Translations under genes and position numbers: made by a program
Assembly (NCBI RefSeq): GCF_988242995.1
Contig: NZ_OZ547043.1
Strand: one strand, 5' to 3'
Length of the DNA: 64,000 nucleotides
Shown: positions 1-64,000 of the stretch, piece by piece
How positions within the stretch are numbered: the first letter of the stretch is position 1
Layout: every line of letters starts with the position of its first letter
The notes under the pieces: model-generated
The model's input: the letters and a program-made list of their open reading frames with translations, nothing else
Database searches by the model: none
What the model was told of the DNA's origin: nothing

Positions 1-390
1 CGGTATAACCGTATCGCGCTTGATACCAATACGATGGGGAATTCCATCGATGTTGAAAAAAATATTAGCAGTGTTGTGCCGACGCAAGGCGCGTTGGTTC
101 GTGCCAATTTTGATACCCGCATAGGCGTGCGGGCGCTCATTACCGTTACCCAGGGCGGAAAACCGGTGCCGTTTGGATCACTGGTACGGGAAAACAGTAC
201 CGGAATAACCAGTATGGTGGGTGATGACGGGCAAGTTTATTTAAGCGGTGCGCCATTGTCTGGTGAATTACTGGTTCAGTGGGGAGACGGTGCAAACTCA
301 CGCTGCATTGCGCACTATGTATTGCCGAAGCAAAGCTTACAGCAAGCCGTCACTGTTATTTCGGCAGTTTGCACACATCCTGGCTCATAA
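1..390 (+). CDS. sfmD: Fimbrial usher protein, C-terminal end (partial; gene starts upstream of window)
   Basis: Open frame runs from position 1 to the stop at 388-390; genomic context is sfmH-sfmF-fimZ-argU as in the E. coli sfm operon. Confidence 0.7.
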
Positions 391-402
391 AGGAAATTAT
401 CA

Positions 403-1410
403 ATGAAGATAATCTGCAGATTATTATTGGCAATGGCATGTTTGTGTCTGGCAAACATATCCTGGGCTACTGTTTGTGCAAATAGTACTGGCGTAGCAGA
501 AGATGAACACTATGATCTCTCAAATGTCTTTAATAGCACCAATAACCAGCCAGGCCAGATTGTTGTTTTACCGGAAAAATCCGGCTGGGTAGGTGTGTCA
601 GCAATTTGTCCACCCGGCACGCTGGTGAATTATACATACCGTAGTTATGTCACTAACTTTATTGTTCAGGAAACTATCGATAATTATAAATATATGCAAT
701 TAAATGATTATCTATTAGGTGCGATGAGTCTGGTTGATAGCGTGATGGATATTCAATTCCCTCCGCAAAATTATATTCGTATGGGAACAGATCCTAACGT
801 TTCGCAAAACCTTCCGTTCGGGGTGATGGATTCTCGTTTGATATTTCGTTTAAAGGTTATTCGTCCCTTTATTAACATGGTGGAGATCCCCAGACAGGTG
901 ATGTTTACCGTGTATGTGACATCAACGCCTAACGATCCGTTGGTTACACCTGTTTATACCATTAGTTTTGGTGGCCGGGTTGAAGTACCGCAAAACTGCG
1001 AATTAAATGCCGGGCAAATTGTTGAATTTGATTTTGGTGATATCGGCGCATCGTTATTTAGTGCGGCAGGGCCGGGGAATCGACCAGCTGGTGTCATGCC
1101 GCAAACCAAGAGCATTGCGATCAAATGTACGAATGTTGCTGCGCAGGCTTATTTAACAATGCGTCTGGAAGCCAGTGCCGTTTCTGGTCAGGCGATGGTG
1201 TCGGACAATCAGGATTTAGGTTTTATTGTGGCCGATCAGAACGATACGCCGATCACGCCTAACGATCTCAATAGCGTTATTCCTTTCCGTCTGGATGCAG
1301 CTGCGGCAGCCAATGTCACACTTCGCGCCTGGCCTATCAGTATTACCGGTCAAAAACCGACCGAAGGGCCGTTTAGCGCGCTGGGGTATTTACGCGTCGA
1401 TTATCAATGA
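403..1410 (+). CDS. sfmH: Fimbrial adhesin-like protein SfmH
   Basis: 335-aa ORF with signal peptide, ATG at 403 preceded by AAGGAAA; sits between usher and sfmF. Confidence 0.8.
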   Translation: MKIICRLLLAMACLCLANISWATVCANSTGVAEDEHYDLSNVFNSTNNQPGQIVVLPEKSGWVGVSAICPPGTLVNYTYRSYVTNFIVQETIDNYKYMQLNDYLLGAMSLVDSVMDIQFPPQNYIRMGTDPNVSQNLPFGVMDSRLIFRLKVIRPFINMVEIPRQVMFTVYVTSTPNDPLVTPVYTISFGGRVEVPQNCELNAGQIVEFDFGDIGASLFSAAGPGNRPAGVMPQTKSIAIKCTNVAAQAYLTMRLEASAVSGQAMVSDNQDLGFIVADQNDTPITPNDLNSVIPFRLDAAAAANVTLRAWPISITGQKPTEGPFSALGYLRVDYQ

Positions 1411-1420
1411 GGTACGGAGA

Positions 1421-1936
1421 ATGAGAAGAGTACTCTTTAGCTGTTTCTGCGGGCTACTGTGGAGTTCCAGTGGATGGGCAGTTGACCCTTTAGGAACGAT
1501 TAATATCAATTTGCACGGTAACGTTGTTGATTTCTCCTGTACCGTAAACACAGCGGATAAGGATAAGACGGTAGATTTAGGCAGATGGCCTACGACACAA
1601 TTACTGAGCGCTGGCGATACCACGGCACTCGTCCCTTTTAGCCTGCGGCTGGAGGGATGTCCTCCGGGTTCAGTTGCGATTTTATTTACGGGAACGCCGG
1701 CATCTGATGCCAACCTGCTGGCTCTGGATGATCCCGCAATGGCACAAACCGTCGCCATCGAATTACGTAATAGCGATCGCTCCCGGCTCGCACTGGGGGA
1801 GGCGAGCCCGACTGAGGAAGTAGATGCAAATGGCAATGTCACACTAAACTTTTTTGCCAATTATCGAGCGTTAGCCAGCGGTGTTCAGCCAGGTGTGGCG
1901 AAAGCGGATGCGATATTTATGATCAATTATAATTAA
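1421..1936 (+). CDS. sfmF: Fimbrial subunit SfmF
   Basis: ATG at 1421 with GGAG upstream gives a 171-aa secreted fimbrial-type protein; the ORF-track start at 1226 overlaps sfmH and is likely not used. Confidence 0.8.
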   Translation: MRRVLFSCFCGLLWSSSGWAVDPLGTININLHGNVVDFSCTVNTADKDKTVDLGRWPTTQLLSAGDTTALVPFSLRLEGCPPGSVAILFTGTPASDANLLALDDPAMAQTVAIELRNSDRSRLALGEASPTEEVDANGNVTLNFFANYRALASGVQPGVAKADAIFMINYN

Positions 1937-1938
1937 TA

Positions 1939-2571
1939 TTATATTAATTCATATAATTTGGCGTAGTCGATAAGCTCTACAATTGAATGCAAACCTAGCT
2001 TCCCATAAATATTAGATTTATGCGCACTAACTGTTTTATTGCTAAGTAATAACTTATCGGCAATTTCTTTATTGGATAATCCGCTAACCAGATAACGTAA
2101 TATGGTCACTTCACGATTAGATAGCACCGTGACCGTTGAACTATTCGTACTGCATTTATTGCTTTTTATATAGTTGAGCGTTTCGCTGGGGAAAAAAGTG
2201 TATCCGGAGAGGATCATCTGAACGGCGTGAAAAATATCATTCTGATCATTGCATTTACTGACAAAACCGTTAGCACCAGCTTGTATCGCTCTGCCAGCAT
2301 AAAAGCATTCTGATTTCGATGATAAAAATAATACTTTCACTGTGCTCTGGATTTGTTTGATCCTTTTCAGGAAGGTAAAACCGTCTGTTCCGGGCAAGTC
2401 TATATCCATAATAATTAAATCAACAGGACGGGTTCGGAGATAATCGATGGTTATGCGATAATCATCCGTTTTCAGGACAATTTGCAATTCATTGTTTTTT
2501 TGCAACAGAACTTCAATAGACATTCTGATGATAGGATGAGTATCCATAATGATCACCGACGTTGGTTTCAT
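1939..2571 (-). CDS. fimZ: LuxR-family two-component response regulator FimZ
   Basis: 210 aa from MKPTSVIIMDTHPIIR... with receiver domain and C-terminal LuxR HTH; internal Met of the 231-aa ORF matches the known FimZ start; adjacent to argU. Confidence 0.85.
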   Translation of the reverse strand: MKPTSVIIMDTHPIIRMSIEVLLQKNNELQIVLKTDDYRITIDYLRTRPVDLIIMDIDLPGTDGFTFLKRIKQIQSTVKVLFLSSKSECFYAGRAIQAGANGFVSKCNDQNDIFHAVQMILSGYTFFPSETLNYIKSNKCSTNSSTVTVLSNREVTILRYLVSGLSNKEIADKLLLSNKTVSAHKSNIYGKLGLHSIVELIDYAKLYELI

Positions 2572-2754
2572 AGTTACCAGTCTCATAGGATCGGACAATT
2601 TTCCGTTAGGGCGGGAAATTGTACTTTGATACATGAAAATACGGGTTTTCTTGATTCAGACGCGCAGCGGTGTACGTTTGTTTGCCGCTATAGCGAAATA
2701 AATCAGAAAATCAGACGCGGTCGTTCACTTGTTCAGCAACCAGATCAAAAGCCA

Positions 2755-2782
2755 TTGACTCAGCAAGGGTTGACCGTATAAT
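2755..2782 (+). promoter_or_regulatory. Putative argU promoter (TTGACT-16 nt-TATAAT)
   Basis: TTGACT at 2755-2760 and TATAAT at 2777-2782, about 30 nt upstream of the mature tRNA 5' end. Confidence 0.4.
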
Positions 2783-2813
2783 TCACGCGATTACACCGCA
2801 TTGCGGTATCAAC

Positions 2814-2890
2814 GCGCCCTTAGCTCAGTTGGATAGAGCAACGACCTTCTAAGTCGTGGGCCGCAGGTTCGAATCCTGCAGGGCGCGCCA
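2814..2890 (+). tRNA. argU: tRNA-Arg (anticodon UCU)
   Basis: 77-nt cloverleaf parsed by hand: acceptor GCGCCCT/AGGGCGC, anticodon stem ACGAC/GTCGT, loop CTTCTAA (anticodon TCT), T-loop TTCGAAT, 3' CCA. Confidence 0.95.
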
Positions 2891-2892
2891 TT
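2846..2892. repeat. attL core (3' 45 nt of argU plus TT)
   Basis: Identical 47-bp sequence recurs at 61065-61111. Confidence 0.85.
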
Positions 2893-2905
2893 ACAATTCA
2901 ATCAG

Positions 2906-4069
2906 TTACGCCTTCTTTATATCCTCCATAATTCCAGAGTGGGACATATTTGGGACATTATCACCAAAAATGTCGTCTATTTTCCTCGCATGCTCTGTCA
3001 AATGATTAGGCGCAAGGTGAGCATACCTACGAACCATTTCTATGGACTCCCATCCGCCCATTTCCTGAAGCACTGATAATGGGACGCCTGACTGAATCAG
3101 CCAGCTTGCCCAGGTGTGTCTGAGGTCATGGAAACGGAAATCTTCAATTCCTGCACGACGACAAGCTGATAGCCATGATGTCTTGCTGTCGATGCGCATC
3201 TTCCTGACCGCAGGCGTTGATGTTCCATCTGCTCGCTTAGCCGCCTTGGTATGTACAAACACCCATTTGTGATGCTTGCCTATTTGATCACGCAACACTT
3301 TACAGGCGGTATCGTTCAGCGCCACACCAATGGCGCGGTTTGATTTGCTCTCTTCTGGATTCACCCAGGCAACTCGTCGCTGCATGTCGATTTGTTGCCA
3401 TTCCAGATTTATGATGTTCGACTTTCTCAGACCAGTTGCCAGCGCAAACTTGACGACAGATTTCAGTGGTTCGGGGCACTCATCAATAAGGCGTTTTGCT
3501 TCCTCCTTTTCCAGCCATCTGACTCGCTTGTTTCTGACCGCTGGTATCTTGATGACAGGCGCTTTTTCCAGCCACTTCCAGTCGCGTTCTGCAGCACGGA
3601 GAATGGCCTTTATCATGGCAAGATGCTTTGCCTTTGTCTGAGTTGATACTGGCTTTGGTTCATAAACAGGCAGTTCTTTACCTTTCCTGATGGCGGCCTG
3701 AACTTTCTGTTTCCATATTTCTTTCGTCTTTCTGTTATGCATTCTGCTTACAGCAGAGTAAATCTTTGCCTCCGAGATATCTTTAAGCCTTATACCCTCA
3801 AAATGTTCAAGCCAGAACTCAATCCGGCTTTTATCTGAATCGAGAGATTTTTTATCAGCTTTTTCCTCAAGCCATCTTAGGCAGGCCTCTTCAAAAGTGA
3901 CATCAGGTAAATCCCCTAGCTTTTCTACTCGCCAGAGTTCTGCTTTTCGCTTGTCGTGCAACTCCTGAGCTTGCCGCTTGTCCTTTGTGCCAAGAGATTC
4001 CTTAATTCGTTTCCCGCCCGGGAGCGAATACGAGGCGTACCATATTTCATTTCTGCGGAAGAGTGACAT
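2906..4069 (-). CDS. intD: Tyrosine integrase
   Basis: 387-aa ORF with H-x-x-R and C-terminal Tyr region ([10 protein letters not shown]...VRRYAHL); directly beside tRNA attL as for DLP12 IntD. Confidence 0.9.
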
Positions 4070-4296
4070 TTTCTTTCCTCTGTTATGCCATCACCCGCGC
4101 TCACTTGGACAGTATGCAGCGGAGACTGAAGCGCCGCAATGCAGGCTTGCCGTGTTGTGAGGTAAGGAGATTTTGGCTTGGTTGGATCTTTACGTGTTGC
4201 CTGTAGGCGGCCTGTTCGTATCCAGTTGGTGGCGGTTGGTCTGGATATCTTAAGAAACTGACAGGCCTCATCGAGTGTGAGGCTGTATGATTCCAT
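3925..4296 (-). CDS. Putative excisionase (AlpA/Xis-like HTH), 3' end overlaps int in another frame
   Basis: [34 protein letters not shown] immediately upstream of int; the long C-terminal extension may reflect decay. Confidence 0.45.
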
Positions 4297-4546
4297 GGTT
4301 ACCTCTGCTTTTTGAACGCATGTCACGTAACTTCTTAATGTGTTCTGCCGTTTCGATCTCTTCTGCTATCCGATCTGCATCAGCTTTATTCACAGGTTCA
4401 AAGTCATGATTAAAGCGGAACATGCTGGCGATACATGTTCTGCCTTTTCGGATGTAGTGAACTTTGTTGTGGGTAGAACGCAGGATTTTGCAGGGAGTGC
4501 CGTGGTGGTCGACGTACCAGGTGTTAGGAAAAATGATTCTGAACAT
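4268..4546 (-). CDS. Hypothetical early-left-operon protein
   Basis: 92-aa ORF co-oriented with int/exo; no recognisable motif. Confidence 0.3.
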   Translation of the reverse strand: MFRIIFPNTWYVDHHGTPCKILRSTHNKVHYIRKGRTCIASMFRFNHDFEPVNKADADRIAEEIETAEHIKKLRDMRSKSRGNHGIIQPHTR

Positions 4547-4593
4547 TTTTACACCTCAGTTGGACGATGTTGAAATTTGCTGCTTTGAGGCCA

Positions 4594-4812
4594 TCACAGT
4601 CCCCATTGTTTGTTCTTAAGTTCGATCTCCTCCTGGCAACTTGCACAAGTCCGACAACCCTGAACAGCCAGGCGTCTTCGCTCATCTATCGGATCGCCAC
4701 ACTCACAACAATGAGTTGCGGATACAGTCTGGTAGTTCAGACGACGCATTTTTATTGCTGTATTGCGCTGTAATTCTTCGATTTCTGATGCTGAATCAAT
4801 GATGTCTGCCAT
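4594..4812 (-). CDS. TraR/DksA-family C4 zinc-finger protein
   Basis: 72-aa ORF with CxxC...CxxC (CCECGDPI...CRTCASC), common in lambdoid early regions. Confidence 0.55.
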   Translation of the reverse strand: MADIIDSASEIEELQRNTAIKMRRLNYQTVSATHCCECGDPIDERRRLAVQGCRTCASCQEEIELKNKQWGL

Positions 4813-4910
4813 CTTTCATTAATCCCTGAATTGTTGGTTAATACGCTTGAGGGTAAATGCGAATAATAAAAAAGGAGCCTGTAGCTCCCTGATGATTTTG
4901 CTTTTCATGT

Positions 4911-5192
4911 TCACCGTTCCTTAAAGACGCCGTTCAACATGCCGATCGCCAGGCTTAAATGAGTCGGTGTGAATCCCATCAGCGTTACCGTTTCGCGGTG
5001 CTTCTTTAGTACGCTACGGCAAATGTCATCGACGTTTTTATCCGGAAAATGCTGTCTGGCTTTTTTGATTTCAGAATTAGCCAGACGGGCAATGCTGCGA
5101 AGGGCGTTTTCTTGCTGAGGTGTCATTGAACAAGCCCCATGTCGGCAAGCATAAGCACACAGAATATGAAGCCCGCTGCCAGAAAAATGCAT
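4911..5192 (-). CDS. Hypothetical protein
   Basis: 93-aa ORF in the early-left operon; start uncertain. Confidence 0.3.
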   Translation of the reverse strand: MHFSGSGLHILCAYACRHGACSMTPQQENALRSIARLANSEIKKARQHFPDKNVDDICRSVLKKHRETVTLMGFTPTHLSLAIGMLNGVFKER

Positions 5193-5545
5193 TCAGTGGT
5201 TGTCATACCTGGTCTCTCTCATCTGCTTCTGCTTTCGCCACCATCATTTCCAGCTTTTGTGAAAGGGATGTGGCTAACGTATGAAATTCTTCGTCTGTTT
5301 CTACTGGTATTGGCACAAACCTGACTCCAATTTGAGCAAGGCTATGTGCCATCTCAATACTCGTTCTTAACTCAACAGGAGATGCTTTGTGCATACCGCC
5401 TCCCGTTTATTATTTATCTTCTCAGCCAGCCGCTGTGCTTTCAGTGGATTTCTGATAACAGAAAGGCCGGGAAATACCCAGCCTCGCTTTGTAACGGAGT
5501 AGACGAAAGTGATCGCGCCTACCCGGATATTATCGTGAGGATGCG

Positions 5546-6226
5546 TCATCGCCATTGCTCCCCAAATACAAAACCAATTTCAGCCAGTGCCTCGTCCATT
5601 TTTTCGATGAACTCCGGCACCATCTCGTCAAAACTCGCCATGTACTTTTCATTCCGCTCAATCACGACATAATGCAGGCCTTCACGCTTCATGCGCGGGT
5701 CATAGTTGGCAAAGTACCAGGCATCTTTTCGCGTCACCCACATGCTGTACTGCACCTGGGCCATGTAAGCCGATTTTATTGCCTCGAAACCACCGAGCCG
5801 GAATTTCATGAAATCCCGGGAGGTAAACGGGCATTTCAGTTCAAGGCCGTTGCCGTCACTGCATAAACCATCGGGAGAGCAGGCGGTGCGCATACTTTCG
5901 TCGCGATAGATGATCGGGGATTCAGTAATATTCACGCCGGAAGTGAATTCAAACAGGGTTCTGGCGTCGTTCTCGTACTGTTTTCCCCAGGCCAGCGCCT
6001 TAGCATTAACTTCCGGAGCCACACCGGTGCAAACCTCAGCCAGCAGGGTGTGGAAGTAGGACATTTTCATGTCAGGCCACTTCTTTCCTGAGCGGGGCTT
6101 TGCTATCACGTTGTGAACTTCTGAAGCGGTGATGACGCCGAGCCGTAATTTGTGCCATGCATCATCCCCCTGTTCGACAGCTCTCACGTCGATCCCGGTA
6201 CGCTGCAGGATAATGTCCGGTATCAT
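5546..6226 (-). CDS. exo: Lambda-type exonuclease (Red alpha)
   Basis: 226-aa ORF near-identical to lambda Exo ([40 protein letters not shown]...). Confidence 0.95.
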
Positions 6227-7008
6227 GCTGCCACCTTCTGCTCAGTGGCTTTCTGTTTCAGGAATCCAAGAGCTTTCACTGCTTCGGCCTGTGTCAGTTC
6301 TGACGATGCGCGAATGTCGCGGCGAAATATCTGGGAACAGAGCGGCAATAAGTCGTCATCCCATGTTTTATCCAGGGCGATCAGCAGAGTGTTAATCTCC
6401 TGCATGGTTTCATCGTTAACCGGAGTGATGTCGCGTTCTGGCTGACGTTCTGCAGTGTATGCAGTATTTTCGACAATGCGCTCGGCTTCATCCTTGTCAT
6501 AGATACCAGCAAATCCGAAGGCCAGACGGGCACACTGAATCATGGCTTTATGCCGTAACATCCGTTTGGGATGCGACTGCCACGGCCCCGTGATTTCTCT
6601 GCCTTCGCGGGTTTTGAATGGTTCGCGGCGGCATTCATCCATCCATTCGGTAACGCAGATCGGATGATTACGGTCCTTGCGGTAAATCCGGCATGTACAG
6701 GATTCATTGTCCTGCTCAAAGTCCATGCCATCAAACTGCTGGTTTTCATTGATGATGCGGGACCAGCCATCAACGCCCACCACCGGAACAATGCCGTTCT
6801 GCTTATCAGGGAAGGCGTAAATTTCTTTCGTCCACGGATTAAGGCCGTACTGGTTGGCGACGATCAGCAATGCGATGAACTGCGCATCGCTGGCATCACC
6901 TTTAAATGCCGTCTGGCGAAGAGTGGTGATCAGTTCCTGTGGGTCGACAGAATCCATGCCGACACGTTCAGCCAGCTTCCCTGCCAGCGTTGCGAGTGCT
7001 GTACTCAT
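6223..7008 (-). CDS. bet: Recombination protein Bet (Red beta)
   Basis: 261-aa ORF matching lambda Bet; stop overlaps the exo start. Confidence 0.95.
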
Positions 7009-7013
7009 CCGTT

Positions 7014-7310
7014 TTATACCTCTGAATCAATATCAACCTGGTGGTGAGCAATGGTTTCAACCATGTACCGGATGTGTTCTGCCATGCGCTCCTGAAACTC
7101 AACATCGTCATCAAACGCACGGGTAATGGCTTTTTTGCTGGCCCCGTGGCGTTGCAAATGATCGATGCATAGCGATTCAAACAGGTGCTGGGGCAGGCCT
7201 TTTTCCATGTCGTCTGCCAGTTCTGCCTCTTTCTCTTCACGGGCGATCTGCTGGTAGTAACGCGCCCAGCTCTGAGCCTCAAGACGATCCTGAATGTAAT
7301 AAGCGTTCAT
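7014..7310 (-). CDS. gam: Host RecBCD inhibitor Gam (short form)
   Basis: 98-aa [42 protein letters not shown]... matching lambda Gam. Confidence 0.9.
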
Positions 7311-7385
7311 GGCTGAACTCCTGAAAATGGCTGTGAAAATATCGCCCGCGAAATGCCAGGCTGATTAGGAAAACAGGAAAGGGGA

Positions 7386-7796
7386 TTAGCGATTCAGGCC
7401 GTTAGCGCGTCCGTCGAGAAAAACTTCCACGAGCAAATCACGGGTATAAGTGCGCTCGATGCCGCGATGCAGATAAAGCCGTCCGCGTAAATTACCTGAT
7501 GCAGTCCAGGTACCATCTTTGTGTTTGACCAGCATTCCTGGCATGATCGCACCTCGATTAACGGTCTGCGTTCCGTAATGTTGATGAACCATAAAAACTC
7601 CTGCCCGTAAGCTGGGCTGCTGAACATATAGAGACTTCTGCGCGTATTCAGGCGGTGGATGGCCGCCGGTTGTCATAACTAAGTCGCCTCGTTGAAGCGA
7701 CTGAGGTATGAAGTGTTGAGTTGATTTCAGCTGGTCACACCGACGTTCACGCGTCCGTTTCACCCCTCGCACTCCCCGAAGCCTGCTGAAATTCAA
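7386..7796 (-). CDS. Hypothetical protein at the kil/N position; Arg-rich N-terminus
   Basis: 136-aa ORF downstream of gam; N-terminus [15 protein letters not shown]; true start uncertain. Confidence 0.3.
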
Positions 7797-8035
7797 ACTG
7801 CGGATCTAAGCGGTCATCGCAACGGTGAATCAGGTAGTTGCCGTATCGTTGTGTTGTTGCGATGAACTTATTTAAAACTATAGTTGTTTTATCGTCAACA
7901 ACAAAAGTTGTTTTATTGGTTGTTTTAGATATAACTGGTTGTATTTAGGATGGATTTATTTTGTGACTTGAATCGCATAGCGATAACTGAAGCGAGGTTA
8001 TGGTGGTTTTTTTAACGGTGTGTGTGATGAGGGGA

Positions 8036-8068
8036 GGGCAAAAGAAAACCCGGCACGGTGACCGGGAT
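8036..8068 (-). terminator. Candidate rho-independent terminator on the minus strand, downstream of cI
   Basis: Reverse strand gives hairpin CCCGGTCACCGTGCCGGG followed by TTTTCTTTT. Confidence 0.4.
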
Positions 8069-8187
8069 TCTTACGCCGTTAGGTAAAGATATTATTGCGG
8101 TGGCTTAATATTACTACCTAGAGCAAAGATAGGAATTAGTTCTTTACTGAATGAGCACAATGCCCAGTTGATAATTTTTAATTGGTA

Positions 8188-8877
8188 CTACCCATGCTTC
8201 CTATATGTCTGCGGCATGCTCCCAATAACCTTACCGAAGATGAACACCCGGTTCATCTCGTCTTTCTCGATCGGGTCCCACGGTGAGTAGCTTTTGTTAT
8301 CAGAGATGACCAGCAGCTTATCCTTCATCATTTGCAGGCGCTTTACATGGGCTGTGTCGTCGTACAGAAACGCATAGATACCATCACCGTCGAAAGATTT
8401 AACTGTGATATCAACGAACAGCAGATCACCTGGTTCGATCGTTCCTGACATGCTGTCACCACGCACGTTAATGATGCGGATATTTTCCGCCTTCCTACCA
8501 TCGAACATGTGACGAGCATCGTCAAACGAGTACTCAACCGAGCGTAGAACTTCTACAAACTCACGGTTGATGACTCCCGGCCCAGCACTGACTTCTATAT
8601 CAAGAACGTCAATCTTGAAGTATTTGGAATGGCTGACAGTTGATTGTATTGGTTGCACTGTACTGTCTGACATATTTCCAACGCCAGAAGATAACCATTC
8701 TGCGCGCACACCCAAAGCGTTCGCGATCTCCACGATTTTAGTTGTTTGATTAGCTTTCCCTGTTTCGATTTTCTGAATAGCAGCCTGGCTAACCCCGACC
8801 AAATCCCCAAGCGCCTTTTGTGTAAGGCCTCGCGCTAATCTGGCTTCTTTAAGTCTTTCTGAGAGTGTTGTTTTCAT
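8188..8877 (-). CDS. cI: CI-type repressor (XRE HTH plus LexA-like S24 peptidase domain)
   Basis: 229 aa from MKTTLSERLKEARLARGLTQKALGDLVGVSQAAIQKIE with C-terminal autocleavage-type domain; divergent from cro. Confidence 0.85.
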   Translation of the reverse strand: MKTTLSERLKEARLARGLTQKALGDLVGVSQAAIQKIETGKANQTTKIVEIANALGVRAEWLSSGVGNMSDSTVQPIQSTVSHSKYFKIDVLDIEVSAGPGVINREFVEVLRSVEYSFDDARHMFDGRKAENIRIINVRGDSMSGTIEPGDLLFVDITVKSFDGDGIYAFLYDDTAHVKRLQMMKDKLLVISDNKSYSPWDPIEKDEMNRVFIFGKVIGSMPQTYRKHG

Positions 8878-8981
8878 AGTCCAAATGTACAACCAAGGTT
8901 TTATTCCATCAAACGAAAATGGTTGTTGACTAAAAACAACCATAGTTTTAATCTTGATTCAAATTAACCACGGAGGTTGTT
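8878..8981. promoter_or_regulatory. cI-cro intergenic operator/promoter region (OR-like)
   Basis: Inverted repeat GGTTGTT-N7-AACAACC (8911-8931); similar TTGTT/AACAA motifs recur left of cI at about 7860-7915. Confidence 0.5.
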
Positions 8982-9212
8982 ATGAACCCAGCTATCAAAA
9001 CAGCGATCAATATCGTTGGTTCACAAAAGAAACTGGGCGCTGCTTGCGAAGTTTCACAGCAGGCCGTCTATAAGTGGCTTCACAACAAAGCAAAGGTATC
9101 CCCTGAACATGTCGGCAGCATTGTTACGGCTACTGGTGGAGTAGTGAAGGCATACCAGATTCGCCCGGATCTTCCGAAGTTGTTTCCACACACCGAAAAG
9201 AACGCAGCTTAA
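8982..9212 (+). CDS. cro: Cro/YdaS-like HTH regulator
   Basis: 76-aa HTH ORF with GGAGG RBS, divergent from cI. Confidence 0.7.
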   Translation: MNPAIKTAINIVGSQKKLGAACEVSQQAVYKWLHNKAKVSPEHVGSIVTATGGVVKAYQIRPDLPKLFPHTEKNAA

Positions 9213-9281
9213 ATTTCCATTTCACGCTCTTTAACAATAAGCAATCAACTTAACAGTCAATTCAAACTAAAGGAGTCAATT

Positions 9282-9821
9282 ATGCAACCACTTACATACC
9301 AACAGACTAGCGGATTTAGCCCGACTGCGGTGATAAATCGTTCTCAAACAAAACAGGTGCCAGGCCACGAAAAAATCCGTGATGCCGTCCGCGCCTGGTC
9401 GGCTGTAGATAATCAGGATGTCGTTGCCACACTCATTGTGAATGAGTATCGGGAGCAGGGCGGCGGCACCATCGATTTCCCTGATGATGTCAGCCGTGCA
9501 CGCCAGAAGCTGTTCCGCTTCCTCGATAACAAATTCGATTCTGAAAAATACCGAAATAACGTGCGTGAACTGACCCCGGCAATTCTGGCGGTACTACCGC
9601 TGGAATATCGCGGTTACCTGGTTGAGCAGGATAGCTTCATGGCTAGGTTGGCTGAAATGGAAAAGGAACTCAGTGAGGCAAAACAGGCTGTCATTCTCAA
9701 CGCACCACGCCACCAGAAACTGAAGGAAATTAGTGAAGGTATTGTGTCGATGTTTCGTGTGGACCCAGATCTGGCTGGTCCATTGATGGCGATGGTTACT
9801 ACCATGCTGGGGGCGATATGA
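9282..9821 (+). CDS. YdaT-like protein at the cII position
   Basis: 179-aa ORF following the Cro-like gene; motif TPAILAVLPLEYRGYL recalls the YdaT family as I remember it. Confidence 0.5.
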   Translation: MQPLTYQQTSGFSPTAVINRSQTKQVPGHEKIRDAVRAWSAVDNQDVVATLIVNEYREQGGGTIDFPDDVSRARQKLFRFLDNKFDSEKYRNNVRELTPAILAVLPLEYRGYLVEQDSFMARLAEMEKELSEAKQAVILNAPRHQKLKEISEGIVSMFRVDPDLAGPLMAMVTTMLGAI

Positions 9822-10837
9822 CAGGTTCAGAAATGGCGAAAGCCGGTCTGCTGGAACAGAACCGACTTTCAGGTGCAAATCGTAACACACTCATTGCGGG
9901 AGGAATTATGGCAAACACTGCTGAGATATTCAATTTTCCAGTGCCGGATGCGGCACAAAAGGAGCCGCGCGTGGCAGATCTCGATGATGGTTATACGCGC
10001 ATTGCAAATGAGTTGCTGGAAGCTGTGATGCTGGCCGGATTAACACAGCACCAGCTTCTGGTCTTTCTGGCTGTCATGCGCAAAACATATGGCTTTAATA
10101 AAAAACTGGATTGGGTTAGCAACGAGCAACTTTCCGAATTAACCGGGATATTGCCGCACAAGTGTTCTGCTGCAAAAAGTGTTCTGGTAAAGCGTGGGAT
10201 TTTTATTCAGAGCGGGCGGAATACCGGCATTAATAATGTGGTCAGTGAATGGTCAACATTACCCGAATCAGGTAAGAGAAATAAAGTTTACCTGAAAGAG
10301 GTAAATTTACCTGAATCAGGTAAAAAAAGTTTACCCAAATCAGGTAAAGGCGTTTACCCGAATCAGGTAAACACAAAAGACAAACTAACAAAAGACAATA
10401 TAAAACCTTTTTCGTCCGAGAATTCTGGCGAATCCTCTGACCAACCAGAAAACGATCTTCCTGTGGTGAAACCGGATGCTGCAATTCAGAGCGGCAGCAA
10501 GTGGGGGACAGCAGAAGACCTGACCGCCGCAGAGTGGATGTTTGACATGGTGAAGACCATCGCGCCATCAGCCAGAAAACCGAATTTTGCAGGGTGGGCT
10601 AACGATATCCGCCTGATGCGTGAACGTGACGGACGTAACCACCGCGACATGTGCGTGCTGTTCCGCTGGGCATGCCAGGACAACTTCTGGTCCGGTAACG
10701 TGCTAAGTCCGGCCAAACTCCGCGACAAGTGGACCCAGCTCGAAATCAACCGAAACAAGCAACAGGCTGGCGTGACAGCCGGCAAACCAAAACTCGACCT
10801 GACGAACACTGACTGGATTTACGGGGTGGAGCTATGA
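9818..10837 (+). CDS. O: Replication initiator O (alternative start ATG 9908)
   Basis: Lambda O-like protein whose coding sequence contains the ori iterons; stop overlaps the P start. Confidence 0.8.
   Translation: MTGSEMAKAGLLEQNRLSGANRNTLIAGGIMANTAEIFNFPVPDAAQKEPRVADLDDGYTRIANELLEAVMLAGLTQHQLLVFLAVMRKTYGFNKKLDWVSNEQLSELTGILPHKCSAAKSVLVKRGIFIQSGRNTGINNVVSEWSTLPESGKRNKVYLKEVNLPESGKKSLPKSGKGVYPNQVNTKDKLTKDNIKPFSSENSGESSDQPENDLPVVKPDAAIQSGSKWGTAEDLTAAEWMFDMVKTIAPSARKPNFAGWANDIRLMRERDGRNHRDMCVLFRWACQDNFWSGNVLSPAKLRDKWTQLEINRNKQQAGVTAGKPKLDLTNTDWIYGVEL
10256..10370. repeat. Phage origin iterons inside O (5 copies of TTTACC(C/T)GAATCAGGTAA-like repeat)
   Basis: Directly repeated about 18-bp units at about 20-bp spacing within the O reading frame, as in lambda ori. 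Confidence 0.7.
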
Positions 10838-11535
10838 AAAACATCGCCGCACAGATGGTTAACTTTGACTGTGAGCAGATGCGCCGGATCGCCAACAACA
10901 TGCCGGAACAGTACGACGAAAAGCCACAGGTACAGCAGGTAGCGCAGATCATCAACGGTGTGTTCAGCCAGTTACTGGCAACTTTCCCGGCGAGCCTGGC
11001 TAACCGTGACCAGAATGAACTGAACGAAATCCGCCGCCAGTGGGTTCTGGCTTTCCGGGAAAACGGGATCACCACAATGGAACAGGTTAACGCTGGAATG
11101 CGCGTAGCCCGTCGGCAGAATCGACCATTCCTGCCATCACCCGGGCAGTTTGTCGCCTGGTGCCGGGAAGAAGCATCTGTTAACGCCGGGCTGCCAAACG
11201 TCAGCGAGCTGGTTGATATGGTTTACGAGTATTGCCGGAAGCGTGGCCTGTATCCGGATGCAGAGTCTTATCCGTGGAAATCGAACGCGCATTACTGGTT
11301 GGTTACCAACTTGTACCAGAACATGCGGGCCAATGCGCTGACTGACGCGGAATTACGGCGCAAGGCTGCCGATGAACTGACCTGTATGACAGCGCGAATT
11401 AACCGTGGTGAGACGATACCTGAACCAGTAAAACAACTTCCTGTTATGGGCGGTAGACCTCTAAATCGTGCACAGGCTCTGGCGAAGATCGCAGAAATTA
11501 AAGCTAAGTTTGGACTGAAAGGATCGATGAAATAG
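10834..11535 (+). CDS. P: Replication protein P (DnaB loader)
   Basis: 233-aa ORF near-identical to lambda P (MKNIAAQMVNFD...). Confidence 0.95.
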   Translation: MKNIAAQMVNFDCEQMRRIANNMPEQYDEKPQVQQVAQIINGVFSQLLATFPASLANRDQNELNEIRRQWVLAFRENGITTMEQVNAGMRVARRQNRPFLPSPGQFVAWCREEASVNAGLPNVSELVDMVYEYCRKRGLYPDAESYPWKSNAHYWLVTNLYQNMRANALTDAELRRKAADELTCMTARINRGETIPEPVKQLPVMGGRPLNRAQALAKIAEIKAKFGLKGSMK

Positions 11536-11774
11536 AGCTAAAATATTAGCTTTAAAATAAAGTATATCTAGCGAATATAATCCAGGACTGGTTGTAATGC
11601 CCGCAATAATTGATTGCGTGAGTAATAAAATTTTTCTTCCATTGTAATCATTTAACCATAAAGTTTATGAGGATATTTTATTTGTGTGTTGATTTTTTTG
11701 TAACGTTCTGTATATTTCGCACCTCTTGTCATACCAGTTATTTTTTTCATTATATTCATAACGTTGATTGAACT

Positions 11775-14700
11775 ATGACCACTGTGAATAAAAAGTTAAA
11801 AAAAACTGCATCTGGCGCGATTACATGGTCAGTAATTGTTACCCAGATATTATCTCCAGTTTCTCTTTCTTTGATTCCGGCAAACAGTTTTGCATCGTCT
11901 GATAATAAAGATGTTACGCAAATTTATGCTAGCGATGAGCGTGCAAATAAAGTGGCCTCATTTGCAGTAAGTGCAGGTCAGAGTCTGGCGAATAATAATG
12001 CAAGTAGTTTTGCTGTAAATACTTTATCAACTCAGGCGACAAAAGAGGTCGTCGATTGGTTGCAACAATATGGCAATGCGCGCATCAAGCTTAATGTCGA
12101 TGATTCTTTTTCCTTGAAGGATTCATCATTCGACTTTTTATATCCATGGCTGGATACTCAGGATTATGTGCTATTCAGTCAGACATCACTACATCGTACT
12201 GATGACCGTAATCAGACCAATATTGGTTTGGGGATTCGTCATTTCACTCCTGATAATGCAATGTTGGGTGCGAATGTTTTCTACGATTATGATTTAAGTC
12301 GCAGCCACTCTCGCGCAGGTTTTGGGGTTGAGTACTGGAGAGATTATTTCAGGTTTGGTGTAAATACCTATTTTGGTTTATCTGACTGGAAGGACAGTCG
12401 GGATATTGATGATTATCTGGAAAGACCCGCAAATGGCTGGGATTTTTCTGCTGAAGGATGGCTACCTGCTTATCCGCAATTAGGGGCATCTATTCAGTTT
12501 GAAAAATATTATGGTAAAAATGTCGGATTATTTGGAAGCGATAATCTGCAGGAAAACCCTTACGCAGTTACTGGGGGAATTTCTTATACACCAGTTCCTC
12601 TGATTAAGTTTTCTGCACAGCATAAGCAAGGACAGAGCAACGTTCACGATACAACCTTTGGTGTTGAGTTTAATTACCGCCCAGGCGTTTCCCTTGCTGA
12701 ACAGCTTAGCAGTGACAATGTTGCAGTTATGCGAGAAGTCCAGAACCGGCGTTATGATTTTGTTGAACGAAATAACAACATTGTTCTGGAGTACAAGAAG
12801 AAGCATGCACTGAAAATCAGCTTACCAGAGTCTGTTCAGGGGGATGGCGAATCAATCATCCCTGTAACACTGACAATCAACAATGCCAGTGGTGGTATCA
12901 AGTCTGTACAGTGGAATGATAGTGTATTCACTGCGGCTGGCGGTAAGATCAGTGGAAATGGCACATCATGGCAGGTCACTTTACCGGCTTATAAAAGCGA
13001 AGGTGTAAATTCGTGGAATGTTGGAGCCACGGTCCAGGATAATAGAGGCAACGTTTCCAACTATGCGGTGATGAATATTAGCGTTATTAATAGTGGTGTC
13101 TCGACAGCGGATTCTTCTTTTATGTTGGATGGAGATTCATCTCCGACGATCTCTGCTGATGGTCAATCCACTCATCCAATAGTATTAAGCCTGAAAGACA
13201 GTAACGGTAAGGCATTAACCGGACTGGCTGATGACATTGAAATGTCAGTGGAATTTACTGCGGATAGCAATAGTGCTCGACAGCGTGAAACGGTAACTGC
13301 CCCGTCATTAGGCGCGGTAGAGGAAATCTCTGCTGGTGTATATCGCTCTGTTCTGACTGCTGGTTCGCAGGCTGGCACAGTACGTGTAACAGCAAAAGTT
13401 CAGGGAAAAACCTTTACTTTGAATATTAAGCAGGCAGCCGTTATTGATAGTGATGTCTCGACAGCGGATTCTTCTTTTACGTTGGATGGTGATTCGTCTC
13501 CGACGATCTCTGCTGATGGTCAATCCACTCATCCAATAGTATTAAGCCTGAAAGACAGTAACGGTAAGGCATTAACCGGACTGGCTGATGACATTGAAAT
13601 GTCAGTGGAATTTACTGCGGATAGCAATAATGCTCGACAGCGTGAAACGGTAACTGCCCCGTCATTAGGCGCGGTAGAGGAAATCTCTGCTGGTGTATAT
13701 CGCTCTGTTCTGACTGCTGGTTCGCAGGCTGGTACGGTACGTGTAACTGCAAAAGTAATGGATAAAACATTTACTCTCAGTATTAAGCAAACAGCAGCAA
13801 CAGAACCTGATTCTGAGGTCAGTGCTGTTTTAACCGCTGCACCAGCAGAACAGGTAGTTGGTTACAATATCAATCTACAACTGGCAGTGAAGGATTCACA
13901 AGGAAATGCAATCACTGGTGATAACACTCTGAGCTTTTATGCTCTTAACCAGGCAGAAGGAGTCGAGTTTGGGGCAGTAACGGAAAAAGACGGTGTCTAT
14001 AGCGCGACAGTAACTTCAAAACGAGCTGGTAAGATTCGGATCGGTGTTAAATCGGGTAGTCACAATTTCTCAGGTATTGAGAAAGAAATCTCCTTTATTG
14101 AAGATCGAACACAGTTCGCATTCTCTCGTATTGAAGCCAGTAAAAATAATGCATTGGCTGACGGCAAACAAAAGAATACGGTGACTGTAAGCCTTGCAGA
14201 TCGTTTCGGCAATGTTGTGCCCGGTTATGCTGTTACGCTGTCCTTACCTGCGGGGGTAACTCAAGTTGGTGGTGAACATGCTGTGTCAACTGACGAAAAC
14301 GGTAATGCTGTTTTTGCGTTAATAAGCTCCACTCCGGGTTCTTACGTGATTAAAGCTCATGCTGGTTCTCAGATGTCTACTGAGTTAACAGTAACCTTTG
14401 CATCAAATATGATCGGAGCTTCACTGTCACTGACGCCTGGAAACAGTAGCTTAATTTCCAATATTCCTGCTAATGGTAAGGATGCTGCGGTATTGAATGT
14501 GCAACTGACAAATACGAATGCGTCGGTCAATGGACAGAAGATTCAGCTCATCACCTCATCTGAAGGATTGTCTGTACCGACAAATATCGTGACTGATTCA
14601 ACAGGGCATGTTTCCGTACCACTTACAACGGTGAGAGCTGGTGAGTATACGGTGGCTGCACGAGTGACTGACGGTTCCCATAGTGTGGAGTCTGGCAGCG

Positions 14701-15683
14701 TTAAGTTAACTTTTGTACCAGATGCTGCTTCCGCAGAACTTACTATGAGTACATCAAAACAGCAGATTGTGGCCGATGGTAGTGAAAGTGCAACAGTGGA
14801 CATTCAGTTGGTTGATGCCAATAACAATGCGTTTACAGGCGATGTGGATTTAACGGTTACACCATCGACGGGAGCATCATTGACCAGTAGTAAACTGCAG
14901 TTGGATGCTCATGGACAGGCAACAACGCAGTTCACAGCATCGAAATCAGGCCAGTACACAATTCAGGCTGAGTATGTTCTAGATGGGAAACGTATAACCG
15001 CAAGCAAAAATATTGATGCCGTGACGGATGTGAAGGAGGCTGTGTTGGAGATCACATCATCTGCATCTTCGGCTGTAGTGAGCGATACCAACAATCTGAT
15101 ATTTACGTTACTGTTGAAAAGTACGTCAGGCGAAGTATTAAGTGGTCGAGTATTGAATATCAAGGCATCTGGGCCGTCCAAATATGGTGCGTTGGTGGTT
15201 GATAAAACCACTGTAACGACTGATGAGTATGGTCTGGCTACGGTAAGCGTACATGGTCGAACGGCTGGTTCGTATAAATTAACGGCGACCTTAGATGAAC
15301 TTGGCAGTGATGTTAGTGAGGTGAAGTCATTCTCTCTGTATGCTGATGAGGCAAATGGAGTATTGACACTGCATAAAGATGGAGGCTATGACACAGATGA
15401 TGGTACTCCAGTGGGGGTTTATGCCCGATTTGTTGACCATTTCGGCAATCCGTTATCTGGTACGGTTGAGTTTTCTGCTGGTAGTGAAGATAGTCCAAAC
15501 TCTCAACTGGTTAAAATGGAGCCTGCTACAGTAACGTTACACTGGACAGGTAATGCAGCCTCGGAGTTCAGCACCTATGAAAGCGGTTATCACTGGATTA
15601 AGGCCAAAATAACGAACAGCAAAAATACATATGAGAAAACAATAAGGACTTATGTTGTAAAGCTCCCTGAAAAGGATAGTTAA
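11775..15683 (+). CDS. Inverse-autotransporter (intimin/invasin-family) adhesin with repeated Ig-like domains
   Basis: 1302-aa ORF: long signal peptide, beta-barrel-like N-terminal region, then many Big-type repeats; AT-rich upstream region. Confidence 0.75.
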   Translation: MTTVNKKLKKTASGAITWSVIVTQILSPVSLSLIPANSFASSDNKDVTQIYASDERANKVASFAVSAGQSLANNNASSFAVNTLSTQATKEVVDWLQQYGNARIKLNVDDSFSLKDSSFDFLYPWLDTQDYVLFSQTSLHRTDDRNQTNIGLGIRHFTPDNAMLGANVFYDYDLSRSHSRAGFGVEYWRDYFRFGVNTYFGLSDWKDSRDIDDYLERPANGWDFSAEGWLPAYPQLGASIQFEKYYGKNVGLFGSDNLQENPYAVTGGISYTPVPLIKFSAQHKQGQSNVHDTTFGVEFNYRPGVSLAEQLSSDNVAVMREVQNRRYDFVERNNNIVLEYKKKHALKISLPESVQGDGESIIPVTLTINNASGGIKSVQWNDSVFTAAGGKISGNGTSWQVTLPAYKSEGVNSWNVGATVQDNRGNVSNYAVMNISVINSGVSTADSSFMLDGDSSPTISADGQSTHPIVLSLKDSNGKALTGLADDIEMSVEFTADSNSARQRETVTAPSLGAVEEISAGVYRSVLTAGSQAGTVRVTAKVQGKTFTLNIKQAAVIDSDVSTADSSFTLDGDSSPTISADGQSTHPIVLSLKDSNGKALTGLADDIEMSVEFTADSNNARQRETVTAPSLGAVEEISAGVYRSVLTAGSQAGTVRVTAKVMDKTFTLSIKQTAATEPDSEVSAVLTAAPAEQVVGYNINLQLAVKDSQGNAITGDNTLSFYALNQAEGVEFGAVTEKDGVYSATVTSKRAGKIRIGVKSGSHNFSGIEKEISFIEDRTQFAFSRIEASKNNALADGKQKNTVTVSLADRFGNVVPGYAVTLSLPAGVTQVGGEHAVSTDENGNAVFALISSTPGSYVIKAHAGSQMSTELTVTFASNMIGASLSLTPGNSSLISNIPANGKDAAVLNVQLTNTNASVNGQKIQLITSSEGLSVPTNIVTDSTGHVSVPLTTVRAGEYTVAARVTDGSHSVESGSVKLTFVPDAASAELTMSTSKQQIVADGSESATVDIQLVDANNNAFTGDVDLTVTPSTGASLTSSKLQLDAHGQATTQFTASKSGQYTIQAEYVLDGKRITASKNIDAVTDVKEAVLEITSSASSAVVSDTNNLIFTLLLKSTSGEVLSGRVLNIKASGPSKYGALVVDKTTVTTDEYGLATVSVHGRTAGSYKLTATLDELGSDVSEVKSFSLYADEANGVLTLHKDGGYDTDDGTPVGVYARFVDHFGNPLSGTVEFSAGSEDSPNSQLVKMEPATVTLHWTGNAASEFSTYESGYHWIKAKITNSKNTYEKTIRTYVVKLPEKDS
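13083..13796. repeat. Near-perfect tandem duplication (2 x 357 bp) inside the adhesin gene
   Basis: 13083-13439 and 13440-13796 differ at only a few positions; each encodes one 119-aa Ig-like repeat. Confidence 0.9.
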
Positions 15684-15694
15684 CAAAACAGAAT

Positions 15695-15722
15695 AGGGAG
15701 GGCTAAGCCCTCCCACTTTTTA
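15695..15722 (+). terminator. Rho-independent terminator after the adhesin gene
   Basis: GGGAGGGCT-AA-GCCCTCCC hairpin followed by a T-run. Confidence 0.6.
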
Positions 15723-15981
15723 ATTGAGACGGACTGTTTCTTAAATTCACTTACGTTAGATATGAACTGGTTATTTTTTATAACAATAAAAGACTTTTGA
15801 TTTTTGAATATCAGTAAGTAATAATGATTTACGTCGACAGACTGAACATCTGTTGGTGACTTCTGCGCTAAACGGGGACGTTTATGCGCACATACAATCT
15901 AAACTCTCTTCTCTCTTCACAGATGCAGAAATGCACCTGCGATTCTTTGCATCCAACGTTTGACCTCTGCGGAGGTGAAGC

Positions 15982-16437
15982 GTGAACCTCCCACAAGATG
16001 GCATCAAATTACATCGCGGTAACTTCACCGCTATCGGTCGGCAGATCCAGCCTTATCTGGAGGACGGCAAATGCTTTCGCATGGTGCTTAAACCGTGGCG
16101 CGAGAGACGCAGTCTTTCCCAGAATGCACTCAGCCACATGTGGTACAGCGAAATCAGTGAATACCTCATCAGCAGGGGTAAAACGTTCGCCACTCCAGCT
16201 TGGGTAAAAGATGCTCTCAAACACACATATCTCGGTTATGAAACCAAAGACCTGGTTGATGTCGTAACCGGTGATATCACCACTATCCAGTCGTTACGCC
16301 ATACCTCCGACCTTGATACCGGAGAGATGTATGTCTTCCTGTGTAAGGTTGAAGCCTGGGCGATGAATATTGGCTGCCACCTGACTATTCCGCAGAGCTG
16401 CGAGTTCCAGCTGCTGCGTGATAAGCAGGAGGCGTAA
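15982..16437 (+). CDS. ybcN: DLP12-type YbcN protein (GTG start)
   Basis: 151-aa [30 protein letters not shown]... in the nin-region position; GGAGG upstream of GTG. Confidence 0.8.
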
Positions 16438-16607
16438 TGGCTACACCGCTTATTCGTGTCATGAACGGACACATCTACAAAGTACCAAATCGTCGTAAGC
16501 GTAAGCCTGAGCTGAAACCATCCGAAATACCAACACTGCTCGGATATACCGCCAGCCTGGTTGATAAAAAATGGTTGCGACTGGCAGCAAGGAGGAATCA
16601 TGGCTGA
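16437..16607 (+). CDS. ninE: NinE
   Basis: 56-aa [30 protein letters not shown]...; start overlaps the ybcN stop (TAATG). Confidence 0.75.
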   Translation: MATPLIRVMNGHIYKVPNRRKRKPELKPSEIPTLLGYTASLVDKKWLRLAARRNHG

Positions 16608-16890
16608 TTTGAGAAAAGCAGCGCGTGGTCGGGAATGCCAGGTAAGAATCCCTGGCGTATGTAATGGCAATCCTGAAACGTCTGTACTGGCACATATCCG
16701 GCTGGCTGGATTGTGCGGTACCGGTATCAAACCGCCAGACCTGATTGCCACCATTGCATGTTCTGCCTGTCACGACGAGATCGACCGTCGCACGCATTTT
16801 GTTGACGCTGGATATGCAAAAGAATGCGCGCTGGAAGGTATGGCGAGAACGCAGGTTATCTGGCTGAAAGAGGGGGTAATTAAGGCGTGA
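16600..16890 (+). CDS. ybcO: YbcO-type nin-region protein (Cys-rich)
   Basis: 96 aa from [28 protein letters not shown]...; overlaps the ninE end. Confidence 0.75.
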
Positions 16891-17249
16891 ATACCTACAA
16901 TATCACATTACCCTGGCCGCCGAGCAATAATCGCTATTACCGCCATAATCGCGGGCGCACGCACATCAGCGCAGAGGGGCAGGCATACCGCGAAAACGTC
17001 GCCCGAATCATTAAAAACGCAATGCTGGATATCGGCCTGGCTATGCCTGTGAAAATCCGCATTGAGTGTCACATGCCGGATCGCCGTCGCCGTGACCTGG
17101 ATAATCTACAAAAGGCCGCTTTTGACCCACTCACCAAAGCAGGTTTCTGGTTGGATGATGCTCAGGTCGTTGATTACCGCGTTGTGAAGATGCCGGTTGT
17201 CAAAGGTGGAAAGCTGGAACTGACCATCACTGAACAGGGAGATGAATGA
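16887..17249 (+). CDS. rusA: Holliday-junction resolvase RusA
   Basis: 120-aa ORF matching RusA ([23 protein letters not shown]...). Confidence 0.9.
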
Positions 17250-17386
17250 TGTTTGAGTTTTATATGGCAGAACTTCTTCGCCACCGCTGGATGCGCCTGC
17301 GCTTATATCGTTTCCCCGGTTCTGTTTTGACCGATTACCGAATACTGAAGAATTACGCCAAAACACTGACAGGAGCAGGAGTATGA
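17246..17386 (+). CDS. ylcG: YlcG small protein
   Basis: 46-aa [18 protein letters not shown]... between rusA and quuD. Confidence 0.55.
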
Positions 17387-17471
17387 AGTCAGAGATAACA
17401 ATCAACTAATGCTGTTTTGTTGATTTTTGCTTGTAATTGGCGTTCTGGTCTGAGTTTTGTGGAGTAAGTTG

Positions 17472-17849
17472 ATGCGTGATATTCAGATGGTTCTTGAGCG
17501 TTGGGGAGCGTGGGCGGCTAATAATCATGAAGATGTGACCTGGTCGTCCATTGCCGCCGGTTTTAAGGGATTAATTCCTTCAAAAGTAAAATCTCGCCCA
17601 CAATGTTGTGACGATGACGCGATGATCATTTGCGGGTGCATGGCCCGTCTGAAAAAGAACAACAGCGATTTGCATGATTTATTGGTGGACTATTATGTCG
17701 GCGGCATGACTTTTATGGCGCTTGCACGTAAGCATGGGCGATCTGATTGTTGGGTTGGCAGGATGCTCCAGAAAGCTGAGGGCGTAGTGGAGGGTATGCT
17801 GATGGTATTGGATCTCCGATTGGAGATGGATGCTGATTGTTCGAAATAA
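17472..17849 (+). CDS. quuD: Late-gene antiterminator Q
   Basis: ATG at 17472 with [33 protein letters not shown]... matches DLP12 QuuD. Confidence 0.85.
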
Positions 17850-17947
17850 TTAAAGGAAAAGTTGCTGTCTGATTCTCATTAGTCTAACATTTTAAATGTT
17901 GGAATCGCAACGTAGTTATTATCATATAACAGCTTGTTTCCTGATTT

Positions 17948-17977
17948 AGCCAGCCTCCCCAAAGGCTGGTTTTTTTC
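17948..17977 (+). terminator. Candidate tR'-like terminator downstream of Q
   Basis: GCCAGCCT-CCCCAA-AGGCTGG hairpin followed by TTTTTTT. Confidence 0.5.
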
Positions 17978-18004
17978 TAATAAGTATTATATCGGGTAGG
18001 GATT

Positions 18005-18529
18005 TTATTGTTTAACCCATAATAATTCATTGACATTGAATCCCAACTTTTGAGCGGTTCGCACATAGTCTGCTTTTACTTTATCTGGAATAGTTGGGGT
18101 CCTTGCCAGAATCCATAGGTATTCTCTGTTCGGACCACTGACAAGAGCATACTTATACTCATCATCCAGTTTGATTACATTATAGCCACCATAGAAGGGG
18201 CCAAAAAACGAAACCTTCAACGCTGCAGTTTTAGTATCTCCAGTAAAGTATGCTTTACCTTCGCTCTCGCTCCATTTATTTTTCGTTGGATCGTATCCAC
18301 GGTTAAGTACACGAATCCCTCCGTCGTTCCGTTTTCCATAAGTAGCGCTGACCTGTTCCAGACCACGTTCGAACCGGTTCTCGAGGCGAGCTATTTCATA
18401 CCACTTTCCGAGGTAGCGGTTGGCGTCAAAATTTGTAATCGGCTGCACACCTTTAGGTGGTGTCGGGGCCTTACATGCTATAAGAGTGAAAGAGAGTGCA
18501 ATGCCAGTCAACACAGGCCATAACTTCAT
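18005..18529 (-). CDS. Blc-like outer-membrane lipocalin lipoprotein
   Basis: 174-aa ORF with lipobox (LIAC) and lipocalin motifs (NFDANRYLGKWYEIARL, KVSFFGPFYGGYNVI) closely resembling E. coli Blc. Confidence 0.8.
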   Translation of the reverse strand: MKLWPVLTGIALSFTLIACKAPTPPKGVQPITNFDANRYLGKWYEIARLENRFERGLEQVSATYGKRNDGGIRVLNRGYDPTKNKWSESEGKAYFTGDTKTAALKVSFFGPFYGGYNVIKLDDEYKYALVSGPNREYLWILARTPTIPDKVKADYVRTAQKLGFNVNELLWVKQ

Positions 18530-18721
18530 AATAAATCCTGTACTTTTGATAGTTGAGAGTAAGTATGAAAGATAGATGATTACGACCGATCACTTAAAGA
18601 ACTTTCATACTATATTAGGAATAGTCCATAACAGAAAAATTGTCAGTGATGACGCCAGAAAGGCAATTTATTCCGTGCACTACACAGTTTATGTGTTAAT
18701 GAATTAGTCAAGGGGGAGGAT

Positions 18722-19681
18722 ATGATAAAAAAACCTGTGATTGGAATCAGCGGTTGTCTGGCCGGTTCTGCTGTTCGTTTTGATGGTGGTCACAAAAGAG
18801 CTGACTTTTTAATGGACAAATTAGTGGAATGGGTAACATTCAGACCAGTATGTCCGGAAATGGCTATAGGGCTGCCAGTTCCGCGTCCTGCTCTACGTCT
18901 TGTGCGCTCGACGCAAGGAAATATACGGATGTGTTTCAGCCACGACCAGAATGAGGATGTGACAGAGAGAATGACAGAGTTTAGTCGTTCTTATATGGAC
19001 AAATTAAAGGATGTATCGGGGTTTGTGGTTTGTGCTAAATCTCCCAGCTGTGGCATGGAGCGCGTGCGTGTCTATGATGAAAATGGTAATCGAGGTCGTA
19101 AAGATGGAGTGGGACTATTTACGAGCACTTTGATGGAAAAGTTTTCCTGGCTACCGGTTGAAGAGGATGGGCGATTACATGATCCAGTGCTTCGTGAGAA
19201 TTTTGTTGAAAGAGTTTTTGCTTTGCATGAGCTCAATCACCTTTACAAGGAGAAATTATCAAGAAGAGAGTTATTAGCTTTTCATAGTCGTTATAAGCTT
19301 CAGTTGTTGGCGCATAGTCAGGCAGGCTATAAAGATATGGGACCATTTGTGGCTGCAATACACGAGTGGGCGGACCTTGAATCATACTTTGAGGTGTATC
19401 GTGATAAGCTGATGGCGATTCTCAGAAAACCTGCATCACGTAAAAATCACACGAATGTGCTGATGCATATACAGGGGTATTTTAGTAACTACTTAAGTAC
19501 ACGCCAGCGTAAAGAGTTGAGCGAGGTTATACTTAACTATCGTTCTGGCACATTACCTCTTCTTGCGCCGTTGACTCTGCTGAAGCATTATCTGGGTGAG
19601 TATCCTAATGATTACTTGCTTACACAGAATTACTTCGATCCCTATCCGGACGAACTGGCTCTAAGACTGATGGTAAATTAA
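18722..19681 (+). CDS. DUF523 (Cys-rich) / DUF1722 (YbgA-like) fusion protein
   Basis: 319-aa ORF with strong RBS AGGGGGAGGA; Cys-rich N-terminal half and YbgA-like C-terminal half (domain assignment from memory). Confidence 0.65.
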   Translation: MIKKPVIGISGCLAGSAVRFDGGHKRADFLMDKLVEWVTFRPVCPEMAIGLPVPRPALRLVRSTQGNIRMCFSHDQNEDVTERMTEFSRSYMDKLKDVSGFVVCAKSPSCGMERVRVYDENGNRGRKDGVGLFTSTLMEKFSWLPVEEDGRLHDPVLRENFVERVFALHELNHLYKEKLSRRELLAFHSRYKLQLLAHSQAGYKDMGPFVAAIHEWADLESYFEVYRDKLMAILRKPASRKNHTNVLMHIQGYFSNYLSTRQRKELSEVILNYRSGTLPLLAPLTLLKHYLGEYPNDYLLTQNYFDPYPDELALRLMVN

Positions 19682-20032
19682 TTGTATGCGATATCATCCA
19701 AAAGGATGAGTTCCTGCATGCAGGATATTTACAATCGTAAAAACTACACTATGATACCCAGAGTGTCAGTTTGTATAAAAACTCTGTTTACGCTGAAGAA
19801 ACCATTGAGATGCAACTTAAAGTTGGTAAACATGCCAGTCAAAATATATAATATTATGATTCCACGCAGCTATATATAATATAACAGATTGGTTTAATAA
19901 TTTGTCTTTGTGAGTTAAATACATAATTTTATACTTGTGATGCAATGAGATTTTCCTTATTGTTGAACTGGCGAATATTGATTTTCCACCTATACTTACC
20001 TGGTGTAACCCCAATGATATCAGGTGGATAAT

Positions 20033-20764
20033 ATGCCATACATATGTTCTATCATTTTGGTGTTGAACTCGTTTGATGTCCGAATTGGTAAAGAAGATAT
20101 TTTATTTAAAAAAGGAAGTGCTGTTCTCATTGATTACAATTTAAAAGATTTTTTTTCATCAAATATAGATCATGCAATGATCGTAGATGTTGAAGAGAAA
20201 ACAGTTAATGATTTCTTTAAAAGCAACACACTCTCACCTTTTTCTGTAAGAAGGTTTTATCCGGCATACTTGATGGTGGAATGTGAAGATTTTTCATTGT
20301 TAAAGAACTTGATTGCATGCTTGAATTGTGATGGCAGAACTGTGGATTTTGTTAGAAATCAAATATCACTTGCATGTCTTGCTATCTTATCTTCAGAGAA
20401 AATAGTGCAAAGTTTTTTATTTGGATGTCTTAATAGTTTAGGAAGTAAAGTTAAGGCTATTATTCACACGGATATATCTGCAGCATGGAGACTTTGTGAT
20501 ATATCTTCAAGACTGTATCTGAGTGAAAGTCTGTTAAAAAGAAAATTAAAGCACGAAGGCTTATCATTTAGTAAGTTAATTCTTGAAGAGCGAATGGTGA
20601 TGGCGGAAAGGTTATTAAGCTACAATTTATATTCTGTTGGAAAAGTTGCTGAGATATGCGGTTATGAAAACACGTCATATTTTGTAAGTGTTTTCAGAAG
20701 ATATTTTGGTGTTCCTCCCCATCAATATTCATCAAGACTTTTTTTAGAAAAAGACATGATGTAA
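20033..20764 (+). CDS. AraC/XylS-family transcriptional regulator (AppY-like)
   Basis: C-terminal AraC HTH (VAEICGYENTSYFVSVFRRYFGVPP); N-terminus parallels AppY; ORF-track start at 20024 is GTG, ATG at 20033 preferred. Confidence 0.75.
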   Translation: MPYICSIILVLNSFDVRIGKEDILFKKGSAVLIDYNLKDFFSSNIDHAMIVDVEEKTVNDFFKSNTLSPFSVRRFYPAYLMVECEDFSLLKNLIACLNCDGRTVDFVRNQISLACLAILSSEKIVQSFLFGCLNSLGSKVKAIIHTDISAAWRLCDISSRLYLSESLLKRKLKHEGLSFSKLILEERMVMAERLLSYNLYSVGKVAEICGYENTSYFVSVFRRYFGVPPHQYSSRLFLEKDMM

Positions 20765-20825
20765 CGTGATGCGTTTTAATGATTTTGTAATTTTCGTATT
20801 TGATAATTGTATGATGCTTTCAGCT

Positions 20826-20857
20826 ACGCCAGAATAATCGCTGGCGTTTTTCTTTTT
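20826..20857 (+). terminator. Rho-independent terminator after the AraC-like gene
   Basis: ACGCCAG-AATAATCG-CTGGCGT hairpin followed by TTTTTCTTTTT. Confidence 0.5.
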
Positions 20858-20952
20858 GAATAGATGTTCAAGCCTTACGCTAATGTAACTTCTATACCTT
20901 TCCTCTTCGTTCCGAACCGTGTACACCATCCGTTATTTGCGGAGGTGAGGCT

Positions 20953-21168
20953 ATGAAATCCATGGATAAGTTAACAACGGGCATTGCCTACGGCACCTCC
21001 GCAGGCAGTGCTGGCTACTGGTTTTTACAGCTGCTCGATAAAGTCACGCCCTCACAGTGGGCAGCAATAGGTGTGCTGGGTAGCTTGGTATTTGGCTTGC
21101 TGACGTACCTGACAAACCTTTATTTCAAGATTAAAGAAGATAAGCGCAAGGCTGCGAGAGGTGAATAA
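20953..21168 (+). CDS. essD: Holin
   Basis: 71-aa membrane protein at the head of the lysis cassette. Confidence 0.8.
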
Positions 21169-21665
21169 TGCCTCCATCATTACGAAAAGCCGTTGCTGCT
21201 GCTATTGGTGGCGGAGCAATTGCTATAGCATCAGTGTTAATCACTGGCCCAAGTGGTAACGATGGTCTGGAAGGTGTCAGCTACATACCATACAAAGATA
21301 TTGTTGGTGTATGGACTGTATGTCACGGGCATACAGGAAAAGACATCATGCTCGGTAAAACGTATACCAAAGCAGAATGCAAAGCCCTCCTGAATAAAGA
21401 CCTTGCCACGGTCGCCAGACAAATTAACCCGTACATAAAAGTTGATATACCGGAAACAACGCGCGGCGCTCTTTACTCGTTCGTTTACAACGTGGGCGCT
21501 GGCAATTTCAGAACATCGACGCTTCTTCGCAAAATAAACCAGGGCGATATCAAAGGCGCATGTGATCAGTTACGTCGCTGGACATATGCTGGCGGTAAGC
21601 AATGGAAAGGTCTCATGACTCGTCGTGAGATTGAGCGTGAAATCTGTTTGTGGGGTCAGCAATGA
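21168..21665 (+). CDS. rrrD: Phage lysozyme (endolysin)
   Basis: 165-aa ORF with lysozyme-like features following the holin; matches DLP12 RrrD. Confidence 0.9.
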
Positions 21666-22123
21666 ACAGAGTAACCGCGATTATCTCCGCTCTGGTTATC
21701 TGCATCATCGTCTGCCTGTCATGGGCTGTTAATCATTACCGTGATAACGCCATTACCTACAAAGCCCAGCGCGACAAAAATGCCAGAGAACTGAAGCTGG
21801 CGAACGCGGCAATTACTGACATGCAGATGCGTCAGCGTGATGTTGCTGCGCTCGATGCAAAATACACGAAGGAGTTAGCTGATGCGAAAGCTGAAAATGA
21901 TGCTCTGCGTGATGATGTTGCCGCTGGTCGTCGTCGGTTGCACATCAAAGCAGTCTGTCAGTCAGTGCGTGAAGCCACCACCGCCTCCGGCGTGGATAAT
22001 GCAGCCTCCCCCCGACTGGCAGACACCGCTGAACGGGATTATTTCACCCTCAGAGAGAGGCTGATCACGATGCAAAAACAACTGGAAGGAACCCAGAAGT
22101 ATATTAATGAGCAGTGCAGATAG
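21662..22123 (+). CDS. rzpD: Spanin inner-membrane subunit Rz
   Basis: ATG at 21662 overlapping the lysozyme stop (ATGA); N-terminal TM helix then coiled coil. Confidence 0.85.
21882..22064 (+). CDS. rzoD: Spanin outer-membrane lipoprotein Rz1 (embedded in Rz, +1 frame)
   Basis: 60-aa ORF with lipobox (VVGCTS) and Pro-rich region, nested in Rz. Confidence 0.75.
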
Positions 22124-22154
22124 AGCTGCCCATATCGATGGGCAACTCATGCAA

Positions 22155-22448
22155 TTATTGTGAGCAATAGACACGCGCTTCCAGCGGAGTATAAATGCCT
22201 AAAGTAATAAAACCGAGCAATCCATTTACGAATGTTTGCTGGGTTTCTGTTTTAACAACATTTTCTGCGCCGCCACAAATTTTGGCTGCATCAACAGTTT
22301 TCTCCTGTCCAATTCCCGAAACGAAGAAATGATGGGTGATGGTTTCCTTTGGTGTTACTGCTGTCGGTTTGTTTCCAACAGTAAACGTCTGTTGAGCACA
22401 TCCTGTAATAAGCATTGCCAGAGCGGCAGAAAACAACATTTTTTTCAT
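22155..22448 (-). CDS. borD: Bor lipoprotein (serum-resistance type)
   Basis: 97 aa from MKKMLFSAALAMLITGCA...; internal start of the 113-aa ORF. Confidence 0.85.
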   Translation of the reverse strand: MKKMLFSAALAMLITGCAQQTFTVGNKPTAVTPKETITHHFFVSGIGQEKTVDAAKICGGAENVVKTETQQTFVNGLLGFITLGIYTPLEARVYCSQ

Positions 22449-22895
22449 CTTATTATCCTGCATTGTTAAAAACGGCAGAATCCTATGTGACAACAATTAA
22501 ACGATAGTTAAATGGATTGATGAAAATTAAAACTATATAGGTGTGCGCTCAGACTATTGGAGGAAGTTGGGGACACTCAGAATCCTGTGGAATGAAATAA
22601 ACCGGTCTATCCGTCTATTACCCTTTTAGCTGCGCTGTATCGTCGCCGTATTCCCGCATTAACCATGACCGTAGCCCGACGGGGAATTCCTTCTGCGTGA
22701 GTGTGCGGGAATAATCAAAAACGATGCACACCGGGTTTTTACCGCGTTTATGGTTAGCGGGGGTGTCCCTCATGCTCGCCAGTCCTGTGCGGGGGTGGAA
22801 GAAACAGGACGTGTATTCAGGTCTGTGTGACTGTGGTCGCAAGACTTTTGTCGTTCAGCTATTAAATCCCATTACGAAGTAGACCAGAACGGCCA

Positions 22896-23110
22896 ACGGG
22901 TCCTTTCCGGCGATCCGACAGGTTACGGGGCGGCGACCTCGCGGGTTTTCGCTATTTATGAAAATTTTCCGGTTTAAGGCGTTTCCGTTCTTCTTCGTCA
23001 TAACTTAATGTTTTTATTTAAAATACCCCCTGAAAAGAAAGGAAACGACAGGTGCTGAAAACGAGCTTTTGGGCCTTTGTCGTTTCCTTTCTCTGTTTTT
23101 GGCCGTGGAA
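22896..23110. promoter_or_regulatory. Phage cos site (cosQ-cosN-cosB); cosN GGGCGGCGACCT at 22928-22939
   Basis: Matches the lambda cohesive-end 12-mer and downstream Nu1-binding repeat region, immediately upstream of nu1. Confidence 0.85.
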
Positions 23111-23116
23111 TGAACA

Positions 23117-23636
23117 ATGGAAGTCAACAAAAAGCAGCTGGCTGACATTTTCGGTGCGAGTATCCGTACCATTCAGAACTGGCAGGAACAGGGAATGCCC
23201 GTTCTGCGAGGCGGTGGCAAGGGTAATGAGGTGCTTTATGACTCTGCCGCCGTCATAAAATGGTATGCCGAAAGGGATGCTGAAATTGAGAACGAAAAGC
23301 TGCGCCGGGAGGTTGAAGAACTGCGGCAGGCCAGCGAGGCAGATCTCCAGCCAGGGACTATTGAGTACGAACGCCATCGACTTACGCGTGCGCAGGCCGA
23401 CGCACAGGAACTGAAGAATGCCAGAGACTCCGCTGAAGTGGTGGAAACCGCATTCTGTACTTTCGTGTTGTCGCGGATCGCAGGTGAAATTGCCAGTATT
23501 CTCGACGGGATCCCCCTGTCGGTGCAGCGGCGTTTTCCGGAACTGGAAAACCGACATGTTGATTTCCTGAAACGGGATATCATCAAAGCCATGAACAAAG
23601 CAGCCGCGCTGGATGAACTGATACCGGGGTTGCTGA

Positions 23637-23662
<26 letters not shown>
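23117..23662 (+). CDS. nu1: Terminase small subunit
   Basis: 181-aa ORF near-identical to lambda Nu1. Confidence 0.95.
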
Positions 23663-27343
<3,681 letters not shown>

Positions 27344-27363
<20 letters not shown>

Positions 27364-28663
27364 TCTCCCGCATATTTCCAGCATGGCCTTTAATGAGCCG
27401 CTGATGCTTGAACCCGCCTATGCGCGGGTTTTCTTTTGTGCGCTTGCAGGCCAGCTTGGGATCAGCCGCCTGACGGATGCGGTGTCCGGCGACAGCCTGA
27501 CTGCCCAGGAGGCACCCGCGACGCTGGCATTATCCGGTGATGATGACGGACCACGACAGGCCCGCAGTTATCAGGTCATGAACGGCATCGCCGTGCTGCC
27601 GGTGTCCGGCACGCTGGTCAGCCGGACGCGGGCGCTGCAGCCGTACTCGGGGATGACCGGTTACAACGGCATTATCGCCCGTCTGCAACAGGCTGCCAGC
27701 GACCCGATGGTGGACGGCATTCTGCTCGATATGGACACGCCAGGCGGAATGGTGGCGGGGGCATTTGACTGCGCTGACATCATCGCCCGTGTGCGTGACA
27801 TAAAACCGGTATGGGCGCTGGCCAACGACATGAACTGCAGTGCAGGTCAGCTGCTTGCCAGTGCCGCCTCCCGGCGTCTGGTCACGCAGACCGCCCGGAC
27901 AGGCTCCATCGGCGTCATGATGGCTCACAGTAATTACGGTGCTGCCCTGGAGAAACAGGGCGTGGAAATCACGCTGATTTACAGCGGCAGCCATAAGGTG
28001 GATGGCAATCCTTACAGCCATCTTCCGGATGACGTCCGGGAGACACTGCAGTCCCGGATGGACGCAACCCGCCGGATGTTTGCGCAGAAGGTGTCGGCAT
28101 ATACCGGCCTGTCTGTGCAGGCTGTGCTGGATACCGAGGCTGCAGTGTACAGCGGTCAGGAGGCCATTGATGCCGGACTGGCTGATGAACTTGTTAACAG
28201 CACCGATGCGATCACCGTCATGCGTGATGCACTGGATGCACATAAATCCCGTCTCTCAGGAGGGCGAATGACCAAAGAGACTCAATCAACAACTGTTTCA
28301 GCCACCGCTTCGCAGGCTGACGTTACTGAGGTGGTGCCAGCGACGGAGGGCGAAAACGCCAGCGCGGCGCAGCCGGACGTGAACGCGCAGATCACCGCAG
28401 CGGTTGCGGCAGAAAACAGCCGCATTATGGGGATCCTCAACTGTGAGGAGGCTCACGGACGCGAAGAACAGGCGCGCGTTCTGGCAGAAACCCCCGGTAT
28501 GACCGTGGAAACGGCCCGCCGCATTCTGGCCGCAGCACCACAGAGTGCACAGGCGCGCAGTGACACTGCGCTGGATCGTCTGATGCAGGGGGCACCGGCA
28601 CCGCTGGCTGCAGGTAACCCGGCATCTGATGCCGTTAACGATTTGCTGAACACACCAGTGTAA
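27344..28663 (+). CDS. C: Head protease/scaffold C (GTG start; Nu3 nested in frame)
   Basis: 439 aa from (V)TAELRNLPHISSMAF..., GGAGGAGG RBS; matches lambda gpC. Confidence 0.9.
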
Positions 28664-28672
28664 GGGATGTTT

Positions 28673-29005
28673 ATGACGAGCAAAGAAACCTTTACCCATT
28701 ACCAGCCGCTGGGCAACAGTGACCCGGCTCATACCGCAACCGCGCCCGGCGGATTGAGTGCGAAAGCGCCTGCAATGACCCCGCTGATGCTGGACACCTC
28801 CACCCGTAAGCTGGTTGCGTGGGATGGCACCACCGACGGTGCTGCCGTTGGCATTCTGGCGGTTGCTGCTGACCAGACCAGCACCACGCTGACGTTCTAC
28901 AAGTCCGGCACGTTCCGTTATGAGGATGTGCTCTGGCCGGAGGCTGCCAGCGACGAGACGAAAAAACGGACCGCGTTTGCCGGAACGGCAATCAGCATCG
29001 TTTAA
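28673..29005 (+). CDS. D: Head decoration protein D
   Basis: 110 aa [27 protein letters not shown]... matches lambda gpD. Confidence 0.95.
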
Positions 29006-29025
29006 CCTTACCCTTCATCACTAAA

Positions 29026-29048
29026 GGCCGCCTGTGCGGCTTTTTTTA
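29026..29048 (+). terminator. Hairpin plus T-run between D and E
   Basis: GGCCGC-CTGT-GCGGCC followed by TTTTTTT. Confidence 0.4.
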
Positions 29049-29060
29049 CGGGATTTTTTT

Positions 29061-29315
29061 ATGTCGATGTACACAACCGCCCAGCTGCTGGCGGCAAATG
29101 AGCAGAAATTTAAGTTTGATCCGCTGTTTCTGCGTCTCTTTTTCCGTGAGAGCTATCCCTTCACCACGGAGAAAGTCTATCTCTCACAAATTCCGGGGCT
29201 GGTAAACATGGCGCTGTACGTTTCGCCGATTGTTTCCGGTGAGGTTATCCGCTCCCGTGGCGGCTCCACCTCTGAATTTACGCCGGGATATGTCAAGCCG
29301 AAGCACTTAGCATGA
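29061..29315 (+). pseudogene. E: Major capsid gene E, 5' fragment (codons 1-84) truncated by the satellite insertion
   Basis: MSMYTTAQLLAANEQKFKFDPLF...GYVKPKH then two foreign codons and stop; the rest of E resumes at 40394. Confidence 0.9.
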
Positions 29316-29468
29316 CTTTCTGAGGCTTTCGTGTAGTTGCTGGTTTTTACACTTAATCTTTTGATAATAAAGAATAAGTTTATCTGGTGCTTTCACTGAA
29401 TTTTCCTCGTTATCTGTGTGTTGCAATCATCTCTGTATTGCAGCTTGTATTGCTTTTTGGGGCTAAAA

Positions 29469-30704
29469 ATGGCTGGCGAGAACAAACTGAGCGACAAAGC
29501 GCTTAAAGGATATCTGGGGAAACCCAGAGAAAAGCAGATCACCATTGCTGATGGAAAGGGGCTTTCTATTCGTGTGAGTACTAAAGGGGCTGTGAGCTTT
29601 GTTTTCTTCTACAGGTTAGCAGGTGGCCGGGCTGCTCCGGTCTGGCTAACGTTGGGTAAATATCCTGATATGTCACTCAAACAGGCAAGGGAAAAGCGCG
29701 ACGAGTGCCGTGGTTGGTTGGCTGACAAACGTGATCCGCGTATCCAGATTAAGATTCAGGCTGAAGAACGCTTAAAGCCGGTTACAGTGGAGGATGCACT
29801 AAATTACTGGTATGAAAATTACTGTAAGGTGCGTCGTAAAACTCATGCTGTAACGCTTGGCAGATTTCGAAAGCATATCTTTCCCTATATCGGTCATTTG
29901 CCCGTAAATGACACTCACCTATATGAATGGCTGGACTGTTTTGACCGAATTAAACGTAATGCACCAGTTATGGCGGCGTATGTTTTTTCTGACACTAAAT
30001 TAGCTCTTCGTTTTTGTCGGGTACGCCAGTACGCGACGTGTGATGCTTTAAAGGATTTGCGCATGAGTGATGTGGGGCAGATTGCAGGTAAGCGGGATCG
30101 GGTTCTGGATGAAGCCGAACTCGGCCAGCTCTGGAAGGCAATTTTTGTCGAGCCTGATTTAAAACTAATGTCTGAATACACGCGAAAAATGTTTGTGCTT
30201 TGTACAGTATTTGGATGTCGAATGAGTGAAGCCCGATTATCAGAATGGAGCGAATGGGATCTCGAAAGTTGGGTTTGGACTGTACCAAAAGATCACTCAA
30301 AAACTGGTGTTGAAATCGTCAGACCAGTACCTGAAATTCTACGACAGTGGGTAACGGATGTTCACGAAGAGACAAAACATACTGGTTATGTGCTGGGAAG
30401 TCTGCGAATTAGAGAAAGCGTAAGCAAGATTGGGGGGAAAATCGGTAAACGTTTGGGCCATGAAAAACAATGGTCACTACACGACCTTAGAAGAACGCTA
30501 TCTACTCATCTAAGTGATCTCGGTGTTGAATTTTATGTAGTAGAACAACTGTTAGGCCATGCGCTACCTGGCGTGGCAGGTGTTTACAACCGGAGTAAGT
30601 TTATGGCTAAAAAACTGGATGCTCTGGAACTCTGGACTACATATCTCAATAGCATCGCAGCTGCTGATTCAAAAGTGACAATCCTCAAACAAAAGGTTGG
30701 TTAA
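29469..30704 (+). CDS. Satellite tyrosine integrase (P4-type)
   Basis: From MAGENKLSDKALKGYLG...; catalytic region HDLRRT...LLGH...VYNRS; located at the element's left end. Confidence 0.85.
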   Translation: MAGENKLSDKALKGYLGKPREKQITIADGKGLSIRVSTKGAVSFVFFYRLAGGRAAPVWLTLGKYPDMSLKQAREKRDECRGWLADKRDPRIQIKIQAEERLKPVTVEDALNYWYENYCKVRRKTHAVTLGRFRKHIFPYIGHLPVNDTHLYEWLDCFDRIKRNAPVMAAYVFSDTKLALRFCRVRQYATCDALKDLRMSDVGQIAGKRDRVLDEAELGQLWKAIFVEPDLKLMSEYTRKMFVLCTVFGCRMSEARLSEWSEWDLESWVWTVPKDHSKTGVEIVRPVPEILRQWVTDVHEETKHTGYVLGSLRIRESVSKIGGKIGKRLGHEKQWSLHDLRRTLSTHLSDLGVEFYVVEQLLGHALPGVAGVYNRSKFMAKKLDALELWTTYLNSIAAADSKVTILKQKVG

Positions 30705-30705
30705 C

Positions 30706-30933
30706 ATGAAAAAAATGGCAATTGTTGATAAAAAGGGTCTGGAGTACATTCCTAACATTGACCGAATGATCCGTGAGAAAGAATGTCGGGAGCTAACCAC
30801 TCTTGCGAACAGCACACGCTGGAAGCTGGAGAAGGAAGGAAAATTTCCTAAGCGGATCAAGATTGGTTCCACTGCTGTTGCATATCGTCTTTCAGAAGTG
30901 CAGGCATGGATTCGAGGTGAGTGGGTAGTTTAA
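30706..30933 (+). CDS. alpA: AlpA-family HTH regulator/excisionase
   Basis: 75-aa ORF directly after int; the ORF-track start at 30697 is TTG, ATG at 30706 preferred. Confidence 0.7.
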   Translation: MKKMAIVDKKGLEYIPNIDRMIREKECRELTTLANSTRWKLEKEGKFPKRIKIGSTAVAYRLSEVQAWIRGEWVV

Positions 30934-31002
30934 ATTATCTCAGAATAAAATATTATGAATTACTGATTTGAGAATTTGTACTCAAATCAGTAATAACATT
31001 CT

Positions 31003-31539
31003 TTATAAGAGATTAAATCCAAATAAAGAGTAATCATATACCGGGGTGCATTGCATCCCACTGAATATGCTGATGTTTTTTTCTGTTTCTATCCTTTTTT
31101 CAATAAGTTGTTGTATATTTTTACAGTACAATTTGTGTGTGATGTTATTATCGTAAGCCTGATATAGCAACGTCAATGTTGATGCTATGAAACATGCAGA
31201 AAGAAAATGAACTAGTACATGTGAGCGTTTTTTGGTTGTCCATGATGCATTCGCTTGTGAAATATAAATCATTCTGAGAATGATAATGATGATAGACAGT
31301 AACAGACCACTCAATAAAATAAGTATTGGGTTTGCGTATTTAATTAATGGTTGAGAGCAAAAAACTATTATAGCTCCTGTGACTGCGTATGAGAAAAAGG
31401 AGTAATTAAACTTCTTACTCCTTCTCTCAAGTATTTTAATTTCATCTTGTGTGGGGGTTTTAGATGCCTCTAATATAAGTTTATTAAATGTTTCTGTTAT
31501 CTTGTTTTTTGTGTTTGTGGCTATTTTTTTTAGATTCAT
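31003..31539 (-). CDS. Hypothetical AT-rich membrane protein (2-3 predicted TM helices)
   Basis: 178-aa ORF with hydrophobic segments AVTGAIIVFCSQPLI and ILILLSGLLLSIIIIIL; convergent with alpA. Confidence 0.5.
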   Translation of the reverse strand: MNLKKIATNTKNKITETFNKLILEASKTPTQDEIKILERRSKKFNYSFFSYAVTGAIIVFCSQPLIKYANPILILLSGLLLSIIIIILRMIYISQANASWTTKKRSHVLVHFLSACFIASTLTLLYQAYDNNITHKLYCKNIQQLIEKRIETEKNISIFSGMQCTPVYDYSLFGFNLL

Positions 31540-31889
31540 AGCATTCTAACTCCCTTAACTTATTTATTACTTTCTCTTTATGATAAGAGAGGGGAATGAC
31601 TTGGTAAAGTGATTTGTCATTAATAATGATAATCCTTGCGATAAATATTTCTGCAAGTTATTTACCTGTTTGTTGCTATCTTGTTAAGCGTTGGGTGTGG
31701 TTTATGTTTGGAGCGACTTTATTTAATCGTGATTTTATGGATTTATATTTATATCCTGTAAGATAAGCGCATGTTAGTTCAGGAGTAGTGTCAGATAAAA
31801 TTATTCGGAGTAGAACTACCTTTTCTGTTTATTGCCAGTATTTACATAGCAATGCGCCGTAGTTACTCACATCACGGCGCTGATACTAA

Positions 31890-32195
31890 TTATTCAGATT
31901 CTTTGGCTTTACGCCGCTGGAGTTCTTCACGAGCGACGGCTACGAGTTGCCCGATTTCCTCCGCTGCCTTGATACCGATTTGTTCGACCTTAGCTAAGGC
32001 ATCCAGTGAAGACACGAGGGGATTTTCTCCGCTTCCTTCTGCCTGGCGGCGGGCGATTTCACCGCGCATGGCGGTTACGATAAATCCGGCATTGCTTTCA
32101 CCGTCCAGCTTAACGGATTCCATCCCTTGCATAACATCTAGTGGGACTCTGACAGTTGTCAGTTGTGATTTTGCGTTTTTGTTAGCCGTTGCCAT
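31890..32195 (-). CDS. Putative ribbon-helix-helix regulator (candidate satellite repressor)
   Basis: 101-aa ORF; TVRVPLDVMQGMESVKLDGESNAGFIVTAMRGEIARR fits a beta-strand/helix/G-x-S/helix RHH pattern; divergent from the primase operon. Confidence 0.4.
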   Translation of the reverse strand: MATANKNAKSQLTTVRVPLDVMQGMESVKLDGESNAGFIVTAMRGEIARRQAEGSGENPLVSSLDALAKVEQIGIKAAEEIGQLVAVAREELQRRKAKESE

Positions 32196-32256
32196 TTCTG
32201 AAACTCCTAATCATCGGTGTGTTTCAGTATACACAAAAAAAGAAATACAAAAAGCC

Positions 32257-32292
32257 TTGACGTGTGTTTCATGCGCTCATAACATGAAACAC
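32257..32292 (+). promoter_or_regulatory. Promoter (TTGACG-17 nt-TAACAT) overlapped by a palindromic operator
   Basis: Inverted repeat GTGTTTCATG (32264-32273) / CATGAAACAC (32283-32292) straddles the -10 element. Confidence 0.5.
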
Positions 32293-32385
32293 ACCGAAAG
32301 GATTGTTGAAATACAAAGAGCAACGCCCCGCAGTGCTGGGAACACATACGGGGCGTCTAACCAACAACGTAAACTAGGAGCCGTT

Positions 32386-32583
32386 ATGGTTGCTGTAAAT
32401 CATATACCACACCTTGTACACACACAAACGGCCTTTGTGTGGCGTTTTCTGGCACTGAGTGCCGGAGAATCTCAAATCATCCACGTAACCGCCTGGACGG
32501 AACGCGAAGCGCGTAGCCGTTGCCCGTCCGGTTGTGTTGCTGTATTCGCTGCAAAAATCCGCCAGGGAGTGAGTCATGCTTAA
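32386..32583 (+). CDS. Small hypothetical protein, first gene of the satellite rightward operon
   Basis: 65-aa ORF with AGGAG RBS 5 nt upstream of ATG 32386; the longer ORF-track frame from 31852 is rejected. Confidence 0.45.
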   Translation: MVAVNHIPHLVHTQTAFVWRFLALSAGESQIIHVTAWTEREARSRCPSGCVAVFAAKIRQGVSHA

Positions 32584-32761
32584 AACCTTCCGTGTATTTG
32601 CCCGAGCTGTTAACCCAATAGGCCACACAATTGGTATCGCTCAGAATGTGAAGGCTGTTAATGTTCAGACGGCTATTGCTGCGGTGAGAAGCGAATCATC
32701 AGAATATGGCTTATCACAAGTCATTATTTCAGCAGTGTATGAATTAAAAGAGGTGCATTAA
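32576..32761 (+). CDS. Small hypothetical protein
   Basis: 61-aa ORF; start overlaps the preceding stop (ATGCTTAA). Confidence 0.35.
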   Translation: MLKTFRVFARAVNPIGHTIGIAQNVKAVNVQTAIAAVRSESSEYGLSQVIISAVYELKEVH

Positions 32762-32952
32762 TGCAGGAAATCACATTACACGAAGCCGCTGAACGTGCGC
32801 ACCAGACAGAAATTATTTGCCGCCTTCTTGAGGTATATCCGAACAAAATTACAGATGCTGATATATCCGCGCTGGCGAGCCTACTGGCGCGCCTTTCGGG
32901 AAGTGTCGCTAGTTTCCTCATTGAGGAAGAAAGTAAGCTGGTGGGGGATTAA
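32761..32952 (+). CDS. Small hypothetical protein
   Basis: 63-aa ORF translationally coupled to neighbours. Confidence 0.35.
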   Translation: MQEITLHEAAERAHQTEIICRLLEVYPNKITDADISALASLLARLSGSVASFLIEEESKLVGD

Positions 32953-33174
32953 ATGAATACAGAACGGGAAGTCTTTTTTAAATTGTTAGCATGTGCAGAA
33001 AGTTCATTAACTTTAAATAATTCAGCAAAAGCAATATTAAATATGTGGCTTGATTGCATAAATGACAATGAAGATGCAAATATTGCTTATGGCCTGTTGT
33101 CACTTATTGATGAATCAGCAGAAAAACTCAATGACGCAATAAATAGTGCCCTGCTATCAAATAAGTCGAGTTAA
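32953..33174 (+). CDS. Small hypothetical protein
   Basis: 73-aa ORF, AT-rich. Confidence 0.35.
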   Translation: MNTEREVFFKLLACAESSLTLNNSAKAILNMWLDCINDNEDANIAYGLLSLIDESAEKLNDAINSALLSNKSS

Positions 33175-33191
33175 GTCGAGGAATAAATAAT

Positions 33192-33491
33192 ATGGAAATG
33201 AAAAATTCTGGCTTTATTGCCAGCGGCCCCGCTCGGCCTGAATTTATGAACGGCGATATTTACCGCGATAAATACGGCGGCACGGTAACGATTAAAGGCG
33301 TGGCAGAACGGCGCATCACTTACCGCCGTGAGGGGTATAGCTATGACTGCGTGATGCCTGTTTATCAGTTCCGGCGTGATTTTTCCCTGGTATATGCCGC
33401 ACCCCGCAGTAAGCCCATCAGCAGGGAAAAAGCGCGGGGAAACATCCAGAAAATGAAAAGCATGATTAACGCATTCAGGGGCAAAAAATGA
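33192..33491 (+). CDS. Hypothetical protein
   Basis: 99-aa ORF ending at the primase start. Confidence 0.4.
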   Translation: MEMKNSGFIASGPARPEFMNGDIYRDKYGGTVTIKGVAERRITYRREGYSYDCVMPVYQFRRDFSLVYAAPRSKPISREKARGNIQKMKSMINAFRGKK

Positions 33492-35239
33492 AACTGGCAC
33501 CGAACTTAAAAAAACAGCCACGCGACAGACTGACAGAGGTAATCATCTTTGCAGGTAGTGATGCGTGGAGCCATGCGAAAGAGTGGCGGGAATGGGCGGG
33601 TAAACATATTGCCGCCGACGATGTGCCGCCTGTCGTGCTGGCTGATGAGCAACTGAAAAATATCACCGATTACCGGATCATTGATGAAGATCGTCAGTGT
33701 GTGCGTGTTTACCGCGCAGGACATATCACAGAGCACAGCATGACGCAGATTGTTACGTTACTGGCTGTGGCTGGAGTGAAGACCGTACACGAATACGCGG
33801 GGATTACTGACACCAGCCCAGTGGATTTATCCGAGCAGTTGCCGCGACTCAAAGAGGAATGCGAGCGTGGGGAAAGTCTGGTGCTTAATCTTCCGACGAA
33901 GCAAAAGGCGCAACTTTCACAGATGGCAGACAGTGAACGTGCACAACTACTTGCCGATCGCTTTGATGGTGTGTGTGTTCATGCAGAAAGTGAAATCGTC
34001 CACGTATGGCGCGGCGGGGTATGGTGTCCGGTCAGCACAATGGAGCTGAGCCGCGAAATGGTGGCGATCTATTCAGAGCACAGGGCCACGTTCAGCAAAC
34101 GTGTAATCAATAACGCCGTGGAAGCGTTAAAAGTTATTGCCGACCCCATGGGGGAGCCGTCCGGTGATTTGCTACCGTTCACTAATGGTGTGCTTAACCT
34201 GAAAACGGGGGAATTTTCTCCGCACTCGCCGGAGCACTGGAGCACCACGCACAATGGCATTGAGTACACGCCACCAGTAGCAGGGGAAAACATCCGCGAT
34301 AATGCGCCAAATTTCCATAAATGGCTTGAACATGCTGCAAGAAAAGACCCGCGCAAGATGATGCGTATATGTGCCGCGTTATACATGATTATGGCGAACC
34401 GCTACGACTGGCAGATGTTCATTGAGGCCACCGGAGACGGGGGAAGCGGTAAGAGTACATTTACCCATATTGCCACCCTGCTTGCTGGCAAACAGAACAC
34501 CGTAAGCGCGGAGATGACATCACTCGATGATGCAGGAGGGCGCGCGCAGGTTGTCGGGAGTCGTCTTATCGTCCTTGCCGATCAGCCGAAATATACGGGG
34601 GAAGGCACGGGCATCAAGAAAATCACGGGAGGCGATCCCGTTGAAATTAACCCGAAATATGAGAAGCGATTCACGACGATAATAAGGGCGGTGGTACTGG
34701 CAACCAATAACGACCCGATGATCTTTACCGAACGGGCCGGAGGTGTGTCACGCCGTCGGGTGATTTTCCGGTTCGACAACATTGTAAGGGAGGACGAAAA
34801 AGACAAGGAATTACCGGAAAAGATAGCGGCAGAAATCCCCGTAATTATCCGCCGCTTGCTGGCTAATTTTGCTGACCCTGAAAAGGCACGGGCTTTATTA
34901 CTGGAACAGCGTGACGGTGATGAAGCTCTGGCAATAAAGCAGCAAACGGATCCGGTTGTTGAGCTTTGCGCGGCGCTGGAGTTTCTGGAGGAAGCTCGTG
35001 GGCTAATGATGGGCGGTGGTGGTGACACCGTGAAGTACACGACCAGAAACAGCCTTTACCGTGTCTATATGGCCTTCATGGCATACACAGGAAAGGGGAA
35101 ATGTTTGAGCGTGAATGAGTTCGGAAAGGCTATGAGGTCAGCGGCGAAAGTTTACGGATATGAATATATTACGCGAAAAGTTAAGGGAGTCACGCAGACC
35201 AACGCAACGACTACTGATGATTGCGATGCGTTTTTATAA
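33488..35239 (+). CDS. Primase/SF3-helicase replication protein
   Basis: 583-aa ORF with Walker A (TGDGGSGKST) in the C-terminal half and primase-like N-terminal half; followed by iterons. Confidence 0.8.
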   Translation: MKLAPNLKKQPRDRLTEVIIFAGSDAWSHAKEWREWAGKHIAADDVPPVVLADEQLKNITDYRIIDEDRQCVRVYRAGHITEHSMTQIVTLLAVAGVKTVHEYAGITDTSPVDLSEQLPRLKEECERGESLVLNLPTKQKAQLSQMADSERAQLLADRFDGVCVHAESEIVHVWRGGVWCPVSTMELSREMVAIYSEHRATFSKRVINNAVEALKVIADPMGEPSGDLLPFTNGVLNLKTGEFSPHSPEHWSTTHNGIEYTPPVAGENIRDNAPNFHKWLEHAARKDPRKMMRICAALYMIMANRYDWQMFIEATGDGGSGKSTFTHIATLLAGKQNTVSAEMTSLDDAGGRAQVVGSRLIVLADQPKYTGEGTGIKKITGGDPVEINPKYEKRFTTIIRAVVLATNNDPMIFTERAGGVSRRRVIFRFDNIVREDEKDKELPEKIAAEIPVIIRRLLANFADPEKARALLLEQRDGDEALAIKQQTDPVVELCAALEFLEEARGLMMGGGGDTVKYTTRNSLYRVYMAFMAYTGKGKCLSVNEFGKAMRSAAKVYGYEYITRKVKGVTQTNATTTDDCDAFL

Positions 35240-35252
35240 AAAATGGCAATGG

Positions 35253-35482
35253 TTATCTACCTTGTCTACCTGACTGAAAGAAAATACTTTTATTTCAATG
35301 TATTAATGCAGGTAGATAACTATTTTTCACTGTCTACCTGTTATCTACCTTATCTACCCATTTTTGTAGACAGGTAAGGAGACGGGTAGAGATGAGGTAG
35401 ACAGCTATTTGGGGCTGTCTACCTCCCTGAAACCCGCGCCATTACTGGCCTGATAACTAATCAGGTAGACAAGGTAGACAAG
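35253..35482. repeat. Satellite replication origin iterons (at least 10 copies of GGTAGACA/TGTCTACC in both orientations)
   Basis: Dense cluster of the 8-bp core in a 230-bp non-coding stretch just 3' of the primase gene. Confidence 0.75.
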
Positions 35483-35528
35483 GTGGTGGTGCACAAAAAA
35501 CTTTTTAAACGAGGGGGTAAAAATAAAA

Positions 35529-35786
35529 ATGCACACATCAGGAAAACTGAACAAACATATAAAGCCACATTACCGCGCCCTTGATATGGCTGAACACTGG
35601 CTAAGGGTGGCGATTAAGGCAATAGACCGCAACGCCGGGGAAGGATACGCGAAAGCACATCCCGAACTGATAAGCGCATTCATGACAACGGCGGCTGCAA
35701 ACTTTGCCACGCTGACCGAACGGGAGATTGCTGAAGCGGAGGAAGTGACAACAATCAATATTAAGTCCGGAGAGCAGGCAGCATGA
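35529..35786 (+). CDS. Hypothetical protein
   Basis: 85-aa ORF upstream of and coupled to ssb. Confidence 0.4.
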   Translation: MHTSGKLNKHIKPHYRALDMAEHWLRVAIKAIDRNAGEGYAKAHPELISAFMTTAAANFATLTEREIAEAEEVTTINIKSGEQAA

Positions 35787-36232
35787 CGGCGCAAATATCA
35801 GTTTACGGGCGGTTGGTGGACGACCCGCAGACAAAACAGACCAGCAAGGGCACCCCCATGACGCTGGCGCGTATGGCGGTATCACTGCCCTGCAGTCAGT
35901 CGGATGACGGTCTGGCGACGTTGTGGTTATCTGTCCTGGCGTTTGGCAGACAAGCCGACGCGCTGGCAAAGCATCACAAAGGCGAACTCCTGAGCGTGGC
36001 GGGTAACATGCAGATGAGCCAGTGGACTGGACAGAACGGCGAAACGCGGCAGGGCTGGCAGGTTATCGCAGACAGCGTAATCAGTGCGCGATCGGTGCGA
36101 CCGGGCGGCAAAAAAGGCCAACAGGGGCAGGCTACTGACGCACTGAACAGAGCAAAACAACAGGCAGATCAGCAAGGAAGCCAGCCACCAGAGGGAGATA
36201 ATGAGCAATGGGGAGATGATATCCCGTTTTAA
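35783..36232 (+). CDS. ssb: Single-stranded DNA-binding protein
   Basis: 149-aa ORF with Gly/Gln-rich linker and acidic C-terminal tail ending DDIPF. Confidence 0.8.
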   Translation: MTAQISVYGRLVDDPQTKQTSKGTPMTLARMAVSLPCSQSDDGLATLWLSVLAFGRQADALAKHHKGELLSVAGNMQMSQWTGQNGETRQGWQVIADSVISARSVRPGGKKGQQGQATDALNRAKQQADQQGSQPPEGDNEQWGDDIPF

Positions 36233-36448
36233 ATATTGCCAATAAAAAAAGCCGGAAAAAATAAATTTTCCGGCATGCTACATAAATCCCGACCAAAGGG
36301 AGTGAAGATATTAACACTAATTGTCCGCACTGAAGTTGTCACCCCAAAACTTTATACAACATTGCACTCGGTTGCATGTGTTCGCATGACAAATATCGGT
36401 GATAGCATATATCCACAATTATTTTTAATGAATGCAAAGAGGATGCGT

Positions 36449-37489
36449 ATGGTTGATTTATATTCGCCTACTCAGCTTGTACAGGTAGTTAATGCTGTAG
36501 ATGTACAAAAACAACTAAATGCGTTATTTACCAGTTTGTTTTTTACTCGCTCGGTAATGTTTGAATCGCGCGATATTATTCTTGATACAATCGACGATCC
36601 AAATATCCCAATTGCAGCGTTTTGTTCTCCTATGGTGGGTAGTAAAGTTTCACGTGACGAAGGGTACGAATCAAAAACAATTCGTCCAGGCTATATGAAG
36701 CCGAAAAGCAGCATTGATCCAAATAAGTTAGCTGTGCGCCCTGCTGGTGTGTCACCTGAGCAATACAATGCTTTTGGGGCGCGTAATATTAAAGTTAAAC
36801 AGGCGATTGTAAATCAGGCTAAAGCTATTCGTGCACGTATTGAATGGCTTGCTGTTCAGGCAATCACAACGGGGAAAAATATCATTGAGGGCGATGGTAT
36901 TGAACGTTATGAGCTGGACTGGAATATAAAACCACAAAATATCATCACTCAGTCTGGCGGTACTGAGTGGTCAGGTAAGGATAAAGAAACTTTTGATCCA
37001 AATGATGATATTGAGAGCTACGCAGAATTTAGTGAGGGCGTCACTAATATCATCATTATGGGTGGTAATGTATGGAAGAAATACCGTTCATTCAGAGCGA
37101 TAAAAGAGGCTTTGGATACCCGTCGTGGTTCTAATTCCGAACTGGAAACGGCCCTTAAAGACCTTGGTGATTCGGTGAGTTTTAAAGGGTATATGGGCGA
37201 TGTTGCGATTGTTGTTTACAGCGGGCGTTATACCGACGAGGACGGAACAGAAAAACATTTCCTTGATCCTGATTTGATGGTGCTTGGCAATACGGCTCTT
37301 CAGGGGATTGTCGCCTATGGCGGTATTCAGGATCCGGAGCTAATCCGAATGGGGCTGACTAAAGCCGAACTTGCACCGAAAAACTATATTGTGCCTGGTG
37401 ATCCGGCTATTGAATATGTGCAGACACATTCAGCACCACAGCCAATACCGGCCCGCATCAATCGTTTTGTTACCGTTCGCATTGGCTAA
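36449..37489 (+). CDS. Satellite-encoded major capsid protein homologue (lambda E-like)
   Basis: 346 aa; aligns with lambda E along its length (e.g. IITQSGGTEWSGKDKETFDPNDDIESYA vs NITQSGGTEWSKRDKSTYDPTDDIEAYA; DTRRGSNSELETALKDLG; GDVAIVVYSG). Confidence 0.8.
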   Translation: MVDLYSPTQLVQVVNAVDVQKQLNALFTSLFFTRSVMFESRDIILDTIDDPNIPIAAFCSPMVGSKVSRDEGYESKTIRPGYMKPKSSIDPNKLAVRPAGVSPEQYNAFGARNIKVKQAIVNQAKAIRARIEWLAVQAITTGKNIIEGDGIERYELDWNIKPQNIITQSGGTEWSGKDKETFDPNDDIESYAEFSEGVTNIIIMGGNVWKKYRSFRAIKEALDTRRGSNSELETALKDLGDSVSFKGYMGDVAIVVYSGRYTDEDGTEKHFLDPDLMVLGNTALQGIVAYGGIQDPELIRMGLTKAELAPKNYIVPGDPAIEYVQTHSAPQPIPARINRFVTVRIG

Positions 37490-37498
37490 GGGGGAGCA

Positions 37499-37840
37499 AT
37501 GGCTACTCATTACACTGAACTCATGGCTGGCACTGAAGCACTGGTGACTACGCTGGGGATATTTTCAGCTAATAAAGGGGTAATTCCTGCATTTACGCCA
37601 CTGATGCAGGAAGATGCAACAGGTGCACTGGTGGTATGGGATGGTTCGAGCGTAGGTAAAGCGGTTTATGTTTCCGCTGTACAAATCGACACCGCGAAAA
37701 AAACACAGGCTCAGGTCTATAAGACAGGTGTCTTAAATGTTGATGCTCTGAACTGGCCTGAGTCTGTTAAAGAACTGTCAGTAAAGGTTGCAGCGTTTGT
37801 TGGCTCAGGTATTTCTGTTCAGCCGCTGGCTCGTGTGTAA
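37499..37840 (+). CDS. Satellite-encoded head decoration protein homologue (lambda D-like)
   Basis: 113-aa ORF; TPLMQEDATGALVVWDGSSVGKAV...VYKTG parallels lambda [22 protein letters not shown]...FYKSG. Confidence 0.7.
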   Translation: MATHYTELMAGTEALVTTLGIFSANKGVIPAFTPLMQEDATGALVVWDGSSVGKAVYVSAVQIDTAKKTQAQVYKTGVLNVDALNWPESVKELSVKVAAFVGSGISVQPLARV

Positions 37841-37851
37841 AGGGGGATACA

Positions 37852-38235
37852 ATGCAGAATGATTACAATGACCTTAAGCCAATTGCCGAAATGATGTACC
37901 CGAATCCAGCTGTAGAGGAATTAAAAGCTATCGCTGACAAAATGTGTTTAAGCGAGCGCCTTGTTGATATGAATCAGGTGATGGAAATTACAACCCTGAG
38001 TCGTCGTACACTGCTAAACCTTGAGGCTAGTGGAGAGTTCCCGGAGCGTGTGCAGGTTACGGAAGGGCGTAAGGCCTGGTATTTAAGTGAAGTGATCGAC
38101 TGGATAAATAATATTCCTCGCGCTTCTGAATATTGCCGCGTACCTGTCCCAAAAAAGCCAGATGCGGCGCTATGCCTCAAGATTGAGCGTGTACGCCGCA
38201 ATGCACGGGATGGTCGCTATAAGCTGATTGGTTGA
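37852..38235 (+). CDS. Winged-HTH (AlpA/MerR-excisionase-like) protein adjacent to satellite cos
   Basis: 127-aa ORF; C-terminal MEITTLSRRTLLNLEASGEFPERVQVTEGRKAWYLSEVIDWINN HTH; strong RBS; ends 20 bp before the cos-homologous region. Confidence 0.6.
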   Translation: MQNDYNDLKPIAEMMYPNPAVEELKAIADKMCLSERLVDMNQVMEITTLSRRTLLNLEASGEFPERVQVTEGRKAWYLSEVIDWINNIPRASEYCRVPVPKKPDAALCLKIERVRRNARDGRYKLIG

Positions 38236-38257
38236 TGAAATTAGGGCCCGCTCTGGC

Positions 38258-38465
38258 TGGCGGGTCCTTTCCGGTGATCCAGAACGTTACGGGGCGTCAG
38301 GCGCGCAGATTCTTGCTATTTATGACAATTTTCTGCGATTTGCCGTTTCCGTTCTTCTTCCTCGTAACTTAGTGTTTTTACTAGAAATACCCTCTAAAAA
38401 GAAAGGAAATGACAGGTGCTGAAAACAGGCTTTTGGGTCTCCGTCATTTCCTTTCTCATTTTTAT
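38258..38465. promoter_or_regulatory. Satellite cos site homologous to the prophage cos (variant cosN GGGCGTCAGGCG at 38292-38303)
   Basis: About 210 bp alignable with 22896-23110; flanking and downstream repeat segments conserved, 12-mer differs at 5 positions. Confidence 0.75.
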
Positions 38466-38718
38466 CTAAAAGTAAGCATCGAGGCCACCCCAAATGCTTA
38501 TAGAGGTTATTGTGTCACTATGCGTACTGTTCAGGATTTAAAGTAGCAAGACATCTAGTTGCTTGCAGTTTTGGCGAATGATGTGAGGTTCTCTATAACA
38601 GATAATGTAACAAGTTACTGATATATTCTGTTATGGTTGACTTTAAATTTTGTTGCTCCTTCAATGAATTATTGAGGGGTAAAAATTAGGCGTGATAAGA
38701 ATCGATCACGCCTATTGT

Positions 38719-40035
38719 TTATCTTGAAGAAATTTTAGGCAGGCTTTTTAAAAATAAATCTTTATTTCTACTTGCATCAGTTAAAAGTGTTAGGAATATT
38801 TTATCTGTAGGAGTGCATGTGCTCTTGTTTAACAGTAATTCACCAAGTTTCTGTAATCGAGAGAATTGCCCATCCTCTTGGATTCTGTGACGAAGTGTAC
38901 TATCATTTTTAATAACATCAACAAATGCAGAAACCATGTTAATATCAAAGTGTTCAAACATTTCCAATATTAAAGGTGCAGCCCCATTTGAATAAAAATT
39001 CTTCCTTCCATACTGATAGCTGAAACCACGATGGCCAACATAAGTTTTTGTAATGGCTGAAACAAATTCAACAATATTATCTTCAGGGACGAAACTCGAG
39101 AATGGTAATAATTGGGTTACGATTTTTTCCTCTTCTGACCAATTATCTAAAGACTCGGTGAGTTTATTAATGAGAGGCTCAATAATAACTTTTCGGGATG
39201 CAGGGCTAATATACATCAGTCCATCTACCAATAGTATGAATTGTTGTGCCTTCTCTATCTTATTGTTGTTTCCTGAAACTAAATACTTGTCAAATTGTTG
39301 GCCGACTTTACGTCGGTCGTCTTTTGAAAGTAATGTCCATAAAATAGGTGCGCAAAATTCAATGTTGTTTCTGAGTTCACTTGATATATTGGATGAGCAG
39401 TATGTGCCAAAAAAACGAGAGGATAATTCACTGATATAAATTGCAGGTAGATCTGAAAAGGCTTGCTTAACTGCCAGACTATTTTTATTAAATGTTGCCG
39501 AATCCATTTCTGAAAGATATGTAGTTATATCTATGATGGCTGGTGGAAACTCTTTAGAAAGAACGTATTTATTACAATCATTAATCAGGTTCACTACTTT
39601 GATTAAATCAGGGTCGCTACTTTGTGGATGTCCACCAAATAGATTCCTGGTTTCTCTAGCTTGTTGTAATAGTTTCTGACCTTCTCGATCGATAACTCCT
39701 ATTTTAAATGCTCCATCTATTAAATCAAAGTCGCTCACATAATCCTGAAAATCTTCATACGTTTTAATTTCTTTTTTTTGTTTACACTCTTTGTTGAATA
39801 GATCTAGGCTACGATGAATTATCTTTTGACGTAAATCATCAACTACAGCATTCCAGTAAGCAGTGATGGCACTTCTATAACCTTTTACAGGAAGAACTCT
39901 TATTGCTTCTGAAATATATGGGCAGTCAACTACATCATGCCTCACAGTTGAGAGCGCAGTTTGTAACAATGTAACTTCTGTAGAGTCTAGTGGAGTTGGC
40001 TGCACTAAATGAGAACTTATCTCTGTACCCTTCAT
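38719..40035 (-). CDS. AT-rich 438-aa protein with HEPN-like R-x5-H motif (candidate anti-phage/abortive-infection protein)
   Basis: Single long ORF in the satellite's variable end; RNLFGGH at residues 130-136; no ATPase motifs; own AT-rich promoter region 40036-40150. Confidence 0.6.
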   Translation of the reverse strand: MKGTEISSHLVQPTPLDSTEVTLLQTALSTVRHDVVDCPYISEAIRVLPVKGYRSAITAYWNAVVDDLRQKIIHRSLDLFNKECKQKKEIKTYEDFQDYVSDFDLIDGAFKIGVIDREGQKLLQQARETRNLFGGHPQSSDPDLIKVVNLINDCNKYVLSKEFPPAIIDITTYLSEMDSATFNKNSLAVKQAFSDLPAIYISELSSRFFGTYCSSNISSELRNNIEFCAPILWTLLSKDDRRKVGQQFDKYLVSGNNNKIEKAQQFILLVDGLMYISPASRKVIIEPLINKLTESLDNWSEEEKIVTQLLPFSSFVPEDNIVEFVSAITKTYVGHRGFSYQYGRKNFYSNGAAPLILEMFEHFDINMVSAFVDVIKNDSTLRHRIQEDGQFSRLQKLGELLLNKSTCTPTDKIFLTLLTDASRNKDLFLKSLPKISSR

Positions 40036-40393
40036 TTCAGGATTTTCCTATTCTTTTCCATTTTTCTACTCTATTGAATTTGAAAAAGATATCAAGTTCG
40101 TTCTTGCCAGTTTTAAGTGGAAAATTTGATGTTACCTTATTGAGATAAGGCAGTTCTCTATAACCTATTGTTATTAATTATTTTTATTTTTTTCCAATTC
40201 AGATGTTTAGGGCTAAGAAGTTAAGTGAGAGTTCACAGCAAAACTGCTTCTAGTTCCTCACCGAGGAGCAAAAGGTTAAGACAGCGTACTTTGTATTGCA
40301 CAATGTATTGCAGAACCTTCTTTCGAAAGCTACAACAATCAATTTTATATTGAAAATTCAATCATATCCTTTCGATATTGACTCATATAACCC

Positions 40394-41179
40394 AAGCATG
40401 AGGTGAATCCGCAGATGACCCTGCGTCGCCTGCCGGATGAAGATCCGCAGAATCTGGCGGACCCGGCTTACCGCCGCCGTCGCATCATTATGCAGAACAT
40501 GCGTGACGAAGAGCTGGCCATTGCCCAGGTCGAAGAGATGCAGGCAGTTTCTGCCGTGCTTAAGGGCAAATACACCATGACCGGTGAAGCTTTCGATCCG
40601 GTTGAGGTGGATATGGGCCGCAGTGCGGCCAACAACATCACGCAGTCCGGCGGCACGGAGTGGAGCAAGCGTGACAAGTCCACGTATGACCCGACCGACG
40701 ATATCGAAGCCTACGCGCTGAACGCCAGCGGAGTGGTGAATATCATCGTGTTTGATCCGAAAGGCTGGGTGCTGTTCCGTTCCTTCAAAGCCGTCAAGGA
40801 GAAGCTGGATACTCGTCGCGGCTCTCATTCCGAGCTGGAGACAGCGGTGAAAGACCTGGGCAAAGCGGTGTCCTACAAGGGGATGTATGGCGATGTGGCC
40901 ATCGTCGTGTATTCCGGACAGTACGTGGAAAACGGCGTCAAAAAGAACTTCCTGCCGGACAACACGATGGTGCTGGGGAACACTCAGGCACGCGGTCTGC
41001 GCACCTATGGCTGCATTCAGGATGCGGACGCACAGCGCGAAGGCATTAACGCCTCTGCCCGTTACCCGAAAAACTGGGTGACCACCGGCGATCCGGCGCG
41101 TGAGTTCACCATGATTCAGTCAGCACCGCTGATGCTGCTGGCTGATCCTGATGAGTTCGTGTCTGTACAACTGGCGTAA
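40394..41179 (+). pseudogene. E: Major capsid gene E, 3' fragment (codons 83-341)
   Basis: From KHEVNPQMTLRRLPDEDPQ... to ...DEFVSVQLA, matching lambda E downstream of the break. Confidence 0.9.
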
Positions 41180-41181
41180 TC

Positions 41182-41208
41182 ATGGCCCTTCGGGGCCATT
41201 TTCTCTCT
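41182..41208 (+). terminator. Hairpin plus T-rich tract after E
   Basis: ATGGCCC-TTCG-GGGCCAT followed by TTTCTCTCT. Confidence 0.4.
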
Positions 41209-41220
41209 GTGGAGGAGTTC

Positions 41221-41619
41221 ATGACGAAAGATGAGCTGATTGCCCGTCTTCAGGAGCTGGGTGAGCAACTGAACCGCGATGTCAGTTTGACGGGAACGAA
41301 AGAAGAACTGGCGCTTCGTGTGGCAGAGCTGGAAGAAGAGCTTGATGACACGGATGAAACTGCCGGTCAGGACACCCCTCTCAGCCGGGAAAATGTGCTG
41401 ACCGGGCATGAAAATGAGGTGGTATCAGCGCAGCCGGATACCGTGATTCAGGATACGGCTGAACTGGTCACGGTCGTGGCACTGGTGACGCTGCATACTG
41501 ATGCGCTTCACGCCACGCGGGATAAACCTGTGGCATTTGTGCTGCCGGGAACGGCGTTTCGTGTCTCTGCCGGTGTGGCAGCCGAAATGACAGAACGTGG
41601 CCTGGCCAGAATGCAATAA
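41221..41619 (+). CDS. FI: DNA-packaging protein FI
   Basis: 132 aa from MTKDELIARLQELGEQL..., matches lambda FI; GGAGG RBS. Confidence 0.9.
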   Translation: MTKDELIARLQELGEQLNRDVSLTGTKEELALRVAELEEELDDTDETAGQDTPLSRENVLTGHENEVVSAQPDTVIQDTAELVTVVALVTLHTDALHATRDKPVAFVLPGTAFRVSAGVAAEMTERGLARMQ

Positions 41620-41630
41620 CGGGAGGCGCT

Positions 41631-41984
41631 GTGGCTGATTTCGATAACCTGTTCGATGCTGCCATTGCCCGCGCTGATGAAACGATACGCGGGTACATGG
41701 GAACGTCAGCCACCCTGACATCCGGTGAGCAGTCCGGTGCTGTGATACGTGGTGTTTTTGATGACCCTGAAAATATCAGCTATGCCGGACAGGGCGTGCG
41801 CGTTGAAGGCTCCAGCCCGTCCCTGTTTGTCCGGACTGATGAGGTGCGGCAGCTGCGGCGTGGAGACACGCTGACCATCGGTGAGGAAAACTTCTGGATA
41901 GACCGGGTTTCGCCGGATGATGGCGGAAGCTGTCATCTCTGGCTTGGGCGTGGCGTGCCGCCTGCCGTTAACCGTCGCCGCTGA
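41631..41984 (+). CDS. FII: Head-tail connector FII
   Basis: 117-aa ORF matching lambda FII. Confidence 0.9.
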   Translation: MADFDNLFDAAIARADETIRGYMGTSATLTSGEQSGAVIRGVFDDPENISYAGQGVRVEGSSPSLFVRTDEVRQLRRGDTLTIGEENFWIDRVSPDDGGSCHLWLGRGVPPAVNRRR

Positions 41985-41995
41985 AGGGGGGATGT

Positions 41996-42574
41996 ATGGC
42001 CATAAAAGGTCTTGAGCAGGCCATTGAAAACCTCAGCCGTATCAGCAGAACGGCGGTGCCTGGTGCCGCCGCAATGGCCATTAACCGCGTTGCTTCATCC
42101 GCGATATCGCAGTCGGCGTCACAGGTTGCCCGTGAGACAAAGGTACGCCGGAAACTGGTAAAGGAAAGGGCCAGGCTGAAAAGGGCCACGGTCAAAAATC
42201 CGCAGGCCAGAATCAGGGTTAACCGGGGGGATTTGCCCGTAATCAGGCTGGGTAACGCGCGGGTTGTCCTTTCGCGCCGCAGGCGTCGTAAAAAGGGGCA
42301 GCGTTCATCCCTGAAAGGTGGCGGCAGCGTGCTTGTGGTGGGTAACCGTCGTATTCCCGGCGCGTTTATTCAGCAACTGAAAAATGGCCGGTGGCATGTC
42401 ATGCAGCGTGTGGCCGGGAAAAACCGTTACCCCATTGATGTGGTGAAAATCCCGATGGCGGTGCCGCTGACCACGGCGTTTAAACAAAATATTGAGCGGA
42501 TACGGCGTGAACGTCTTCCGAAAGAGCTGGGCTATGCGCTGCAGCATCAACTGAGGATGGTAATAAAGCGATGA
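41996..42574 (+). CDS. Z: Tail completion protein Z
   Basis: 192-aa ORF matching lambda Z. Confidence 0.9.
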   Translation: MAIKGLEQAIENLSRISRTAVPGAAAMAINRVASSAISQSASQVARETKVRRKLVKERARLKRATVKNPQARIRVNRGDLPVIRLGNARVVLSRRRRRKKGQRSSLKGGGSVLVVGNRRIPGAFIQQLKNGRWHVMQRVAGKNRYPIDVVKIPMAVPLTTAFKQNIERIRRERLPKELGYALQHQLRMVIKR

Positions 42575-42660
42575 AACATACTGAACTCCGTGCAGCCGTA
42601 CTGGATGCACTGGAGAAGCATGACACCGGGGCGACGTTTTTTGATGGTCGCCCCGCTGTT

Positions 42661-43371
42661 TGTGCACAGAAAACCCCCAGCTAGGCTGGGGGTTCCGGAA
42701 AGCTTTCAGCTTTGAGCCAGTTATTAAAACCCCTTTTGATTTGTTAAAACACCTTGCGGTCTGGCAACTGCAAGTGTCAAACAAGAAATCAAAAGGGGGT
42801 CCCAATGGGGAACGAAAAGAGCTTAGCGCACACCCGATGGAACTGTAAATATCACATAGTTTTTGCGCCAAAATACCGAAGACAGGTGTTCTACAGAGAG
42901 AAGCGTAGAGCAATAGGCAGTATTTTGAGAAAGCTGTGTGAGTGGAAAAGCGTACGGATTCTGGAAGCTGAATGCTGTGCAGATCATATCCATATGCTTG
43001 TGGAGATCCCGCCCAAAATGAGCGTATCCGGGTTTATGGGATATCTGAAAGGGAAAAGCAGTCTGATGCTTTACGAGCAGTTTGGTGATTTGAAATTCAA
43101 ATACAGGAACAGGGAGTTCTGGTGCAGAGGGTACTACGTCGATACAGTGGGTAAGAACACGGCGAAGATACAGGATTACATAAAGCACCAGCTTGAAGAG
43201 GATAAAATGGGAGAGCAGTTATCGATTCCCTATCCGGGCAGCCCGTTTACGGGCCGTAAGTAACGAAGTTGGATGCAAATGTCAGATCGTGTGCGCCTGT
43301 TAGGGCGCGGCTGGTAAGAGAGCCTTATAGGCGCATTTGAAAAACCTCCGGCTATGCCGGAGGATATTTAT
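42661..43371 (+). mobile_element. IS200-family insertion sequence (about 711 bp)
   Basis: Left-end hairpin AAACCCCCAGCTAGGCTGGGGGTT, Y1-type transposase gene, right-end hairpin CCTCCGGC-TAT-GCCGGAGG; interrupts U. Confidence 0.85.
42805..43263 (+). CDS. tnpA: IS200 transposase TnpA (Y1 HUH)
   Basis: 152 aa from MGNEKSLAHTRWNCKYHIVFAPKYRRQ... with HxH (HIHML) motif. Confidence 0.9.
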   Translation: MGNEKSLAHTRWNCKYHIVFAPKYRRQVFYREKRRAIGSILRKLCEWKSVRILEAECCADHIHMLVEIPPKMSVSGFMGYLKGKSSLMLYEQFGDLKFKYRNREFWCRGYYVDTVGKNTAKIQDYIKHQLEEDKMGEQLSIPYPGSPFTGRK

Positions 43372-43684
43372 TTTGATGAGGCGGATTTTCCGGCAGTTGC
43401 CGTTTATCTCACCGGCGCTGAATACACGGGCGAAGAGCTGGACAGCGATACCTGGCAGGCGGAGCTGCATATCGAAGTTTTCCTGCCTGCTCAGGTGCCG
43501 GATTCAGAGCTGGATGCGTGGATGGAGTCCCGGATTTATCCGGTGATGAGCGATATCCCGGCACTGTCAGATTTGATCACCAGTATGGTGGCCAGCGGCT
43601 ATGACTACCGGCGCGACGATGATGCGGGCCTGTGGAGTTCAGCCGATCTGACTTATGTCATTACCTATGAAATGTGAGGACGCT

Positions 43685-44425
43685 ATGCCTGTACCAAATC
43701 CTACAATGCCGGTGAAAGGTGCCGGGACCACACTGTGGGTTTATAAGGGGAACGGTGACCCTTATGCGAACCCGCTTTCAGACGTGGACTGGTCGCGTCT
43801 GGCAAAAGTTAAAGACCTGACGCCCGGCGAACTGACCGCTGAGTCCTATGACGACAGCTATCTCGATGATGAAGATGCGGACTGGACTGCGACCGGGCAG
43901 GGGCAGAAATCAGCCGGAGATACCAGCTTCACGCTGGCGTGGATGCCCGGAGAGCAGGGGCAGCAGGCGCTGCTGGCGTGGTTTAATGAAGGTGATACCC
44001 GTGCCTATAAAATCCGCTTCCCGAACGGCACGGTCGATGTGTTCCGTGGCTGGGTCAGCAGTATCGGTAAAGCGGTGACGGCGAAGGAAGTGATCACCCG
44101 CACGGTGAAGGTCACCAATGTGGGACGCCCGTCGATGGCAGAAGATCGCAGCACGGTCACAGCGGCAACCGGCATGACCGTGACGCCTGCCAGCACCTCG
44201 GTGGTGAAAGGGCAGAGCACGACGCTGACCGTGGCATTCCAGCCGGAAGGCGCAACCGACAAGAGCTTCCGTGCGGTGTCTGCGGATAAAACAAAAGCCA
44301 CCGTGTCGGTCAGTGGTATGACCATCACCGTGAAAGGTGTTGCTGCAGGCAAGGTCAACATTCCGGTCGTATCCGGTAATGGTGAACTTGCTGCGGTTGC
44401 AGAAATCAACGTTACCGCCAGTTAA
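43685..44425 (+). CDS. V: Major tail protein V
   Basis: 246 aa from [22 protein letters not shown]..., matches lambda V. Confidence 0.9.
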
Positions 44426-44440
44426 TCCGGAGAGTCAGCG

Positions 44441-44863
44441 ATGTTCCTGAAAACCGAATCATTTGAACATAACGGTGTGACCGTCACGCTTTCTGAACTG
44501 TCAGCCCTGCAGCGTATTGAGCATCTCGCCCTGATGAAACGACAGGCAGAACAGGCGGAGTCAGACAGCAACCGGAAGTTTACTGTGGAAGACGCCATCA
44601 GAACCGGCGCTTTTGTGGTGGCGATGTCCCTGTGGCATAACCATCCGCAGAAGACAAAGCTGCCTTCCATGAATGAAGCCGTTAAACAGATTGAGCAGGA
44701 AGTGCTTACCACCTGGCCCACGGAGGCAATTTCTCATGCTGAAAACGTGGTGTACCGGCTGTCTGGTATGTATGAGTTTGTGGTGAATAATGCCCCTGAA
44801 CAGACAGAGGACGCCGGGCCCGCAGAGCCTGTTTCTGCGGGAAAGTGTTCGACGGTGAGCTGA
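44441..44863 (+). CDS. G: Tail assembly chaperone G
   Basis: 140-aa ORF matching lambda G. Confidence 0.9.
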   Translation: MFLKTESFEHNGVTVTLSELSALQRIEHLALMKRQAEQAESDSNRKFTVEDAIRTGAFVVAMSLWHNHPQKTKLPSMNEAVKQIEQEVLTTWPTEAISHAENVVYRLSGMYEFVVNNAPEQTEDAGPAEPVSAGKCSTVS

Positions 44864-45279
44864 GTTTTGCCCTGAAACTGGCGCGTGAGATGGGGCGACC
44901 CGACTGGCGTGCCATGCTTGCCGGGATGTCATCCACGGAGTATGCCGACTGGCACCGCTTTTACAGTACCCATTATTTTCATGATGTTCTGCTGGATATG
45001 CACTTTTCCGGGCTGACGTACACCGTGCTCAGCCTGTTTTTCAGCGATCCGGATATGCATCCGCTGGATTTCAGTCTGCTGAACCGGCGCGAGGCTGACG
45101 AAGAGCCTGAAGATGATGTGCTGATGCAGAAAGCGGCAGGGCTTGCCGGAGGTGTCCGCTTTGGCCCGGACGGGAATGAAGTTATCCCCGCTTCCCCGGA
45201 TGTGGCGGACATGACGGAGGATGACGTAATGCTGATGACAGTATCAGAAGGGATCGCAGGAGGAGTCCGGTATGGCTGA
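44441..45279 (+). CDS. T: Tail assembly chaperone G-T fusion via -1 frameshift at slippery heptamer GGGAAAG (44839-44845)
   Basis: T-frame ORF 44845-45279 overlaps the G 3' end in the -1 frame; the slippery sequence is the classic lambda G-T site. Confidence 0.8.
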
Positions 45280-47833
45280 ACCGGTAGGCGATCTGGTCGT
45301 TGATTTGAGTCTGGATGCGGCCAGATTTGACGAGCAGATGGCCAGAGTCAGGCGTCATTTTTCCGGTACGGAAAGTGATGCGAAAAAAACAGCGGCAGTC
45401 GTTGAACAGTCGCTGAGCCGACAGGCGCTGGCTGCACAGAAAGCGGGGATTTCCGTCGGGCAGTATAAAGCCGCCATGCGTATGCTGCCTGCACAGTTCA
45501 CCGACGTGGCCACGCAGCTTGCAGGCGGGCAAAGTCCGTGGCTGATCCTGCTGCAACAGGGGGGGCAGGTGAAGGACTCCTTCGGCGGGATGATCCCCAT
45601 GTTCAGGGGGCTTGCCGGTGCGATCACCCTGCCGATGGTGGGGGCCACCTCGCTGGCGGTGGCGACCGGTGCGCTGGCGTATGCCTGGTATCAGGGCAAC
45701 TCAACCCTGTCCGATTTCAACAAAACGCTGGTCCTTTCCGGCAATCAGGCGGGACTGACGGCAGATCGTATGCTGGTCCTGTCCAGAGCCGGGCAGGCGG
45801 CAGGGCTGACGTTTAACCAGACCAGCGAGTCACTCAGCGCACTGGTTAAGGCGGGGGTAAGCGGTGAGGCTCAGATTGCGTCCATCAGCCAGAGTGTGGC
45901 GCGTTTCTCCTCTGCATCCGGCGTGGAGGTGGACAAGGTCGCTGAAGCCTTCGGGAAGCTGACCACAGACCCGACGTCTGGGCTGACGGCGATGGCACGC
46001 CAGTTCCATAACGTGACGGCGGAGCAGATTGCGTATGTTGCTCAGTTGCAGCGTTCCGGCGATGAAGCCGGGGCATTGCAGGCGGCGAACGAGGCCGCAA
46101 CGAAAGGGTTTGATGACCAGACCCGCCGCCTGAAAGAGAACATGGGCACGCTGGAGACCTGGGCAGACAGGACTGCGCGGGCATTCAAATCCATGTGGGA
46201 TGCGGTGCTGGATATTGGTCGTCCTGATACCGCGCAGGAGATGCTGATTAAGGCAGAGGCTGCGTTTAAGAAAGCAGACGACATCTGGAATCTGCGCAAG
46301 GATGATTATTTTGTTAACGATGAAGCGCGGGCGCGTTACTGGGATGATCGTGAAAAGGCCCGTCTTGCGCTTGAAGCCGCCCGAAAGAAGGCTGAGCAGC
46401 AGACTCAACAGGACAAAAATGCGCAGCAGCAGAGCGATACCGAAGCGTCACGGCTGAAATATACCGAAGAGGCGCAGAAGGCTTACGAACGGCTGCAGAC
46501 GCCGCTGGAGAAATATACCGCCCGTCAGGAAGAACTGAACAAGGCACTGAAAGACGGGAAAATCCTGCAGGCGGATTACAACACGCTGATGGCGGCGGCG
46601 AAAAAGGATTATGAAGCGACGCTGAAAAAGCCGAAACAGTCCGGCGTGAAGGTGTCTGCGGGCGATCGTCAGGAAGACAGTGCTCATGCTGCCCTGCTGA
46701 CGCTTCAGGCAGAACTCCGGACGCTGGAGAAGCATGCCGGAGCAAATGAGAAAATCAGCCAGCAGCGCCGGGATTTGTGGAAGGCGGAGAGTCAGTTCGC
46801 GGTACTGGAGGAGGCGGCGCAACGTCGCCAGCTGTCTGCACAGGAGAAATCCCTGCTGGCGCATAAAGATGAGACGCTGGAGTACAAACGCCAGCTGGCT
46901 GCACTTGGCGACAAGGTTACGTATCAGGAGCGCCTGAACGCGCTGGCGCAGCAGGCGGATAAATTCGCACAGCAGCAACGGGCAAAACGGGCCGCCATTG
47001 ATGCGAAAAGCCGGGGGCTGACTGACCGGCAGGCAGAACGGGAAGCCACGGAACAGCGCCTGAAGGAACAGTATGGCGATAATCCGCTGGCGCTGAATAA
47101 CGTCATGTCAGAGCAGAAAAAGACCTGGGCGGCTGAAGACCAGCTTCGCGGGAACTGGATGGCAGGCCTGAAGTCCGGCTGGAGTGAGTGGGAAGAGAGC
47201 GCCACGGACAGTATGTCGCAGGTAAAAAGTGCAGCCACGCAGACCTTTGATGGTATTGCACAGAATATGGCGGCGATGCTGACCGGCAGTGAGCAGAACT
47301 GGCGCAGCTTCACCCGTTCCGTGCTGTCCATGATGACAGAAATTCTGCTTAAGCAGGCAATGGTGGGGATTGTCGGGAGTATCGGCAGCGCCATTGGCGG
47401 GGCTGTTGGTGGCGGCGCATCCGCGTCAGGCGGTACAGCCATTCAGGCCGCTGCGGCGAAATTCCATTTTGCAACCGGAGGATTCACAGGAACCGGCGGC
47501 AAATATGAGCCAGCGGGGATTGTTCACCGTGGTGAATTTGTCTTCACGAAGGAGGCAACCAGCCGGATTGGCGTGGGGAATCTCTACCGGCTGATGCGCG
47601 GCTATGCCACCGGTGGTTATGTCGGTACACCGGGCAGTCTGGCTGACAGCCGGTCGCAGGCGTCCGGGACGTTTGAGCAGAATAACCATGTGGTGATTAA
47701 CAACGACGGCACGAACGGGCAGATAGGTCCGGCTGCTCTGAAGGCGGTGTATGACATGGCCCGCAAGGGTGCCCGTGATGAAATTCAGACACAGATGCGT
47801 GATGGTGGCCTGTTCTCCGGAGGTGGACGATGA
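45272..47833 (+). CDS. H: Tape measure protein H
   Basis: 853-aa ORF matching lambda H. Confidence 0.95.
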   Translation: MAEPVGDLVVDLSLDAARFDEQMARVRRHFSGTESDAKKTAAVVEQSLSRQALAAQKAGISVGQYKAAMRMLPAQFTDVATQLAGGQSPWLILLQQGGQVKDSFGGMIPMFRGLAGAITLPMVGATSLAVATGALAYAWYQGNSTLSDFNKTLVLSGNQAGLTADRMLVLSRAGQAAGLTFNQTSESLSALVKAGVSGEAQIASISQSVARFSSASGVEVDKVAEAFGKLTTDPTSGLTAMARQFHNVTAEQIAYVAQLQRSGDEAGALQAANEAATKGFDDQTRRLKENMGTLETWADRTARAFKSMWDAVLDIGRPDTAQEMLIKAEAAFKKADDIWNLRKDDYFVNDEARARYWDDREKARLALEAARKKAEQQTQQDKNAQQQSDTEASRLKYTEEAQKAYERLQTPLEKYTARQEELNKALKDGKILQADYNTLMAAAKKDYEATLKKPKQSGVKVSAGDRQEDSAHAALLTLQAELRTLEKHAGANEKISQQRRDLWKAESQFAVLEEAAQRRQLSAQEKSLLAHKDETLEYKRQLAALGDKVTYQERLNALAQQADKFAQQQRAKRAAIDAKSRGLTDRQAEREATEQRLKEQYGDNPLALNNVMSEQKKTWAAEDQLRGNWMAGLKSGWSEWEESATDSMSQVKSAATQTFDGIAQNMAAMLTGSEQNWRSFTRSVLSMMTEILLKQAMVGIVGSIGSAIGGAVGGGASASGGTAIQAAAAKFHFATGGFTGTGGKYEPAGIVHRGEFVFTKEATSRIGVGNLYRLMRGYATGGYVGTPGSLADSRSQASGTFEQNNHVVINNDGTNGQIGPAALKAVYDMARKGARDEIQTQMRDGGLFSGGGR

Positions 47834-48159
47834 AAACCTTCCGCTGGAAAGTGAAACCCGGTATGGATGTGGCTTCGGCCCCTTCTGTAAGAAAGGTGCG
47901 CTTTGGTGATGGCTATTCCCAGCGAGCGCCTGCCGGGCTGAATGCCAACCTGAAAACGTACAGCGTGACGCTTTCTGTCCCCCGTGAGGAGGCCACGGTA
48001 CTGGAGTCGTTTCTGGCTGAGCACGGGGGCTGGAAGGCCTTTCTGTGGACGCCGCCTTATGGCTACCGGCAGATAAAGGTGACCTGCGCAAAATGGTCGT
48101 CGCGGGTCAGTATGTTGCGTGTTGAGTTCAGCGCAGAGTTTGAACAGGTGGTGAACTGA
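47830..48159 (+). CDS. M: Minor tail protein M
   Basis: 109-aa ORF matching lambda M. Confidence 0.9.
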   Translation: MKTFRWKVKPGMDVASAPSVRKVRFGDGYSQRAPAGLNANLKTYSVTLSVPREEATVLESFLAEHGGWKAFLWTPPYGYRQIKVTCAKWSSRVSMLRVEFSAEFEQVVN

Positions 48160-48857
48160 TGCAGGATATCCGACAGGAAACACTGAATGAATGCACCCGT
48201 GCGGAGCAGTCGGCCAGCGTGGTGCTCTGGGAAATCGACCTGACAGAGGTCGGTGGAGAACGTTATTTTTTCTGTAATGAGCAGAACGAAAAAGGTGAGC
48301 CGGTCACCTGGCAGGGGCGACAGTATCAGCCGTATCCCATTCAGGGGAGCGGTTTTGAACTGAATGGCAAAGGCACCAGTACGCGCCCCACGCTGACGGT
48401 TTCTAACCTGTACGGTATGGTCACCGGGATGGCGGAAGATCTGCAGAGTCTGGTCGGCGGAACGGTGGTCAGGCGTAAGGTTTATGCCCGTTTTCTGGAT
48501 GCGGTGAACTTCGTCAACGGAAACAGAGACGCCGATCCGGAGCAGGAGGTGATCAGCCGCTGGCGCATTGAGCAGTGCAGCGAACTGAGCGCGGTGAGTG
48601 CCTCTTTTGTACTGTCCACGCCGACGGAAACGGACGGCGCTGTTTTTCCGGGACGTATCATGCTGGCCAACACCTGCACCTGGACCTATCGCGGCGATGA
48701 GTGCGGTTATCACGGTCCGGCGGTCGCGGATGAATATGACCAGCCAACGTCCGATATCACGAAGGATAAATGCAGCAAATGCCTGAGCGGTTGTAAGTTC
48801 CGCAATAACGTCGGCAACTTTGGCGGCTTCCTTTCCATTAACAAACTTTCGCAGTAA
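48159..48857 (+). CDS. L: Minor tail protein L
   Basis: 232-aa ORF matching lambda L. Confidence 0.9.
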   Translation: MQDIRQETLNECTRAEQSASVVLWEIDLTEVGGERYFFCNEQNEKGEPVTWQGRQYQPYPIQGSGFELNGKGTSTRPTLTVSNLYGMVTGMAEDLQSLVGGTVVRRKVYARFLDAVNFVNGNRDADPEQEVISRWRIEQCSELSAVSASFVLSTPTETDGAVFPGRIMLANTCTWTYRGDECGYHGPAVADEYDQPTSDITKDKCSKCLSGCKFRNNVGNFGGFLSINKLSQ

Positions 48858-48861
48858 TCCC

Positions 48862-49605
48862 ATGACAGAGACAGAATCAGCGATTCTGGCGCACGCCCGG
48901 CGATGTGCGCCAGCGGAGTCGTGCGGCTTCGTGGTAAGCACGCCGGAGGGGGAAAGATATTTCCCCTGCGTGAATATCTCCGGTGAGCCGGAGGCGTATT
49001 TCCGTATGTCGCCGGAAGACTGGCTGCAGGCAGAAATGCAGGGTGAGATTGTGGCGCTGGTCCACAGCCACCCCGGTGGTCTGCCCTGGCTGAGTGAGGC
49101 CGACCGGCGGCTGCAGGTGCAGAGTGATTTGCCGTGGTGGCTGGTCTGCCGGGGGGCGATTCATAAGTTCCGCTGTGTGCCGCATCTCACCGGGCGGCGC
49201 TTTGAGCACGGGGTGACGGACTGTTACACGCTGTTCCGGGATGCTTATCATCTGGCGGGGATTGAGATGCCGGATTTTCATCGCGAGGATGACTGGTGGC
49301 GTCACGGTCAGAATCTCTATCTGGATAATCTGGAGGCCACAGGGCTGTATCAGGTGCCGTTGTCATCAGCACAACCGGGCGATGTGCTGCTGTGCTGTTT
49401 TGGTTCATCGGTGCCGAATCATGCCGCCATTTACTGTGGTGATGGCGAGCTGCTGCACCATATTCCTGAACAACTGAGCAAACGAGAGAGGTATACCGAC
49501 AAATGGCAGCGACGCACACACTCCCTCTGGCGTCACCGGGCATGGCGCGCATCTGCCTTTACGGGGATTTACAACGATTTGGTCGCCGCATCGACCTTCG
49601 TGTGA
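48862..49605 (+). CDS. K: Tail tip assembly protein K
   Basis: From MTETESAILAHARRCAPAESCGF...; HSHPGG motif; matches lambda K. Confidence 0.85.
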   Translation: MTETESAILAHARRCAPAESCGFVVSTPEGERYFPCVNISGEPEAYFRMSPEDWLQAEMQGEIVALVHSHPGGLPWLSEADRRLQVQSDLPWWLVCRGAIHKFRCVPHLTGRRFEHGVTDCYTLFRDAYHLAGIEMPDFHREDDWWRHGQNLYLDNLEATGLYQVPLSSAQPGDVLLCCFGSSVPNHAAIYCGDGELLHHIPEQLSKRERYTDKWQRRTHSLWRHRAWRASAFTGIYNDLVAASTFV

Positions 49606-50144
49606 AAACGGGGGCTGAAGCCATCCGGGCGCTGGCCACACAGCTCCCGGCGTTTCGTCAGAAACTGAGCGACGGCTGGTATCAGGTACGGATTGCCGGG
49701 CGTGATACAGGTGAAACGGAATTATCAGCCCGTCTTAATGAACCGCTGGCAAATGGTGCTGTGATCCATATCGTGCCGCGTCTGGCAGGAGCCAAAAGTG
49801 GCGGTGTGTTTCAGGCTGTGCTGGGGGCGGCTGTTATGGCGGTTGCTATATGGATGCCGGGGGTAGGAATTATGGCGAGTAATCTGCTGTTTTCTCTCGG
49901 TGCCAGTATGACGCTTGGCGGTGTTGCACAGATGCTGGCCCCTAAACCCAAAACCCCCCGCACACAGACAACGGATAACGGCAAACAGAACACCTATTTT
50001 TCTTCACTGGATAATATGGTTGCCCAGGGCAATGTTCTGCCCGTTCTGTACGGTGAAATGCGCGTGGGATCACGTGTGGTATCTCAGGAGATCAGCACAG
50101 CAGATGAAGGTGATGGTGGTCAGGTTGTGGTGATTGGTCGCTGA
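49503..50144 (+). CDS. I: Tail assembly protein I
   Basis: 213-aa ORF matching lambda I; overlaps the K 3' end. Confidence 0.85.
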   Translation: MAATHTLPLASPGMARICLYGDLQRFGRRIDLRVKTGAEAIRALATQLPAFRQKLSDGWYQVRIAGRDTGETELSARLNEPLANGAVIHIVPRLAGAKSGGVFQAVLGAAVMAVAIWMPGVGIMASNLLFSLGASMTLGGVAQMLAPKPKTPRTQTTDNGKQNTYFSSLDNMVAQGNVLPVLYGEMRVGSRVVSQEISTADEGDGGQVVVIGR

Positions 50145-50204
50145 TGAAAAACGTTTTATGTGAAACCGCCTCCGGGCGGTTTTATCGTTTATGGAGCATG
50201 ACGA

Positions 50205-53200
50205 ATGGGTAAAGGCAGCAGTAAGGGGCATACCCCGCGCGAAGCGAAGGACAACCTGAAGTCCACGCAGCTGCTGAGTGTGATCGATGCCATCAGCGAA
50301 GGGCCGGTTGAAGGTCCGGTGGATGGATTAAAAAGCGTGCTGCTGAACAGTACGCCGGTGCTGGACAGTGAGGGGAATACCAATATATCCGGCGTCACGG
50401 TGGTGTTCCGGGCCGGTGAGCAGGAGCAGACTCCGCCGGAGGGATTTGAATCCTCCGGTTCCGAGACGGTGCTGGGTACGGAAGTGAAATATGACACGCC
50501 GATCACCCGCACCATCACGTCGGCAAACATCGACCGTCTGCGCTTTACCTTCGGTGTGCAGGCACTGGTGGAAACCACCTCAAAGGGGGACAGGAATCCA
50601 TCGGAAGTCCGCCTGCTGGTTCAGATACAACGTAACGGTGGCTGGGTGACGGAAAAAGACATCACCATTAAGGGTAAAACCACCTCGCAGTATCTGGCCT
50701 CAGTGGTGGTGGATAACCTGCCGCCGCGCCCGTTTAATATCCGGATGCGCAGGATGACGCCGGACAGCACCACAGACCAGCTGCAGAACAAAACGCTCTG
50801 GTCGTCATACACCGAAATCATCGATGTGAAACAGTGCTACCCGAACACGGCACTGGTCGGCGTGCAGGTGGACTCGGAGCAGTTCGGCAGCCAGCAGGTG
50901 AGCCGTAATTATCATCTGCGCGGGCGTATTCTGCAGGTGCCGTCGAACTATAACCCGCAGACGCGGCAATACAGCGGTATCTGGGACGGGACGTTTAAAC
51001 CGGCATACAGCAACAACATGGCCTGGTGTCTGTGGGATATGCTGACCCATCCGCGCTACGGCATGGGGAAGCGTCTCGGTGCGGCGGATGTGGACAAATG
51101 GGCGCTGTATGTCATCGGCCAGAATTGCGACCAGTCGGTGCCGGATGGCTTTGGTGGCACGGAGCCGCGCATCACCTGTAATGCCTGGCTGACCACGCAG
51201 CGCAAGGCGTGGGATGTGCTCAGTGATTTCTGCTCGGCGATGCGCTGTATGCCGGTATGGAACGGGCAGACGCTGACGTTCGTGCAGGACCGGCCATCGG
51301 ATAAGGTGTGGACCTATAACCGCAGTAATGTGGTGATGCCGGATGATGGCGCGCCGTTCCGCTACAGCTTCAGCGCCCTGAAGGACCGTCATAATGCCGT
51401 TGAGGTGAACTGGATTGACCCGGATAACGGCTGGGAGACGGCGACAGAGCTTGTGGAGGACACGCAGGCCATTGCCCGTTACGGTCGTAACGTCACGAAG
51501 ATGGATGCCTTTGGCTGTACCAGCCGGGGGCAGGCACACCGCGCCGGGCTGTGGCTGATTAAAACAGAACTGCTGGAAACGCAGACCGTGGATTTCAGCG
51601 TCGGCGCAGAAGGGCTTCGCCATGTACCGGGTGATGTTATTGAAATCTGCGATGATGACTATGCGGGGATCAGCATTGGCGGGCGCGTGCTGGCGGTGAA
51701 CAGCCAGACCCGGACGCTGACGCTCGACCGTGAAATCACGCTGCCATCCTCCGGTACCACGCTGATAAGCCTGGTTGACGGGCAGGGGAGTCCGGTCAGC
51801 GTGGAGGTTCAGTCCGTCACCGACGGCGTGAAGGTGAAAGTGAGTCGGGTTCCTGACGGCGTTGCCGAATACAGCGTGTGGGGGCTGAAGCTGCCGACGC
51901 TGCGCCAGCGCCTGTTCCGCTGTGTGAGTATCCGTGAGAACGATGACGGCACGTATGCCATCACCGCCGTGCAGCATGTACCGGAAAAAGAAGCCATCGT
52001 GGATAACGGGGCGCACTTTGACGGCGACCAGAGCGGCACGGTGAATGGTGTCACGCCGCCAGCGGTGCAGCACCTGACCGCCGAAGTCACCGCAGACAGC
52101 GGGGAATATCAGGTGCTGGCGCGATGGGACACGCCGAAGGTGGTGAAGGGCGTGAGCTTCCTGCTTCGCCTTACCGTGGCAGCGGACGACGGCAGTGAGC
52201 GGCTGGTCAGCATGGCCCGGACGACGGAAACCACATACCGCTTCAGGCAACTGGCGCTGGGGAACTACAGGCTGACAGTCCGGGCGGTAAATGCGTGGGG
52301 GCAGCAGGGCGATCCGGCGTCGGTATCGTTCCGGATTGCCGCACCGGCAGCACCGTCGAGGATTGAGCTGACGCCGGGCTATTTTCAGATAACCGCCACG
52401 CCGCATCTTGCCGTTTATGACCCGACGGTACAGTTTGAGTTCTGGTTCTCGGAAAATCGGATTGCGGATATCAGGCAGGTTGAAACCAGCGCGCGTTATC
52501 TTGGCACGGCGCTGTACTGGATAGCCGCCAGTATCAATATCAAACCGGGCCATGATTATTATTTTTACGTTCGCAGTGTGAACACCGTCGGCAAATCGAC
52601 ATTCGTGGAGGCTGTCGGTCGGGTGAGCGATGATGCGGAAGGTTACCTGGATTTTTTCAAAGGCAAGATAACCGAATCCCATCTCGGCAAGGAGCTGCTG
52701 GAAAAAGTCGAGCTGACGGAGGATAACGCCAGCAGACTGGAGGAGTTTTCGAAAGAGTGGAAGGACGCCAACGATAAGTGGAATGCCATGTGGGCTGTCA
52801 AAATTGAGCAGACCAAAGACGGCAAACATTATGTCGCGGGTATTGGCCTCAGCATGGAGGACACGGAGGAAGGCAAACTGAGCCAGTTCCTGGTTGCCGC
52901 TAACCGTATCGCATTTATTGACCCGGCAAACGGGAATGAAACGCCGATGTTTGTGGCGCAGGGCAATCAGATATTCATGAACGAAGTGTTCCTGAAATAT
53001 CTGACGGCTCCCACCATTACCAGCGGCGGTAATCCTCCGGCATTTTCCCTGACACCGGACGGGCGGCTGACGGCGAAAAATGCCGATATCAGCGGTAACG
53101 TGAATGCGAACTCCGGGACGCTCAACAACGTCACGATTAACGAGAACTGCCGGGTTCTGGGAAAACTGTCCGCGAACCAGATTGAAGGCGATCTCGTTAA

Positions 53201-53600
53201 AACAGTGGGCAAAGCTTTCCCCCGTGACTCCCGGGCACCGGAGCGGTGGCCATCAGGGACCATTACCGTCAGGGTTTATGACGATCAGCCGTTTGACCGG
53301 CAAATTGTTATTCCGGCGGTGGCATTCAGTGGCGCTAAGCATGAGAGAGAGCATACTGATATTTACTCCTCATGCCGTCTGATAGTGCGGAAAAACGGTG
53401 CTGAAATTTATAACCGTACCGCGCTGGATAATACGCTGATTTACAGTGGCGTTATTGATATGCCTGCCGGTCACGGTCACATGACACTGGAGTTTTCGGT
53501 GTCAGCATGGCTGGTAAATGGCTGGTATCCCACAGCAAGTATCAGCGATTTGCTGGTTGTTGTGATGAAGAAAGCCACTGCAGGCATCACGATTAGCTGA
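50205..53600 (+). CDS. J: Tail tip / host-specificity protein J
   Basis: 1131-aa ORF matching lambda J. Confidence 0.95.
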
Positions 53601-53618
53601 ATTTTATAACCCAGATAC

Positions 53619-53645
53619 GGGCACCAGAAATGGTGCCTTTTTTAT
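53619..53645 (+). terminator. Rho-independent terminator after J
   Basis: GGGCACC-AGAAAT-GGTGCC hairpin followed by TTTTTTT. Confidence 0.55.
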
Positions 53646-53667
53646 TGCAGAAAAGCGAGAGGTAATT

Positions 53668-54267
53668 ATGCGTAAATTATGTGCTGTTATTCTGTCCGCA
53701 GTAGTCTGGCTGGTTGCCGCTGGTACGCCAGCGAGCGCAGCAGAGCATCAGTCCACACTAAGCGCCGGGTATCTTCAGACCCATACTGATATGCCAGGCA
53801 GTGATGACCTGAAGGGCATTAACGTGAAATACCGTTATGAATTTACGGACATGCTGGGGCTGGTGACGTCATTCAGTTATGCCAATGCCAAAGATGAGCA
53901 AAGAACGCATTACAGCGATACCCGCTGGCATGAAGATTCAGTGCGTAACCGCTGGTTCAGCATGATGGCGGGGCCATCTGTACGCGTGAATGAATGGTTC
54001 AGTGCTTATGCGATGGCAGGTGTGGCTTACAGCCGTGTTTCGACGTTCTCCGGGGATTATCTCCGCGTAACTGACAACAAGGGGAAAACGCACGATGTGC
54101 TGACCGGAAGTGATGACGATCGCCACAGCAACACGTCTCTGGCGTGGGGAGCTGGCGTGCAGTTTAACCCGACCGAATCCGTGGCCATTGATATTGCTTA
54201 TGAAGGCTCCGGCAGTGGCGACTGGCGCACTGACGGTTTCATCGTGGGTGTCGGTTATAAGTTCTGA
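53668..54267 (+). CDS. lom: Outer-membrane protein Lom
   Basis: 199-aa ORF matching lambda Lom (Ail/Lom family). Confidence 0.9.
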   Translation: MRKLCAVILSAVVWLVAAGTPASAAEHQSTLSAGYLQTHTDMPGSDDLKGINVKYRYEFTDMLGLVTSFSYANAKDEQRTHYSDTRWHEDSVRNRWFSMMAGPSVRVNEWFSAYAMAGVAYSRVSTFSGDYLRVTDNKGKTHDVLTGSDDDRHSNTSLAWGAGVQFNPTESVAIDIAYEGSGSGDWRTDGFIVGVGYKF

Positions 54268-54292
54268 TTAGCCAGGTAACACAGTGTTATGA

Positions 54293-54321
54293 CAGCCCGC
54301 CGGTTCAGGCGGGCTTTTTTG
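54293..54321 (+). terminator. Rho-independent terminator after lom
   Basis: AGCCCGCC-GGTTCA-GGCGGGCT hairpin followed by TTTTTT. Confidence 0.6.
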
Positions 54322-54331
54322 TGGAGTGGAT

Positions 54332-56722
54332 ATGGCAGCAGTAAAAATCTCAGGTGTGCTGAAAGATGGTGCGGGAAAACCAATACAGAACTGCACTATT
54401 CAACTGAAGGCAAAGCGTAACAGCACCACGGTACTGGTGAACACGGTGGCTTCTGAAAATCCGGATGAAGCCGGACGTTACAGCATGGATGTTGAGTATG
54501 GCCAGTACAGCGTCACCCTGCTGGTTGAAGGTTTTCCGCCTTCACATGCCGGGACCATTACCGTCTATGAAGGCTCCAGACCAGGTACGCTGAATGATTT
54601 TCTCGGTGCCATGACGGAAGATGATGTCATGCCGGAGGCATTGCGTCGTTTTGAGGCAATGGTGGAAGAAGCGGCACACAACGCTGAAGCCACCTTTCAG
54701 AGCGCAGCGGCGGCAAAGAAATCCGAAGCTGCTGCGGCATCATCGAAGAACGCGGCGAAAAGCTCAGAAACGAATGCAGCTAACAGCGCACAGGCGGCAG
54801 CGGCCTCACAGACTGCATCGGCAAACTCCGCGACAGCAGCCCAAAAATCAGAAGCCAACGCGAAAAATAGCGAAACAGCCGCAAAGACGAGCGAAACCAA
54901 CGCGAAGTCCAGCCAGACGGCAGCGAAAACCAGCGAAACGAATGCCAAAACCAGTGAAACTGCGGCGAAAAGCAGTCAGGCTGCAGCAGCCGAAAGCGAG
55001 AGTGCTGCAGCCGGTTCTGCGACTTCAGCAGCTGGATCAGCAACTGCTGCGGCTAACAGCCAGAAAGCAGCGAAGACGAGCGAAACTAACGCAAAGTCCA
55101 GCCAGACGGCAGCGAAGACCAGCGAAACGAATGCCAAAGCCAGCGAAACTGCGGCGAAAAACAGTCAGGATGCAGCGGCCCAAAGCGAGAGTGCCGCAGC
55201 TGGTTCTGCAAGTGCGGCGGCTTCTTCTGCCACTGCATCAGCCAACAGTCAAAAAGCTGCAAAAACCAGTGAAACCAACGCAAAGGCGAGCGAGACTGCG
55301 GCGGCGAACTCGGCGCAAGCATCGGCAGCAAGCCAGACAGCAGCTAAAGCAAGTGAAGACGCAGCCAGAGAGTATGCAAGCCAGGCAGCGGAGCCGTATA
55401 AACAAGTTTTGCAGCCGTTGCCCGATGTGTGGATACCGTTTAATGATTCACTGGATATGATTACGGGCTTTTCGCCATCATATAAAAAAATTGTTATTGG
55501 TGACGATGAAATAACGATGCCTGGCGACAAGATTGTTAAGTTTAAACGTGCATCAACGGCTACATATGTCAATAAATCCGGGGAACTGAAAATTGTAGCA
55601 ATCGACGAACCACGATTTGAAAAAGATGGTTTACTGATTGAAGGCCAACGAAGCAATTCATTTGCAGATTCTAATAATCCGTCGTTATGGAATAAAGCCG
55701 CACAATTGAATATAACCAATGGCAAAGATGAATTTGGTTTTACCTATGGTCTTATTAATGTTGTAGCCGAAACAAGCACTACCGGACGCGCTACATTTAT
55801 TTCAACTGGATATCCAAGATCAATGCCAGCAAAGGCAGGGGAATCTCTTACAATATCCTTCCGAGTTAAAAAAGTTGCTGGTGATGGGGTTCTGACAGTA
55901 TATCCGAGGATTGCTTATGTAAATGATGATGGCTCTAGTAATACTCTTTCTTCGAATGCCTATATAAATGCGGAAACGGGCGAAGTTTTAGGAACTCCTG
56001 CAGGCGGAAGCTCGACGAAAGTATATACTAAAATTGAATCCAATGGATGGTTGTTTGTATCTTTGACTTATAAAACCGCAGAAGACAAAACATTTTATGG
56101 TCGAATTGAAGTTGGTGCACATAAACGAGATATACAGATTGGTGATCAGTGGATGATAACGACACCGCAATTTGAAGTTGGTAGCAGTGCTTCTTCTTTT
56201 ATTATTTCTGGATCTGCGACAACGACAAGAGCGAGTGATTTAGTTACAATCCCGATCAAAAACAATATCTACAATTTACCGCTTACTGTAATGTGCGAAA
56301 CTAATCTTAATTGGGAATGGGATTCTCCGCCAAATGCCGCACCTAGAATAATGGATTTTACGGGTCAAAAAGCGGGGCAGGCCATAATTTATGGTCTACG
56401 TGGTGGGACTGCGGTTGATACTGGATCGCCCTATGTTGATATGGGTGATGGCGCTACAAGAATTAATAAGTATGTAAAAACAACAAATCGAAAGTTTATC
56501 TCTGGCTTTAGGTGTAAAGAAAATGGAGATACTCAAGCGTTTTGTAATTCTGTTTTTTCATCGTCTGCAAGGACAGATTATATTCATGTAGCACCAACTG
56601 CAACGATAAGATTTGGTGGGCAAACCAGTACGGGTGAGCGTCATATATTCGGACACATCCGAAATTTCAGGATTTGGCATAAAGCGTTAACTGATGCACA
56701 AATGGGGGAGAGTATTAAATGA
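54332..56722 (+). CDS. stf: Side tail fibre protein with Ala/Ser/Thr-rich repeat shaft
   Basis: N-terminus MAAVKISGVLKDGAGKPIQNCTIQLKA... matches lambda Stf; shaft of SETNAK-type repeats; distinct C-terminal domain. Confidence 0.85.
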   Translation: MAAVKISGVLKDGAGKPIQNCTIQLKAKRNSTTVLVNTVASENPDEAGRYSMDVEYGQYSVTLLVEGFPPSHAGTITVYEGSRPGTLNDFLGAMTEDDVMPEALRRFEAMVEEAAHNAEATFQSAAAAKKSEAAAASSKNAAKSSETNAANSAQAAAASQTASANSATAAQKSEANAKNSETAAKTSETNAKSSQTAAKTSETNAKTSETAAKSSQAAAAESESAAAGSATSAAGSATAAANSQKAAKTSETNAKSSQTAAKTSETNAKASETAAKNSQDAAAQSESAAAGSASAAASSATASANSQKAAKTSETNAKASETAAANSAQASAASQTAAKASEDAAREYASQAAEPYKQVLQPLPDVWIPFNDSLDMITGFSPSYKKIVIGDDEITMPGDKIVKFKRASTATYVNKSGELKIVAIDEPRFEKDGLLIEGQRSNSFADSNNPSLWNKAAQLNITNGKDEFGFTYGLINVVAETSTTGRATFISTGYPRSMPAKAGESLTISFRVKKVAGDGVLTVYPRIAYVNDDGSSNTLSSNAYINAETGEVLGTPAGGSSTKVYTKIESNGWLFVSLTYKTAEDKTFYGRIEVGAHKRDIQIGDQWMITTPQFEVGSSASSFIISGSATTTRASDLVTIPIKNNIYNLPLTVMCETNLNWEWDSPPNAAPRIMDFTGQKAGQAIIYGLRGGTAVDTGSPYVDMGDGATRINKYVKTTNRKFISGFRCKENGDTQAFCNSVFSSSARTDYIHVAPTATIRFGGQTSTGERHIFGHIRNFRIWHKALTDAQMGESIK

Positions 56723-57000
56723 AAGATTTAACACTAAAATTTTCTGACAGGGCCGACTTTTCGGCCTTTATGGATAGCATTGGCTATTATGATGACGAGT
56801 CGATGCAGGATGATATTCTCATTGACGTGATAGGTAACGTGTACAAAGAAACCGGAGAACTGAATGAAGATGGCGAACCGGTATGTGTTAAGGAAGACGG
56901 ATATTTTGTAAACGTGCGCATCATTAATGATGTGAAAACACCGTCAATATTCGATGAATACGTGGTTGCTGTTGAGCATCAACTTCGTGGCTGGATGTGA
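56719..57000 (+). CDS. Hypothetical protein downstream of stf (possible fibre-associated chaperone)
   Basis: 93-aa ORF translationally coupled to the stf stop. Confidence 0.4.
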   Translation: MKDLTLKFSDRADFSAFMDSIGYYDDESMQDDILIDVIGNVYKETGELNEDGEPVCVKEDGYFVNVRIINDVKTPSIFDEYVVAVEHQLRGWM

Positions 57001-57009
57001 GGAAGAAAA

Positions 57010-57699
57010 ATGGCTACATCGACAGTAATTCCGGGAGACATTACCACGCTAAAGGGAGATGTCAGTAAAGCTAAGGAAGATATTTCCTCAATTAACGGAA
57101 AAGTATCAACGCTTCAGACTGATATGACCAGTGCAAAGCAGGATATCAGCACCAGATACACAAAAACTGAAGTTGATAATAAGCTGAAAAACAAAGTGGA
57201 AGTGAACGATCTGGAAAGTGGTCGTTATGGCGGAGATTTTTACCCGCTGACTGGCCGTGAAGCGTTTTATTTATGGGGATTGGGCACAACTACAGCGGCG
57301 GCAAATCTTTATCTTAATCCTGACCCTGCAATTTCGTCTGTGCTGCGGTCAACATCGTCTATCCGCTATAAACATTCAGTAGAGACGATAGATTCAGAGC
57401 ACGCCGATCTCATTTTCAAGATGCGCCCTGTATGGTACAGGTCGCAATGCGAAAATGACAGGCGCGGTTGGGGATTCTATGGATTGATTGCCGAGGAAGT
57501 AGGAGAAATTGCCCCTCAGTTTGTACACTGGCGACCAGCTAACGAGAATGATGCTCCTGAAGCTATTTCCAGCAATGGCCTTGTTGCCGAAGGTGTAATG
57601 TACGAACGTCTGGTTGTTCCACTGATTCACCATATCCAGAAACTGACTGAAAGAGTTGAAGAACTTGAGTCAGAATTAAAGTTGTTATCAACTTCCTGA
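57010..57699 (+). CDS. Short tail-fibre/spike-like protein with C-terminal intramolecular chaperone-like domain
   Basis: 229-aa ORF; C-terminal region (WGFYGLIAEEVGEIAPQFV...LESELKLL) recalls the S74-type auto-processing chaperone domain. Confidence 0.5.
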   Translation: MATSTVIPGDITTLKGDVSKAKEDISSINGKVSTLQTDMTSAKQDISTRYTKTEVDNKLKNKVEVNDLESGRYGGDFYPLTGREAFYLWGLGTTTAAANLYLNPDPAISSVLRSTSSIRYKHSVETIDSEHADLIFKMRPVWYRSQCENDRRGWGFYGLIAEEVGEIAPQFVHWRPANENDAPEAISSNGLVAEGVMYERLVVPLIHHIQKLTERVEELESELKLLSTS

Positions 57700-57706
57700 A
57701 GCGATA

Positions 57707-58018
57707 TTGGATAAAGGAGGAGTAATGGATATAACACCTTTCCTTCACGCGCTTTGTGCTGTGGCTGCGCAGGTACTGGTTGGTCTTTTTACCGGGAACT
57801 GGGCTTACGGGGCGATAGCCGGTTGTACGTTCTTCATTGCGCGTGAACACACCCAGGCAGAATATCGCTGGATTGAAATGTTCGGGCATGGCAAGCGAAT
57901 GAATATGCCGTGGTGGGGCGGTTTTGATCCGCGAGCGTGGGATGTGGCAAGCCTGATGGATTTTGCTGTGCCGGTGGTGGCGTGTCTGCTGGTCTGGCTG
58001 TTGGTTAATCGTGGGTGA
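57707..58018 (+). CDS. Hypothetical membrane protein
   Basis: 103-aa ORF with two hydrophobic segments; RBS AAGGAGG. Confidence 0.4.
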   Translation: MDKGGVMDITPFLHALCAVAAQVLVGLFTGNWAYGAIAGCTFFIAREHTQAEYRWIEMFGHGKRMNMPWWGGFDPRAWDVASLMDFAVPVVACLLVWLLVNRG

Positions 58019-58027
58019 AAAAAGGTG

Positions 58028-58147
58028 AGCTGTATATGCAACGGAGGAAGAAACCCCGTTGCTGGAAGCCTGGAAAAAGTATCGGGTGCTGCTAAACCGT
58101 GTGGACACTTCCGTAGCACCAGATATCGAGTGGCTTATTCAACCATA
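58028..58147 (+). pseudogene. tfaX: Tail fibre assembly gene remnant (3' end only)
   Basis: Frame encodes ...[34 protein letters not shown], the conserved Tfa C-terminus, with no N-terminal part. Confidence 0.65.
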
Positions 58148-58689
58148 ATAAACAGTATGTATATCATAGGTTATTAATTGTGAGTTTTTTCGGTGTGTTA
58201 TTTGTTTGATGTTATGATTTTGCGCCCCAAAAGGTTGTTTAGATGTATTTTATCAATTGATTTTCAATATCGTTTAATAAAGAAAAATTAAGCAAGTTGG
58301 ATGTTGGTTTTTTGTTAATTGAATGGTTCTAATAATGTTTTTTTACTGTTGTTGAATGTGACTTGATAAGAAATGCAAGTAAAAATGATACTCTTTTTAT
58401 TTTAAATTCAAACGGTTGACATATATATAGCAAGAGGTTTCAGGTGCGTTGTAGTGAGTTTATGTTAATAAAAAGCATAGTAAGCGTTGAAAAATGTAAC
58501 TTTGAAATACGTTAGAATAAAAAACAATATACATATAATAATTTAATCTTAAATGAAATTTATTAAAAATTGCAAACTATAATTTTGTGTATAAAAATAT
58601 AAATGCACATCATCCTGATTATGATTGTGTATTTAATTGGTTGTTATTTGACTACTATCAACTTGTTTTAATTTTATGATAGGTGCAAG

Positions 58690-59439
58690 ATGGATTATGT
58701 TTGCTCCGTAGTTTTCATCTGTCAATCATTTGATTTAATTATAAACAGGAGAGTTATCTCGTTCAAAAAAAATTCATTGTTTATTGTAAGCGACAAAATT
58801 AGAAGAGAGTTACCAGTATGCCCCTCTAAACTAAGAATTGTTGATATAGATAAGAAAACATGTTTATCCTTTTTTATCGACGTGAATAATGAGTTGCCTG
58901 GCAAATTTACTCTTGATAAGAATGGCTATATTGCTGAAGAGGAACCTCCATTATCGCTTGTTTTTTCTCTGTTTGAAGGGATTAAAATAGCAGACTCACA
59001 CTCCCTTTGGTTAAAAGAAAGACTATGTATATCCTTACTTGCCATGTTCAAAAAACGCGAAAGTGTAAATTCATTTATACTAACAAATATAAATACATTT
59101 ACCTGTAAAATTACTGGAATAATCAGTTTTAATATTGAGCGGCAATGGCATTTAAAAGATATTGCGGAATTGATTTATACGAGTGAAAGTTTAATAAAAA
59201 AAAGATTAAGGGATGAAGGAACGTCATTTACTGAAATATTGAGAGATACTAGGATGAGGTATGCAAAAAAACTCATAACTTCAAACTCTTATTCTATCAA
59301 TGTCGTAGCCCAGAAATGTGGCTATAACAGTGCTTCATATTTCATATGTGCATTTAAAGATTATTATGGTGTCACGCCATCTCATTATTTTGAGAAAATA
59401 ATCGGCGTCACAGATGGAATAAACAAAACAATTGACTGA
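58690..59439 (+). CDS. appY: AraC-family regulator AppY
   Basis: 249-aa [34 protein letters not shown]... preceded by a 540-bp AT-rich region. Confidence 0.9.
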
Positions 59440-59688
59440 TAATGTTTATTACAAGTTGTCTACATGTTAATTATAATATTATACAGCGTGTTTTTTGATG
59501 TGATATTCTGGAACCATTAATTTGTAATTGGGTTGCTGTCGCCTATTTTATACACACTATAATTGATGGTTTTCTATGTGATTTAGTTAATAACCTTCTG
59601 GGTTTATTTTAAGGGGTAATTGTTACATTGAAATGGCTAGTTATTCCCCGGGGCGATTTTCACCTCGGGGAAATTTTAGTTGGCGTTC

Positions 59689-60642
59689 TTAAAATGTGTA
59701 CTTAAGACCAGCAGTAGTGATGAAGTTATAGTTTTCTATGCCTGCACCATTTTTGCTGTAGTCTGAAGTGTTATCATTGTGATCATAAAGTGAAGTATTA
59801 CCTTTTTTATTCGTAACCCGATTCCATGCGCCTTCAACATAAACTTTTGCGTTAGGTGTTACGTAATAACCTGCATTGACTGCAACAGAATAGTAATTTT
59901 GGTCTTTGACTTTACTGCGATAAGTGATTCTTTTTCCTGGGTCATAGTGCTCATCGTTATCAGATGCTTCCACCCAGCCGCTGTATTTAAATGTGCCACC
60001 TAGCTCAAAATCTTCATAACGATAACTTCCAGTCAAGCCAATGTAGGGCATTTTAAAACGTTGTTTGTAGCCGATTGCTCTTTCTCCATTCGGGAAGGAG
60101 CCGATATCATCTCTGAATCCCTCCTCAGAACTGTAGATATAGGAACCACCTCTGGCTGTAAAGCTATAACGGCTTTCCTGATATCCGGCCATGAGTCCCA
60201 GGCGGTAATTGGGTTCGTTGAGGAGCCAGCCTTTGATATTCAGATCAAATTCGTTGGCATAATTGAGTTGTGTATCAGGGTGCCTACTTTCATCTGTCCA
60301 GGTTCCGGGGTTACTGGAATCCATCCAGTCCTGATCGACCATATTGCCACCTCGGCTGCCGAGAGTAGTCCAGCCCGCAGCCCCAATAGATATCTGGGGC
60401 ATCAAATCCCAATTAATTGCACCTTTAATAATTGCAGCGTTATTGAATTTCCAGTCGAGTTGACTGACTTTTCGGCCTCCTTCTTCAGCTAGATAAACGC
60501 GCTCTTTTGTTTTTCCGCTCAGAGTTCCAAGACTAATGTCCGCATTTATGTTGTCAGGAGTAAACGATATAGTCTCGGTAGAAGCAAAAGAGCTGATCGC
60601 AATAGGGGTTGTCAGGACTATTCCCAGAAGTTTCGCCCGCAT
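59689..60642 (-). CDS. ompT: Outer-membrane protease OmpT (omptin)
   Basis: 317-aa ORF MRAKLLGIVLTTPIAISSFASTETISF... matching OmpT. Confidence 0.95.
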   Translation of the reverse strand: MRAKLLGIVLTTPIAISSFASTETISFTPDNINADISLGTLSGKTKERVYLAEEGGRKVSQLDWKFNNAAIIKGAINWDLMPQISIGAAGWTTLGSRGGNMVDQDWMDSSNPGTWTDESRHPDTQLNYANEFDLNIKGWLLNEPNYRLGLMAGYQESRYSFTARGGSYIYSSEEGFRDDIGSFPNGERAIGYKQRFKMPYIGLTGSYRYEDFELGGTFKYSGWVEASDNDEHYDPGKRITYRSKVKDQNYYSVAVNAGYYVTPNAKVYVEGAWNRVTNKKGNTSLYDHNDNTSDYSKNGAGIENYNFITTAGLKYTF

Positions 60643-61064
60643 AAAAGTTCTCCATTCAATCGTTTTAATGATTGAATATGTATTTTTTATATCTAACTTA
60701 ATGAGTCAATTACATATTGCTCCACTGTTTATATTTTGTTTAGTATTGAATGATTATCACAATGCGCTATCTGTTTTTGGTTTAATTATCTGTTATTGTT
60801 TTATATTGCGGTTTTACTGTGTGGTTTTTTATGCTTTTGTGGTGTTTTTATCTATTTAAGCGCCATGCCTTTAGAGGCATATAAGCGAAAATAGCATGAG
60901 GTTTATCCTCAATTGCTATGTTTTTTAGTACAAAAAAGAGGGACAAAACTGAGACACATAAGGCCTCACAATGGCTTGCAAGGCTTTACATGTTTTGAGG
61001 TAGTGGGACGTGTGAGCGCAGAGATGGCGTGGTAAGTTGTTGACTTAAAATGTCGTTCTAGGAA

Positions 61065-61111
61065 CTTCTAAGTCGTGGGCCGCAGGTTCGAATCCTGCAG
61101 GGCGCGCCATT
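61065..61111. repeat. attR (47-bp copy of the argU 3' end)
   Basis: Identical to 2846-2892; lacks the 5' two-thirds of a tRNA. Confidence 0.85.
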
Positions 61112-61154
61112 TCTTCTTCATTTATCCCCGTCTTATCCGTTTCCGCTTTGCCCT

Positions 61155-61916
61155 TCACCACATCACTTTTTGTCGCTGTTTGGCGAGATAATTCAACGGT
61201 GTCAGGCCGTAAAACGCCTTAAAAACAGAGATAAAGTACGACGTGCTGCTATAGCCACATAATTGCGCTACCTGAGTGATATTTTTGTTATCCATCAATA
61301 ACATCTGTACGGCGTAACGCATACGACACTCTGTGACAATCTGGCTATAGCTGGTATTTTCGTTTTTTAATTTCTTTTTGAGCAGGCTGGGGCTTAAACA
61401 TAGCGAACTGGCGACAATTCGCAGATTCCAGTAATGCTGAATATCGCTTTGAATAATGCGGCAGACGCTGTCGCGGACGCTGCTGCGTAAGATATACATC
61501 AGTAGGGCAATAAACCGCGATTGCTCAAGAAAGTTAGACAATACGGTAAAAAGCAATGCGCGCGTCAACTCCGCTTCGCAGGGTTTGCTGGGTTGCTGCT
61601 TGCTGTGGTTGGCGGCTAGCCGGAACACTTCCGGTGTACGGCTATGACAAGCGATAACCGGGGTAGCCAGCCGCGACCAGGGCTTTACGCAGGTTAAGTT
61701 CTTATTTAAAAACAACAGATAATCGTTGATGATGTTGCGGTTGATGTGGGTGATTAATACGTGATTTAACGTTGAGAGTTCAATGACGTTATTGTTGCAC
61801 GCGAAGGCGGCCAGGTAATTTTTCGGAAGGGTAAACGTGGCATGGTTATTGACGCTTACCTCTACCTCTTTTTCGGTCAGGATCACTACGCAAGGTTCAC
61901 TGCTGCTCAATTGCAT
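61155..61916 (-). CDS. envY: AraC-family regulator EnvY
   Basis: 253-aa ORF with C-terminal AraC HTH; chromosomal flank just outside attR. Confidence 0.85.
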   Translation of the reverse strand: MQLSSSEPCVVILTEKEVEVSVNNHATFTLPKNYLAAFACNNNVIELSTLNHVLITHINRNIINDYLLFLNKNLTCVKPWSRLATPVIACHSRTPEVFRLAANHSKQQPSKPCEAELTRALLFTVLSNFLEQSRFIALLMYILRSSVRDSVCRIIQSDIQHYWNLRIVASSLCLSPSLLKKKLKNENTSYSQIVTECRMRYAVQMLLMDNKNITQVAQLCGYSSTSYFISVFKAFYGLTPLNYLAKQRQKVMW

Positions 61917-62098
61917 TTCGCACTCCTCAGATATCAGAAACTCCGCTCAAAGGATCTATGCTTCCTGCATGAGTGATCGGCCCGTTCGCCGATAACGATC
62001 TTCTTTCTTTAGCACGCTTTTTAGCAATTAATCTTGATGGAATTCTGACGAGAGCGAAAGAGGTAAGCCAGGTCGTACCCGACTTACCTGGAGGGGAT

Positions 62099-62989
62099 TT
62101 AATACTCGAGAATGCCGTGCGCAACGGGCAAATAGCGCAGAGAGAAATAGAGCGTGTCTTTACCGCAAGAGGAACGTTTCGCTAACAGCGAGGCGATCTC
62201 TGCATCCGGTTTCGGTTTCGCTGTAAAGGTTTTACCTTTGCCGGCGACAAACAGTTCATAAACAATGCCGCTGGCAGGGGCGGAACTTTGGCAATCGGCG
62301 CTGGCCTGTAGATAACGTTCACGCTGTTCAACGGTAAGTTTATTCACGCCGCTGCCATCCTGTACCCAGACATTAACGCCGGTTGTTTTAACTTGTTCCA
62401 GCAGTTGGCGATAGCCATCGGGCGACATGTTTCCGGCGAAAAAACTACTGATATAAACCGGTTTTGCTGAAACATCGCTAATCAACCGCTGCGCGTTGTT
62501 TAACCATGTCAGCAACGGTTGACGGGCGGCTTCGCTGCGCCAGTTCAGGTCGTCAATTTCCGCGCTGATGTACCAGCCATCCGGCGTTACGCCAGGCGCG
62601 GCGCTCCATAATCTGGCTTGCTGGAGATCGGCAGCCAGCAGGCGATTAAGATAGCTTTCCAGCGCCGCGGATGACTGTTTCTGGTGCATAAAAAATTCCG
62701 GATCGGCATTCAGCCCGACAATCAGCTTCAGGCCAGCCTGTTGCGCAGCTGCTGCACGCTTAAACAATAACGCGCGCTGTTCTGGCTGGGTGAATGCATC
62801 GCCGTAACGGGTCCATTGCAAAACCAGGGTATCGAAGCCTTGCAAACGTAACTGACTCATCAGCCCCTGCCACTGGGTATCGGTAACCTGACTATCACGG
62901 TTTTGTGGTTGCCAGATAATACCTTTCATCGCAAAGGAAAAAGGGCTGACCAAAAGCAGTGTCAGCAATACGAAAATGAACTTACGCAT
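62099..62989 (-). CDS. ybcH: YbcH (exported protein)
   Basis: 296-aa ORF with signal peptide, immediately downstream of nfrA on the same strand. Confidence 0.75.
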   Translation of the reverse strand: MRKFIFVLLTLLLVSPFSFAMKGIIWQPQNRDSQVTDTQWQGLMSQLRLQGFDTLVLQWTRYGDAFTQPEQRALLFKRAAAAQQAGLKLIVGLNADPEFFMHQKQSSAALESYLNRLLAADLQQARLWSAAPGVTPDGWYISAEIDDLNWRSEAARQPLLTWLNNAQRLISDVSAKPVYISSFFAGNMSPDGYRQLLEQVKTTGVNVWVQDGSGVNKLTVEQRERYLQASADCQSSAPASGIVYELFVAGKGKTFTAKPKPDAEIASLLAKRSSCGKDTLYFSLRYLPVAHGILEY

Positions 62990-64000
62990 TTACCAGTGCA
63001 CTCCAATGGTGAGAAACGCGTTGTTGCGCTCTCCGTTACGTTGATTAATCGCCTTAAAGGTATGTTGATATTCGATGCCGAGACTGACTTTGTGCGGCCA
63101 GGCGTCGTAGTGCGTCTCGCCGGTCCAGATATTCCAGCGGACCCCGACACCGCCAAGCTGCGCGCCCTGAGTGCCTTTATCACGATAACCGTTGTCCTGA
63201 ACGTGAGCGTAAGGCTCAATAGTCTGTCCGTTCGCCACCTTCTGATGCCAGCTTACGCGATAATCTGCCGTCCACGCCTGAATATCCTGGCGGACATATT
63301 GCGCCGCATCGAGGTACAGGTTTTGGGCAAACCAGCCTGAACCGTTCGGGTGCCATTCGTCGCTGTATTTGCCGCCATTAAAGAATGAGGCGCTGGCGCG
63401 CAGCATGGTATCGGATGCGCCATTTTGCCCGTTCAGCGGCAACTGCTGTTCGACTGCGAGGAAAAAGATCTGATCGCGCAGCGGCTTCCAGCGCAGACCG
63501 GTGCCGGACATCGGATTTTTCACCGGCATCATCACCCCGTTTTCTCCGGTATCGGCAAAGACGCGGCTATAAACTGAGAGCAGGTCGCCTTCCAGCAGCA
63601 TATTGCGTCCGATGCGGTACTCGGCTTCCAGTTGCCCGTAGCTACGATAGCTTTTCCCTGGCGCTGCGCCGCCGACATTATTGTTAGCGGTACTCATTGC
63701 GCCGGAACGCAAGCCGATGGAAGAATCGAAACTGAACGTCCAGCGGCGACCGACCTCCTCATGCAGACGGCGGAAATTGAAGCGTTGCTGATTTTGCTCT
63801 GGGGTCAGTGGGGTTATCAGCGCCTGATTATCAATGTCATCAATCACCAGCCGGGCGTAGTGCTGCGTCGCAGGCATGTCATCCAGACGCTGGTTCACGT
63901 AGGCCAGTTGTCGGATAAGTGCCGGATCGTCCGGTAGCCCTTTATGCGCCTGTTCGAGCATTTCCCGCGACTGTGCGATATCACCGCTATCCCACAAGGC
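62990..64000 (-). CDS. nfrA: Phage N4 receptor outer-membrane protein NfrA, C-terminal part (partial; gene continues beyond window end)
   Basis: Open minus-strand frame to the window edge with beta-barrel-like C-terminus; order ybcH-nfrA as in E. coli. Confidence 0.7.
   Translation of the reverse strand, partial: ALWDSGDIAQSREMLEQAHKGLPDDPALIRQLAYVNQRLDDMPATQHYARLVIDDIDNQALITPLTPEQNQQRFNFRRLHEEVGRRWTFSFDSSIGLRSGAMSTANNNVGGAAPGKSYRSYGQLEAEYRIGRNMLLEGDLLSVYSRVFADTGENGVMMPVKNPMSGTGLRWKPLRDQIFFLAVEQQLPLNGQNGASDTMLRASASFFNGGKYSDEWHPNGSGWFAQNLYLDAAQYVRQDIQAWTADYRVSWHQKVANGQTIEPYAHVQDNGYRDKGTQGAQLGGVGVRWNIWTGETHYDAWPHKVSLGIEYQHTFKAINQRNGERNNAFLTIGVHW

Follow-up and report, generated by a model that had tools for sequence, protein, structure and literature searches.

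Left operators, a leftward promoter and a long kil leader next to the cI gene of a lambda-like Escherichia coli prophage: a sequence-based account

Results

Genetic setting

The 64-kb stretch of DNA analysed here, referred to as the window, carries a lambda-like prophage. The following genes frame the region of interest.

2906-4069, minus strand: int
5546-6226, minus strand: exo
6223-7008, minus strand: bet
7014-7310, minus strand: gam
7386-7796, minus strand: long open reading frame (kil plus leader)
8188-8877, minus strand: cI repressor gene, 229 aa (Pfam HTH_3 and Peptidase_S24)
8982-9212, plus strand: cro, YdaS-type
9282-9821, plus strand: cII, YdaT-type
rightward of cII, plus strand: O and P
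17457-17849, plus strand, further right than P: Q

Escherichia phages PhiR34_1 and Turner share 99.3-99.4% identity with the region, which also has relatives in the Bievrevirus phages 4A7 and Perceval. The 390-bp gap at 7797-8187 very probably forms the left part of the immunity region in a lambda-like (Bievrevirus-type) prophage, and it represents the usual left control region found in a prophage type that is very common in E. coli. To its right the cI product has an HTH domain and an S24/LexA-like domain, and its gene starts at ATG 8877 rather than at 8943, the start of a 251-aa open reading frame; the cI gene of PhiR47_2, of 690 bp, has the identical sequence.

An earlier note on this DNA had described 7797-8187 as non-coding. 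Between the cI stop codon (8188) and the leftward open reading frame (7796) there is no open reading frame of at least 60 aa, the short ones being a frame of 36 aa at 7838-7948 (plus strand) and two more that straddle 8168-8290, and in the RefSeq/PGAP annotation the S24 repressor is the sole entry around 7797-8187, with no feature in the gap itself. The description thus holds in that no intact gene is present, but the stretch is not purely intergenic, because 8071-8146 is a pseudogene remnant, as described below. An Rfam scan of 6500-10500 with E up to 10 gave no match in the gap region except a terminator hairpin, which reached 17 bits against a ctRNA model with a cutoff of 50 bits. Searches of the literature on GevA/GevT and on Bievrevirus returned nothing on this region, nor was this immunity type described in any publication found.

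Two further features of the prophage were observed in passing. A 1302-aa open reading frame (11775-15683, plus strand) lies between P and ninB and contains tandem internal repeats; by eye it is invasin/intimin-like, and in the PHROG scan it matched only families of unknown function. Inside the O gene, repeat units of TTTACCTGATT and GGGTAAAC are clustered at 10265-10376, where they give rise to spurious miRNA/sRNA Rfam matches; the cluster looks like an iteron-type replication origin.

Operators and promoter in the gap

The elements considered in this section are as follows.

7863-7957: immunity-specific OL/pL block, swapped between immunity types
7874-7887: OL1, ACAAC-TATA-GTTTT, an exact pattern match that overlaps the pL spacer and -10
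7898-7911: OL2, ACAAC-TTTT-GTTGT, a perfect palindrome (exact match on both strands) that overlaps the pL -35
7919-7942: weak OL3 candidates, ACAAC half-sites at 7919-7923 and 7938-7942, read from the sequence
7869-7898, minus strand: pL, with -35 TTGACG at 7898-7893 and -10 TTAAAT/TAAATA at 7875-7869, placed by homology to pR
8879-8981: OR/pRM/pR, with operators at 8889-8902, ~8912-8925 (weak) and 8936-8949 and the pR -35 TTGACT at 8926-8931
7958-7993: invariant block of 36 nt, conserved across both immunity types

The earlier note had pointed out GTTGTT/AACAAC repeats in the gap, resembling those between cI and cro, and had taken them as candidate OL operators. It could be argued that such repeats occur by chance in an A+T-rich spacer and that pL is located elsewhere, since a generic sigma-70 promoter scan called no minus-strand promoter here but did call a plus-strand site at 7857-7884. 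Four lines of evidence speak against this argument. Firstly, the 14-nt core ACAAC-N4-GTTKT has five exact matches in 64 kb, whereas shuffled sequences have 0.27 on average and never more than 2, and the matches are at 7874-7887, 7898-7911 (both strands), 8889-8902 and 8936-8949, i.e., all in OL or OR and none outside the gap or the cI-cro spacer. Secondly, the OL block mirrors pR: OL1 and the OR1 region 8933-8951 form an inverted repeat (I2) with 95% identity over 19 nt, the minus strand at 7911-7869 (TTGTTGTTGACGATAAAACAACTATAGTTTTAAATA) is nearly the same as the plus-strand sequence that surrounds pR (TGGTTGTTGACTAAAAACAACCATAGTTTTAATCT), and the core of pL can be aligned closely to that of pR, TTGACT..TAATCT. 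The centre-to-centre distance of OL1 and OL2 is 24 bp, and the OR sites are spaced by 23-24 bp. Thirdly, the block co-varies perfectly with the type of repressor, as described in the next paragraph. Fourthly, the same pL/OL core stands ahead of the early-left genes in Klebsiella and Providencia phages. With these data the chance origin of the repeats is hardly credible.

The comparison with related phages, which the earlier note had suggested, shows two immunity types, an ACAAC-type and a CAATAGC-type (operators CAATAGC/GCTATTG). In an alignment of nine phages, wholesale replacement between the types is limited to 7863-7957, with both flanks conserved. Among 80 IMG/VR relatives there are 36 loci in which both the OL type and the cI type are readable, and in all 36 the OL type is that of the N-terminal DNA-binding domain of cI. 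The two repressor types (the cI of the window versus those of loci L005 and L019) are 81% identical overall and diverge mainly at the N-terminus, with divergent HTH regions and highly similar C-terminal parts. This suggests that the DNA-binding domain may be exchanged as a module together with OL and OR. Thus, the reading of the repeats in 7863-7957 as OL operators that overlap a leftward pL is supported, and it is to these sites that the repressor would bind.

Two strong OL operators are evident. The half-sites within 7919-7942 can be regarded as weak OL3 candidates that do not form a full palindrome, and a third OL operator is doubtful. The pL transcript would start near A7863. In the other immunity type the promoter is TTGATA-17-TATTAT, and its +1 falls on the same aligned base, which is where the conservation across types begins. 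The generic scan missed pL because its -10 matches the consensus poorly. The plus-strand site that the scan did call, TTGCGA-16-TATAGT, is its sole sigma-70-like call in 7300-9300; it is antisense to pL and lies within OL1 and the leader hairpin, and, not being conserved in the other type, it is probably fortuitous.

Two other candidate operators were rejected. The GTTGTT copy at 7849-7860 is conserved in phages having a different repressor and is part of the transcribed leader rather than an operator, a point that the earlier note had overlooked. For the YdaT operator TTGATT-N6-AATCAA, the best site (8954-8971) has 2 mismatches and the count is barely above that of shuffled sequences, giving no convincing site.

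About 95-130 bp upstream of the pL start is the block 7958-7993, which contains a 13-bp palindrome, ATCGCATAGCGAT (7972-7984), present once in the window. Among 41 distinct sequences of both immunity types the block is invariant except for T/G/A at 7971 and one G variant in one sequence, and its flanks vary. No match to the IHF, YdaT or LexA consensus is evident in it by eye. The block may be a binding site for a factor common to both immunity types.

The accessory slot and the terminator of the cI transcript

Between cI and the OL/pL block three elements can be distinguished.

8143-8187, minus strand: cI 3' untranslated tail, directly 3' of cI also in relatives that carry accessory genes
8071-8146, minus strand: gevA pseudogene remnant, from translation alignment and BLAST junctions
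8039-8066, minus strand: intrinsic terminator of the cI (immunity) transcript, a conserved hairpin with a U-run

The interval from cI to the terminator corresponds to the position of rex in lambda and is a highly variable accessory or defence slot. In E. coli relatives it contains GevT/GevA, HipA/HipD, a SIR2 protein, a lipoprotein, transmembrane proteins and others, and in the Klebsiella phage ST101-KPC2phi6.1 it holds RexA and RexB. Among the 80 IMG/VR relatives at least 15 size classes of the slot occur, the shortest being 122 nt, to which that of the window belongs, and the longest exceeding 2.3 kb. The hypervariability is documented at 8067-8187 and at loci L002, L004, L005, L007-L011 and L019.

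The absence of rex stated in the earlier note is confirmed, in that 8067-8187 holds no open reading frame for rexA or rexB and is composed of the gevA remnant and the cI tail. The earlier note had overlooked that this part of the gap is a deletion scar. The remnant, of 76 nt, derives from an ASCH-domain gene, "gevA", of whose 3' end it retains the last ~25 codons with an internal stop: the translation, which reads IPIFALGSNIKPPQ, a stop, YLYLTA and a second stop, aligns with the GevA C-terminus, IPISALGSNIKPPQSYLYLPA followed by a stop. In BLAST comparisons 8143-8190 matches positions 5226-5273 of L002 and 5241-5288 of L005, adjoining the cI stop. Since the cI-tail match and the gevA-end match overlap by 4 nt (8143-8146), the sequence at 8071-8146 indicates the scar of a ~1.38-kb deletion, by which gevT and most of gevA were lost. 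The exact junction is shared by 757 of 5426 complete E. coli genomes. The common "empty" slot is a deletion derivative.

The minus-strand terminator that had been noticed before is also verified. A terminator scan gives a stem at 8066-8049 (CCCGG..CCGGG) of 6 bp, 5 of them G-C, followed by TTTTCTTTTG. In 41 distinct relatives the stem is invariant and the loop variable, and in the Klebsiella phage the same hairpin is directly 3' of rexB. Because it is conserved in all relatives and comes after rexB in that phage, the hairpin 8066-8039 is the predicted counterpart of lambda tIMM.

The kil gene and its leader

On the left side of pL the following elements are found.

7386-7592, minus strand: kil, 68 aa plus stop, of the KilR-type FtsZ/cell-division inhibitor family, first gene of the pL operon
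7593-7863, minus strand: untranslated pL leader of ~270 nt upstream of kil, conserved and non-coding
7814-7865, minus strand: 5'-terminal leader hairpin of 10 bp, with arms TCATCGCAAC and GTTGCGATGA that form a perfect inverted repeat (I13)
7673-7711, minus strand: leader hairpin, from a predicted fold, that buries a GAGG Shine-Dalgarno sequence and AUG 7676
7576-7682, minus strand: nearly invariant segment of 107 nt, from the conservation among 74 sequences

The earlier note had suggested, while marking the idea as unsupported, that the open reading frame 7386-7796, which has an Arg-rich N-terminal part, encodes an N-like antiterminator; the arginine-rich motif would then be at the N-terminus of the product and would act on a nutL located within ~65 nt of the 5' end of the pL transcript. 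It is true that this is the first open reading frame after pL, that an exact boxA is present at the nutR position (see below) and that a 10-residue motif in the Arg-rich part presumably has a loose resemblance to the arginine-rich motif of lambda N. However, the frame divides into two parts with quite different properties. Residues 60-135 match PHROG 294 (Kil) with E = 1.9e-35, and residues 69-130 match the NCBIfam model PRK11354 'FtsZ inhibitor' with E = 2.4e-14, at 53 bits, where the curated cutoff is 92 bits. The match covers the whole ~70-aa protein and the gene is positioned upstream of gam, as Kil/KilR genes are, so that 7386-7592 is assigned to the Kil family, with inhibition of cell division as its putative function. 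The family homology begins at ATG 7592, which is preceded by the Shine-Dalgarno sequence AGGAG and is the start of the 68-aa form in PGAP: in seven other genera, including Silvania, Kluyvera, Citrobacter, Leclercia, Entomohabitans and Pseudocitrobacter, the homologues start with MVHQHYG or MI(S/H)H(Q)HYG, equivalent to ATG 7592, and a tblastn search with a 96-aa form covered residues 24-96 alone in the other genera.

The Arg-rich part behaves otherwise. Within kil, 18 of the 24 variable sites are at third codon positions, while upstream of ATG 7592 the variable sites are spread 9:5:7 over the codon positions, with no bias. Codon 32 of the long frame is changed from CAG to TAG in 11 of 74 relatives, and the frame is shifted in the phages Turner (at ~7603) and PhiR30_1 (at ~7597). 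The Arg-rich 68 residues have no homologues among 5.8 billion proteins except miscalled open reading frames of the same locus, and with no homologues beyond this locus a decayed N gene was likewise rejected. Moreover, the pL leader has neither a boxA within 2 mismatches nor a boxB-like stem of at least 5 bp with a purine-rich pentaloop. The suggestion of an N-like protein is therefore not sustained and the probability that it holds is negligible; the Arg-rich "ORF" is to be read as leader sequence fused in frame to kil.

With regard to annotation, it is noted that the records of PhiR34_1 and Turner (PV340559, PP925837) contain an alternative-frame open reading frame (77 or 94 aa) across kil, at 7394-7675 on the minus strand, and that several PhiR records call 'Kil' at 96-139 aa, the conserved gene being the 68-aa form.

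The leader, the first 66 nt of which fall inside 7797-8187, occurs in 2230 of 5426 (41%) complete E. coli genomes with an identity of 95-99% and is never annotated there; no Rfam family matches it. It is common to both immunity types. Among the 74 sequences, 2 of the 84 columns of 7593-7676 are variable, as compared with 24 variable columns in the 204 of kil and 27 in the 153 of the leader core, so that the conservation of 7593-7676 exceeds what coding alone would be expected to give. The nearly invariant segment 7576-7682 spans AUG 7676, a GGCGG/CCGCC hairpin, the kil Shine-Dalgarno sequence AGGAG and the kil start. AUG 7676 opens a short frame with a polyproline run, located within a segment more conserved than the kil coding sequence. 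In the hairpin at 7673-7711 all five variable paired positions (7710, 7699, 7697, 7684 and 7683) still pair via G-U. In the 5'-terminal hairpin 7865-7856 pairs with 7823-7814; its predicted fold has z = -1.26, which is weak alone, and one relative breaks a pair. The fold of the whole leader is no better than that of shuffled sequences (z = -0.28). The leaders that precede kil in other genera are shorter (only ~90 nt), with similarity limited to the proximal part (ACGCGCAGAAG..GTTC.GC.GCC); hence ~190 nt of the leader are specific to the E. coli lineage. A 13-nt sequence, AATCAACTYAACA, that occurs in the leader (7726-7714) and in the cro-cII spacer (9243-9255) was considered and rejected, as it is at about chance level and varies among relatives.

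Read-through in the early operons

A conventional N gene, which the earlier note had not found, is indeed absent from the annotations of PhiR34_1, Turner and Perceval, made independently, and the nin region of the window holds no N candidate. The search for nut-like boxA/boxB elements that the earlier note had proposed gave none between pL and the long open reading frame. The part of the leftward early operon that extends from exo to xis/int contains two good terminator-like hairpins (5485-5463 and 4890-4872, both on the minus strand), and in lambda comparable terminator sites are overridden by N. On the right, a strong bidirectional hairpin (15696-15714) lies after the 1302-aa open reading frame and before ninB/Q, and rightward early transcription would have to pass it to reach Q. 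Because there are terminator-like hairpins in both early operons, a read-through mechanism may be needed. Two candidates can be considered.

The first is that the host Nus factors alone, recruited by a boxA after cro, bring about the read-through by an rrn-like anti-Rho action, with no phage protein taking part, the left operon reaching exo with no antitermination. The element concerned is as follows.

9226-9237, plus strand: rrn-type boxA GCTCTTTAACAA, at the nutR position in the spacer that separates cro from the cII-like gene

For comparison, the boxA of rrn reads UGCUCUUUAACAA. The exact GCTCTTTAACAA at 9226-9237 is the single such match in 64 kb. Consistent with the proposal on the left side, no intrinsic terminator is called from pL to the end of exo except a weak hairpin at 7361-7344. 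A hairpin scan shows merely a 4-bp A/U stem after the boxA, with no boxB-like hairpin. All ACAAC-type relatives and a Providencia phage share the boxA, which is missing in the CAATAGC-type relatives, despite their having the same leader, cII, O and P, and the pL leader contains no boxA. In addition, rrn-type complexes act mainly on Rho-dependent terminators, not on intrinsic ones. On balance this mechanism is unlikely.

The second is that the pL leader is a cis-acting RNA that makes the polymerase resistant to termination or blocks Rho, in place of N/nut and put; it would have a function like that of HK022 put without being related to it in sequence. In favour of this, the cross-type conservation starts exactly at the presumed +1, as it does for putL (PMC9378689), the phage has no N yet carries terminator-like hairpins within both early operons, and the leader is strongly conserved in its 41% of complete E. 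coli genomes; put-like mechanisms have been proposed by specialists for other N-less lambdoid phages (PMC12315714). By contrast, a put covariance model (R1), built from 7 sequences (HK022 putL and putR, UPF_BP1, phiEt88, CobraSix, S9-5 and HK639), recovers the two HK022 elements with 95.8 bits (putL) and 46.6 bits (putR), but the window, Perceval and 4A7 all give at most 9.9 bits, with the best hit in the window (E = 2.8) not in the leader region. Searches with putL/putR by blastn-short found chance 9-15-mers only. Furthermore, no second copy of the leader follows pR or is present anywhere in the window, the E. coli-specific part is absent upstream of kil in other genera, and the fold energy is unexceptional. 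This cis-acting mechanism is therefore improbable, and as a processive antitermination element the leader is possible but unlikely. Control of the stability or the translation of the toxic kil message is most likely what the leader provides.

Discussion

Based on the above analysis, we propose the following working of the region. In the lysogen, cI would be transcribed leftward, the transcript ending at the intrinsic terminator 8066-8039. Dimers of cI would occupy OL1 (7874-7887), OL2 (7898-7911) and the weaker half-sites, and pL would thereby be shut off. By analogy with lambda, cI at OL probably cooperates with OR, which is ~1.0 kb away, by DNA looping. Upon induction, pL would fire at ~7863 to give the ~270-nt leader and then kil (7592-7386), gam, bet and exo, and the leader hairpins together with the 107-nt segment around the kil ribosome-binding site would control the stability or translation of the kil message.

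The region is an ordinary one, of a known kind. Its analysis corrects the annotation of a prophage module that occurs in ~40% of complete E. coli genomes, as OL, pL, the immunity terminator and the true starts of kil (68 aa) and cI are now placed, and the calls of 136-aa, 94-aa and 77-aa open reading frames in deposited phage records are artefacts. Moreover, an abundant group of phages with neither N/nut nor put has terminator-like hairpins in both early operons, for which the leader and the boxA after cro are the candidates. If the reading of the leader as an antiterminating RNA were true, it would be a new cis-acting RNA device in very common N-less lambdoid prophages.

Comparison with known systems

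The arrangement is that of lambda in its main lines. The order of cI, accessory slot, terminator, operators overlapping a leftward promoter and early-left genes with kil-gam-bet-exo is the same, the OL operators have the palindrome of OR, and an S24-type repressor acts on pL, as it would in this prophage. The differences are that the operator here is ACAAC-N4-GTTGT, that two strong OL sites are evident, that the slot occupied by rexA-rexB in lambda has been emptied by deletion, and that pL leads into a ~270-nt leader and kil rather than into nutL and N, and the prophage also lacks cIII, ral and sieB.

In CP-933P, which carries the paaR2-paaA2-parE2 cassette, PL has the -35 and -10 of PR, and three OL sites lie beyond the toxin-antitoxin cassette (PMC8630535). 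Both prophages have a YdaS-type Cro and a YdaT-type CII, a PL that shares the -35/-10 of PR, OL sites like those of OR, and the placement of PL beyond the cassette position downstream of the repressor. They differ in the sequences of repressor and operators, those in CP-933P being GTTTAGTAA-type repeats (PMC8630535), in the cassette, which is present there and deleted here, and in that CP-933P was studied by experiment and the present region is known from its sequence.

With HK022 putL the leader has in common that it is a conserved RNA element at or next to the +1 of pL in a lambdoid phage having no N. By contrast, the covariance-model search finds no match to putL in sequence or structure here, no copy follows pR, and the lengths are ~70 nt for putL and ~270 nt for the leader.

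Finally, the gene after the leader belongs to the same family as KilR of Rac and Kil of lambda and phi80 and, like them, is immediately upstream of gam; the difference is that in this prophage the genes of the pL operon begin with it, after a long conserved leader.

Follow-up and report, generated by a model that had tools for sequence, protein, structure and literature searches.

Organization of the locus

The window analyzed here, that is, the whole stretch of 64,000 nucleotides from contig NZ_OZ547043.1 (RefSeq assembly GCF_988242995.1), carries an E. coli lambdoid prophage integrated at tRNA-Arg(TCT). The integrase gene (2906-4069, minus strand) adjoins the tRNA-Arg(TCT) gene (2814-2890), and a Q antiterminator is encoded at 17457-17849. 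The gene under study, at 9282-9821, is carried by this prophage, in the following setting.

8188-8877, minus strand: CI-type repressor (HTH_3 plus peptidase S24; Pfam PF00717, E = 1.5e-18, and PF01381, E = 6.5e-13)
8878-8981, no strand: divergent promoter/operator region (OR-like) in the cI/cro-like gap, 104 bp, with ACAACC/GGTTGT repeats
8982-9212, plus strand: Cro-like/YdaS-family small HTH regulator, 76 aa (Pfam PF15943, E = 4.1e-17; PHROG 35)
9282-9821, plus strand: regulator gene of the YdaT family and phi80-CII type, ATG start, 179 aa (profile, fold, identity to phi80 cII)
9304-9309, minus strand: candidate -10 hexamer TAGTCT of a putative PRE-like promoter, a TAnnnT at the conserved 29.5-bp spacing from the box
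9330-9347, no strand: candidate YdaT box GTGATAAATCGTTCTCAA, codons 17 to 22 of the 179-aa gene, with core TGA at 9331-9333 and TCA at 9344-9346
9830-9898, minus strand: oop/M3-like small antisense RNA, from the cII-like stop to the probable O start (ends approximate)
9908-10837, plus strand: lambda-type replication initiator O (Phage_rep_O; PF04492, E = 1.1e-33), in an open reading frame that opens at 9818
10834-11535, plus strand: lambda-type helicase loader P (Phage_lambda_P; PF06992, E = 7.8e-62)

The preliminary description of this DNA had placed a 179-aa gene after cro, and the open reading frame indeed occupies exactly 9282-9821 on the plus strand; the motif then read as YdaT-like, TPAILAVLPLEYRGYL, corresponds to residues 98 to 113. 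The ATG is preceded, at a distance of 7 nt, by a strong ribosome-binding site, AAGGAG, and the spacer from the cro-like gene is 69 nt long. The repressor gene is transcribed divergently from the cro-like gene, the 179-aa gene, O and P, all on the plus strand. The position is that of cro-cII, as had been proposed: the 179-aa gene fills the slot of lambda cII between the Cro-like gene and O/P.

For the CI-type repressor, the mechanical open reading frame extends to 8943; translation more likely begins with MKTTLSERL at 8877, and RefSeq has a 229-aa S24 peptidase with the equivalent start in an identical module. The OR-like region contains a 9-nt inverted repeat whose arms, 8919-8927 and 8935-8943, are 100% complementary, as well as a direct repeat (8889-8906/8936-8953). 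Its AACAAC motif is found again to the left of cI, near 7880-7950. The product of 8982-9212 matched PF15943 (YdaS_toxin/Cro-like) with 62 bits for a cut-off of 30, and PHROG 35 (transcriptional repressor) with E = 1.5e-27, while its match to P22_Cro was weak. A boxA-like sequence between this gene and the next, CGCTCTTTAACAA (9225-9237), was considered as a candidate nutR site; the PL side has no further copy of it, and matches with one mismatch occurred at chance level.

The start of O is probably the ATG at 9908, rather than the point at 9818 where the frame opens. In the 339-aa O frame, similarity to PHROG 277 sets in at residue 31, and the start at 9908 comes with GGAGGAATTATG and a conserved intergenic region that are also present in relatives. 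The region ahead of this start appears to encode a small RNA on the minus strand. A promoter-like site, TTGAAT-17-CATAAT, runs from 9933 to 9905 on that strand, and a terminator hairpin is found at 9838-9870. The hairpin has compensatory changes in 7 of its 19 pairs across 7 phages, with a folding z of -3.1, and in the phi80 annotation M3 RNA ('homolog of lambda oop') occupies the same position. The Rfam search returned no match to an oop or M3 family, so that support for the RNA comes from its phi80 counterpart and from covariation.

Family and predicted fold of the 179-aa protein

A search with the YdaT profile had been proposed as the check on the family assignment, absence of similarity being the result that would speak against it. 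The protein matched PF06254 (YdaT_toxin) with 103.5 bits (E = 8.5e-30), far above the gathering cut-off of 21 bits, over residues 67 to 154, which correspond to profile positions 1 to 90 of 92. The match to PHROG 163 ('CII-like transcriptional activator') was longer and stronger (E = 3.9e-67), spanning residues 17 to 179 and all 168 profile positions. Starting from the single sequence, phmmer reached the solved YdaT structures, 8bt1 from CP-933P (E = 0.002) and 3c4r (E = 0.004).

An AlphaFold2 monomer model was built from an alignment of 28 relatives (mean pLDDT 78). In this model, residues 1 to 27 are disordered and are followed by an HTH domain (30 to 113) with helices at 30-43, 45-58, 70-82, 88-104 and 107-113, and a loop at 59-69. 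A long confident helix comes next (119-138), then two extra confident helices within 143-178. The model matches the YdaT architecture, in which an all-alpha, POU-like HTH with a long alpha2-alpha3 loop precedes a long helix. When it was compared with the PDB using Foldseek, chains of 3c4r and 8bt1 made up the top five matches (probability 1.00, TM 0.68 to 0.73, rmsd 2.6 to 3.4 A over 117 to 123 aligned columns, 26 to 28% identity), and every other PDB match had E > 2.

The recognition helix, RARQKLFRFLDN (RQKLFRFLDN), showed no change among the 28 relatives, which are 65 to 97% identical. Its Arg79, invariant in these relatives, aligns with the Arg of the QKIFRW motif in 8bt1 and 3c4r. This Arg is the sole residue of the recognition helix kept throughout the family (PMC9986795), and it is needed for DNA binding by YdaT (PMC9986795, PMC11879457). 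Profile, sequence and fold tests confirmed that the protein belongs to the YdaT family.

No model of NCBIfam or PADLOC, toxin-antitoxin models included, matched the protein, and Pfam Phage_CII gave no match at E <= 0.01. When the profile of the protein was aligned with lambda CII by hhalign, the probability was 1.3% (the lambda CII sequence used was approximate). The protein is a putative functional analogue of lambda CII and, judged by these comparisons, not a homologue of it.

Relatives, distribution and annotation

A counterpart is found in phage phi80, where the GenBank annotation gives the gene the name cII; its product is 66.1% identical to the protein over residues 1 to 179 (E = 3e-77). 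Identity was 67% with CII of mEp237, 52% with CII of HK225 and HK639, and 73% with the homologue of Enterobacter phage CobraSix. A gene 97 to 100% identical was present in 16 phage records, where most depositors named it cII or CII-like activator; among them PhiR34_1, IdasGreatGrand, 4A7, 1W, 3W and Perceval have the same cI-cro-cII-O-P order. The whole cI-cro-cII-O-P block is 97 to 99% identical in temperate coliphages, including PhiR34_1, IdasGreatGrand, PhiR47_2, PhiR5_1 and PhiR26_1, and the order cI, cro, YdaT-like gene, O, P recurs in phi80, mEp237, HK225 and PhiR34_1.

Among complete E. coli genomes, 2222 of 5426 had the cro-like/YdaT-like pair at 95% identity or more, with 80% or more of the query present in 1507 of these 2222. 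The family as a whole has few members: 111 clusters came up at E <= 0.001 when 1.84 billion cluster representatives were searched exhaustively. Relatives with a name come from Enterobacteriaceae, apart from outliers in phages of Aeromonas and Actinobacillus. In RefSeq, the gene at 9282-9821 goes by the name 'toxin YdaT domain-containing protein'. It is in fact an already known and catalogued phi80-type cII gene, ordinary for a lambdoid prophage.

Toxin or regulator

Pairs of this kind had been described beforehand as either toxin-antitoxin modules or lysis-lysogeny regulators, and both readings are present in the literature. The former arose from prediction tools and from two 2017 mSphere papers on Rac, in which YdaS and YdaT were toxic on derepression; it was disputed by Jobling in 2018. 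According to Jurenas and colleagues (2021), YdaT of CP-933P lacks toxicity and turns on a silent leftward promoter, PRE933P, located between ydaS and ydaT; these authors reject a toxin-antitoxin module and treat YdaS and YdaT as analogues of Cro and CII, YdaT being homologous to CII of phi80 (PMC8630535). Prolic-Kalinsek and colleagues (2023) found that CP-933P YdaT combines a POU-like HTH with a helix that forms a four-helix bundle, is a tetramer in solution, and gives a footprint on a TTGATT-N6-AATCAA site (PMC9986795). For Rac, Wons and colleagues (2025) showed that YdaT binds ATGATTCATGAAAATCAA across its own start codon, and that leftward transcription then rises 29-fold and racR expression is raised (PMC11879457). 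In that report, overexpression of Rac YdaT leads to filamentation and to death in a subpopulation, and the toxicity is attributed to activation of host rcsA (PMC11879457).

Applied to our locus, the toxin-antitoxin reading would have the 179-aa protein act as a toxin neutralized by the small HTH protein encoded upstream, the pair stabilizing the prophage. Pfam and RefSeq keep the names 'toxin YdaT' and 'toxin YdaS', and the effects observed with Rac speak in the same direction. Against this, the predicted fold consists of an HTH DNA-binding domain and an oligomerization helix, with no toxin fold in the model. The gene lies within an early rightward operon, directly followed by O/P, rather than in a self-contained operon of two genes. 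Nor does it keep to one partner, since at least 33 different cro types are paired with genes of the cII-type lineages. It is also present in viable phages, and the rcsA effect accounts for the toxicity of Rac YdaT. Taken with the absence of toxicity in CP-933P and the negative PADLOC search, these points leave the toxin-antitoxin reading very improbable.

The preliminary description had left the role of the gene open. This was an overstatement, given its orthology with phi80 cII, the studies of homologues, its occurrence in plaque-forming phages and the HTH fold. In our analysis the role of the YdaT family is not really open, and the 179-aa protein is a putative DNA-binding regulator and not a toxin.

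A conserved box within the first codons of the gene

A binding site was sought by comparing relatives of the gene. The first scan of viral contigs yielded only relatives 97 to 100% identical, too much alike to reveal a footprint. More diverse sequences were obtained by scanning with the phi80, Klebsiella and PHB10 homologues; in all, four viral-contig scans and the phage records gave 218 distinct coding sequences. We then compared 180 distinct regions extending from -120 to +100, belonging to several lineages with 48 to 100% protein identity. A protein-guided codon alignment introduces a gap into the box in the PHB10 lineage, and an ungapped comparison was used instead.

Upstream of the ATG, nothing was conserved among the 180 regions except purines at the ribosome-binding site. 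Within the gene, TGATA at +50 to +54 and TCA at +63 to +65 (TGATA-N8-TCA, 9331-9346) were present in 180 of 180 regions, two of the positions being conserved in 179, while the eight bases in between and the flanks varied freely. The conservation extends to bases that the protein leaves free. Codon 17 ends in TG in every relative, though it encodes Met, Val or Leu, and +63 is a T in all of them, at the third position of codons for Ser, Ala, Asn or Cys. The Ile18 codon is ATA in 179 of the 180 relatives; ATA is a rare codon in E. coli. Near-invariant third positions among those free to vary numbered 5 of 20 in codons 1 to 22, compared to 0 of 139 in the rest of the gene (Fisher P = 2e-5, a nominal value, as the sequences are kin and conservation statistics on relatives sharing descent are not independent tests, but both parts of the gene share one tree).

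The resulting TGA-N10-TCA corresponds to the core of TTGATT-N6-AATCAA, the YdaT box described in the literature. Two distant phages have this core as well, Citrobacter phage Chris1 (35% identity, position +49) and Aeromonas phage pAEv1818 (38% identity, position +46); the short-form Rac genes carry it across their ATG, in agreement with the published site. The box of the window has the core only, with 4 mismatches to TTGATT-N6-AATCAA.

Other candidate sites were discarded. When as many as 3 mismatches to TTGATT-N6-AATCAA were allowed, 56 occurrences were counted, for 43 expected; the two near the gene, at 9231-9248 and 8954-8971, were weak and were rejected as evidence, the pattern showing neither enrichment nor a close full match around the 9282-9821 gene. 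For TGAT-N9-TCA, 18 occurrences were counted in the window, compared to 10.6 expected, with no clear second target of the PI or PaQ kind. A direct repeat ahead of the gene, two copies of AGTCAATT at 9255 and 9274 (TTGAYT on the minus strand), had been considered as a CII site of the lambda kind, but it fails to recur in relatives, where the cro-cII spacer is wholly different.

Conservation of codons 1 to 22 could also stem from constraints on translation initiation or on the mRNA, or mark a recombination junction between immunity and replication modules. The start of cII is a mosaic boundary: across the same cII lineages, along with the at least 33 cro types, the cro-cII spacers range from 2 to 85 nt, and the allele of the window itself occurs with at least two cro types. 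Synonymous constraint is common at the 5' ends of genes, and codon identity is raised at the 3' end of this gene too. What is conserved, though, is not a block of identity but a set of isolated invariant bases (TGATA, TCA, TA, A) amid varying positions. Their core and spacing reproduce the box footprinted for YdaT (PMC9986795, PMC11879457), and in the short-form Rac genes the box sits over the ATG, which is a different position on the mRNA. We consider the translation or junction explanation unlikely, while leaving it some weight; as a sequence pattern, discrete invariant bases fit a protein-binding site better.

A candidate leftward promoter next to the box

A second conserved patch, CAACAnAnTAnC(G/A)GA, occupies +19 to +33 and corresponds on the minus strand to TAnnnT, 29.5 bp from the center of the box. 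A23, T27 and A28 were invariant in the 180 sequences. Of 14 loci compared, drawn from 4 lineage groups, 13 have TAnnnT at the 29.5-bp spacing (with a one-base correction of the box in the Rac-type loci). The hexamers are TAGTCT in the window, TATTGT in phi80, TATTTT in Klebsiella phages, TACTCT in PHB10, TATTAT in Chris1, TAACAT in pAEv1818 and TATGAT in K-12-like Rac. If TAnnnT is taken as a -10 element, the box is centered at -41.5 and transcription would start near 9297; a center at -41.5 is where class II activators classically sit at promoters devoid of a -35 element. Several points count against this reading: the candidate TAGTCT is a weak hexamer (3 of 6) that the generic promoter scan did not call, no pRE is annotated in the GenBank records of phi80, the Rac model has the YdaT-dependent promoter at some distance from the box, and the CP-933P box is at the end of ydaS.

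This arrangement suggests that a PRE-like leftward promoter is embedded in the 5' end of the gene itself. The lambda PRE likewise overlaps the start of cII. The putative promoter may consist of a TGA-N10-TCA box at -41.5 and a TAnnnT -10 element, set at the same spacing across the YdaT family, K-12-like Rac included. We put forward as a tentative proposal, which we rate at a little under an even chance, that the first 22 or so codons of phi80-type cII genes, encoding the disordered extension, double as a CII-dependent leftward promoter. If so, the promoter activated by YdaT would be adjacent to the box, in a class II arrangement, and not some 190 bp away, where the Rac study places PracR4, apparently by prediction rather than by mapping start sites in induced cells (PMC11879457). 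The geometry of activation by YdaT would then be simpler, and the lysogeny-establishment promoter of a very common prophage family would be located.

A protein bound within its own gene might instead act as a repressor or roadblock, stopping rightward transcription into itself and O/P, with negative autoregulation and damped replication as the outcome. The conserved candidate box does lie inside a transcribed gene; YdaT is termed a repressor by Prolic-Kalinsek and colleagues, whose OM site spans a transcription start, and the YdaT tetramer can hold two duplexes (PMC9986795). In Rac, a further site bound by YdaT covers the ydaS promoter (PMC11879457). But leftward activation was measured in both functional studies, at PRE933P (PMC8630535) and in Rac, where expression of ydaT changed little with the box bound (PMC11879457). 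Moreover, a roadblock leaves the minus-strand TAnnnT at fixed spacing unexplained. As the main role it is improbable, though roadblock or autorepressor activity could coexist with activation.

Proposed role

Returning to leftward activation, we consider it very probable that 9282-9821 encodes a transcription factor for the establishment of lysogeny, of the YdaT family and phi80-CII subtype, acting in this manner. From family membership, fold, genomic position and the conserved DNA motif, we infer binding, activation, promoter position and an effect on lysogeny along the following lines. The gene would be transcribed, after cro, from the rightward early promoter. Its product would oligomerize, probably through the long C-terminal helices, tetramers being the result obtained with homologues, and would bind an inverted repeat of the TGA-N10-TCA type via the recognition helix RQKLFRFLDN and Arg79. 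The target may be the box at 9330-9347, serving a promoter devoid of a -35 element (TAGTCT at 9309-9304, start near 9297) within the first 22 codons of the gene. Leftward transcription would then be activated through cro and into the cI-like repressor gene, yielding a transcript antisense to cro and sense to cI, like that of lambda PRE. Transcription of the cI-like gene would push the infected cell to lysogeny.

As a routine lambdoid immunity module, the locus matters little in itself. The conserved box and hexamer in the N-terminal codons are the only new item, and they are a detail rather than a new system. The public label 'toxin YdaT' is wrong in thousands of E. coli genomes, and identity as a phi80-type cII corrects it.

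Comparison with known systems

The system most similar to ours is CII of phi80 and its group (mEp237, HK225 and HK639), in which the proteins fall in the same length class (178 to 183 aa) and have the same N-terminal extension, the same recognition helix and C-terminal helices in common with the 179-aa protein. In phi80, the gene sits in the same slot between a cro analogue and O/P-type genes, and is followed by the oop/M3-like RNA. Differences are found at residues 17 to 22, which read VINRSQ here and MINRAQ in the phi80 group, in the C-terminal half, which is a different variant, and in the cro and cI partners. Unlike in phi80, the annotated O frame of the window overlaps the cII stop codon.

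YdaT of CP-933P (8bt1) and the homologue of E. coli O6:H1 (3c4r) share with the 179-aa protein the Pfam family, the fold, the Arg of the recognition helix and a cro-cII-like slot, and the CP-933P site has the core TGA-N10-TCA in common with the candidate box of the window. At 26 to 28% identity they are distant from our protein, which is longer by some 28 residues at its N-terminus (a disordered stretch in the model) and has the two confident helices at its C-terminus, in a region that is disordered in CP-933P YdaT. The CP-933P box is placed at the end of ydaS, whereas the candidate box of the window is inside the YdaT-like gene.

Rac YdaT belongs to the same family, with a box at the 5' end of its gene and leftward activation toward the repressor. 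A PAILA(I/V)LP motif is, we take it, common to K-12 Rac YdaT and the 179-aa protein. Rac YdaT is a short form of 140 aa whose box covers the start codon rather than codons 17 to 22. TATGAT is found in K-12-like Rac at the same distance from the box as the hexamer of the window, unlike PracR4, which the published account puts 190 bp away. Control of host rcsA is a feature of Rac YdaT.

Finally, lambda CII has the same gene position and the same proposed role, with an oop-type antisense RNA downstream. It is a tetrameric HTH activator of a leftward promoter that lacks a -35 element and overlaps the 5' coding end of its own gene. The way in which the two proteins meet DNA is different: lambda CII is an asymmetric tetramer that recognizes a direct repeat, TTGC-N6-TTGC, whereas YdaT is 222-symmetric and recognizes an inverted repeat (PMC9986795).

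Small RNA and start of the O gene

Two minus-strand features were recorded in this region:
9830-9898, minus strand, oop/M3-like small RNA, immediately past the stop codon of the cII-like gene
9933 to 9905, minus strand, promoter-like site for this RNA

The terminator hairpin of the small RNA (9838-9870) is conserved among the seven phages compared, and 7 of its 19 pairs show compensatory changes. The RNA is detected by no Rfam family. In phi80, the equivalent position is occupied by the annotated M3 RNA, described as a 'homolog of lambda oop'.

The first ATG of the O open reading frame (9818), which the RefSeq annotation uses as the start, overlaps the stop codon of the cII-like gene. The PHROG match to this frame starts only at residue 31, and a further ATG at 9908 is preceded by a GGAGG ribosome-binding site. 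Relatives have, in the region equivalent to 9818-9908, a non-coding gap that contains the small RNA. The true start of O is probably 9908.

Candidate regulatory sites around the early region

Four short elements were recorded:
8049-8066, terminator-like hairpin
8954-8971, YdaT-box-like site TTGATTCAAATTAACCAC, left half-site perfect, right half-site poor
9225-9237, boxA-like CGCTCTTTAACAA, in the cro-cII spacer
15797-15814, YdaT-box-like palindrome TTGATTTTTGAATATCAG, two mismatches, TGAT and ATCA cores both present

Within the window, the best palindrome resembling the YdaT box (the published inverted repeat TTGATT-N6-AATCAA) is TTGATTTTTGAATATCAG, which falls past the adhesin gene and before the nin region, some 1.6 kb upstream of Q. 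This palindrome may be either a second target or a product of chance. The other site, TTGATTCAAATTAACCAC, overlaps the probable start of PR, the rightward early promoter, just upstream of the ribosome-binding site of the cro-like gene. For Rac YdaT, binding between cI and cro of its own prophage has been reported (PMC11879457).

In the cro-cII spacer, CGCTCTTTAACAA resembles boxA, an element found in nut sites and in rrn operons. It is neither followed by a boxB-like hairpin nor present in a second copy on the PL side, so the likeness may be due to chance. To the left of cI, about 800 bp (7386-8190, minus strand) separate the PL/OL-like repeats (approximately 7880-7950) from the gam/kil region, and the terminator-like hairpin falls within this stretch. 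An open reading frame in it, of which a 96-aa form spans 7386-7676, has no Pfam match; in lambda this position is taken by the N gene.

Possible adhesin cargo gene and a small-RNA match

Two further features were found, one between P and the nin/Q region, the other in the late/structural region of the prophage:
11775-15683, plus strand, inverse autotransporter of 1302 aa, intimin/invasin family (IAT_beta, E = 1.7e-100)
42672-42795, plus strand, STnc490 Hfq-binding sRNA (Rfam match, 146 bits)

The inverse autotransporter has five or six Big_1/Invasin_D3 repeats, and includes a near-identical pair of internal repeats, each about 110 aa long. Its gene is inserted at a place that in related phages is occupied by ren and small genes, and has the look of adhesin cargo carried by the prophage.

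Composition of phi80-type cII proteins

Residues 116-126 of the 179-aa protein, at the start of a long helix, read QDSFMARLAEM, which resembles VDDDMARLARQ at residues 63-73 of lambda CII; this match extends over 11 columns only and lacks significance (hhalign probability 1.3%). Comparison of window 9282-9821 with the loci carrying phi80-type cII genes (L082-L089) indicated that these genes are mosaic. Their C-terminal half comes in two versions, ...LAPQNDTMSLIASAMKEC... and ...LLPEDSFMSRLARLEKET..., joined to differing N-terminal DNA-binding halves. HK225 cII, for example, combines a phi80-type C-terminal half with a divergent DNA-binding half.

Follow-up and report, generated by a model that had tools for sequence, protein, structure and literature searches.

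An accessory cassette in the P-ninB slot of an argU lambdoid prophage encodes a predicted FdeC-like inverse autotransporter

A discrete cassette between P and ninB

The window analyzed here, a 64,000-nucleotide stretch of contig NZ_OZ547043.1 (assembly GCF_988242995.1), contains a lambdoid prophage integrated at argU. At positions 11536 to 15722 it carries a discrete cassette, flanked by the replication gene P on the left and by ylcH/ybcN (ninB) on the right; all features described below lie on the plus strand. The left flank of the slot (10834 to 11535) was assigned to PHROG 109, a P-like helicase loader (E = 1e-98), and is labeled "replication protein P" by RefSeq in the identical locus L001. 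The right flank (15884 to 16437) consists of a ylcH-like orf33 (15884 to 15985) and ybcN/ninB (15982 to 16437), which were identified by RefSeq annotation and a match to PHROG 72 (NinB/Orf, E = 4e-52). These assignments agreed with the original prediction of an accessory prophage gene located between P and ybcN. The ren gene was absent 3' of P in this prophage. The same prophage also carries iss, and its capsid gene is split by an 11-kb element, so that the cassette was probably inherited vertically in this genome and not via phage particles.

Both edges of the cassette were sharply defined. The left edge at 11536 is the first base past the P stop codon, and the match to relatives ended at 11523, placing the homology boundary at 11524 to 11536. 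The right edge at 15722 is the exact end of homology between cassette alleles and lies just 3' of a terminator hairpin; homology to phage 82, K-12 DLP12 and others restarted at 15795 to 15839. The adhesin gene carried by the cassette had a GC content of 0.44 and a GC3 of 0.36, compared to 0.48 to 0.53 and 0.47 to 0.60, respectively, for the flanking genes, and the cassette is hence compositionally foreign. Direct and inverted repeats were sought at the cassette boundaries, but none were detected beyond chance, and nothing there pointed to insertion by a transposon-like or site-specific mechanism. The cassette is more likely to have been exchanged through homologous recombination within the P and ninB genes on either side.

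The gene order of lambda in this slot is P-ren-NinB, with ren as the only cargo, whereas other lambdoid elements (PhiR30_1, PhiR26_1 and K-12 DLP12) fill the slot with 1 to 4 kb of other genes. Named cargo genes include ren in lambda, PD-lambda-1 in PhiR26_1 and emrE-ybcM in DLP12. The expectation that related prophages carry small genes at this position was therefore correct for lambda, but the P-ninB slot is a general cargo site. Sharp insertion boundaries between near-adjacent genes, a deviant base composition and a terminator of its own, three of the features by which a moron is recognized, were found in the cassette. Like the lambdoid morons Lom and Bor/Iss and the other cargo of this slot, it is an independent, compositionally distinct prophage unit with a terminator; unlike typical morons such as these, it is much larger (3.9 kb) and specifies a type V secretion mechanism. 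A literature search for members of this protein class encoded by phages or prophages found no characterized phage-borne inverse autotransporter.

The intrinsic terminator occupies positions 15696 to 15722 at the end of the cassette. It consists of a GGGAGGGC-TAA-GCCCTCCC hairpin (15696 to 15714) followed by a T-run and begins 13 nt past the adhesin stop codon. The predicted free energy was -17.4 kcal/mol, with a z value of -3.9 against shuffled sequences, in support of the earlier claim that the gene has its own terminator. This structure was retained in another allele, where the adhesin gene lies on one side of it and a convergent hydrolase gene on the other.

Architecture and relatives of the encoded protein

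The coding sequence extends from an ATG at 11775 to 15683, stop codon included, and specifies a protein of 1,302 amino acids without a single cysteine. An open frame of this length would arise by chance at the local base composition with a probability of ∼3e-35, and identical boundaries were annotated by RefSeq in a 100%-identical genome. The full coding sequence, free of frameshifts, was present in the complete genomes examined, including that of the resequenced strain EC958, and hence the predicted 1,302-amino-acid frame was confirmed as intact.

A signal peptide was assigned to residues 1 to ∼40 (11775 to 11894; MTTVNKKLKK... SFA/SS), as had been proposed. This segment aligned with the FdeC N terminus and exhibited a basic n-region, a hydrophobic core at residues 13 to 33 and an SFA/SS site near residue 40; the peptide and its cleavage site were judged from charge, hydropathy and other sequence properties alone. 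A short periplasmic segment follows (residues 41 to 96), and a Pfam search of the protein detected no LysM match. The beta-barrel translocator domain (residues 97 to 341; 12063 to 12797) was identified by a Pfam IAT_beta match (PF11924) spanning residues 69 to 334 with an E value of 5e-101 and by full-length matches to the solved barrel structures of invasin (4e1t, E = 3e-73) and intimin (4e1s, E = 4e-63). The barrel is of the 12-strand type, and the domain search thus gave substance to what had been described only as a barrel-like N-terminal region.

The passenger begins with an Ig-like domain resembling D00 (residues 342 to 444; 12798 to 13106), which matched intimin D00-D0 (6tqd, E = 2e-9) and is common to 146 of 150 representatives of other inverse autotransporter clusters. 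A tandem 357-bp repeat detected by TRF (13082 to 13789; 2.0 copies, 95% identical) encodes two 119-amino-acid Ig-like domains at approximately residues 445 to 563 and 564 to 682, with Pfam Invasin_D3 matches at residues 445 to 546 and 563 to 663. Five more Ig-like (Big_1/Invasin_D3) domains occupy residues ∼683 to 1190 (13821 to 15344), with Big_1 matches at residues 699 to 760, 785 to 875, 895 to 980, 989 to 1067 and 1094 to 1175; the last of these formed an all-beta sandwich in a confident AlphaFold model. The anticipated long run of Ig-like repeats was thus found across residues 445 to 1175. The tip domain (residues 1191 to 1302; 15345 to 15680) had no Pfam match, lectin domains included. 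An AlphaFold model covering the two C-terminal domains had a pLDDT of 86.8 and contained strands but no helices, and the best Foldseek matches of the tip were Ig-like domains of intimin, invasin, InvD/InvE and FdeC, indicating an all-beta, Ig-like fold and not a C-type lectin. Among the 150 representatives, this tip was confined to the protein's own cluster, and a ligand is hence not transferable from FdeC, intimin or invasin. Pfam matches and their spacing gave a total of ∼9 Ig-like domains. A fold of the passenger from a four-allele alignment (residues 341 to 1101) had a mean pLDDT of 50 and a pTM of 0.29 and was too poor for a domain count.

The order of signal peptide, periplasmic segment, N-terminal barrel and C-terminal Ig-like passenger corresponds to the inverted topology, and by these domain matches the protein is an inverse autotransporter (type Ve) of the intimin/invasin superfamily. 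The description "intimin/invasin-like" was accurate at this level; the nearest named relative, however, is FdeC (EaeH), a chromosomal E. coli inverse autotransporter adhesin. The two proteins were 33% identical over 1,227 amino acids (FdeC of strain LF82), and the N-terminal 420 amino acids, comprising the translocator region, were 48% identical to those of P0122, a protein encoded at the fdeC locus. The alignment was collinear from the signal peptide to approximately residue 1200, the lengths are similar (1,302 versus 1,416 amino acids) and both passengers are built from Ig-like domains of ∼100 to 120 amino acids. FdeC also lacks LysM and a C-type-lectin tip (PMC3324786). FdeC is encoded at the chromosomal ykgR-ykgA locus next to the ecp operon, whereas the present gene lies in a prophage cassette, and the fdeC locus was found separately in L037 to L039. 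The unique tip and the variable number of 119-amino-acid tandem Ig repeats further distinguish the prophage protein, for which the RefSeq name is not FdeC. Within-group identities reported by Goh et al. were >98% for IatA and IatD, >89% for IatB and >78% for IatC, with no value for FdeC. The low identity and the different locus place the prophage protein outside the FdeC orthologue group.

Other members of the class were more distant. Intimin (Eae) and Yersinia invasin share with the prophage protein the type Ve class, the barrel and the D00-like domain and provided the best Ig-fold matches; the C-type-lectin-like receptor-binding tip of intimin (D3) and invasin (D5) is missing from the prophage protein, as are the LysM domain and the Tir/LEE context of intimin. 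NCBIfam scores were below every equivalog cut-off: 333 versus 1,400 bits for intimin, 276 versus 710 for Inv, 398 versus 2,400 for IatC, 321 versus 999 for SinH (IatB), 273 versus 508 for YchO (IatA), 313 versus 1,125 for Ilp and 300 versus 750 for YrIlm. IatA to IatD, YeeJ and SinH, from E. coli and Salmonella, belong to the same superfamily, but YeeJ, IatC and IatD carry LysM and lectin domains, neither of which is present in the prophage protein. Identity to any other 50%-identity cluster was at most 50%, and this value together with the domain content suggests that the protein falls outside the YeeJ and IatD groups. Goh et al. (2019), who sorted E. coli inverse autotransporters into seven groups, did not include the protein, although their genome set contained EC958 and CD306. 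A literature search for the gene yielded a single mention, made in passing, as EC958_1349 (PMC8541385); reports on ST410, meat-plant isolates, NCTC 86 and ST131 small-colony variants concern YeeJ or FdeC and not the prophage gene.

Alleles, distribution and the upstream region

The gene was detected in 559 of 5,426 complete E. coli genomes (∼10%), including pandemic ST131. It was always located in the P-ninB slot, and the prophages that carry it are of at least two kinds, integrated at the argU site and, in EC958, at the icd site. A further 28 viral contigs in IMG/VR carried the gene, which lay between P and ylcH-ybcN in 28 of 28 close loci. No INPHARED phage genome contained the gene at the DNA level, and a search of INPHARED at the protein level produced only two distant matches (33 to 40% identity), both outside bona fide phage genomes. 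Three "plasmid" copies were found in nonmobilizable records of 237 to 542 kb and provided no evidence of plasmid carriage. The nearest LysM-less relative outside E. coli, P0127, has an ordinary chromosomal context, indicating that members of the wider branch are not generally carried by prophages. Alleles encoded proteins of 1,064, 1,183, 1,302, 1,421 and 1,540 amino acids, corresponding to 0 to 4 copies of the 119-amino-acid Ig-like unit.

An AT-rich upstream control region (11536 to 11774; 28% GC) precedes the gene. Six alleles were 96% identical over this region and did not differ at all in the ∼90 nt immediately preceding the ATG. Promoter-like hexamer pairs were present at 11552 to 11581, 11689 to 11716 and 11726 to 11753, but matches resembling sigma-70 promoters were not enriched (11 sites versus 10.3 expected from shuffles). 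Of the proposed AT-rich promoter region, the base composition was thus verified and the promoter signal was not; we infer a promoter from the AT-richness and the conservation among alleles. A short ATTTT repeat tract (11675 to 11683) is situated just 5' of the -35-like hexamer at 11689 and varied between alleles, with ∼2 copies in the window and L012, 3 in L008, EC958 and L007, and 4 in L009. An Rfam scan of 11300 to 16100 yielded one subthreshold chance match and the upstream spacer folded no better than shuffles (z of -1.1), and hence there was no evidence for a leader RNA.

Proposed role and alternative explanations

We consider it probable (roughly 0.8) that this region is a self-contained accessory cassette, or moron, in the P-ninB slot of an argU lambdoid prophage and that it encodes an FdeC-like type Ve adhesin. 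By analogy with intimin and invasin, the protein would be exported by Sec, BAM would insert the barrel into the outer membrane and the passenger, which lacks cysteine, would be threaded out with its C terminus last. The resulting rod would measure roughly 35 to 40 nm if each domain contributes ∼4 nm, the value from the FdeC crystal structure, and gain or loss of 119-amino-acid repeats would alter its reach. Expression in the lysogen may proceed from the gene's own AT-rich promoter, which is probably silenced by H-NS, and the expressed protein may promote biofilm formation or attachment to surfaces or host cells, as suggested by FdeC, YeeJ and IatB to IatD. Such a role would represent a lysogenic-conversion trait benefiting both the host and the prophage, and it is from these relatives that we infer an adhesin or biofilm function as a conversion factor, in line with the original prediction.

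The cassette offers no mechanistic novelty: its secretion class, its domain types and its arrangement as a moron in a cargo slot are all well known, and the protein is a further example of a well-known class and not a new kind of system. Intimin, invasin and FdeC represent a class of colonization factors and vaccine candidates, and the present protein adds a missing entry to the published list of E. coli inverse autotransporters, being an uncatalogued family member on transmissible or once-transmissible prophages in about one-tenth of complete E. coli genomes, among them the ST131 reference EC958. It is a plausible contributor to colonization or biofilm formation. A bolder version, which we regard as rather unlikely, holds that the protein constitutes an eighth E. 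coli inverse autotransporter group mobilized by lambdoid phages and acts as a lysogenic-conversion colonization factor, for example in ST131, with reach and expression tuned by 0 to 4 Ig units and the ATTTT promoter repeat, or that it doubles as a phage shield. If true, this would be the first phage-transmissible type Ve adhesin.

The gene could instead be an H-NS-silenced hitchhiker without a current phenotype, kept only along with the prophage. The high AT content of the gene and its spacer is a common mark of xenogeneically silenced DNA, and the promoter scan gave no significant signal. Furthermore, many E. coli inverse autotransporters are silent, without detectable expression, under laboratory conditions (PMC6714894), so the prophage adhesin gene may rarely be expressed. 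Conservation of the gene, however, makes this explanation improbable. Comparison with other alleles over 1,302 codons gave a dN/dS of ∼0.15 at a dS of ∼0.2, and the barrel was the best-conserved part, with 98.8 to 99.2% amino acid identity and a dN/dS of 0.03 to 0.07; these values indicate long-term purifying selection on the protein. The reading frame was intact across hundreds of genomes from many sources and in two prophage backgrounds, and the upstream region was better conserved than the synonymous sites of the gene.

A second alternative is that the surface protein serves the prophage, either through a long, dense Ig-like rod that shields outer membrane receptors (superinfection exclusion or resistance to other phages) or by aggregating lysogens with susceptible cells and so aiding phage spread. 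Exclusion or defense genes (ren and PD-lambda-1) do occupy the same slot in lambda and PhiR26_1, and changes in the gene were reported for an ST131 isolate obtained following phage therapy (PMC8541385). That isolate was nevertheless still fully phage susceptible, with an EOP of ∼1 (PMC8541385), and the variant calls came from short-read mapping on near-identical 357-bp repeats and may be artifacts. PADLOC detected no defense-system match for either the adhesin or the companion hydrolase, and the characterized relatives are all adhesins or biofilm factors. A prophage-serving role is hence very improbable. Finally, phage particles commonly display Ig-like domains, and the prophage location of the gene would suit a virion-associated decoration or tail protein (compare T4 Hoc and Big_2-bearing tail proteins) in place of a bacterial outer membrane protein. 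This reading was effectively refuted by the domain architecture, with its Sec signal peptide and complete outer membrane barrel translocator; the gene, moreover, has its own terminator and lies apart from the structural genes, in the early/nin region.

Gene and cassette in the P-ninB interval

The window was collinear with a lambdoid prophage at tRNA-Arg (argU) that has intD, which is the DLP12 site. The gene order was cI-like, cro-like, cII-like, O, P, the adhesin cassette (11536-15722), ylcH-like orf33, ybcN (ninB), ninE, ybcO, rusA and Q; ren was absent, and the cassette was present in its place. The left edge of the cassette, 11536, is the first base past the P stop codon, and the right edge, 15722, marks the end of homology among cassette alleles, directly past a hairpin. 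An ORF reading of the window detected an uninterrupted adhesin gene of 1302 codons at 11775..15683 (+) with an ATG start, and the chance of 1302 stop-free codons at the local base composition was ~3e-35. The same CDS is annotated by RefSeq in NZ_CP159453, which is 100% identical over 11400-16000. The gene had a GC content of 43.9% and a GC3 of 0.36, compared to values of 0.48-0.53 (GC) and 0.47-0.60 (GC3) in the flanking O, P, ybcN, ybcO, rusA and Q genes.

The 239-bp spacer upstream of the gene had a GC content of 28%, and a hairpin with a G+C-rich, 8-bp stem and a T-run was located at 15696-15722, 13 bases 3' of the stop codon (dG of -17.4 kcal/mol; z-score of -3.9 relative to shuffles). These results agreed with the original prediction of an intact long gene with an AT-rich upstream region and its own terminator. 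The further proposal that this upstream region contains a promoter was less firm: sigma-70-like matches, including those at 11552-11581, 11689-11716 and 11726-11753 in the spacer, were not enriched (11 versus 10.3 in shuffled sequence). The spacer was 96% identical across six alleles, with the final ~90 nt being invariant, and varied in an ATTTT tract (window 11675-11683; ~2-4 copies depending on the allele) directly upstream of a -35-like hexamer. Copy number of this tract could alter promoter geometry or UP-element phasing.

The interval between P and ninB contains ren alone in phage lambda, whereas that of PhiR30_1 has ren with an acyltransferase and an outer-membrane lipoprotein, that of PhiR26_1 has ren with the PD-lambda-1 defence gene, and that of K-12 DLP12, likewise at argU, has emrE-ylcJ-ybcK-ybcL-ybcM. 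These differing contents indicated that the slot is a general cargo site. The adhesin gene was found between P and ylcH-ybcN in all 28 close IMG/VR viral contigs, which, together with the gene order in the window, upheld its assignment as a prophage accessory gene between P and ybcN; it is a probable moron in a well-known cargo slot. Among these 28 contigs, O was 67-100% identical and P was just 88% identical in one locus. The cassette of strain EC958 was present in another lambdoid prophage, integrated at icd, whose integrase and Q both differ. As boundary repeats were not detected at the cassette edges, homologous recombination between the conserved flanking genes is the likely route of spread. 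Two insertions were observed near this region in related loci: an IS3-family element between rusA and Q in NZ_CP159453 (L001, the collinear locus, 25905-27067), absent from the window, and an ~1.3-kb insertion interrupting ybcN in compared locus L003 (5656-6987).

Protein architecture and relation to known inverse autotransporters

Pfam analysis of the predicted protein detected the inverse-autotransporter beta-domain PF11924 at residues 69-334 (E=5e-101) and Invasin_D3/Big_1 Ig-like domains repeated across residues 445-1175, in accordance with the predicted intimin/invasin-like barrel and Ig-like run. In a comparison with solved structures, residues 97-341 matched the barrel in full, both that of Yersinia invasin (4e1t, E=3e-73) and that of intimin (4e1s, E=4e-63); residues 342-442 matched intimin D00-D0, and passenger segments matched FdeC and invasin. 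A long signal peptide had also been proposed, and the N-terminus had the features expected for one in this class, namely a basic stretch, a hydrophobic core at residues 13-33 and a putative SFA|SS cleavage site near residue 40. The short periplasmic segment (residues 41-96) had no Pfam match to a LysM domain. The protein has no cysteines, which is in keeping with export of the passenger across the outer membrane in an unfolded state, as in type V secretion.

The last ~112 residues had no Pfam match and, among 150 diverse representatives, were confined to the adhesin's own cluster. An AlphaFold model of residues 1085-1302 (pLDDT of 86.8) consisted of two all-beta sandwiches without helices, and its best fold matches were Ig-like domains of intimin, invasin, InvD, InvE and FdeC. 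The modelled tip is therefore predicted to be an Ig-like domain rather than a C-type-lectin cap as in intimin and invasin. About nine Ig-like domains were counted (D00, two tandem units, five Big_1 domains and the tip); the model obtained for the entire passenger was of insufficient quality (pLDDT of 50) to verify this number. The Ig-like domains of FdeC measure ~120 aa, and three of them extend over 126 Angstrom (PMC3324786); on this scale, a nine-domain adhesin would reach roughly 35-40 nm.

Comparison with NCBIfam placed the adhesin in the inverse-autotransporter superfamily, far below every equivalog cut-off (score/cut-off: IatC N-terminus, 398/2400; intimin, 333/1400; SinH, 321/999; Ilp, 313/1125; YrIlm, 300/750; Inv, 276/710; YchO, 273/508). 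When the N-terminal 450 residues were compared with a library clustered at 50% identity, the adhesin's own cluster matched at 98% and all other clusters at ≤50%; the nearest of the latter likewise reached no equivalog cut-off. The top non-self cluster representative (P0122) lies between ykgR and ykgA, adjoining the ecp operon, and is fdeC in RefSeq. Full-length FdeC of LF82 was collinear with the adhesin over 1227 residues at 33% identity and, like the adhesin, has no C-type-lectin domain.

Seven groups of Escherichia coli inverse autotransporters were described by Goh et al., namely intimin, FdeC, YeeJ and IatA-D, and EC958 and CD306 are listed in their genome table (Data Set S1) as scored for fdeC, iatA and iatB only (PMC6714894). 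Both EC958 (L032/L043) and CD306 (H58) carry the present PF11924-containing adhesin gene, and the prophage-borne adhesin is therefore an uncatalogued additional group. Its omission from that survey may reflect an annotation or assembly problem caused by repeats. Overall, the adhesin adds a new and unnamed protein, with a unique tip, to a well-known class.

Repeat number, allele groups and distribution

Tandem Repeats Finder detected a 357-bp unit present in 2.0 copies with 95% identity (window 13082-13789), encoding two 119-aa Ig-like domains that are 89% identical as protein. Homologues in the protein database fell into length classes of 1064, 1183, 1302, 1421 and 1540 aa, in which the repeat motif occurred 0, 1, 2, 3 and 4 times, respectively, at a spacing of 119 residues. 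One or two copies were present in IMG/VR loci and three, near-identical, in EC958.

A second allele group, ~94% identical at the protein level, had an extra convergent gene downstream for a 347-aa alpha/beta hydrolase (RefSeq), with a common hairpin between both genes (L008, another compared locus, 7599-8642; L032, 13303-14346; L043, 18420-19463; all on the minus strand). In this hydrolase, a lipoprotein-like signal (…SVGSC) and a GDSAGG esterase motif were present; its NCBIfam similarity, to hormone-sensitive-lipase-type esterases, was weak, and no PADLOC match was obtained. The hydrolase-linked allele, which is that of EC958, was commoner than the window allele, in which 116 bp of unrelated DNA replaces the hydrolase gene.

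Of 5426 complete E. coli genomes, 559 (10.3%) carried the translocator-encoding 1.3 kb, almost all of them in one copy only, and at least 80% of window 11400-16000, representing the exact window arrangement, was covered in 199 genomes. Among the carriers were EC958, further members of ST131 and strains isolated from humans, pets, birds, shellfish and water. The gene was found in no deposited INPHARED phage genome, and the families that it defines, PHROG 7803 and PHROG 16344, carry the label 'unknown function'. A relative of 1186 aa, with one repeat unit, was observed in a metagenomic contig (L028, IMG/VR UViG 3300023185_000015, 7977-11537), being 64% identical over the N-terminal 450 aa and 56% overall. 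This gene lies outside a P-ninB interval, just beyond an integrase gene and adjoining iolB/iolE-like chromosomal genes; members of the family therefore also occur bordering another integrative element, probably in a different enterobacterium.

The sole mention of the gene found in the literature on prophage-borne inverse autotransporters was by Terwilliger et al., who listed it among variants in a post-phage-therapy ST131 isolate and commented on homology of the barrel with FdeC (PMC8541385). The gene is single copy in EC958, at 1.266 Mb within a prophage, which fits locus tag EC958_1349. The insertion, deletion and substitution calls in EC958_1349 were derived from short reads mapped to EC958, and the table further lists other genes that are repeat-bearing or paralogous, namely upaH and gadA/gadB (PMC8541385 Table 2). 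These calls may be mapping artefacts.

Proposed function and other cargo of the prophage

By analogy with the established intimin/invasin pathway, the adhesin would be exported by Sec, its barrel inserted by BAM and its passenger exported as a hairpin to form a surface rod. Attachment to cells and matrix is mediated by FdeC, which is induced when host cells are contacted and aids bladder and kidney colonisation (PMC3324786), and IatB, IatC and IatD are exposed on the cell surface and produce biofilm on overexpression (PMC6714894). On the basis of these relatives, the product is predicted to serve in adhesion or biofilm formation, and the lysogen would express it from a promoter belonging to the cassette. 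H-NS-type silencing is probable because of the low GC content of the control region. Since the gene is oriented like the early-right operon, it would also be transcribed in lytic growth if antitermination reads through.

Comparison of alleles gave an overall dN/dS of 0.15, with values of 0.03-0.07 for the barrel and 0.09-0.44 for passenger domains, at a dS of roughly 0.1-0.4. These sequence comparisons indicated clear purifying selection on the whole adhesin, strongest on the translocator, a known pattern for intimin-type proteins, and the overall ratio contradicts the unlikely alternative that the gene is silent junk. A role as a receptor shield or exclusion factor benefiting the phage, to which the other slot tenants ren and PD-lambda-1 are the sole pointer, is very unlikely: no defence model matched the adhesin, and the post-phage-therapy isolate remained phage sensitive (PMC8541385). 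The signal peptide, barrel and genome position rule out a virion protein. Mechanistic interest is moderate to low, as both class and slot are well known; interest for E. coli pathogenomics is moderate, given the presence in ST131, a potential contribution to adhesion or antigenicity and the addition made to the published inventory.

Other features of the prophage were also observed. Collinearity with L001 (32017-32310) placed an iss/bor gene (increased serum survival lipoprotein) at ~22155-22448, on the downstream side of the lysis genes, so the prophage has two or more conversion genes related to the cell surface; iss is also present in the icd prophage of EC958 that bears the adhesin cassette. 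Just downstream of Q on the opposite strand, 18005-18529 (-) encodes a 174-aa lipocalin-family (Blc-like) protein with a lipoprotein signal (PHROG 2809, unknown function; 'lipocalin family protein' in RefSeq), which is likely a further cargo gene. In L001, the lipocalin gene is followed by a YbgA-family gene, and K-12 DLP12 has nmpC at the equivalent position. An ~11-kb segment in the major-capsid-gene region (29305-40391) was missing from the otherwise collinear NZ_CP159453 prophage. Annotated features of identical DNA elsewhere include a tyrosine integrase, a primase-family/DUF5906 protein, an SSB and its own 'major capsid protein', and the segment looks like a phage-satellite or PICI-like element within the capsid gene of a helper prophage. 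Capsid formation by the window prophage is probably blocked unless this element excises, and at least 80% of the element was detected in 46 of 5426 genomes.

Follow-up and report, generated by a model that had tools for sequence, protein, structure and literature searches.

The window analyzed here, a stretch of 64,000 nucleotides from contig NZ_OZ547043.1 (assembly GCF_988242995.1), contains a long open reading frame in which one 357-bp unit is followed directly by a near-identical second. The locus raises the question of when this array arose, and whether the number of its units changes among isolates. A first-pass annotation had taken the array for a very recent duplication of one Ig-like domain, able to expand and contract and liable to misassembly. 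We consider it very probable that it is instead an old two-unit Ig-like array, homogenized and resized by exchange between its units.

An adhesin gene carried by a lambdoid prophage

The reading frame containing the array is predicted to encode an adhesin of the inverse autotransporter type (type Ve; intimin/invasin superfamily), in agreement with its initial description as an adhesin gene (Table 1). A PF11924 β-barrel, matched over nearly the full length of the model (336.7 bits; cut-off 22.3), is N-terminal to a passenger of tandem Ig-like domains, in which Pfam recognizes five to six Big_1/Invasin_D3 stretches when searched with the whole protein. The predicted signal peptide shows, by eye, a basic n-region, a hydrophobic stretch, and an A-x-A-like site (SFA/SS). 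The first passenger domain matches no Pfam family at E ≤ 0.01, and is approximately 25% identical to the repeat units at offset 357.

Table 1. Features of the repeat-bearing gene and its flanks, in window coordinates
Feature	Position	Strand	Details and basis
AT-rich upstream intergenic region, presumed promoter region	11536–11774	+	28% GC; regulatory role inferred only
Predicted inverse autotransporter (type Ve) adhesin gene, prophage cargo	11775–15683	+	1302 aa; ORF, Pfam IAT_beta, annotated identical gene
Predicted N-terminal signal peptide	11775–11894	+	aa 1–40, ...PANSFA/SSDN; translation inspected by eye
Inverse-autotransporter β-barrel domain	11979–12776	+	aa 69–334; PF11924, E 1.7e-100, model positions 16–279 of 279
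First passenger domain, unique	12777–13079	+	aa 335–435; without Pfam match
Repeat unit 1	13080–13436	+	aa 436–554, one Ig-like domain; bears first head and internal tail
Homogenized core of unit 1	13140–13360	+	Partner in unit 2, 13497–13717; 1 difference in 221 nt
Mapped crossover interval	13274–13375	+	Equivalent to 13631–13732 in unit 2; 102-nt identical tract joining units 1 and 2
Repeat unit 2	13437–13793	+	aa 555–673, one Ig-like domain; bears internal head and last tail
Five further mutually divergent Ig-like (Big_1/Invasin_D3) domains	13794–15299	+	Per-segment Pfam; 24–32% aa identity to unit
C-terminal tip	15300–15680	+	~127 aa; without Pfam/PDB sequence match; Big_1-like DxFGNPLSG motif
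Terminator-like GC-rich hairpin GGGAGGGCTAAGCCCTCCC, then T-run	15696–15714	+	Pattern scan; 13 nt past stop codon; putative

Each unit corresponds to a single Ig-like domain, as had been proposed. It matches Pfam Invasin_D3 with 45.9 bits and aligns end to end with one Ig-like domain of FdeC (EaeH; PDB entry 4E9L) in both sequence (E 2.8e-7) and structure (Foldseek E 1.6e-5, TM 0.65). The best fold matches of an AF2 model of the unit (pLDDT 85) are domains of InvE, FdeC, InvD, invasin, and intimin.

No lectin-like domain was found in the last 127–147 residues by Pfam, PDB sequence search, or exhaustive HMMER searches, and the last 70 residues of the tip are reached by few proteins, mostly short fragments, among 1.84e9 cluster representatives, not enough to model the tip reliably. 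C-type lectin-like tips are present in intimin, invasin, YeeJ, IatC, and IatD. Since the feature is optional in inverse autotransporters, its absence still allows membership of this group.

The gene is cargo of a lambdoid prophage at tRNA-Arg in Escherichia coli. A 100% identical gene in NZ_CP159453.1, annotated as "inverse autotransporter beta domain-containing protein," is flanked by phage replication protein P on one side and ybcN/ninE/rusA on the other; colinearity of this record with the window is lost downstream of the tape-measure gene. The GC content of the gene is 43.9%, compared to approximately 48.5% in its flanks. Lambdoid prophages carry accessory cargo genes known as morons, for example, bor/iss and lom, and the adhesin gene resembles these in its position between the conserved replication P and nin region modules, its low GC content, the AT-rich sequence upstream, and the hairpin and T-run past its stop codon. 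It may differ from them in two respects. Promoter-like matches, including hexamers at 11552–11581, 11689–11716, and 11726–11753, are not above chance (11 in the scan compared to 10.2 in shuffles), and no match to the gene was found in 50,697 sequenced phage genomes. A literature search for prophage-borne E. coli inverse autotransporters, of incomplete coverage and thus no proof of absence, found no description of one.

Diverged edges around an identical core

The presence of two consecutive 357-bp units is confirmed. They lie inside the open reading frame at 119 codons per unit, so that the repeat is in frame, and in codon register the array spans 13080–13793 rather than 13083–13796 as first given. 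Tandem Repeats Finder places it at 13082–13789 (period 357, 2.0 copies, 95% matches, 0% indels, score 1295). Identity at offset 357 is 0.268 ± 0.052 across the window, and it drops to approximately 25–34% directly beyond the array. In codon register the units differ at 22 of 357 nucleotides and 9 of 119 residues, making them 94% and 92% identical, respectively, while the other Ig-like domains of the protein reach only the low amino acid identities listed in Table 1. The register used initially (13083–13439 against 13440–13796) yields 21 differences, equivalent to 94.1% identity, and no indels. The units had been said to differ at only a handful of positions; near-identity holds, but 21–22 sites are more than that wording implies.

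These differences are distributed very unevenly, which the first-pass annotation had not noted. Identity between the units is 91% over 13083–13139, 99.5% over 13140–13360, and 81% over 13361–13439, with the longest exact run, 133 nucleotides, in the central segment. In total, 21 of the 22 differences fall in the outer 136 nucleotides (Fisher P 8e-9), and the single difference in the 221-nucleotide core is not synonymous. At synonymous sites, the edges of the two units have diverged to a pS of 0.29, rising to 0.40 in the tail, against 0.00 in the core, where 16.4 synonymous differences would be expected at the edge rate (Poisson P 7.6e-8).

The initial reading of the two near-identical units was that one had been duplicated in tandem very recently; the approximately 21 differences would then be mutations acquired since. 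An overall identity of 94% without indels, and of 99.5% in the core, is what such an event would leave. However, a recent duplication predicts an even spread of mutations, which is not what is seen, and the synonymous divergence of 0.29–0.40 at the edges is far above the divergence between allele clades. Outside the repeat, alleles of this gene fall into two clades that are about 199 of 3195 nucleotides (6.2%) apart and share the same array architecture. Since the two deep clades have their diverged first head, internal junction, and last tail in common, the duplication would predate the split between them, and the claim that it is very recent is not upheld; we regard a recent origin as very unlikely.

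A second explanation for the identical core is that a functional surface is under strong purifying selection. Most of the β-sandwich is encoded by this segment, and amino acid conservation would be expected in it. However, selection on the protein would leave synonymous differences in place, whereas the core has none, and on this synonymous-site test it was rejected as the cause of core identity. It would also leave unexplained the lineage-specific core substitutions that are common to all units of an allele. Taken together, this makes selection alone a highly improbable cause.

Comparison of units across alleles points to recombination. Cores are 0–3 nucleotides apart among the units within an allele and 4–12 between lineages, while heads and tails from all lineages group according to where in the array they lie. 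Internal edges differ from terminal edges by 5–14 and 6–7 nucleotides, with the same differences in all lineages, and the middle unit of three-unit alleles has both an internal head and an internal tail, the combination that unequal crossover would produce. The duplication thus appears to be old, with the core looking young because recombination homogenizes it, in a concerted evolution of units within alleles.

That units are more alike within than between alleles would also be predicted if each lineage had duplicated a one-unit ancestor independently. In a freshly duplicated one-unit allele, however, the internal tail would simply copy the last tail, and the internal head the first head, whereas the edge differences given above recur in all lineages. 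Furthermore, one-unit alleles are chimeras that can be derived from multi-unit sisters with 0–3 flanking differences. Independent duplications are, on this evidence, scarcely credible.

Variation in unit number among isolates

The suggestion that the array expands and contracts among isolates is borne out by comparison of repeat number. Finished genomes contain alleles with one, two, or three units (genes of 3552, 3909, and 4266 bp), and four units are known only from draft contigs. The number of units alters the length of the adhesin, as anticipated, in steps of 119 residues, giving proteins of 1183, 1302, 1421, and 1540 residues in which the units are spaced exactly 119 residues apart. Roughly 10% of finished E. 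coli genomes carry the gene, predominantly as the three-unit allele of ST131 strains such as JJ2434. One unit is found in 83 finished genomes (approximately 84 records), two units in approximately 109 records, and three units in approximately 367, the latter two counts being algebraic estimates from BLAST "places," checked on a systematic sample of 40 rows, in a census that leaves aside a few records with 4–6 places.

Alleles of different unit number can be almost identical elsewhere. Outside the repeat, the two-unit window allele is 3 nucleotides from the one-unit allele of TUM14771, two-unit PAR is 0 nucleotides from one-unit 4750, and three-unit JJ2434 is 1 nucleotide from one-unit TUM14697. 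The one-unit alleles are clean chimeras comprising a first-unit head and a last-unit tail and are otherwise unchanged. In the lineage of the window, the one-unit form is known mostly from drafts (L008–L010) and a scaffold-level assembly (L011), in which collapse of the repeat is possible. Finished genomes were therefore searched, yielding one, TUM14771 (L012). This genome and drafts L008–L010 show unit 1 states at diagnostic sites 1–194 and unit 2 states at sites 297–355. On this pattern, the TUM14771 allele is best described as derived from the window's own allele by a crossover within the interval mapped in Table 1. TUM14697 (H96) was considered as another one-unit allele of this lineage and rejected, being 198 nucleotides away in the other clade. 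P0121, whose protein of 1064 residues is 119 shorter than the one-unit form, was likewise rejected as a zero-unit allele; it is an aberrant in-frame deletion in which the first passenger domain is joined to unit residue 66. Polymorphism on near-identical backgrounds, chimeric one-unit alleles, and a delimited crossover interval together demonstrate variation in unit number.

Near-identical 357-bp repeats with exact tracts of 100–133 nucleotides are a known assembly hazard, and the two units of the window could in principle result from collapse or expansion of an array whose true number differs. Repeats of the YrIlm adhesin were underestimated 4–5 fold in short-read assemblies (PMC6868369), and the one-unit form of the window lineage is, as noted, mostly in draft assemblies. 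Against an artefact, an identical 3909-bp gene with two units was recovered in approximately 50 finished genomes originating from unrelated studies, the same 1302-residue protein is encoded on hundreds of draft contigs, and the 22 differing sites anchor reads to the units unambiguously. Because the two-unit state recurs in so many finished genomes, it is not an assembly artefact in our judgment, or is one with only the faintest probability. The warning that such repeats are an assembly hazard is sound as a general caution, but does not apply to the two-unit call for this lineage.

Members of one clone, such as ST131 or the RIVM series, have the same number of units, and the locus is therefore not hypervariable. 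Phase-variable contingency loci are characterized by tracts of 1–8 bp repeats that, by changing in length, switch a frame or promoter at high frequency; here the unit measures 357 bp and never disturbs the frame.

In the model that we favor, the 714-bp array is one Ig-like stalk domain in tandem, within the passenger of a prophage-borne inverse autotransporter, and its duplication would precede the split of the two clades. Exchange between units, whether by unequal crossing-over, gene conversion, or replication slippage over the long identical tract, would have repeatedly overwritten the central ~220 nucleotides, leaving the outermost head and tail, which lie beyond the reach of such exchanges, to diverge. 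The same exchanges would gain or lose whole 357-bp units in frame, generating the one- to four-unit series. The exchange mechanism is deduced from its products; candidates for the enzymes involved are RecA and the prophage-encoded Red system. Each unit would lengthen a rod-like stalk, and so may shift the reach of the adhesin tip from the outer membrane.

Relation to known inverse autotransporters

The closest parallel to this array is YrIlm of Yersinia ruckeri, described in PMC6868369 (citing Wrobel et al. 2018 J Struct Biol 201:171) as a chromosomal adhesin capped by a C-type lectin domain, its stalk holding more than 20 identical repeats. Both are inverse autotransporters with tandem Ig-like stalk domains of approximately 300–357 bp that are identical or nearly so at the DNA level, vary in number among strains, and present an assembly hazard. 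Near-identical adjacent units, variation by whole units, and concerted evolution are all found in the present array. In contrast to YrIlm, it has only 1–4 units with diverged outer edges, lacks a detectable lectin domain, and is prophage-borne. The NCBIfam model of the YrIlm family (NF040981) scores 300 bits against a cut-off of 750.

With FdeC the protein shares an all-Ig-like passenger without a lectin cap. The unit matches its best FdeC domain weakly, at 23.6 bits (domain E 5.5e-4) and with 22% of structurally aligned residues identical, and it has an insertion of approximately 13 residues. The fdeC orthologue occupies a conserved chromosomal position, with near-identical repeats not reported (PMC6714894), and strains with the prophage adhesin gene carry fdeC separately. 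A PF11924 barrel followed by Big_1-type repeats is common to the present protein and IatC, IatD, YeeJ, and intimin (Goh et al. 2019, PMC6714894), from which it differs in size and locus; Goh et al. found no variation in repeat number in IatC and IatD (PMC6714894). Two strains with the prophage gene, JJ2434 and SaT040, were scored negative for yeeJ, iatC, and iatD. The best-scoring NCBIfam model is that of IatC (NF040978; 397.6 bits, cut-off 2400), and scores for intimin (NF033627; 333, cut-off 1400), SinH-IatB (NF033423; 321, cut-off 999), and YchO-IatA (NF007556; 273, cut-off 508) are also well short. Judged by these models, the gene belongs to none of the intimin, IatC, SinH-IatB, YrIlm, or YchO-IatA families.

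It is tempting to speculate, although we hold it unlikely, that the gene represents an eighth, so far unnamed family of E. coli inverse autotransporters, carried as lambdoid-prophage cargo, with a stalk length adaptively tuned in Ig-like domain steps (1–4 units, 3 in the ST131-type allele, the commonest in finished genomes), for instance, to clear the O-antigen/capsule layer, and with gains and losses possibly driven by prophage Red (exo/bet/gam) during induction.

That adhesins vary in how many domain repeats they contain is familiar, and the phenomenon itself is not new. This adhesin is not named in the main survey of E. coli inverse autotransporters, and, being also phage-borne, it may be overlooked by typing schemes and vaccine-antigen lists; short-read assemblies may in addition misreport the length of its gene. 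The array provides a clear small-scale example of concerted evolution, in which an old duplication looks recent because its core alone has been homogenized, and which advises caution in dating duplications by overall identity. The series of one-, two-, three-, and four-unit alleles, 0–3 nucleotides apart elsewhere in the gene, offers a natural, near-isogenic set in which stalk length may be related to surface exposure and adhesion.

The repeat array and its Ig-like unit

The adhesin gene contains a single tandem array (Tandem Repeats Finder: 13082-13789, period 357, 2.0 copies, 95% matches, no indels, score 1295). The first-pass annotation had described it as an in-frame 357-bp tandem pair, and in its register (13083-13439 versus 13440-13796) 21 of 357 positions differ, giving 94.1% identity against a window-wide offset-357 background of 0.268 +/- 0.052. 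Aligned in codon register, units 1 and 2 show 22 nucleotide and nine amino acid differences. The pair lies in frame within the open reading frame, and its existence is confirmed; the "handful" of differing positions proved to be about 20, strongly clustered. Inter-copy identity is 91% at 13083-13139, 99.5% at 13140-13360 (the core, with one difference and a longest exact run of 133 nt) and 81% at 13361-13439.

Each unit was also said to be one Ig-like domain, and the evidence agrees. Single 119-residue units match Invasin_D3 over residues 9-111 (45.9 and 41.7 bits; cut-off 33). Over its full length the unit aligns with a single Ig-like domain in the FdeC crystal structure (4E9L residues 289-385; whole-chain E 2.8e-7), relative to which it carries an insertion of approximately 13 residues. 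An AlphaFold2 model of residues 430-560, computed from a 10-sequence domain alignment, has eight strands and a mean pLDDT of 85.1; its last strand stops at the unit boundary, and the insertion is its sole weak part. In Foldseek, the unit model is matched best in the PDB by Ig-like domains from InvE, FdeC, InvD, invasin and intimin D00-D0. The adhesin's remaining Ig-like domains share just 24-32% identity with the repeat unit.

Behind a putative signal peptide (assigned by eye) and an outer-membrane barrel of the inverse-autotransporter type (PF11924, residues 69-334, 336.7 bits), the protein has a first passenger domain that is unique, then the repeated units, another five Ig-like domains of divergent sequence and, at the C-terminus, a tip; in Pfam, five to six Big_1/Invasin_D3 stretches follow the barrel. 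The tip, approximately 127 residues and presumed to be the binding tip, has no family match in Pfam and no PDB sequence match; its sequence includes a Big_1-like motif, DHFGNPLSG. Out of 1.84 billion cluster representatives, only a handful of proteins, mostly short fragments, extend into its last 70 residues. In intimin, invasin and FdeC, Ig-like domains make a rod that holds the tip off the membrane. By analogy, the Ig-like domains here may form a rod presenting the tip outward, and one unit more or less should change its reach by one domain. In a 1064-residue variant (P0121), an in-frame deletion makes the ...SVQWN of the first passenger domain run directly into ARQRE... at unit residue 66. 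Two Ig-like domains are disrupted as a result; either illegitimate deletion or an error of assembly may account for it.

Coordinates of features in the window and at other genomic loci (L-numbers)
Feature	Sequence	Coordinates	Strand	Remarks
Adhesin ORF	window	11775-15683	+	1302 aa; contains repeat
Repeat unit 1	window	13080-13436		aa 436-554; codon register
Repeat unit 2	window	13437-13793		aa 555-673; codon register
C-terminal tip	window	15300-15680		~127 aa
Phage replication O-like ORF	window	9818-10837	+
Direct-repeat cluster	window	10259-10371		within O-like ORF
J host-specificity ORF	window	50205-53600		upstream of tail-fibre-like ORF
Lom-like outer-membrane protein ORF	window	53668-54267		upstream of tail-fibre-like ORF
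Tail-fibre-like ORF	window	54326-56722	+	798 aa
Second in-frame tandem repeat	window	54869-55303		in tail-fibre-like ORF
Three-unit adhesin gene	L005	2694-6959
Alpha/beta hydrolase gene	L002	7589-8632		WP_000700202.1
Alpha/beta hydrolase gene	L003/L004	7946-8989		WP_000700202.1
Alpha/beta hydrolase gene	L005	6996-8039		WP_000700202.1
Alpha/beta hydrolase gene	L007	6084-7127		WP_000700202.1

Age of the duplication and exchange between units

The near identity of the copies had been read as a very recent duplication, a reading that does not hold. Synonymous divergence between copies is 0.29 at the edges (head 0.14, tail 0.40) and 0.00 in the 74-codon core, where 16.4 synonymous differences would be expected at the edge rate and none is observed (Poisson P 7.6e-8; Fisher test for clustering of all differences, P 8e-9). 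Purifying selection as the cause of core identity is rejected on this test, since selection is unable to remove synonymous differences; core identity therefore reflects recombination between copies. Core distances are 0-3 nt among units of one allele and 4-12 nt across lineages, and in all lineages heads and tails group by array position (first head, internal head, internal tail, last tail). Outside the repeat, alleles fall into two clades separated by approximately 199/3195 nt (6.2%). Array architecture and internal junction do not differ between them, so the original duplication predates their split. These sequence comparisons indicate that the duplication is old, that only the core looks young, and that the units have evolved in concert since they were duplicated.

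Gain and loss of units among isolates

The adhesin gene is present in 560 of 5426 finished E. coli genomes (approximately 10%). Gene lengths of 3552, 3909 and 4266 bp occur in finished genomes, separated by exactly one unit and all at the same prophage position. Units were counted with a query of one unit plus 300-bp flanks, giving one BLAST "place" per unit. A one-unit allele occurs in 83 genomes; from the overall 1403 places in 560 records, approximately 109 two-unit and 367 three-unit records can be estimated. A 40-row systematic sample included 6, 7 and 26 with one, two and three units. In the ST131 strains sampled, such as JJ2434, the allele has three units. Protein lengths in a large database step through 1183, 1302, 1421 and 1540 residues with units at exact 119-residue spacing, the four-unit form being found on draft contigs only. 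Five of approximately 1400 places come from plasmid-classed records, and up to 6-8 places occur in individual genomes; this may reflect genes present twice, or finished-genome arrays longer than three units. Isolates thus carry one, two, three or four whole units, as the first-pass annotation had anticipated in proposing that the repeat can expand or contract; its frame, domain and capacity for length change stand, and its dating does not.

The annotation also flagged an assembly hazard. For the window the two-unit call is sound: approximately 50 finished genomes of its allele lineage have the same 3909-bp gene, the identical 1302-residue protein is encoded on hundreds of draft contigs, and the units can be told apart at 22 sites. 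It is a genuine risk where an allele's internal units are identical and where a short-read draft shows a single unit.

Alleles of different unit number are otherwise nearly identical. Over 3195 non-repeat nucleotides there are no differences between PAR (two units) and 4750 (one), one between JJ2434 (three) and TUM14697 (one), and three between the window (two) and TUM14771 (one). Every one-unit allele is a chimera in which the first-unit head of its relative is cleanly joined to that relative's last-unit tail, otherwise unchanged. In the window's own lineage, TUM14771 (finished) and three drafts have unit 1 states at diagnostic sites 1-194 and unit 2 states at 297-355, placing the exchange in the 102-nt identical tract 13274-13375 (= 13631-13732). 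The middle unit of three-unit alleles combines internal head and internal tail, matching the prediction for unequal crossing-over. Since a fresh duplication of one unit could not yield the diverged internal junction, the one-unit alleles derive by loss. At least three independent unit-number changes are needed, each on a background with at most three substitutions; units are therefore gained or lost no less often than point substitutions arise across the gene's 3.2-kb remainder. Copy number is uniform within clones, which argues for occasional homologous exchange and not a hypermutable switch. Candidate pathways are RecA, replication slippage and the exo/bet/gam genes seen in the prophage.

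Prophage setting and relation to known adhesins

The window is E. coli chromosome, and the adhesin gene lies in a lambdoid prophage adjoining tRNA-Arg, with replication protein P on one side and the ybcN-ninE-ybcO-rusA block on the other. The gene has 43.9% GC versus approximately 48.5% in the phage flanks (28% in the upstream intergenic region), and 13 nt past the stop codon there is a GC-rich hairpin with a T-run; this layout resembles that of a prophage cargo gene ("moron"). Promoter-like matches near the gene show no excess over chance, and the gene has no match among 50,697 sequenced phage genomes. It is 100% identical to the copy in NZ_CP159453.1. Over window ~34700-50200, colinearity with that record is lost past the tape-measure region, and J is at 50205 versus approximately 39695 expected, so the prophage of the identical gene has a tail region differing by approximately 10 kb. 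At L001 31642-31935 (window ~23416-23709 by offset), the matching record's annotation lists further cargo of the same prophage in the nin/Q region: the serum-survival lipoprotein gene iss, genes for a lipocalin and a YbgA-family protein, and an IS3 element. The other allele clade has an alpha/beta hydrolase gene, on the opposite strand, separating the adhesin gene from ybcN; it is missing from the window's clade (site, window ~15700-15980). An IS3-family element interrupts the adhesin gene in AREA_504 (search match H39, NZ_CP123321.1 4931319-4936183), and in strain 4993 ISEc23 (IS66 family) lies immediately downstream. Elsewhere in the window, direct repeats of 19, 23 and 43 bp (TTTACCYGAAWCAGGTAAA...) are clustered in the O-like ORF; in lambdoid phages, origin iterons sit inside the replication O gene. 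The N-terminal part of the tail-fibre-like ORF has a 189-bp (63-residue) repeat (2.3 copies, 82% matches, 21- and 42-bp sub-periods) encoding Ala/Ser/Thr-rich 'KAAKTSETNAK...' repeats.

The host protein scores far under the curated NCBIfam cut-offs for intimin, IatC, SinH/IatB, YrIlm, Ilp, Inv and YchO, and comparison with the FdeC structure led us to reject fdeC as its identity. Goh et al. 2019 (PMC6714894) defined seven E. coli inverse-autotransporter groups; for IatC and IatD they reported no variation in repeat number. JJ2434 and SaT040, both in that genome set, were scored negative for yeeJ, iatC and iatD and listed with only fdeC, iatA and iatB. Both carry the present prophage-borne adhesin gene, which therefore falls outside the families named there. 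No other description of it was found in the literature searched, although this does not prove that none exists. Among known systems, YrIlm of Yersinia ruckeri comes nearest: this inverse autotransporter has over 20 Ig-like repeats, identical at the DNA level and approximately 300 bp long, that differ in number between strains and are collapsed by short-read assembly (PMC6868369). In contrast to YrIlm, the present adhesin has a small array (1-4 units) with diverged edges, is phage-borne and lacks a lectin cap. Repeat-number variation is thus a known phenomenon in adhesins, occurring here in a family overlooked by the main survey and with a useful natural allelic series of unit numbers.
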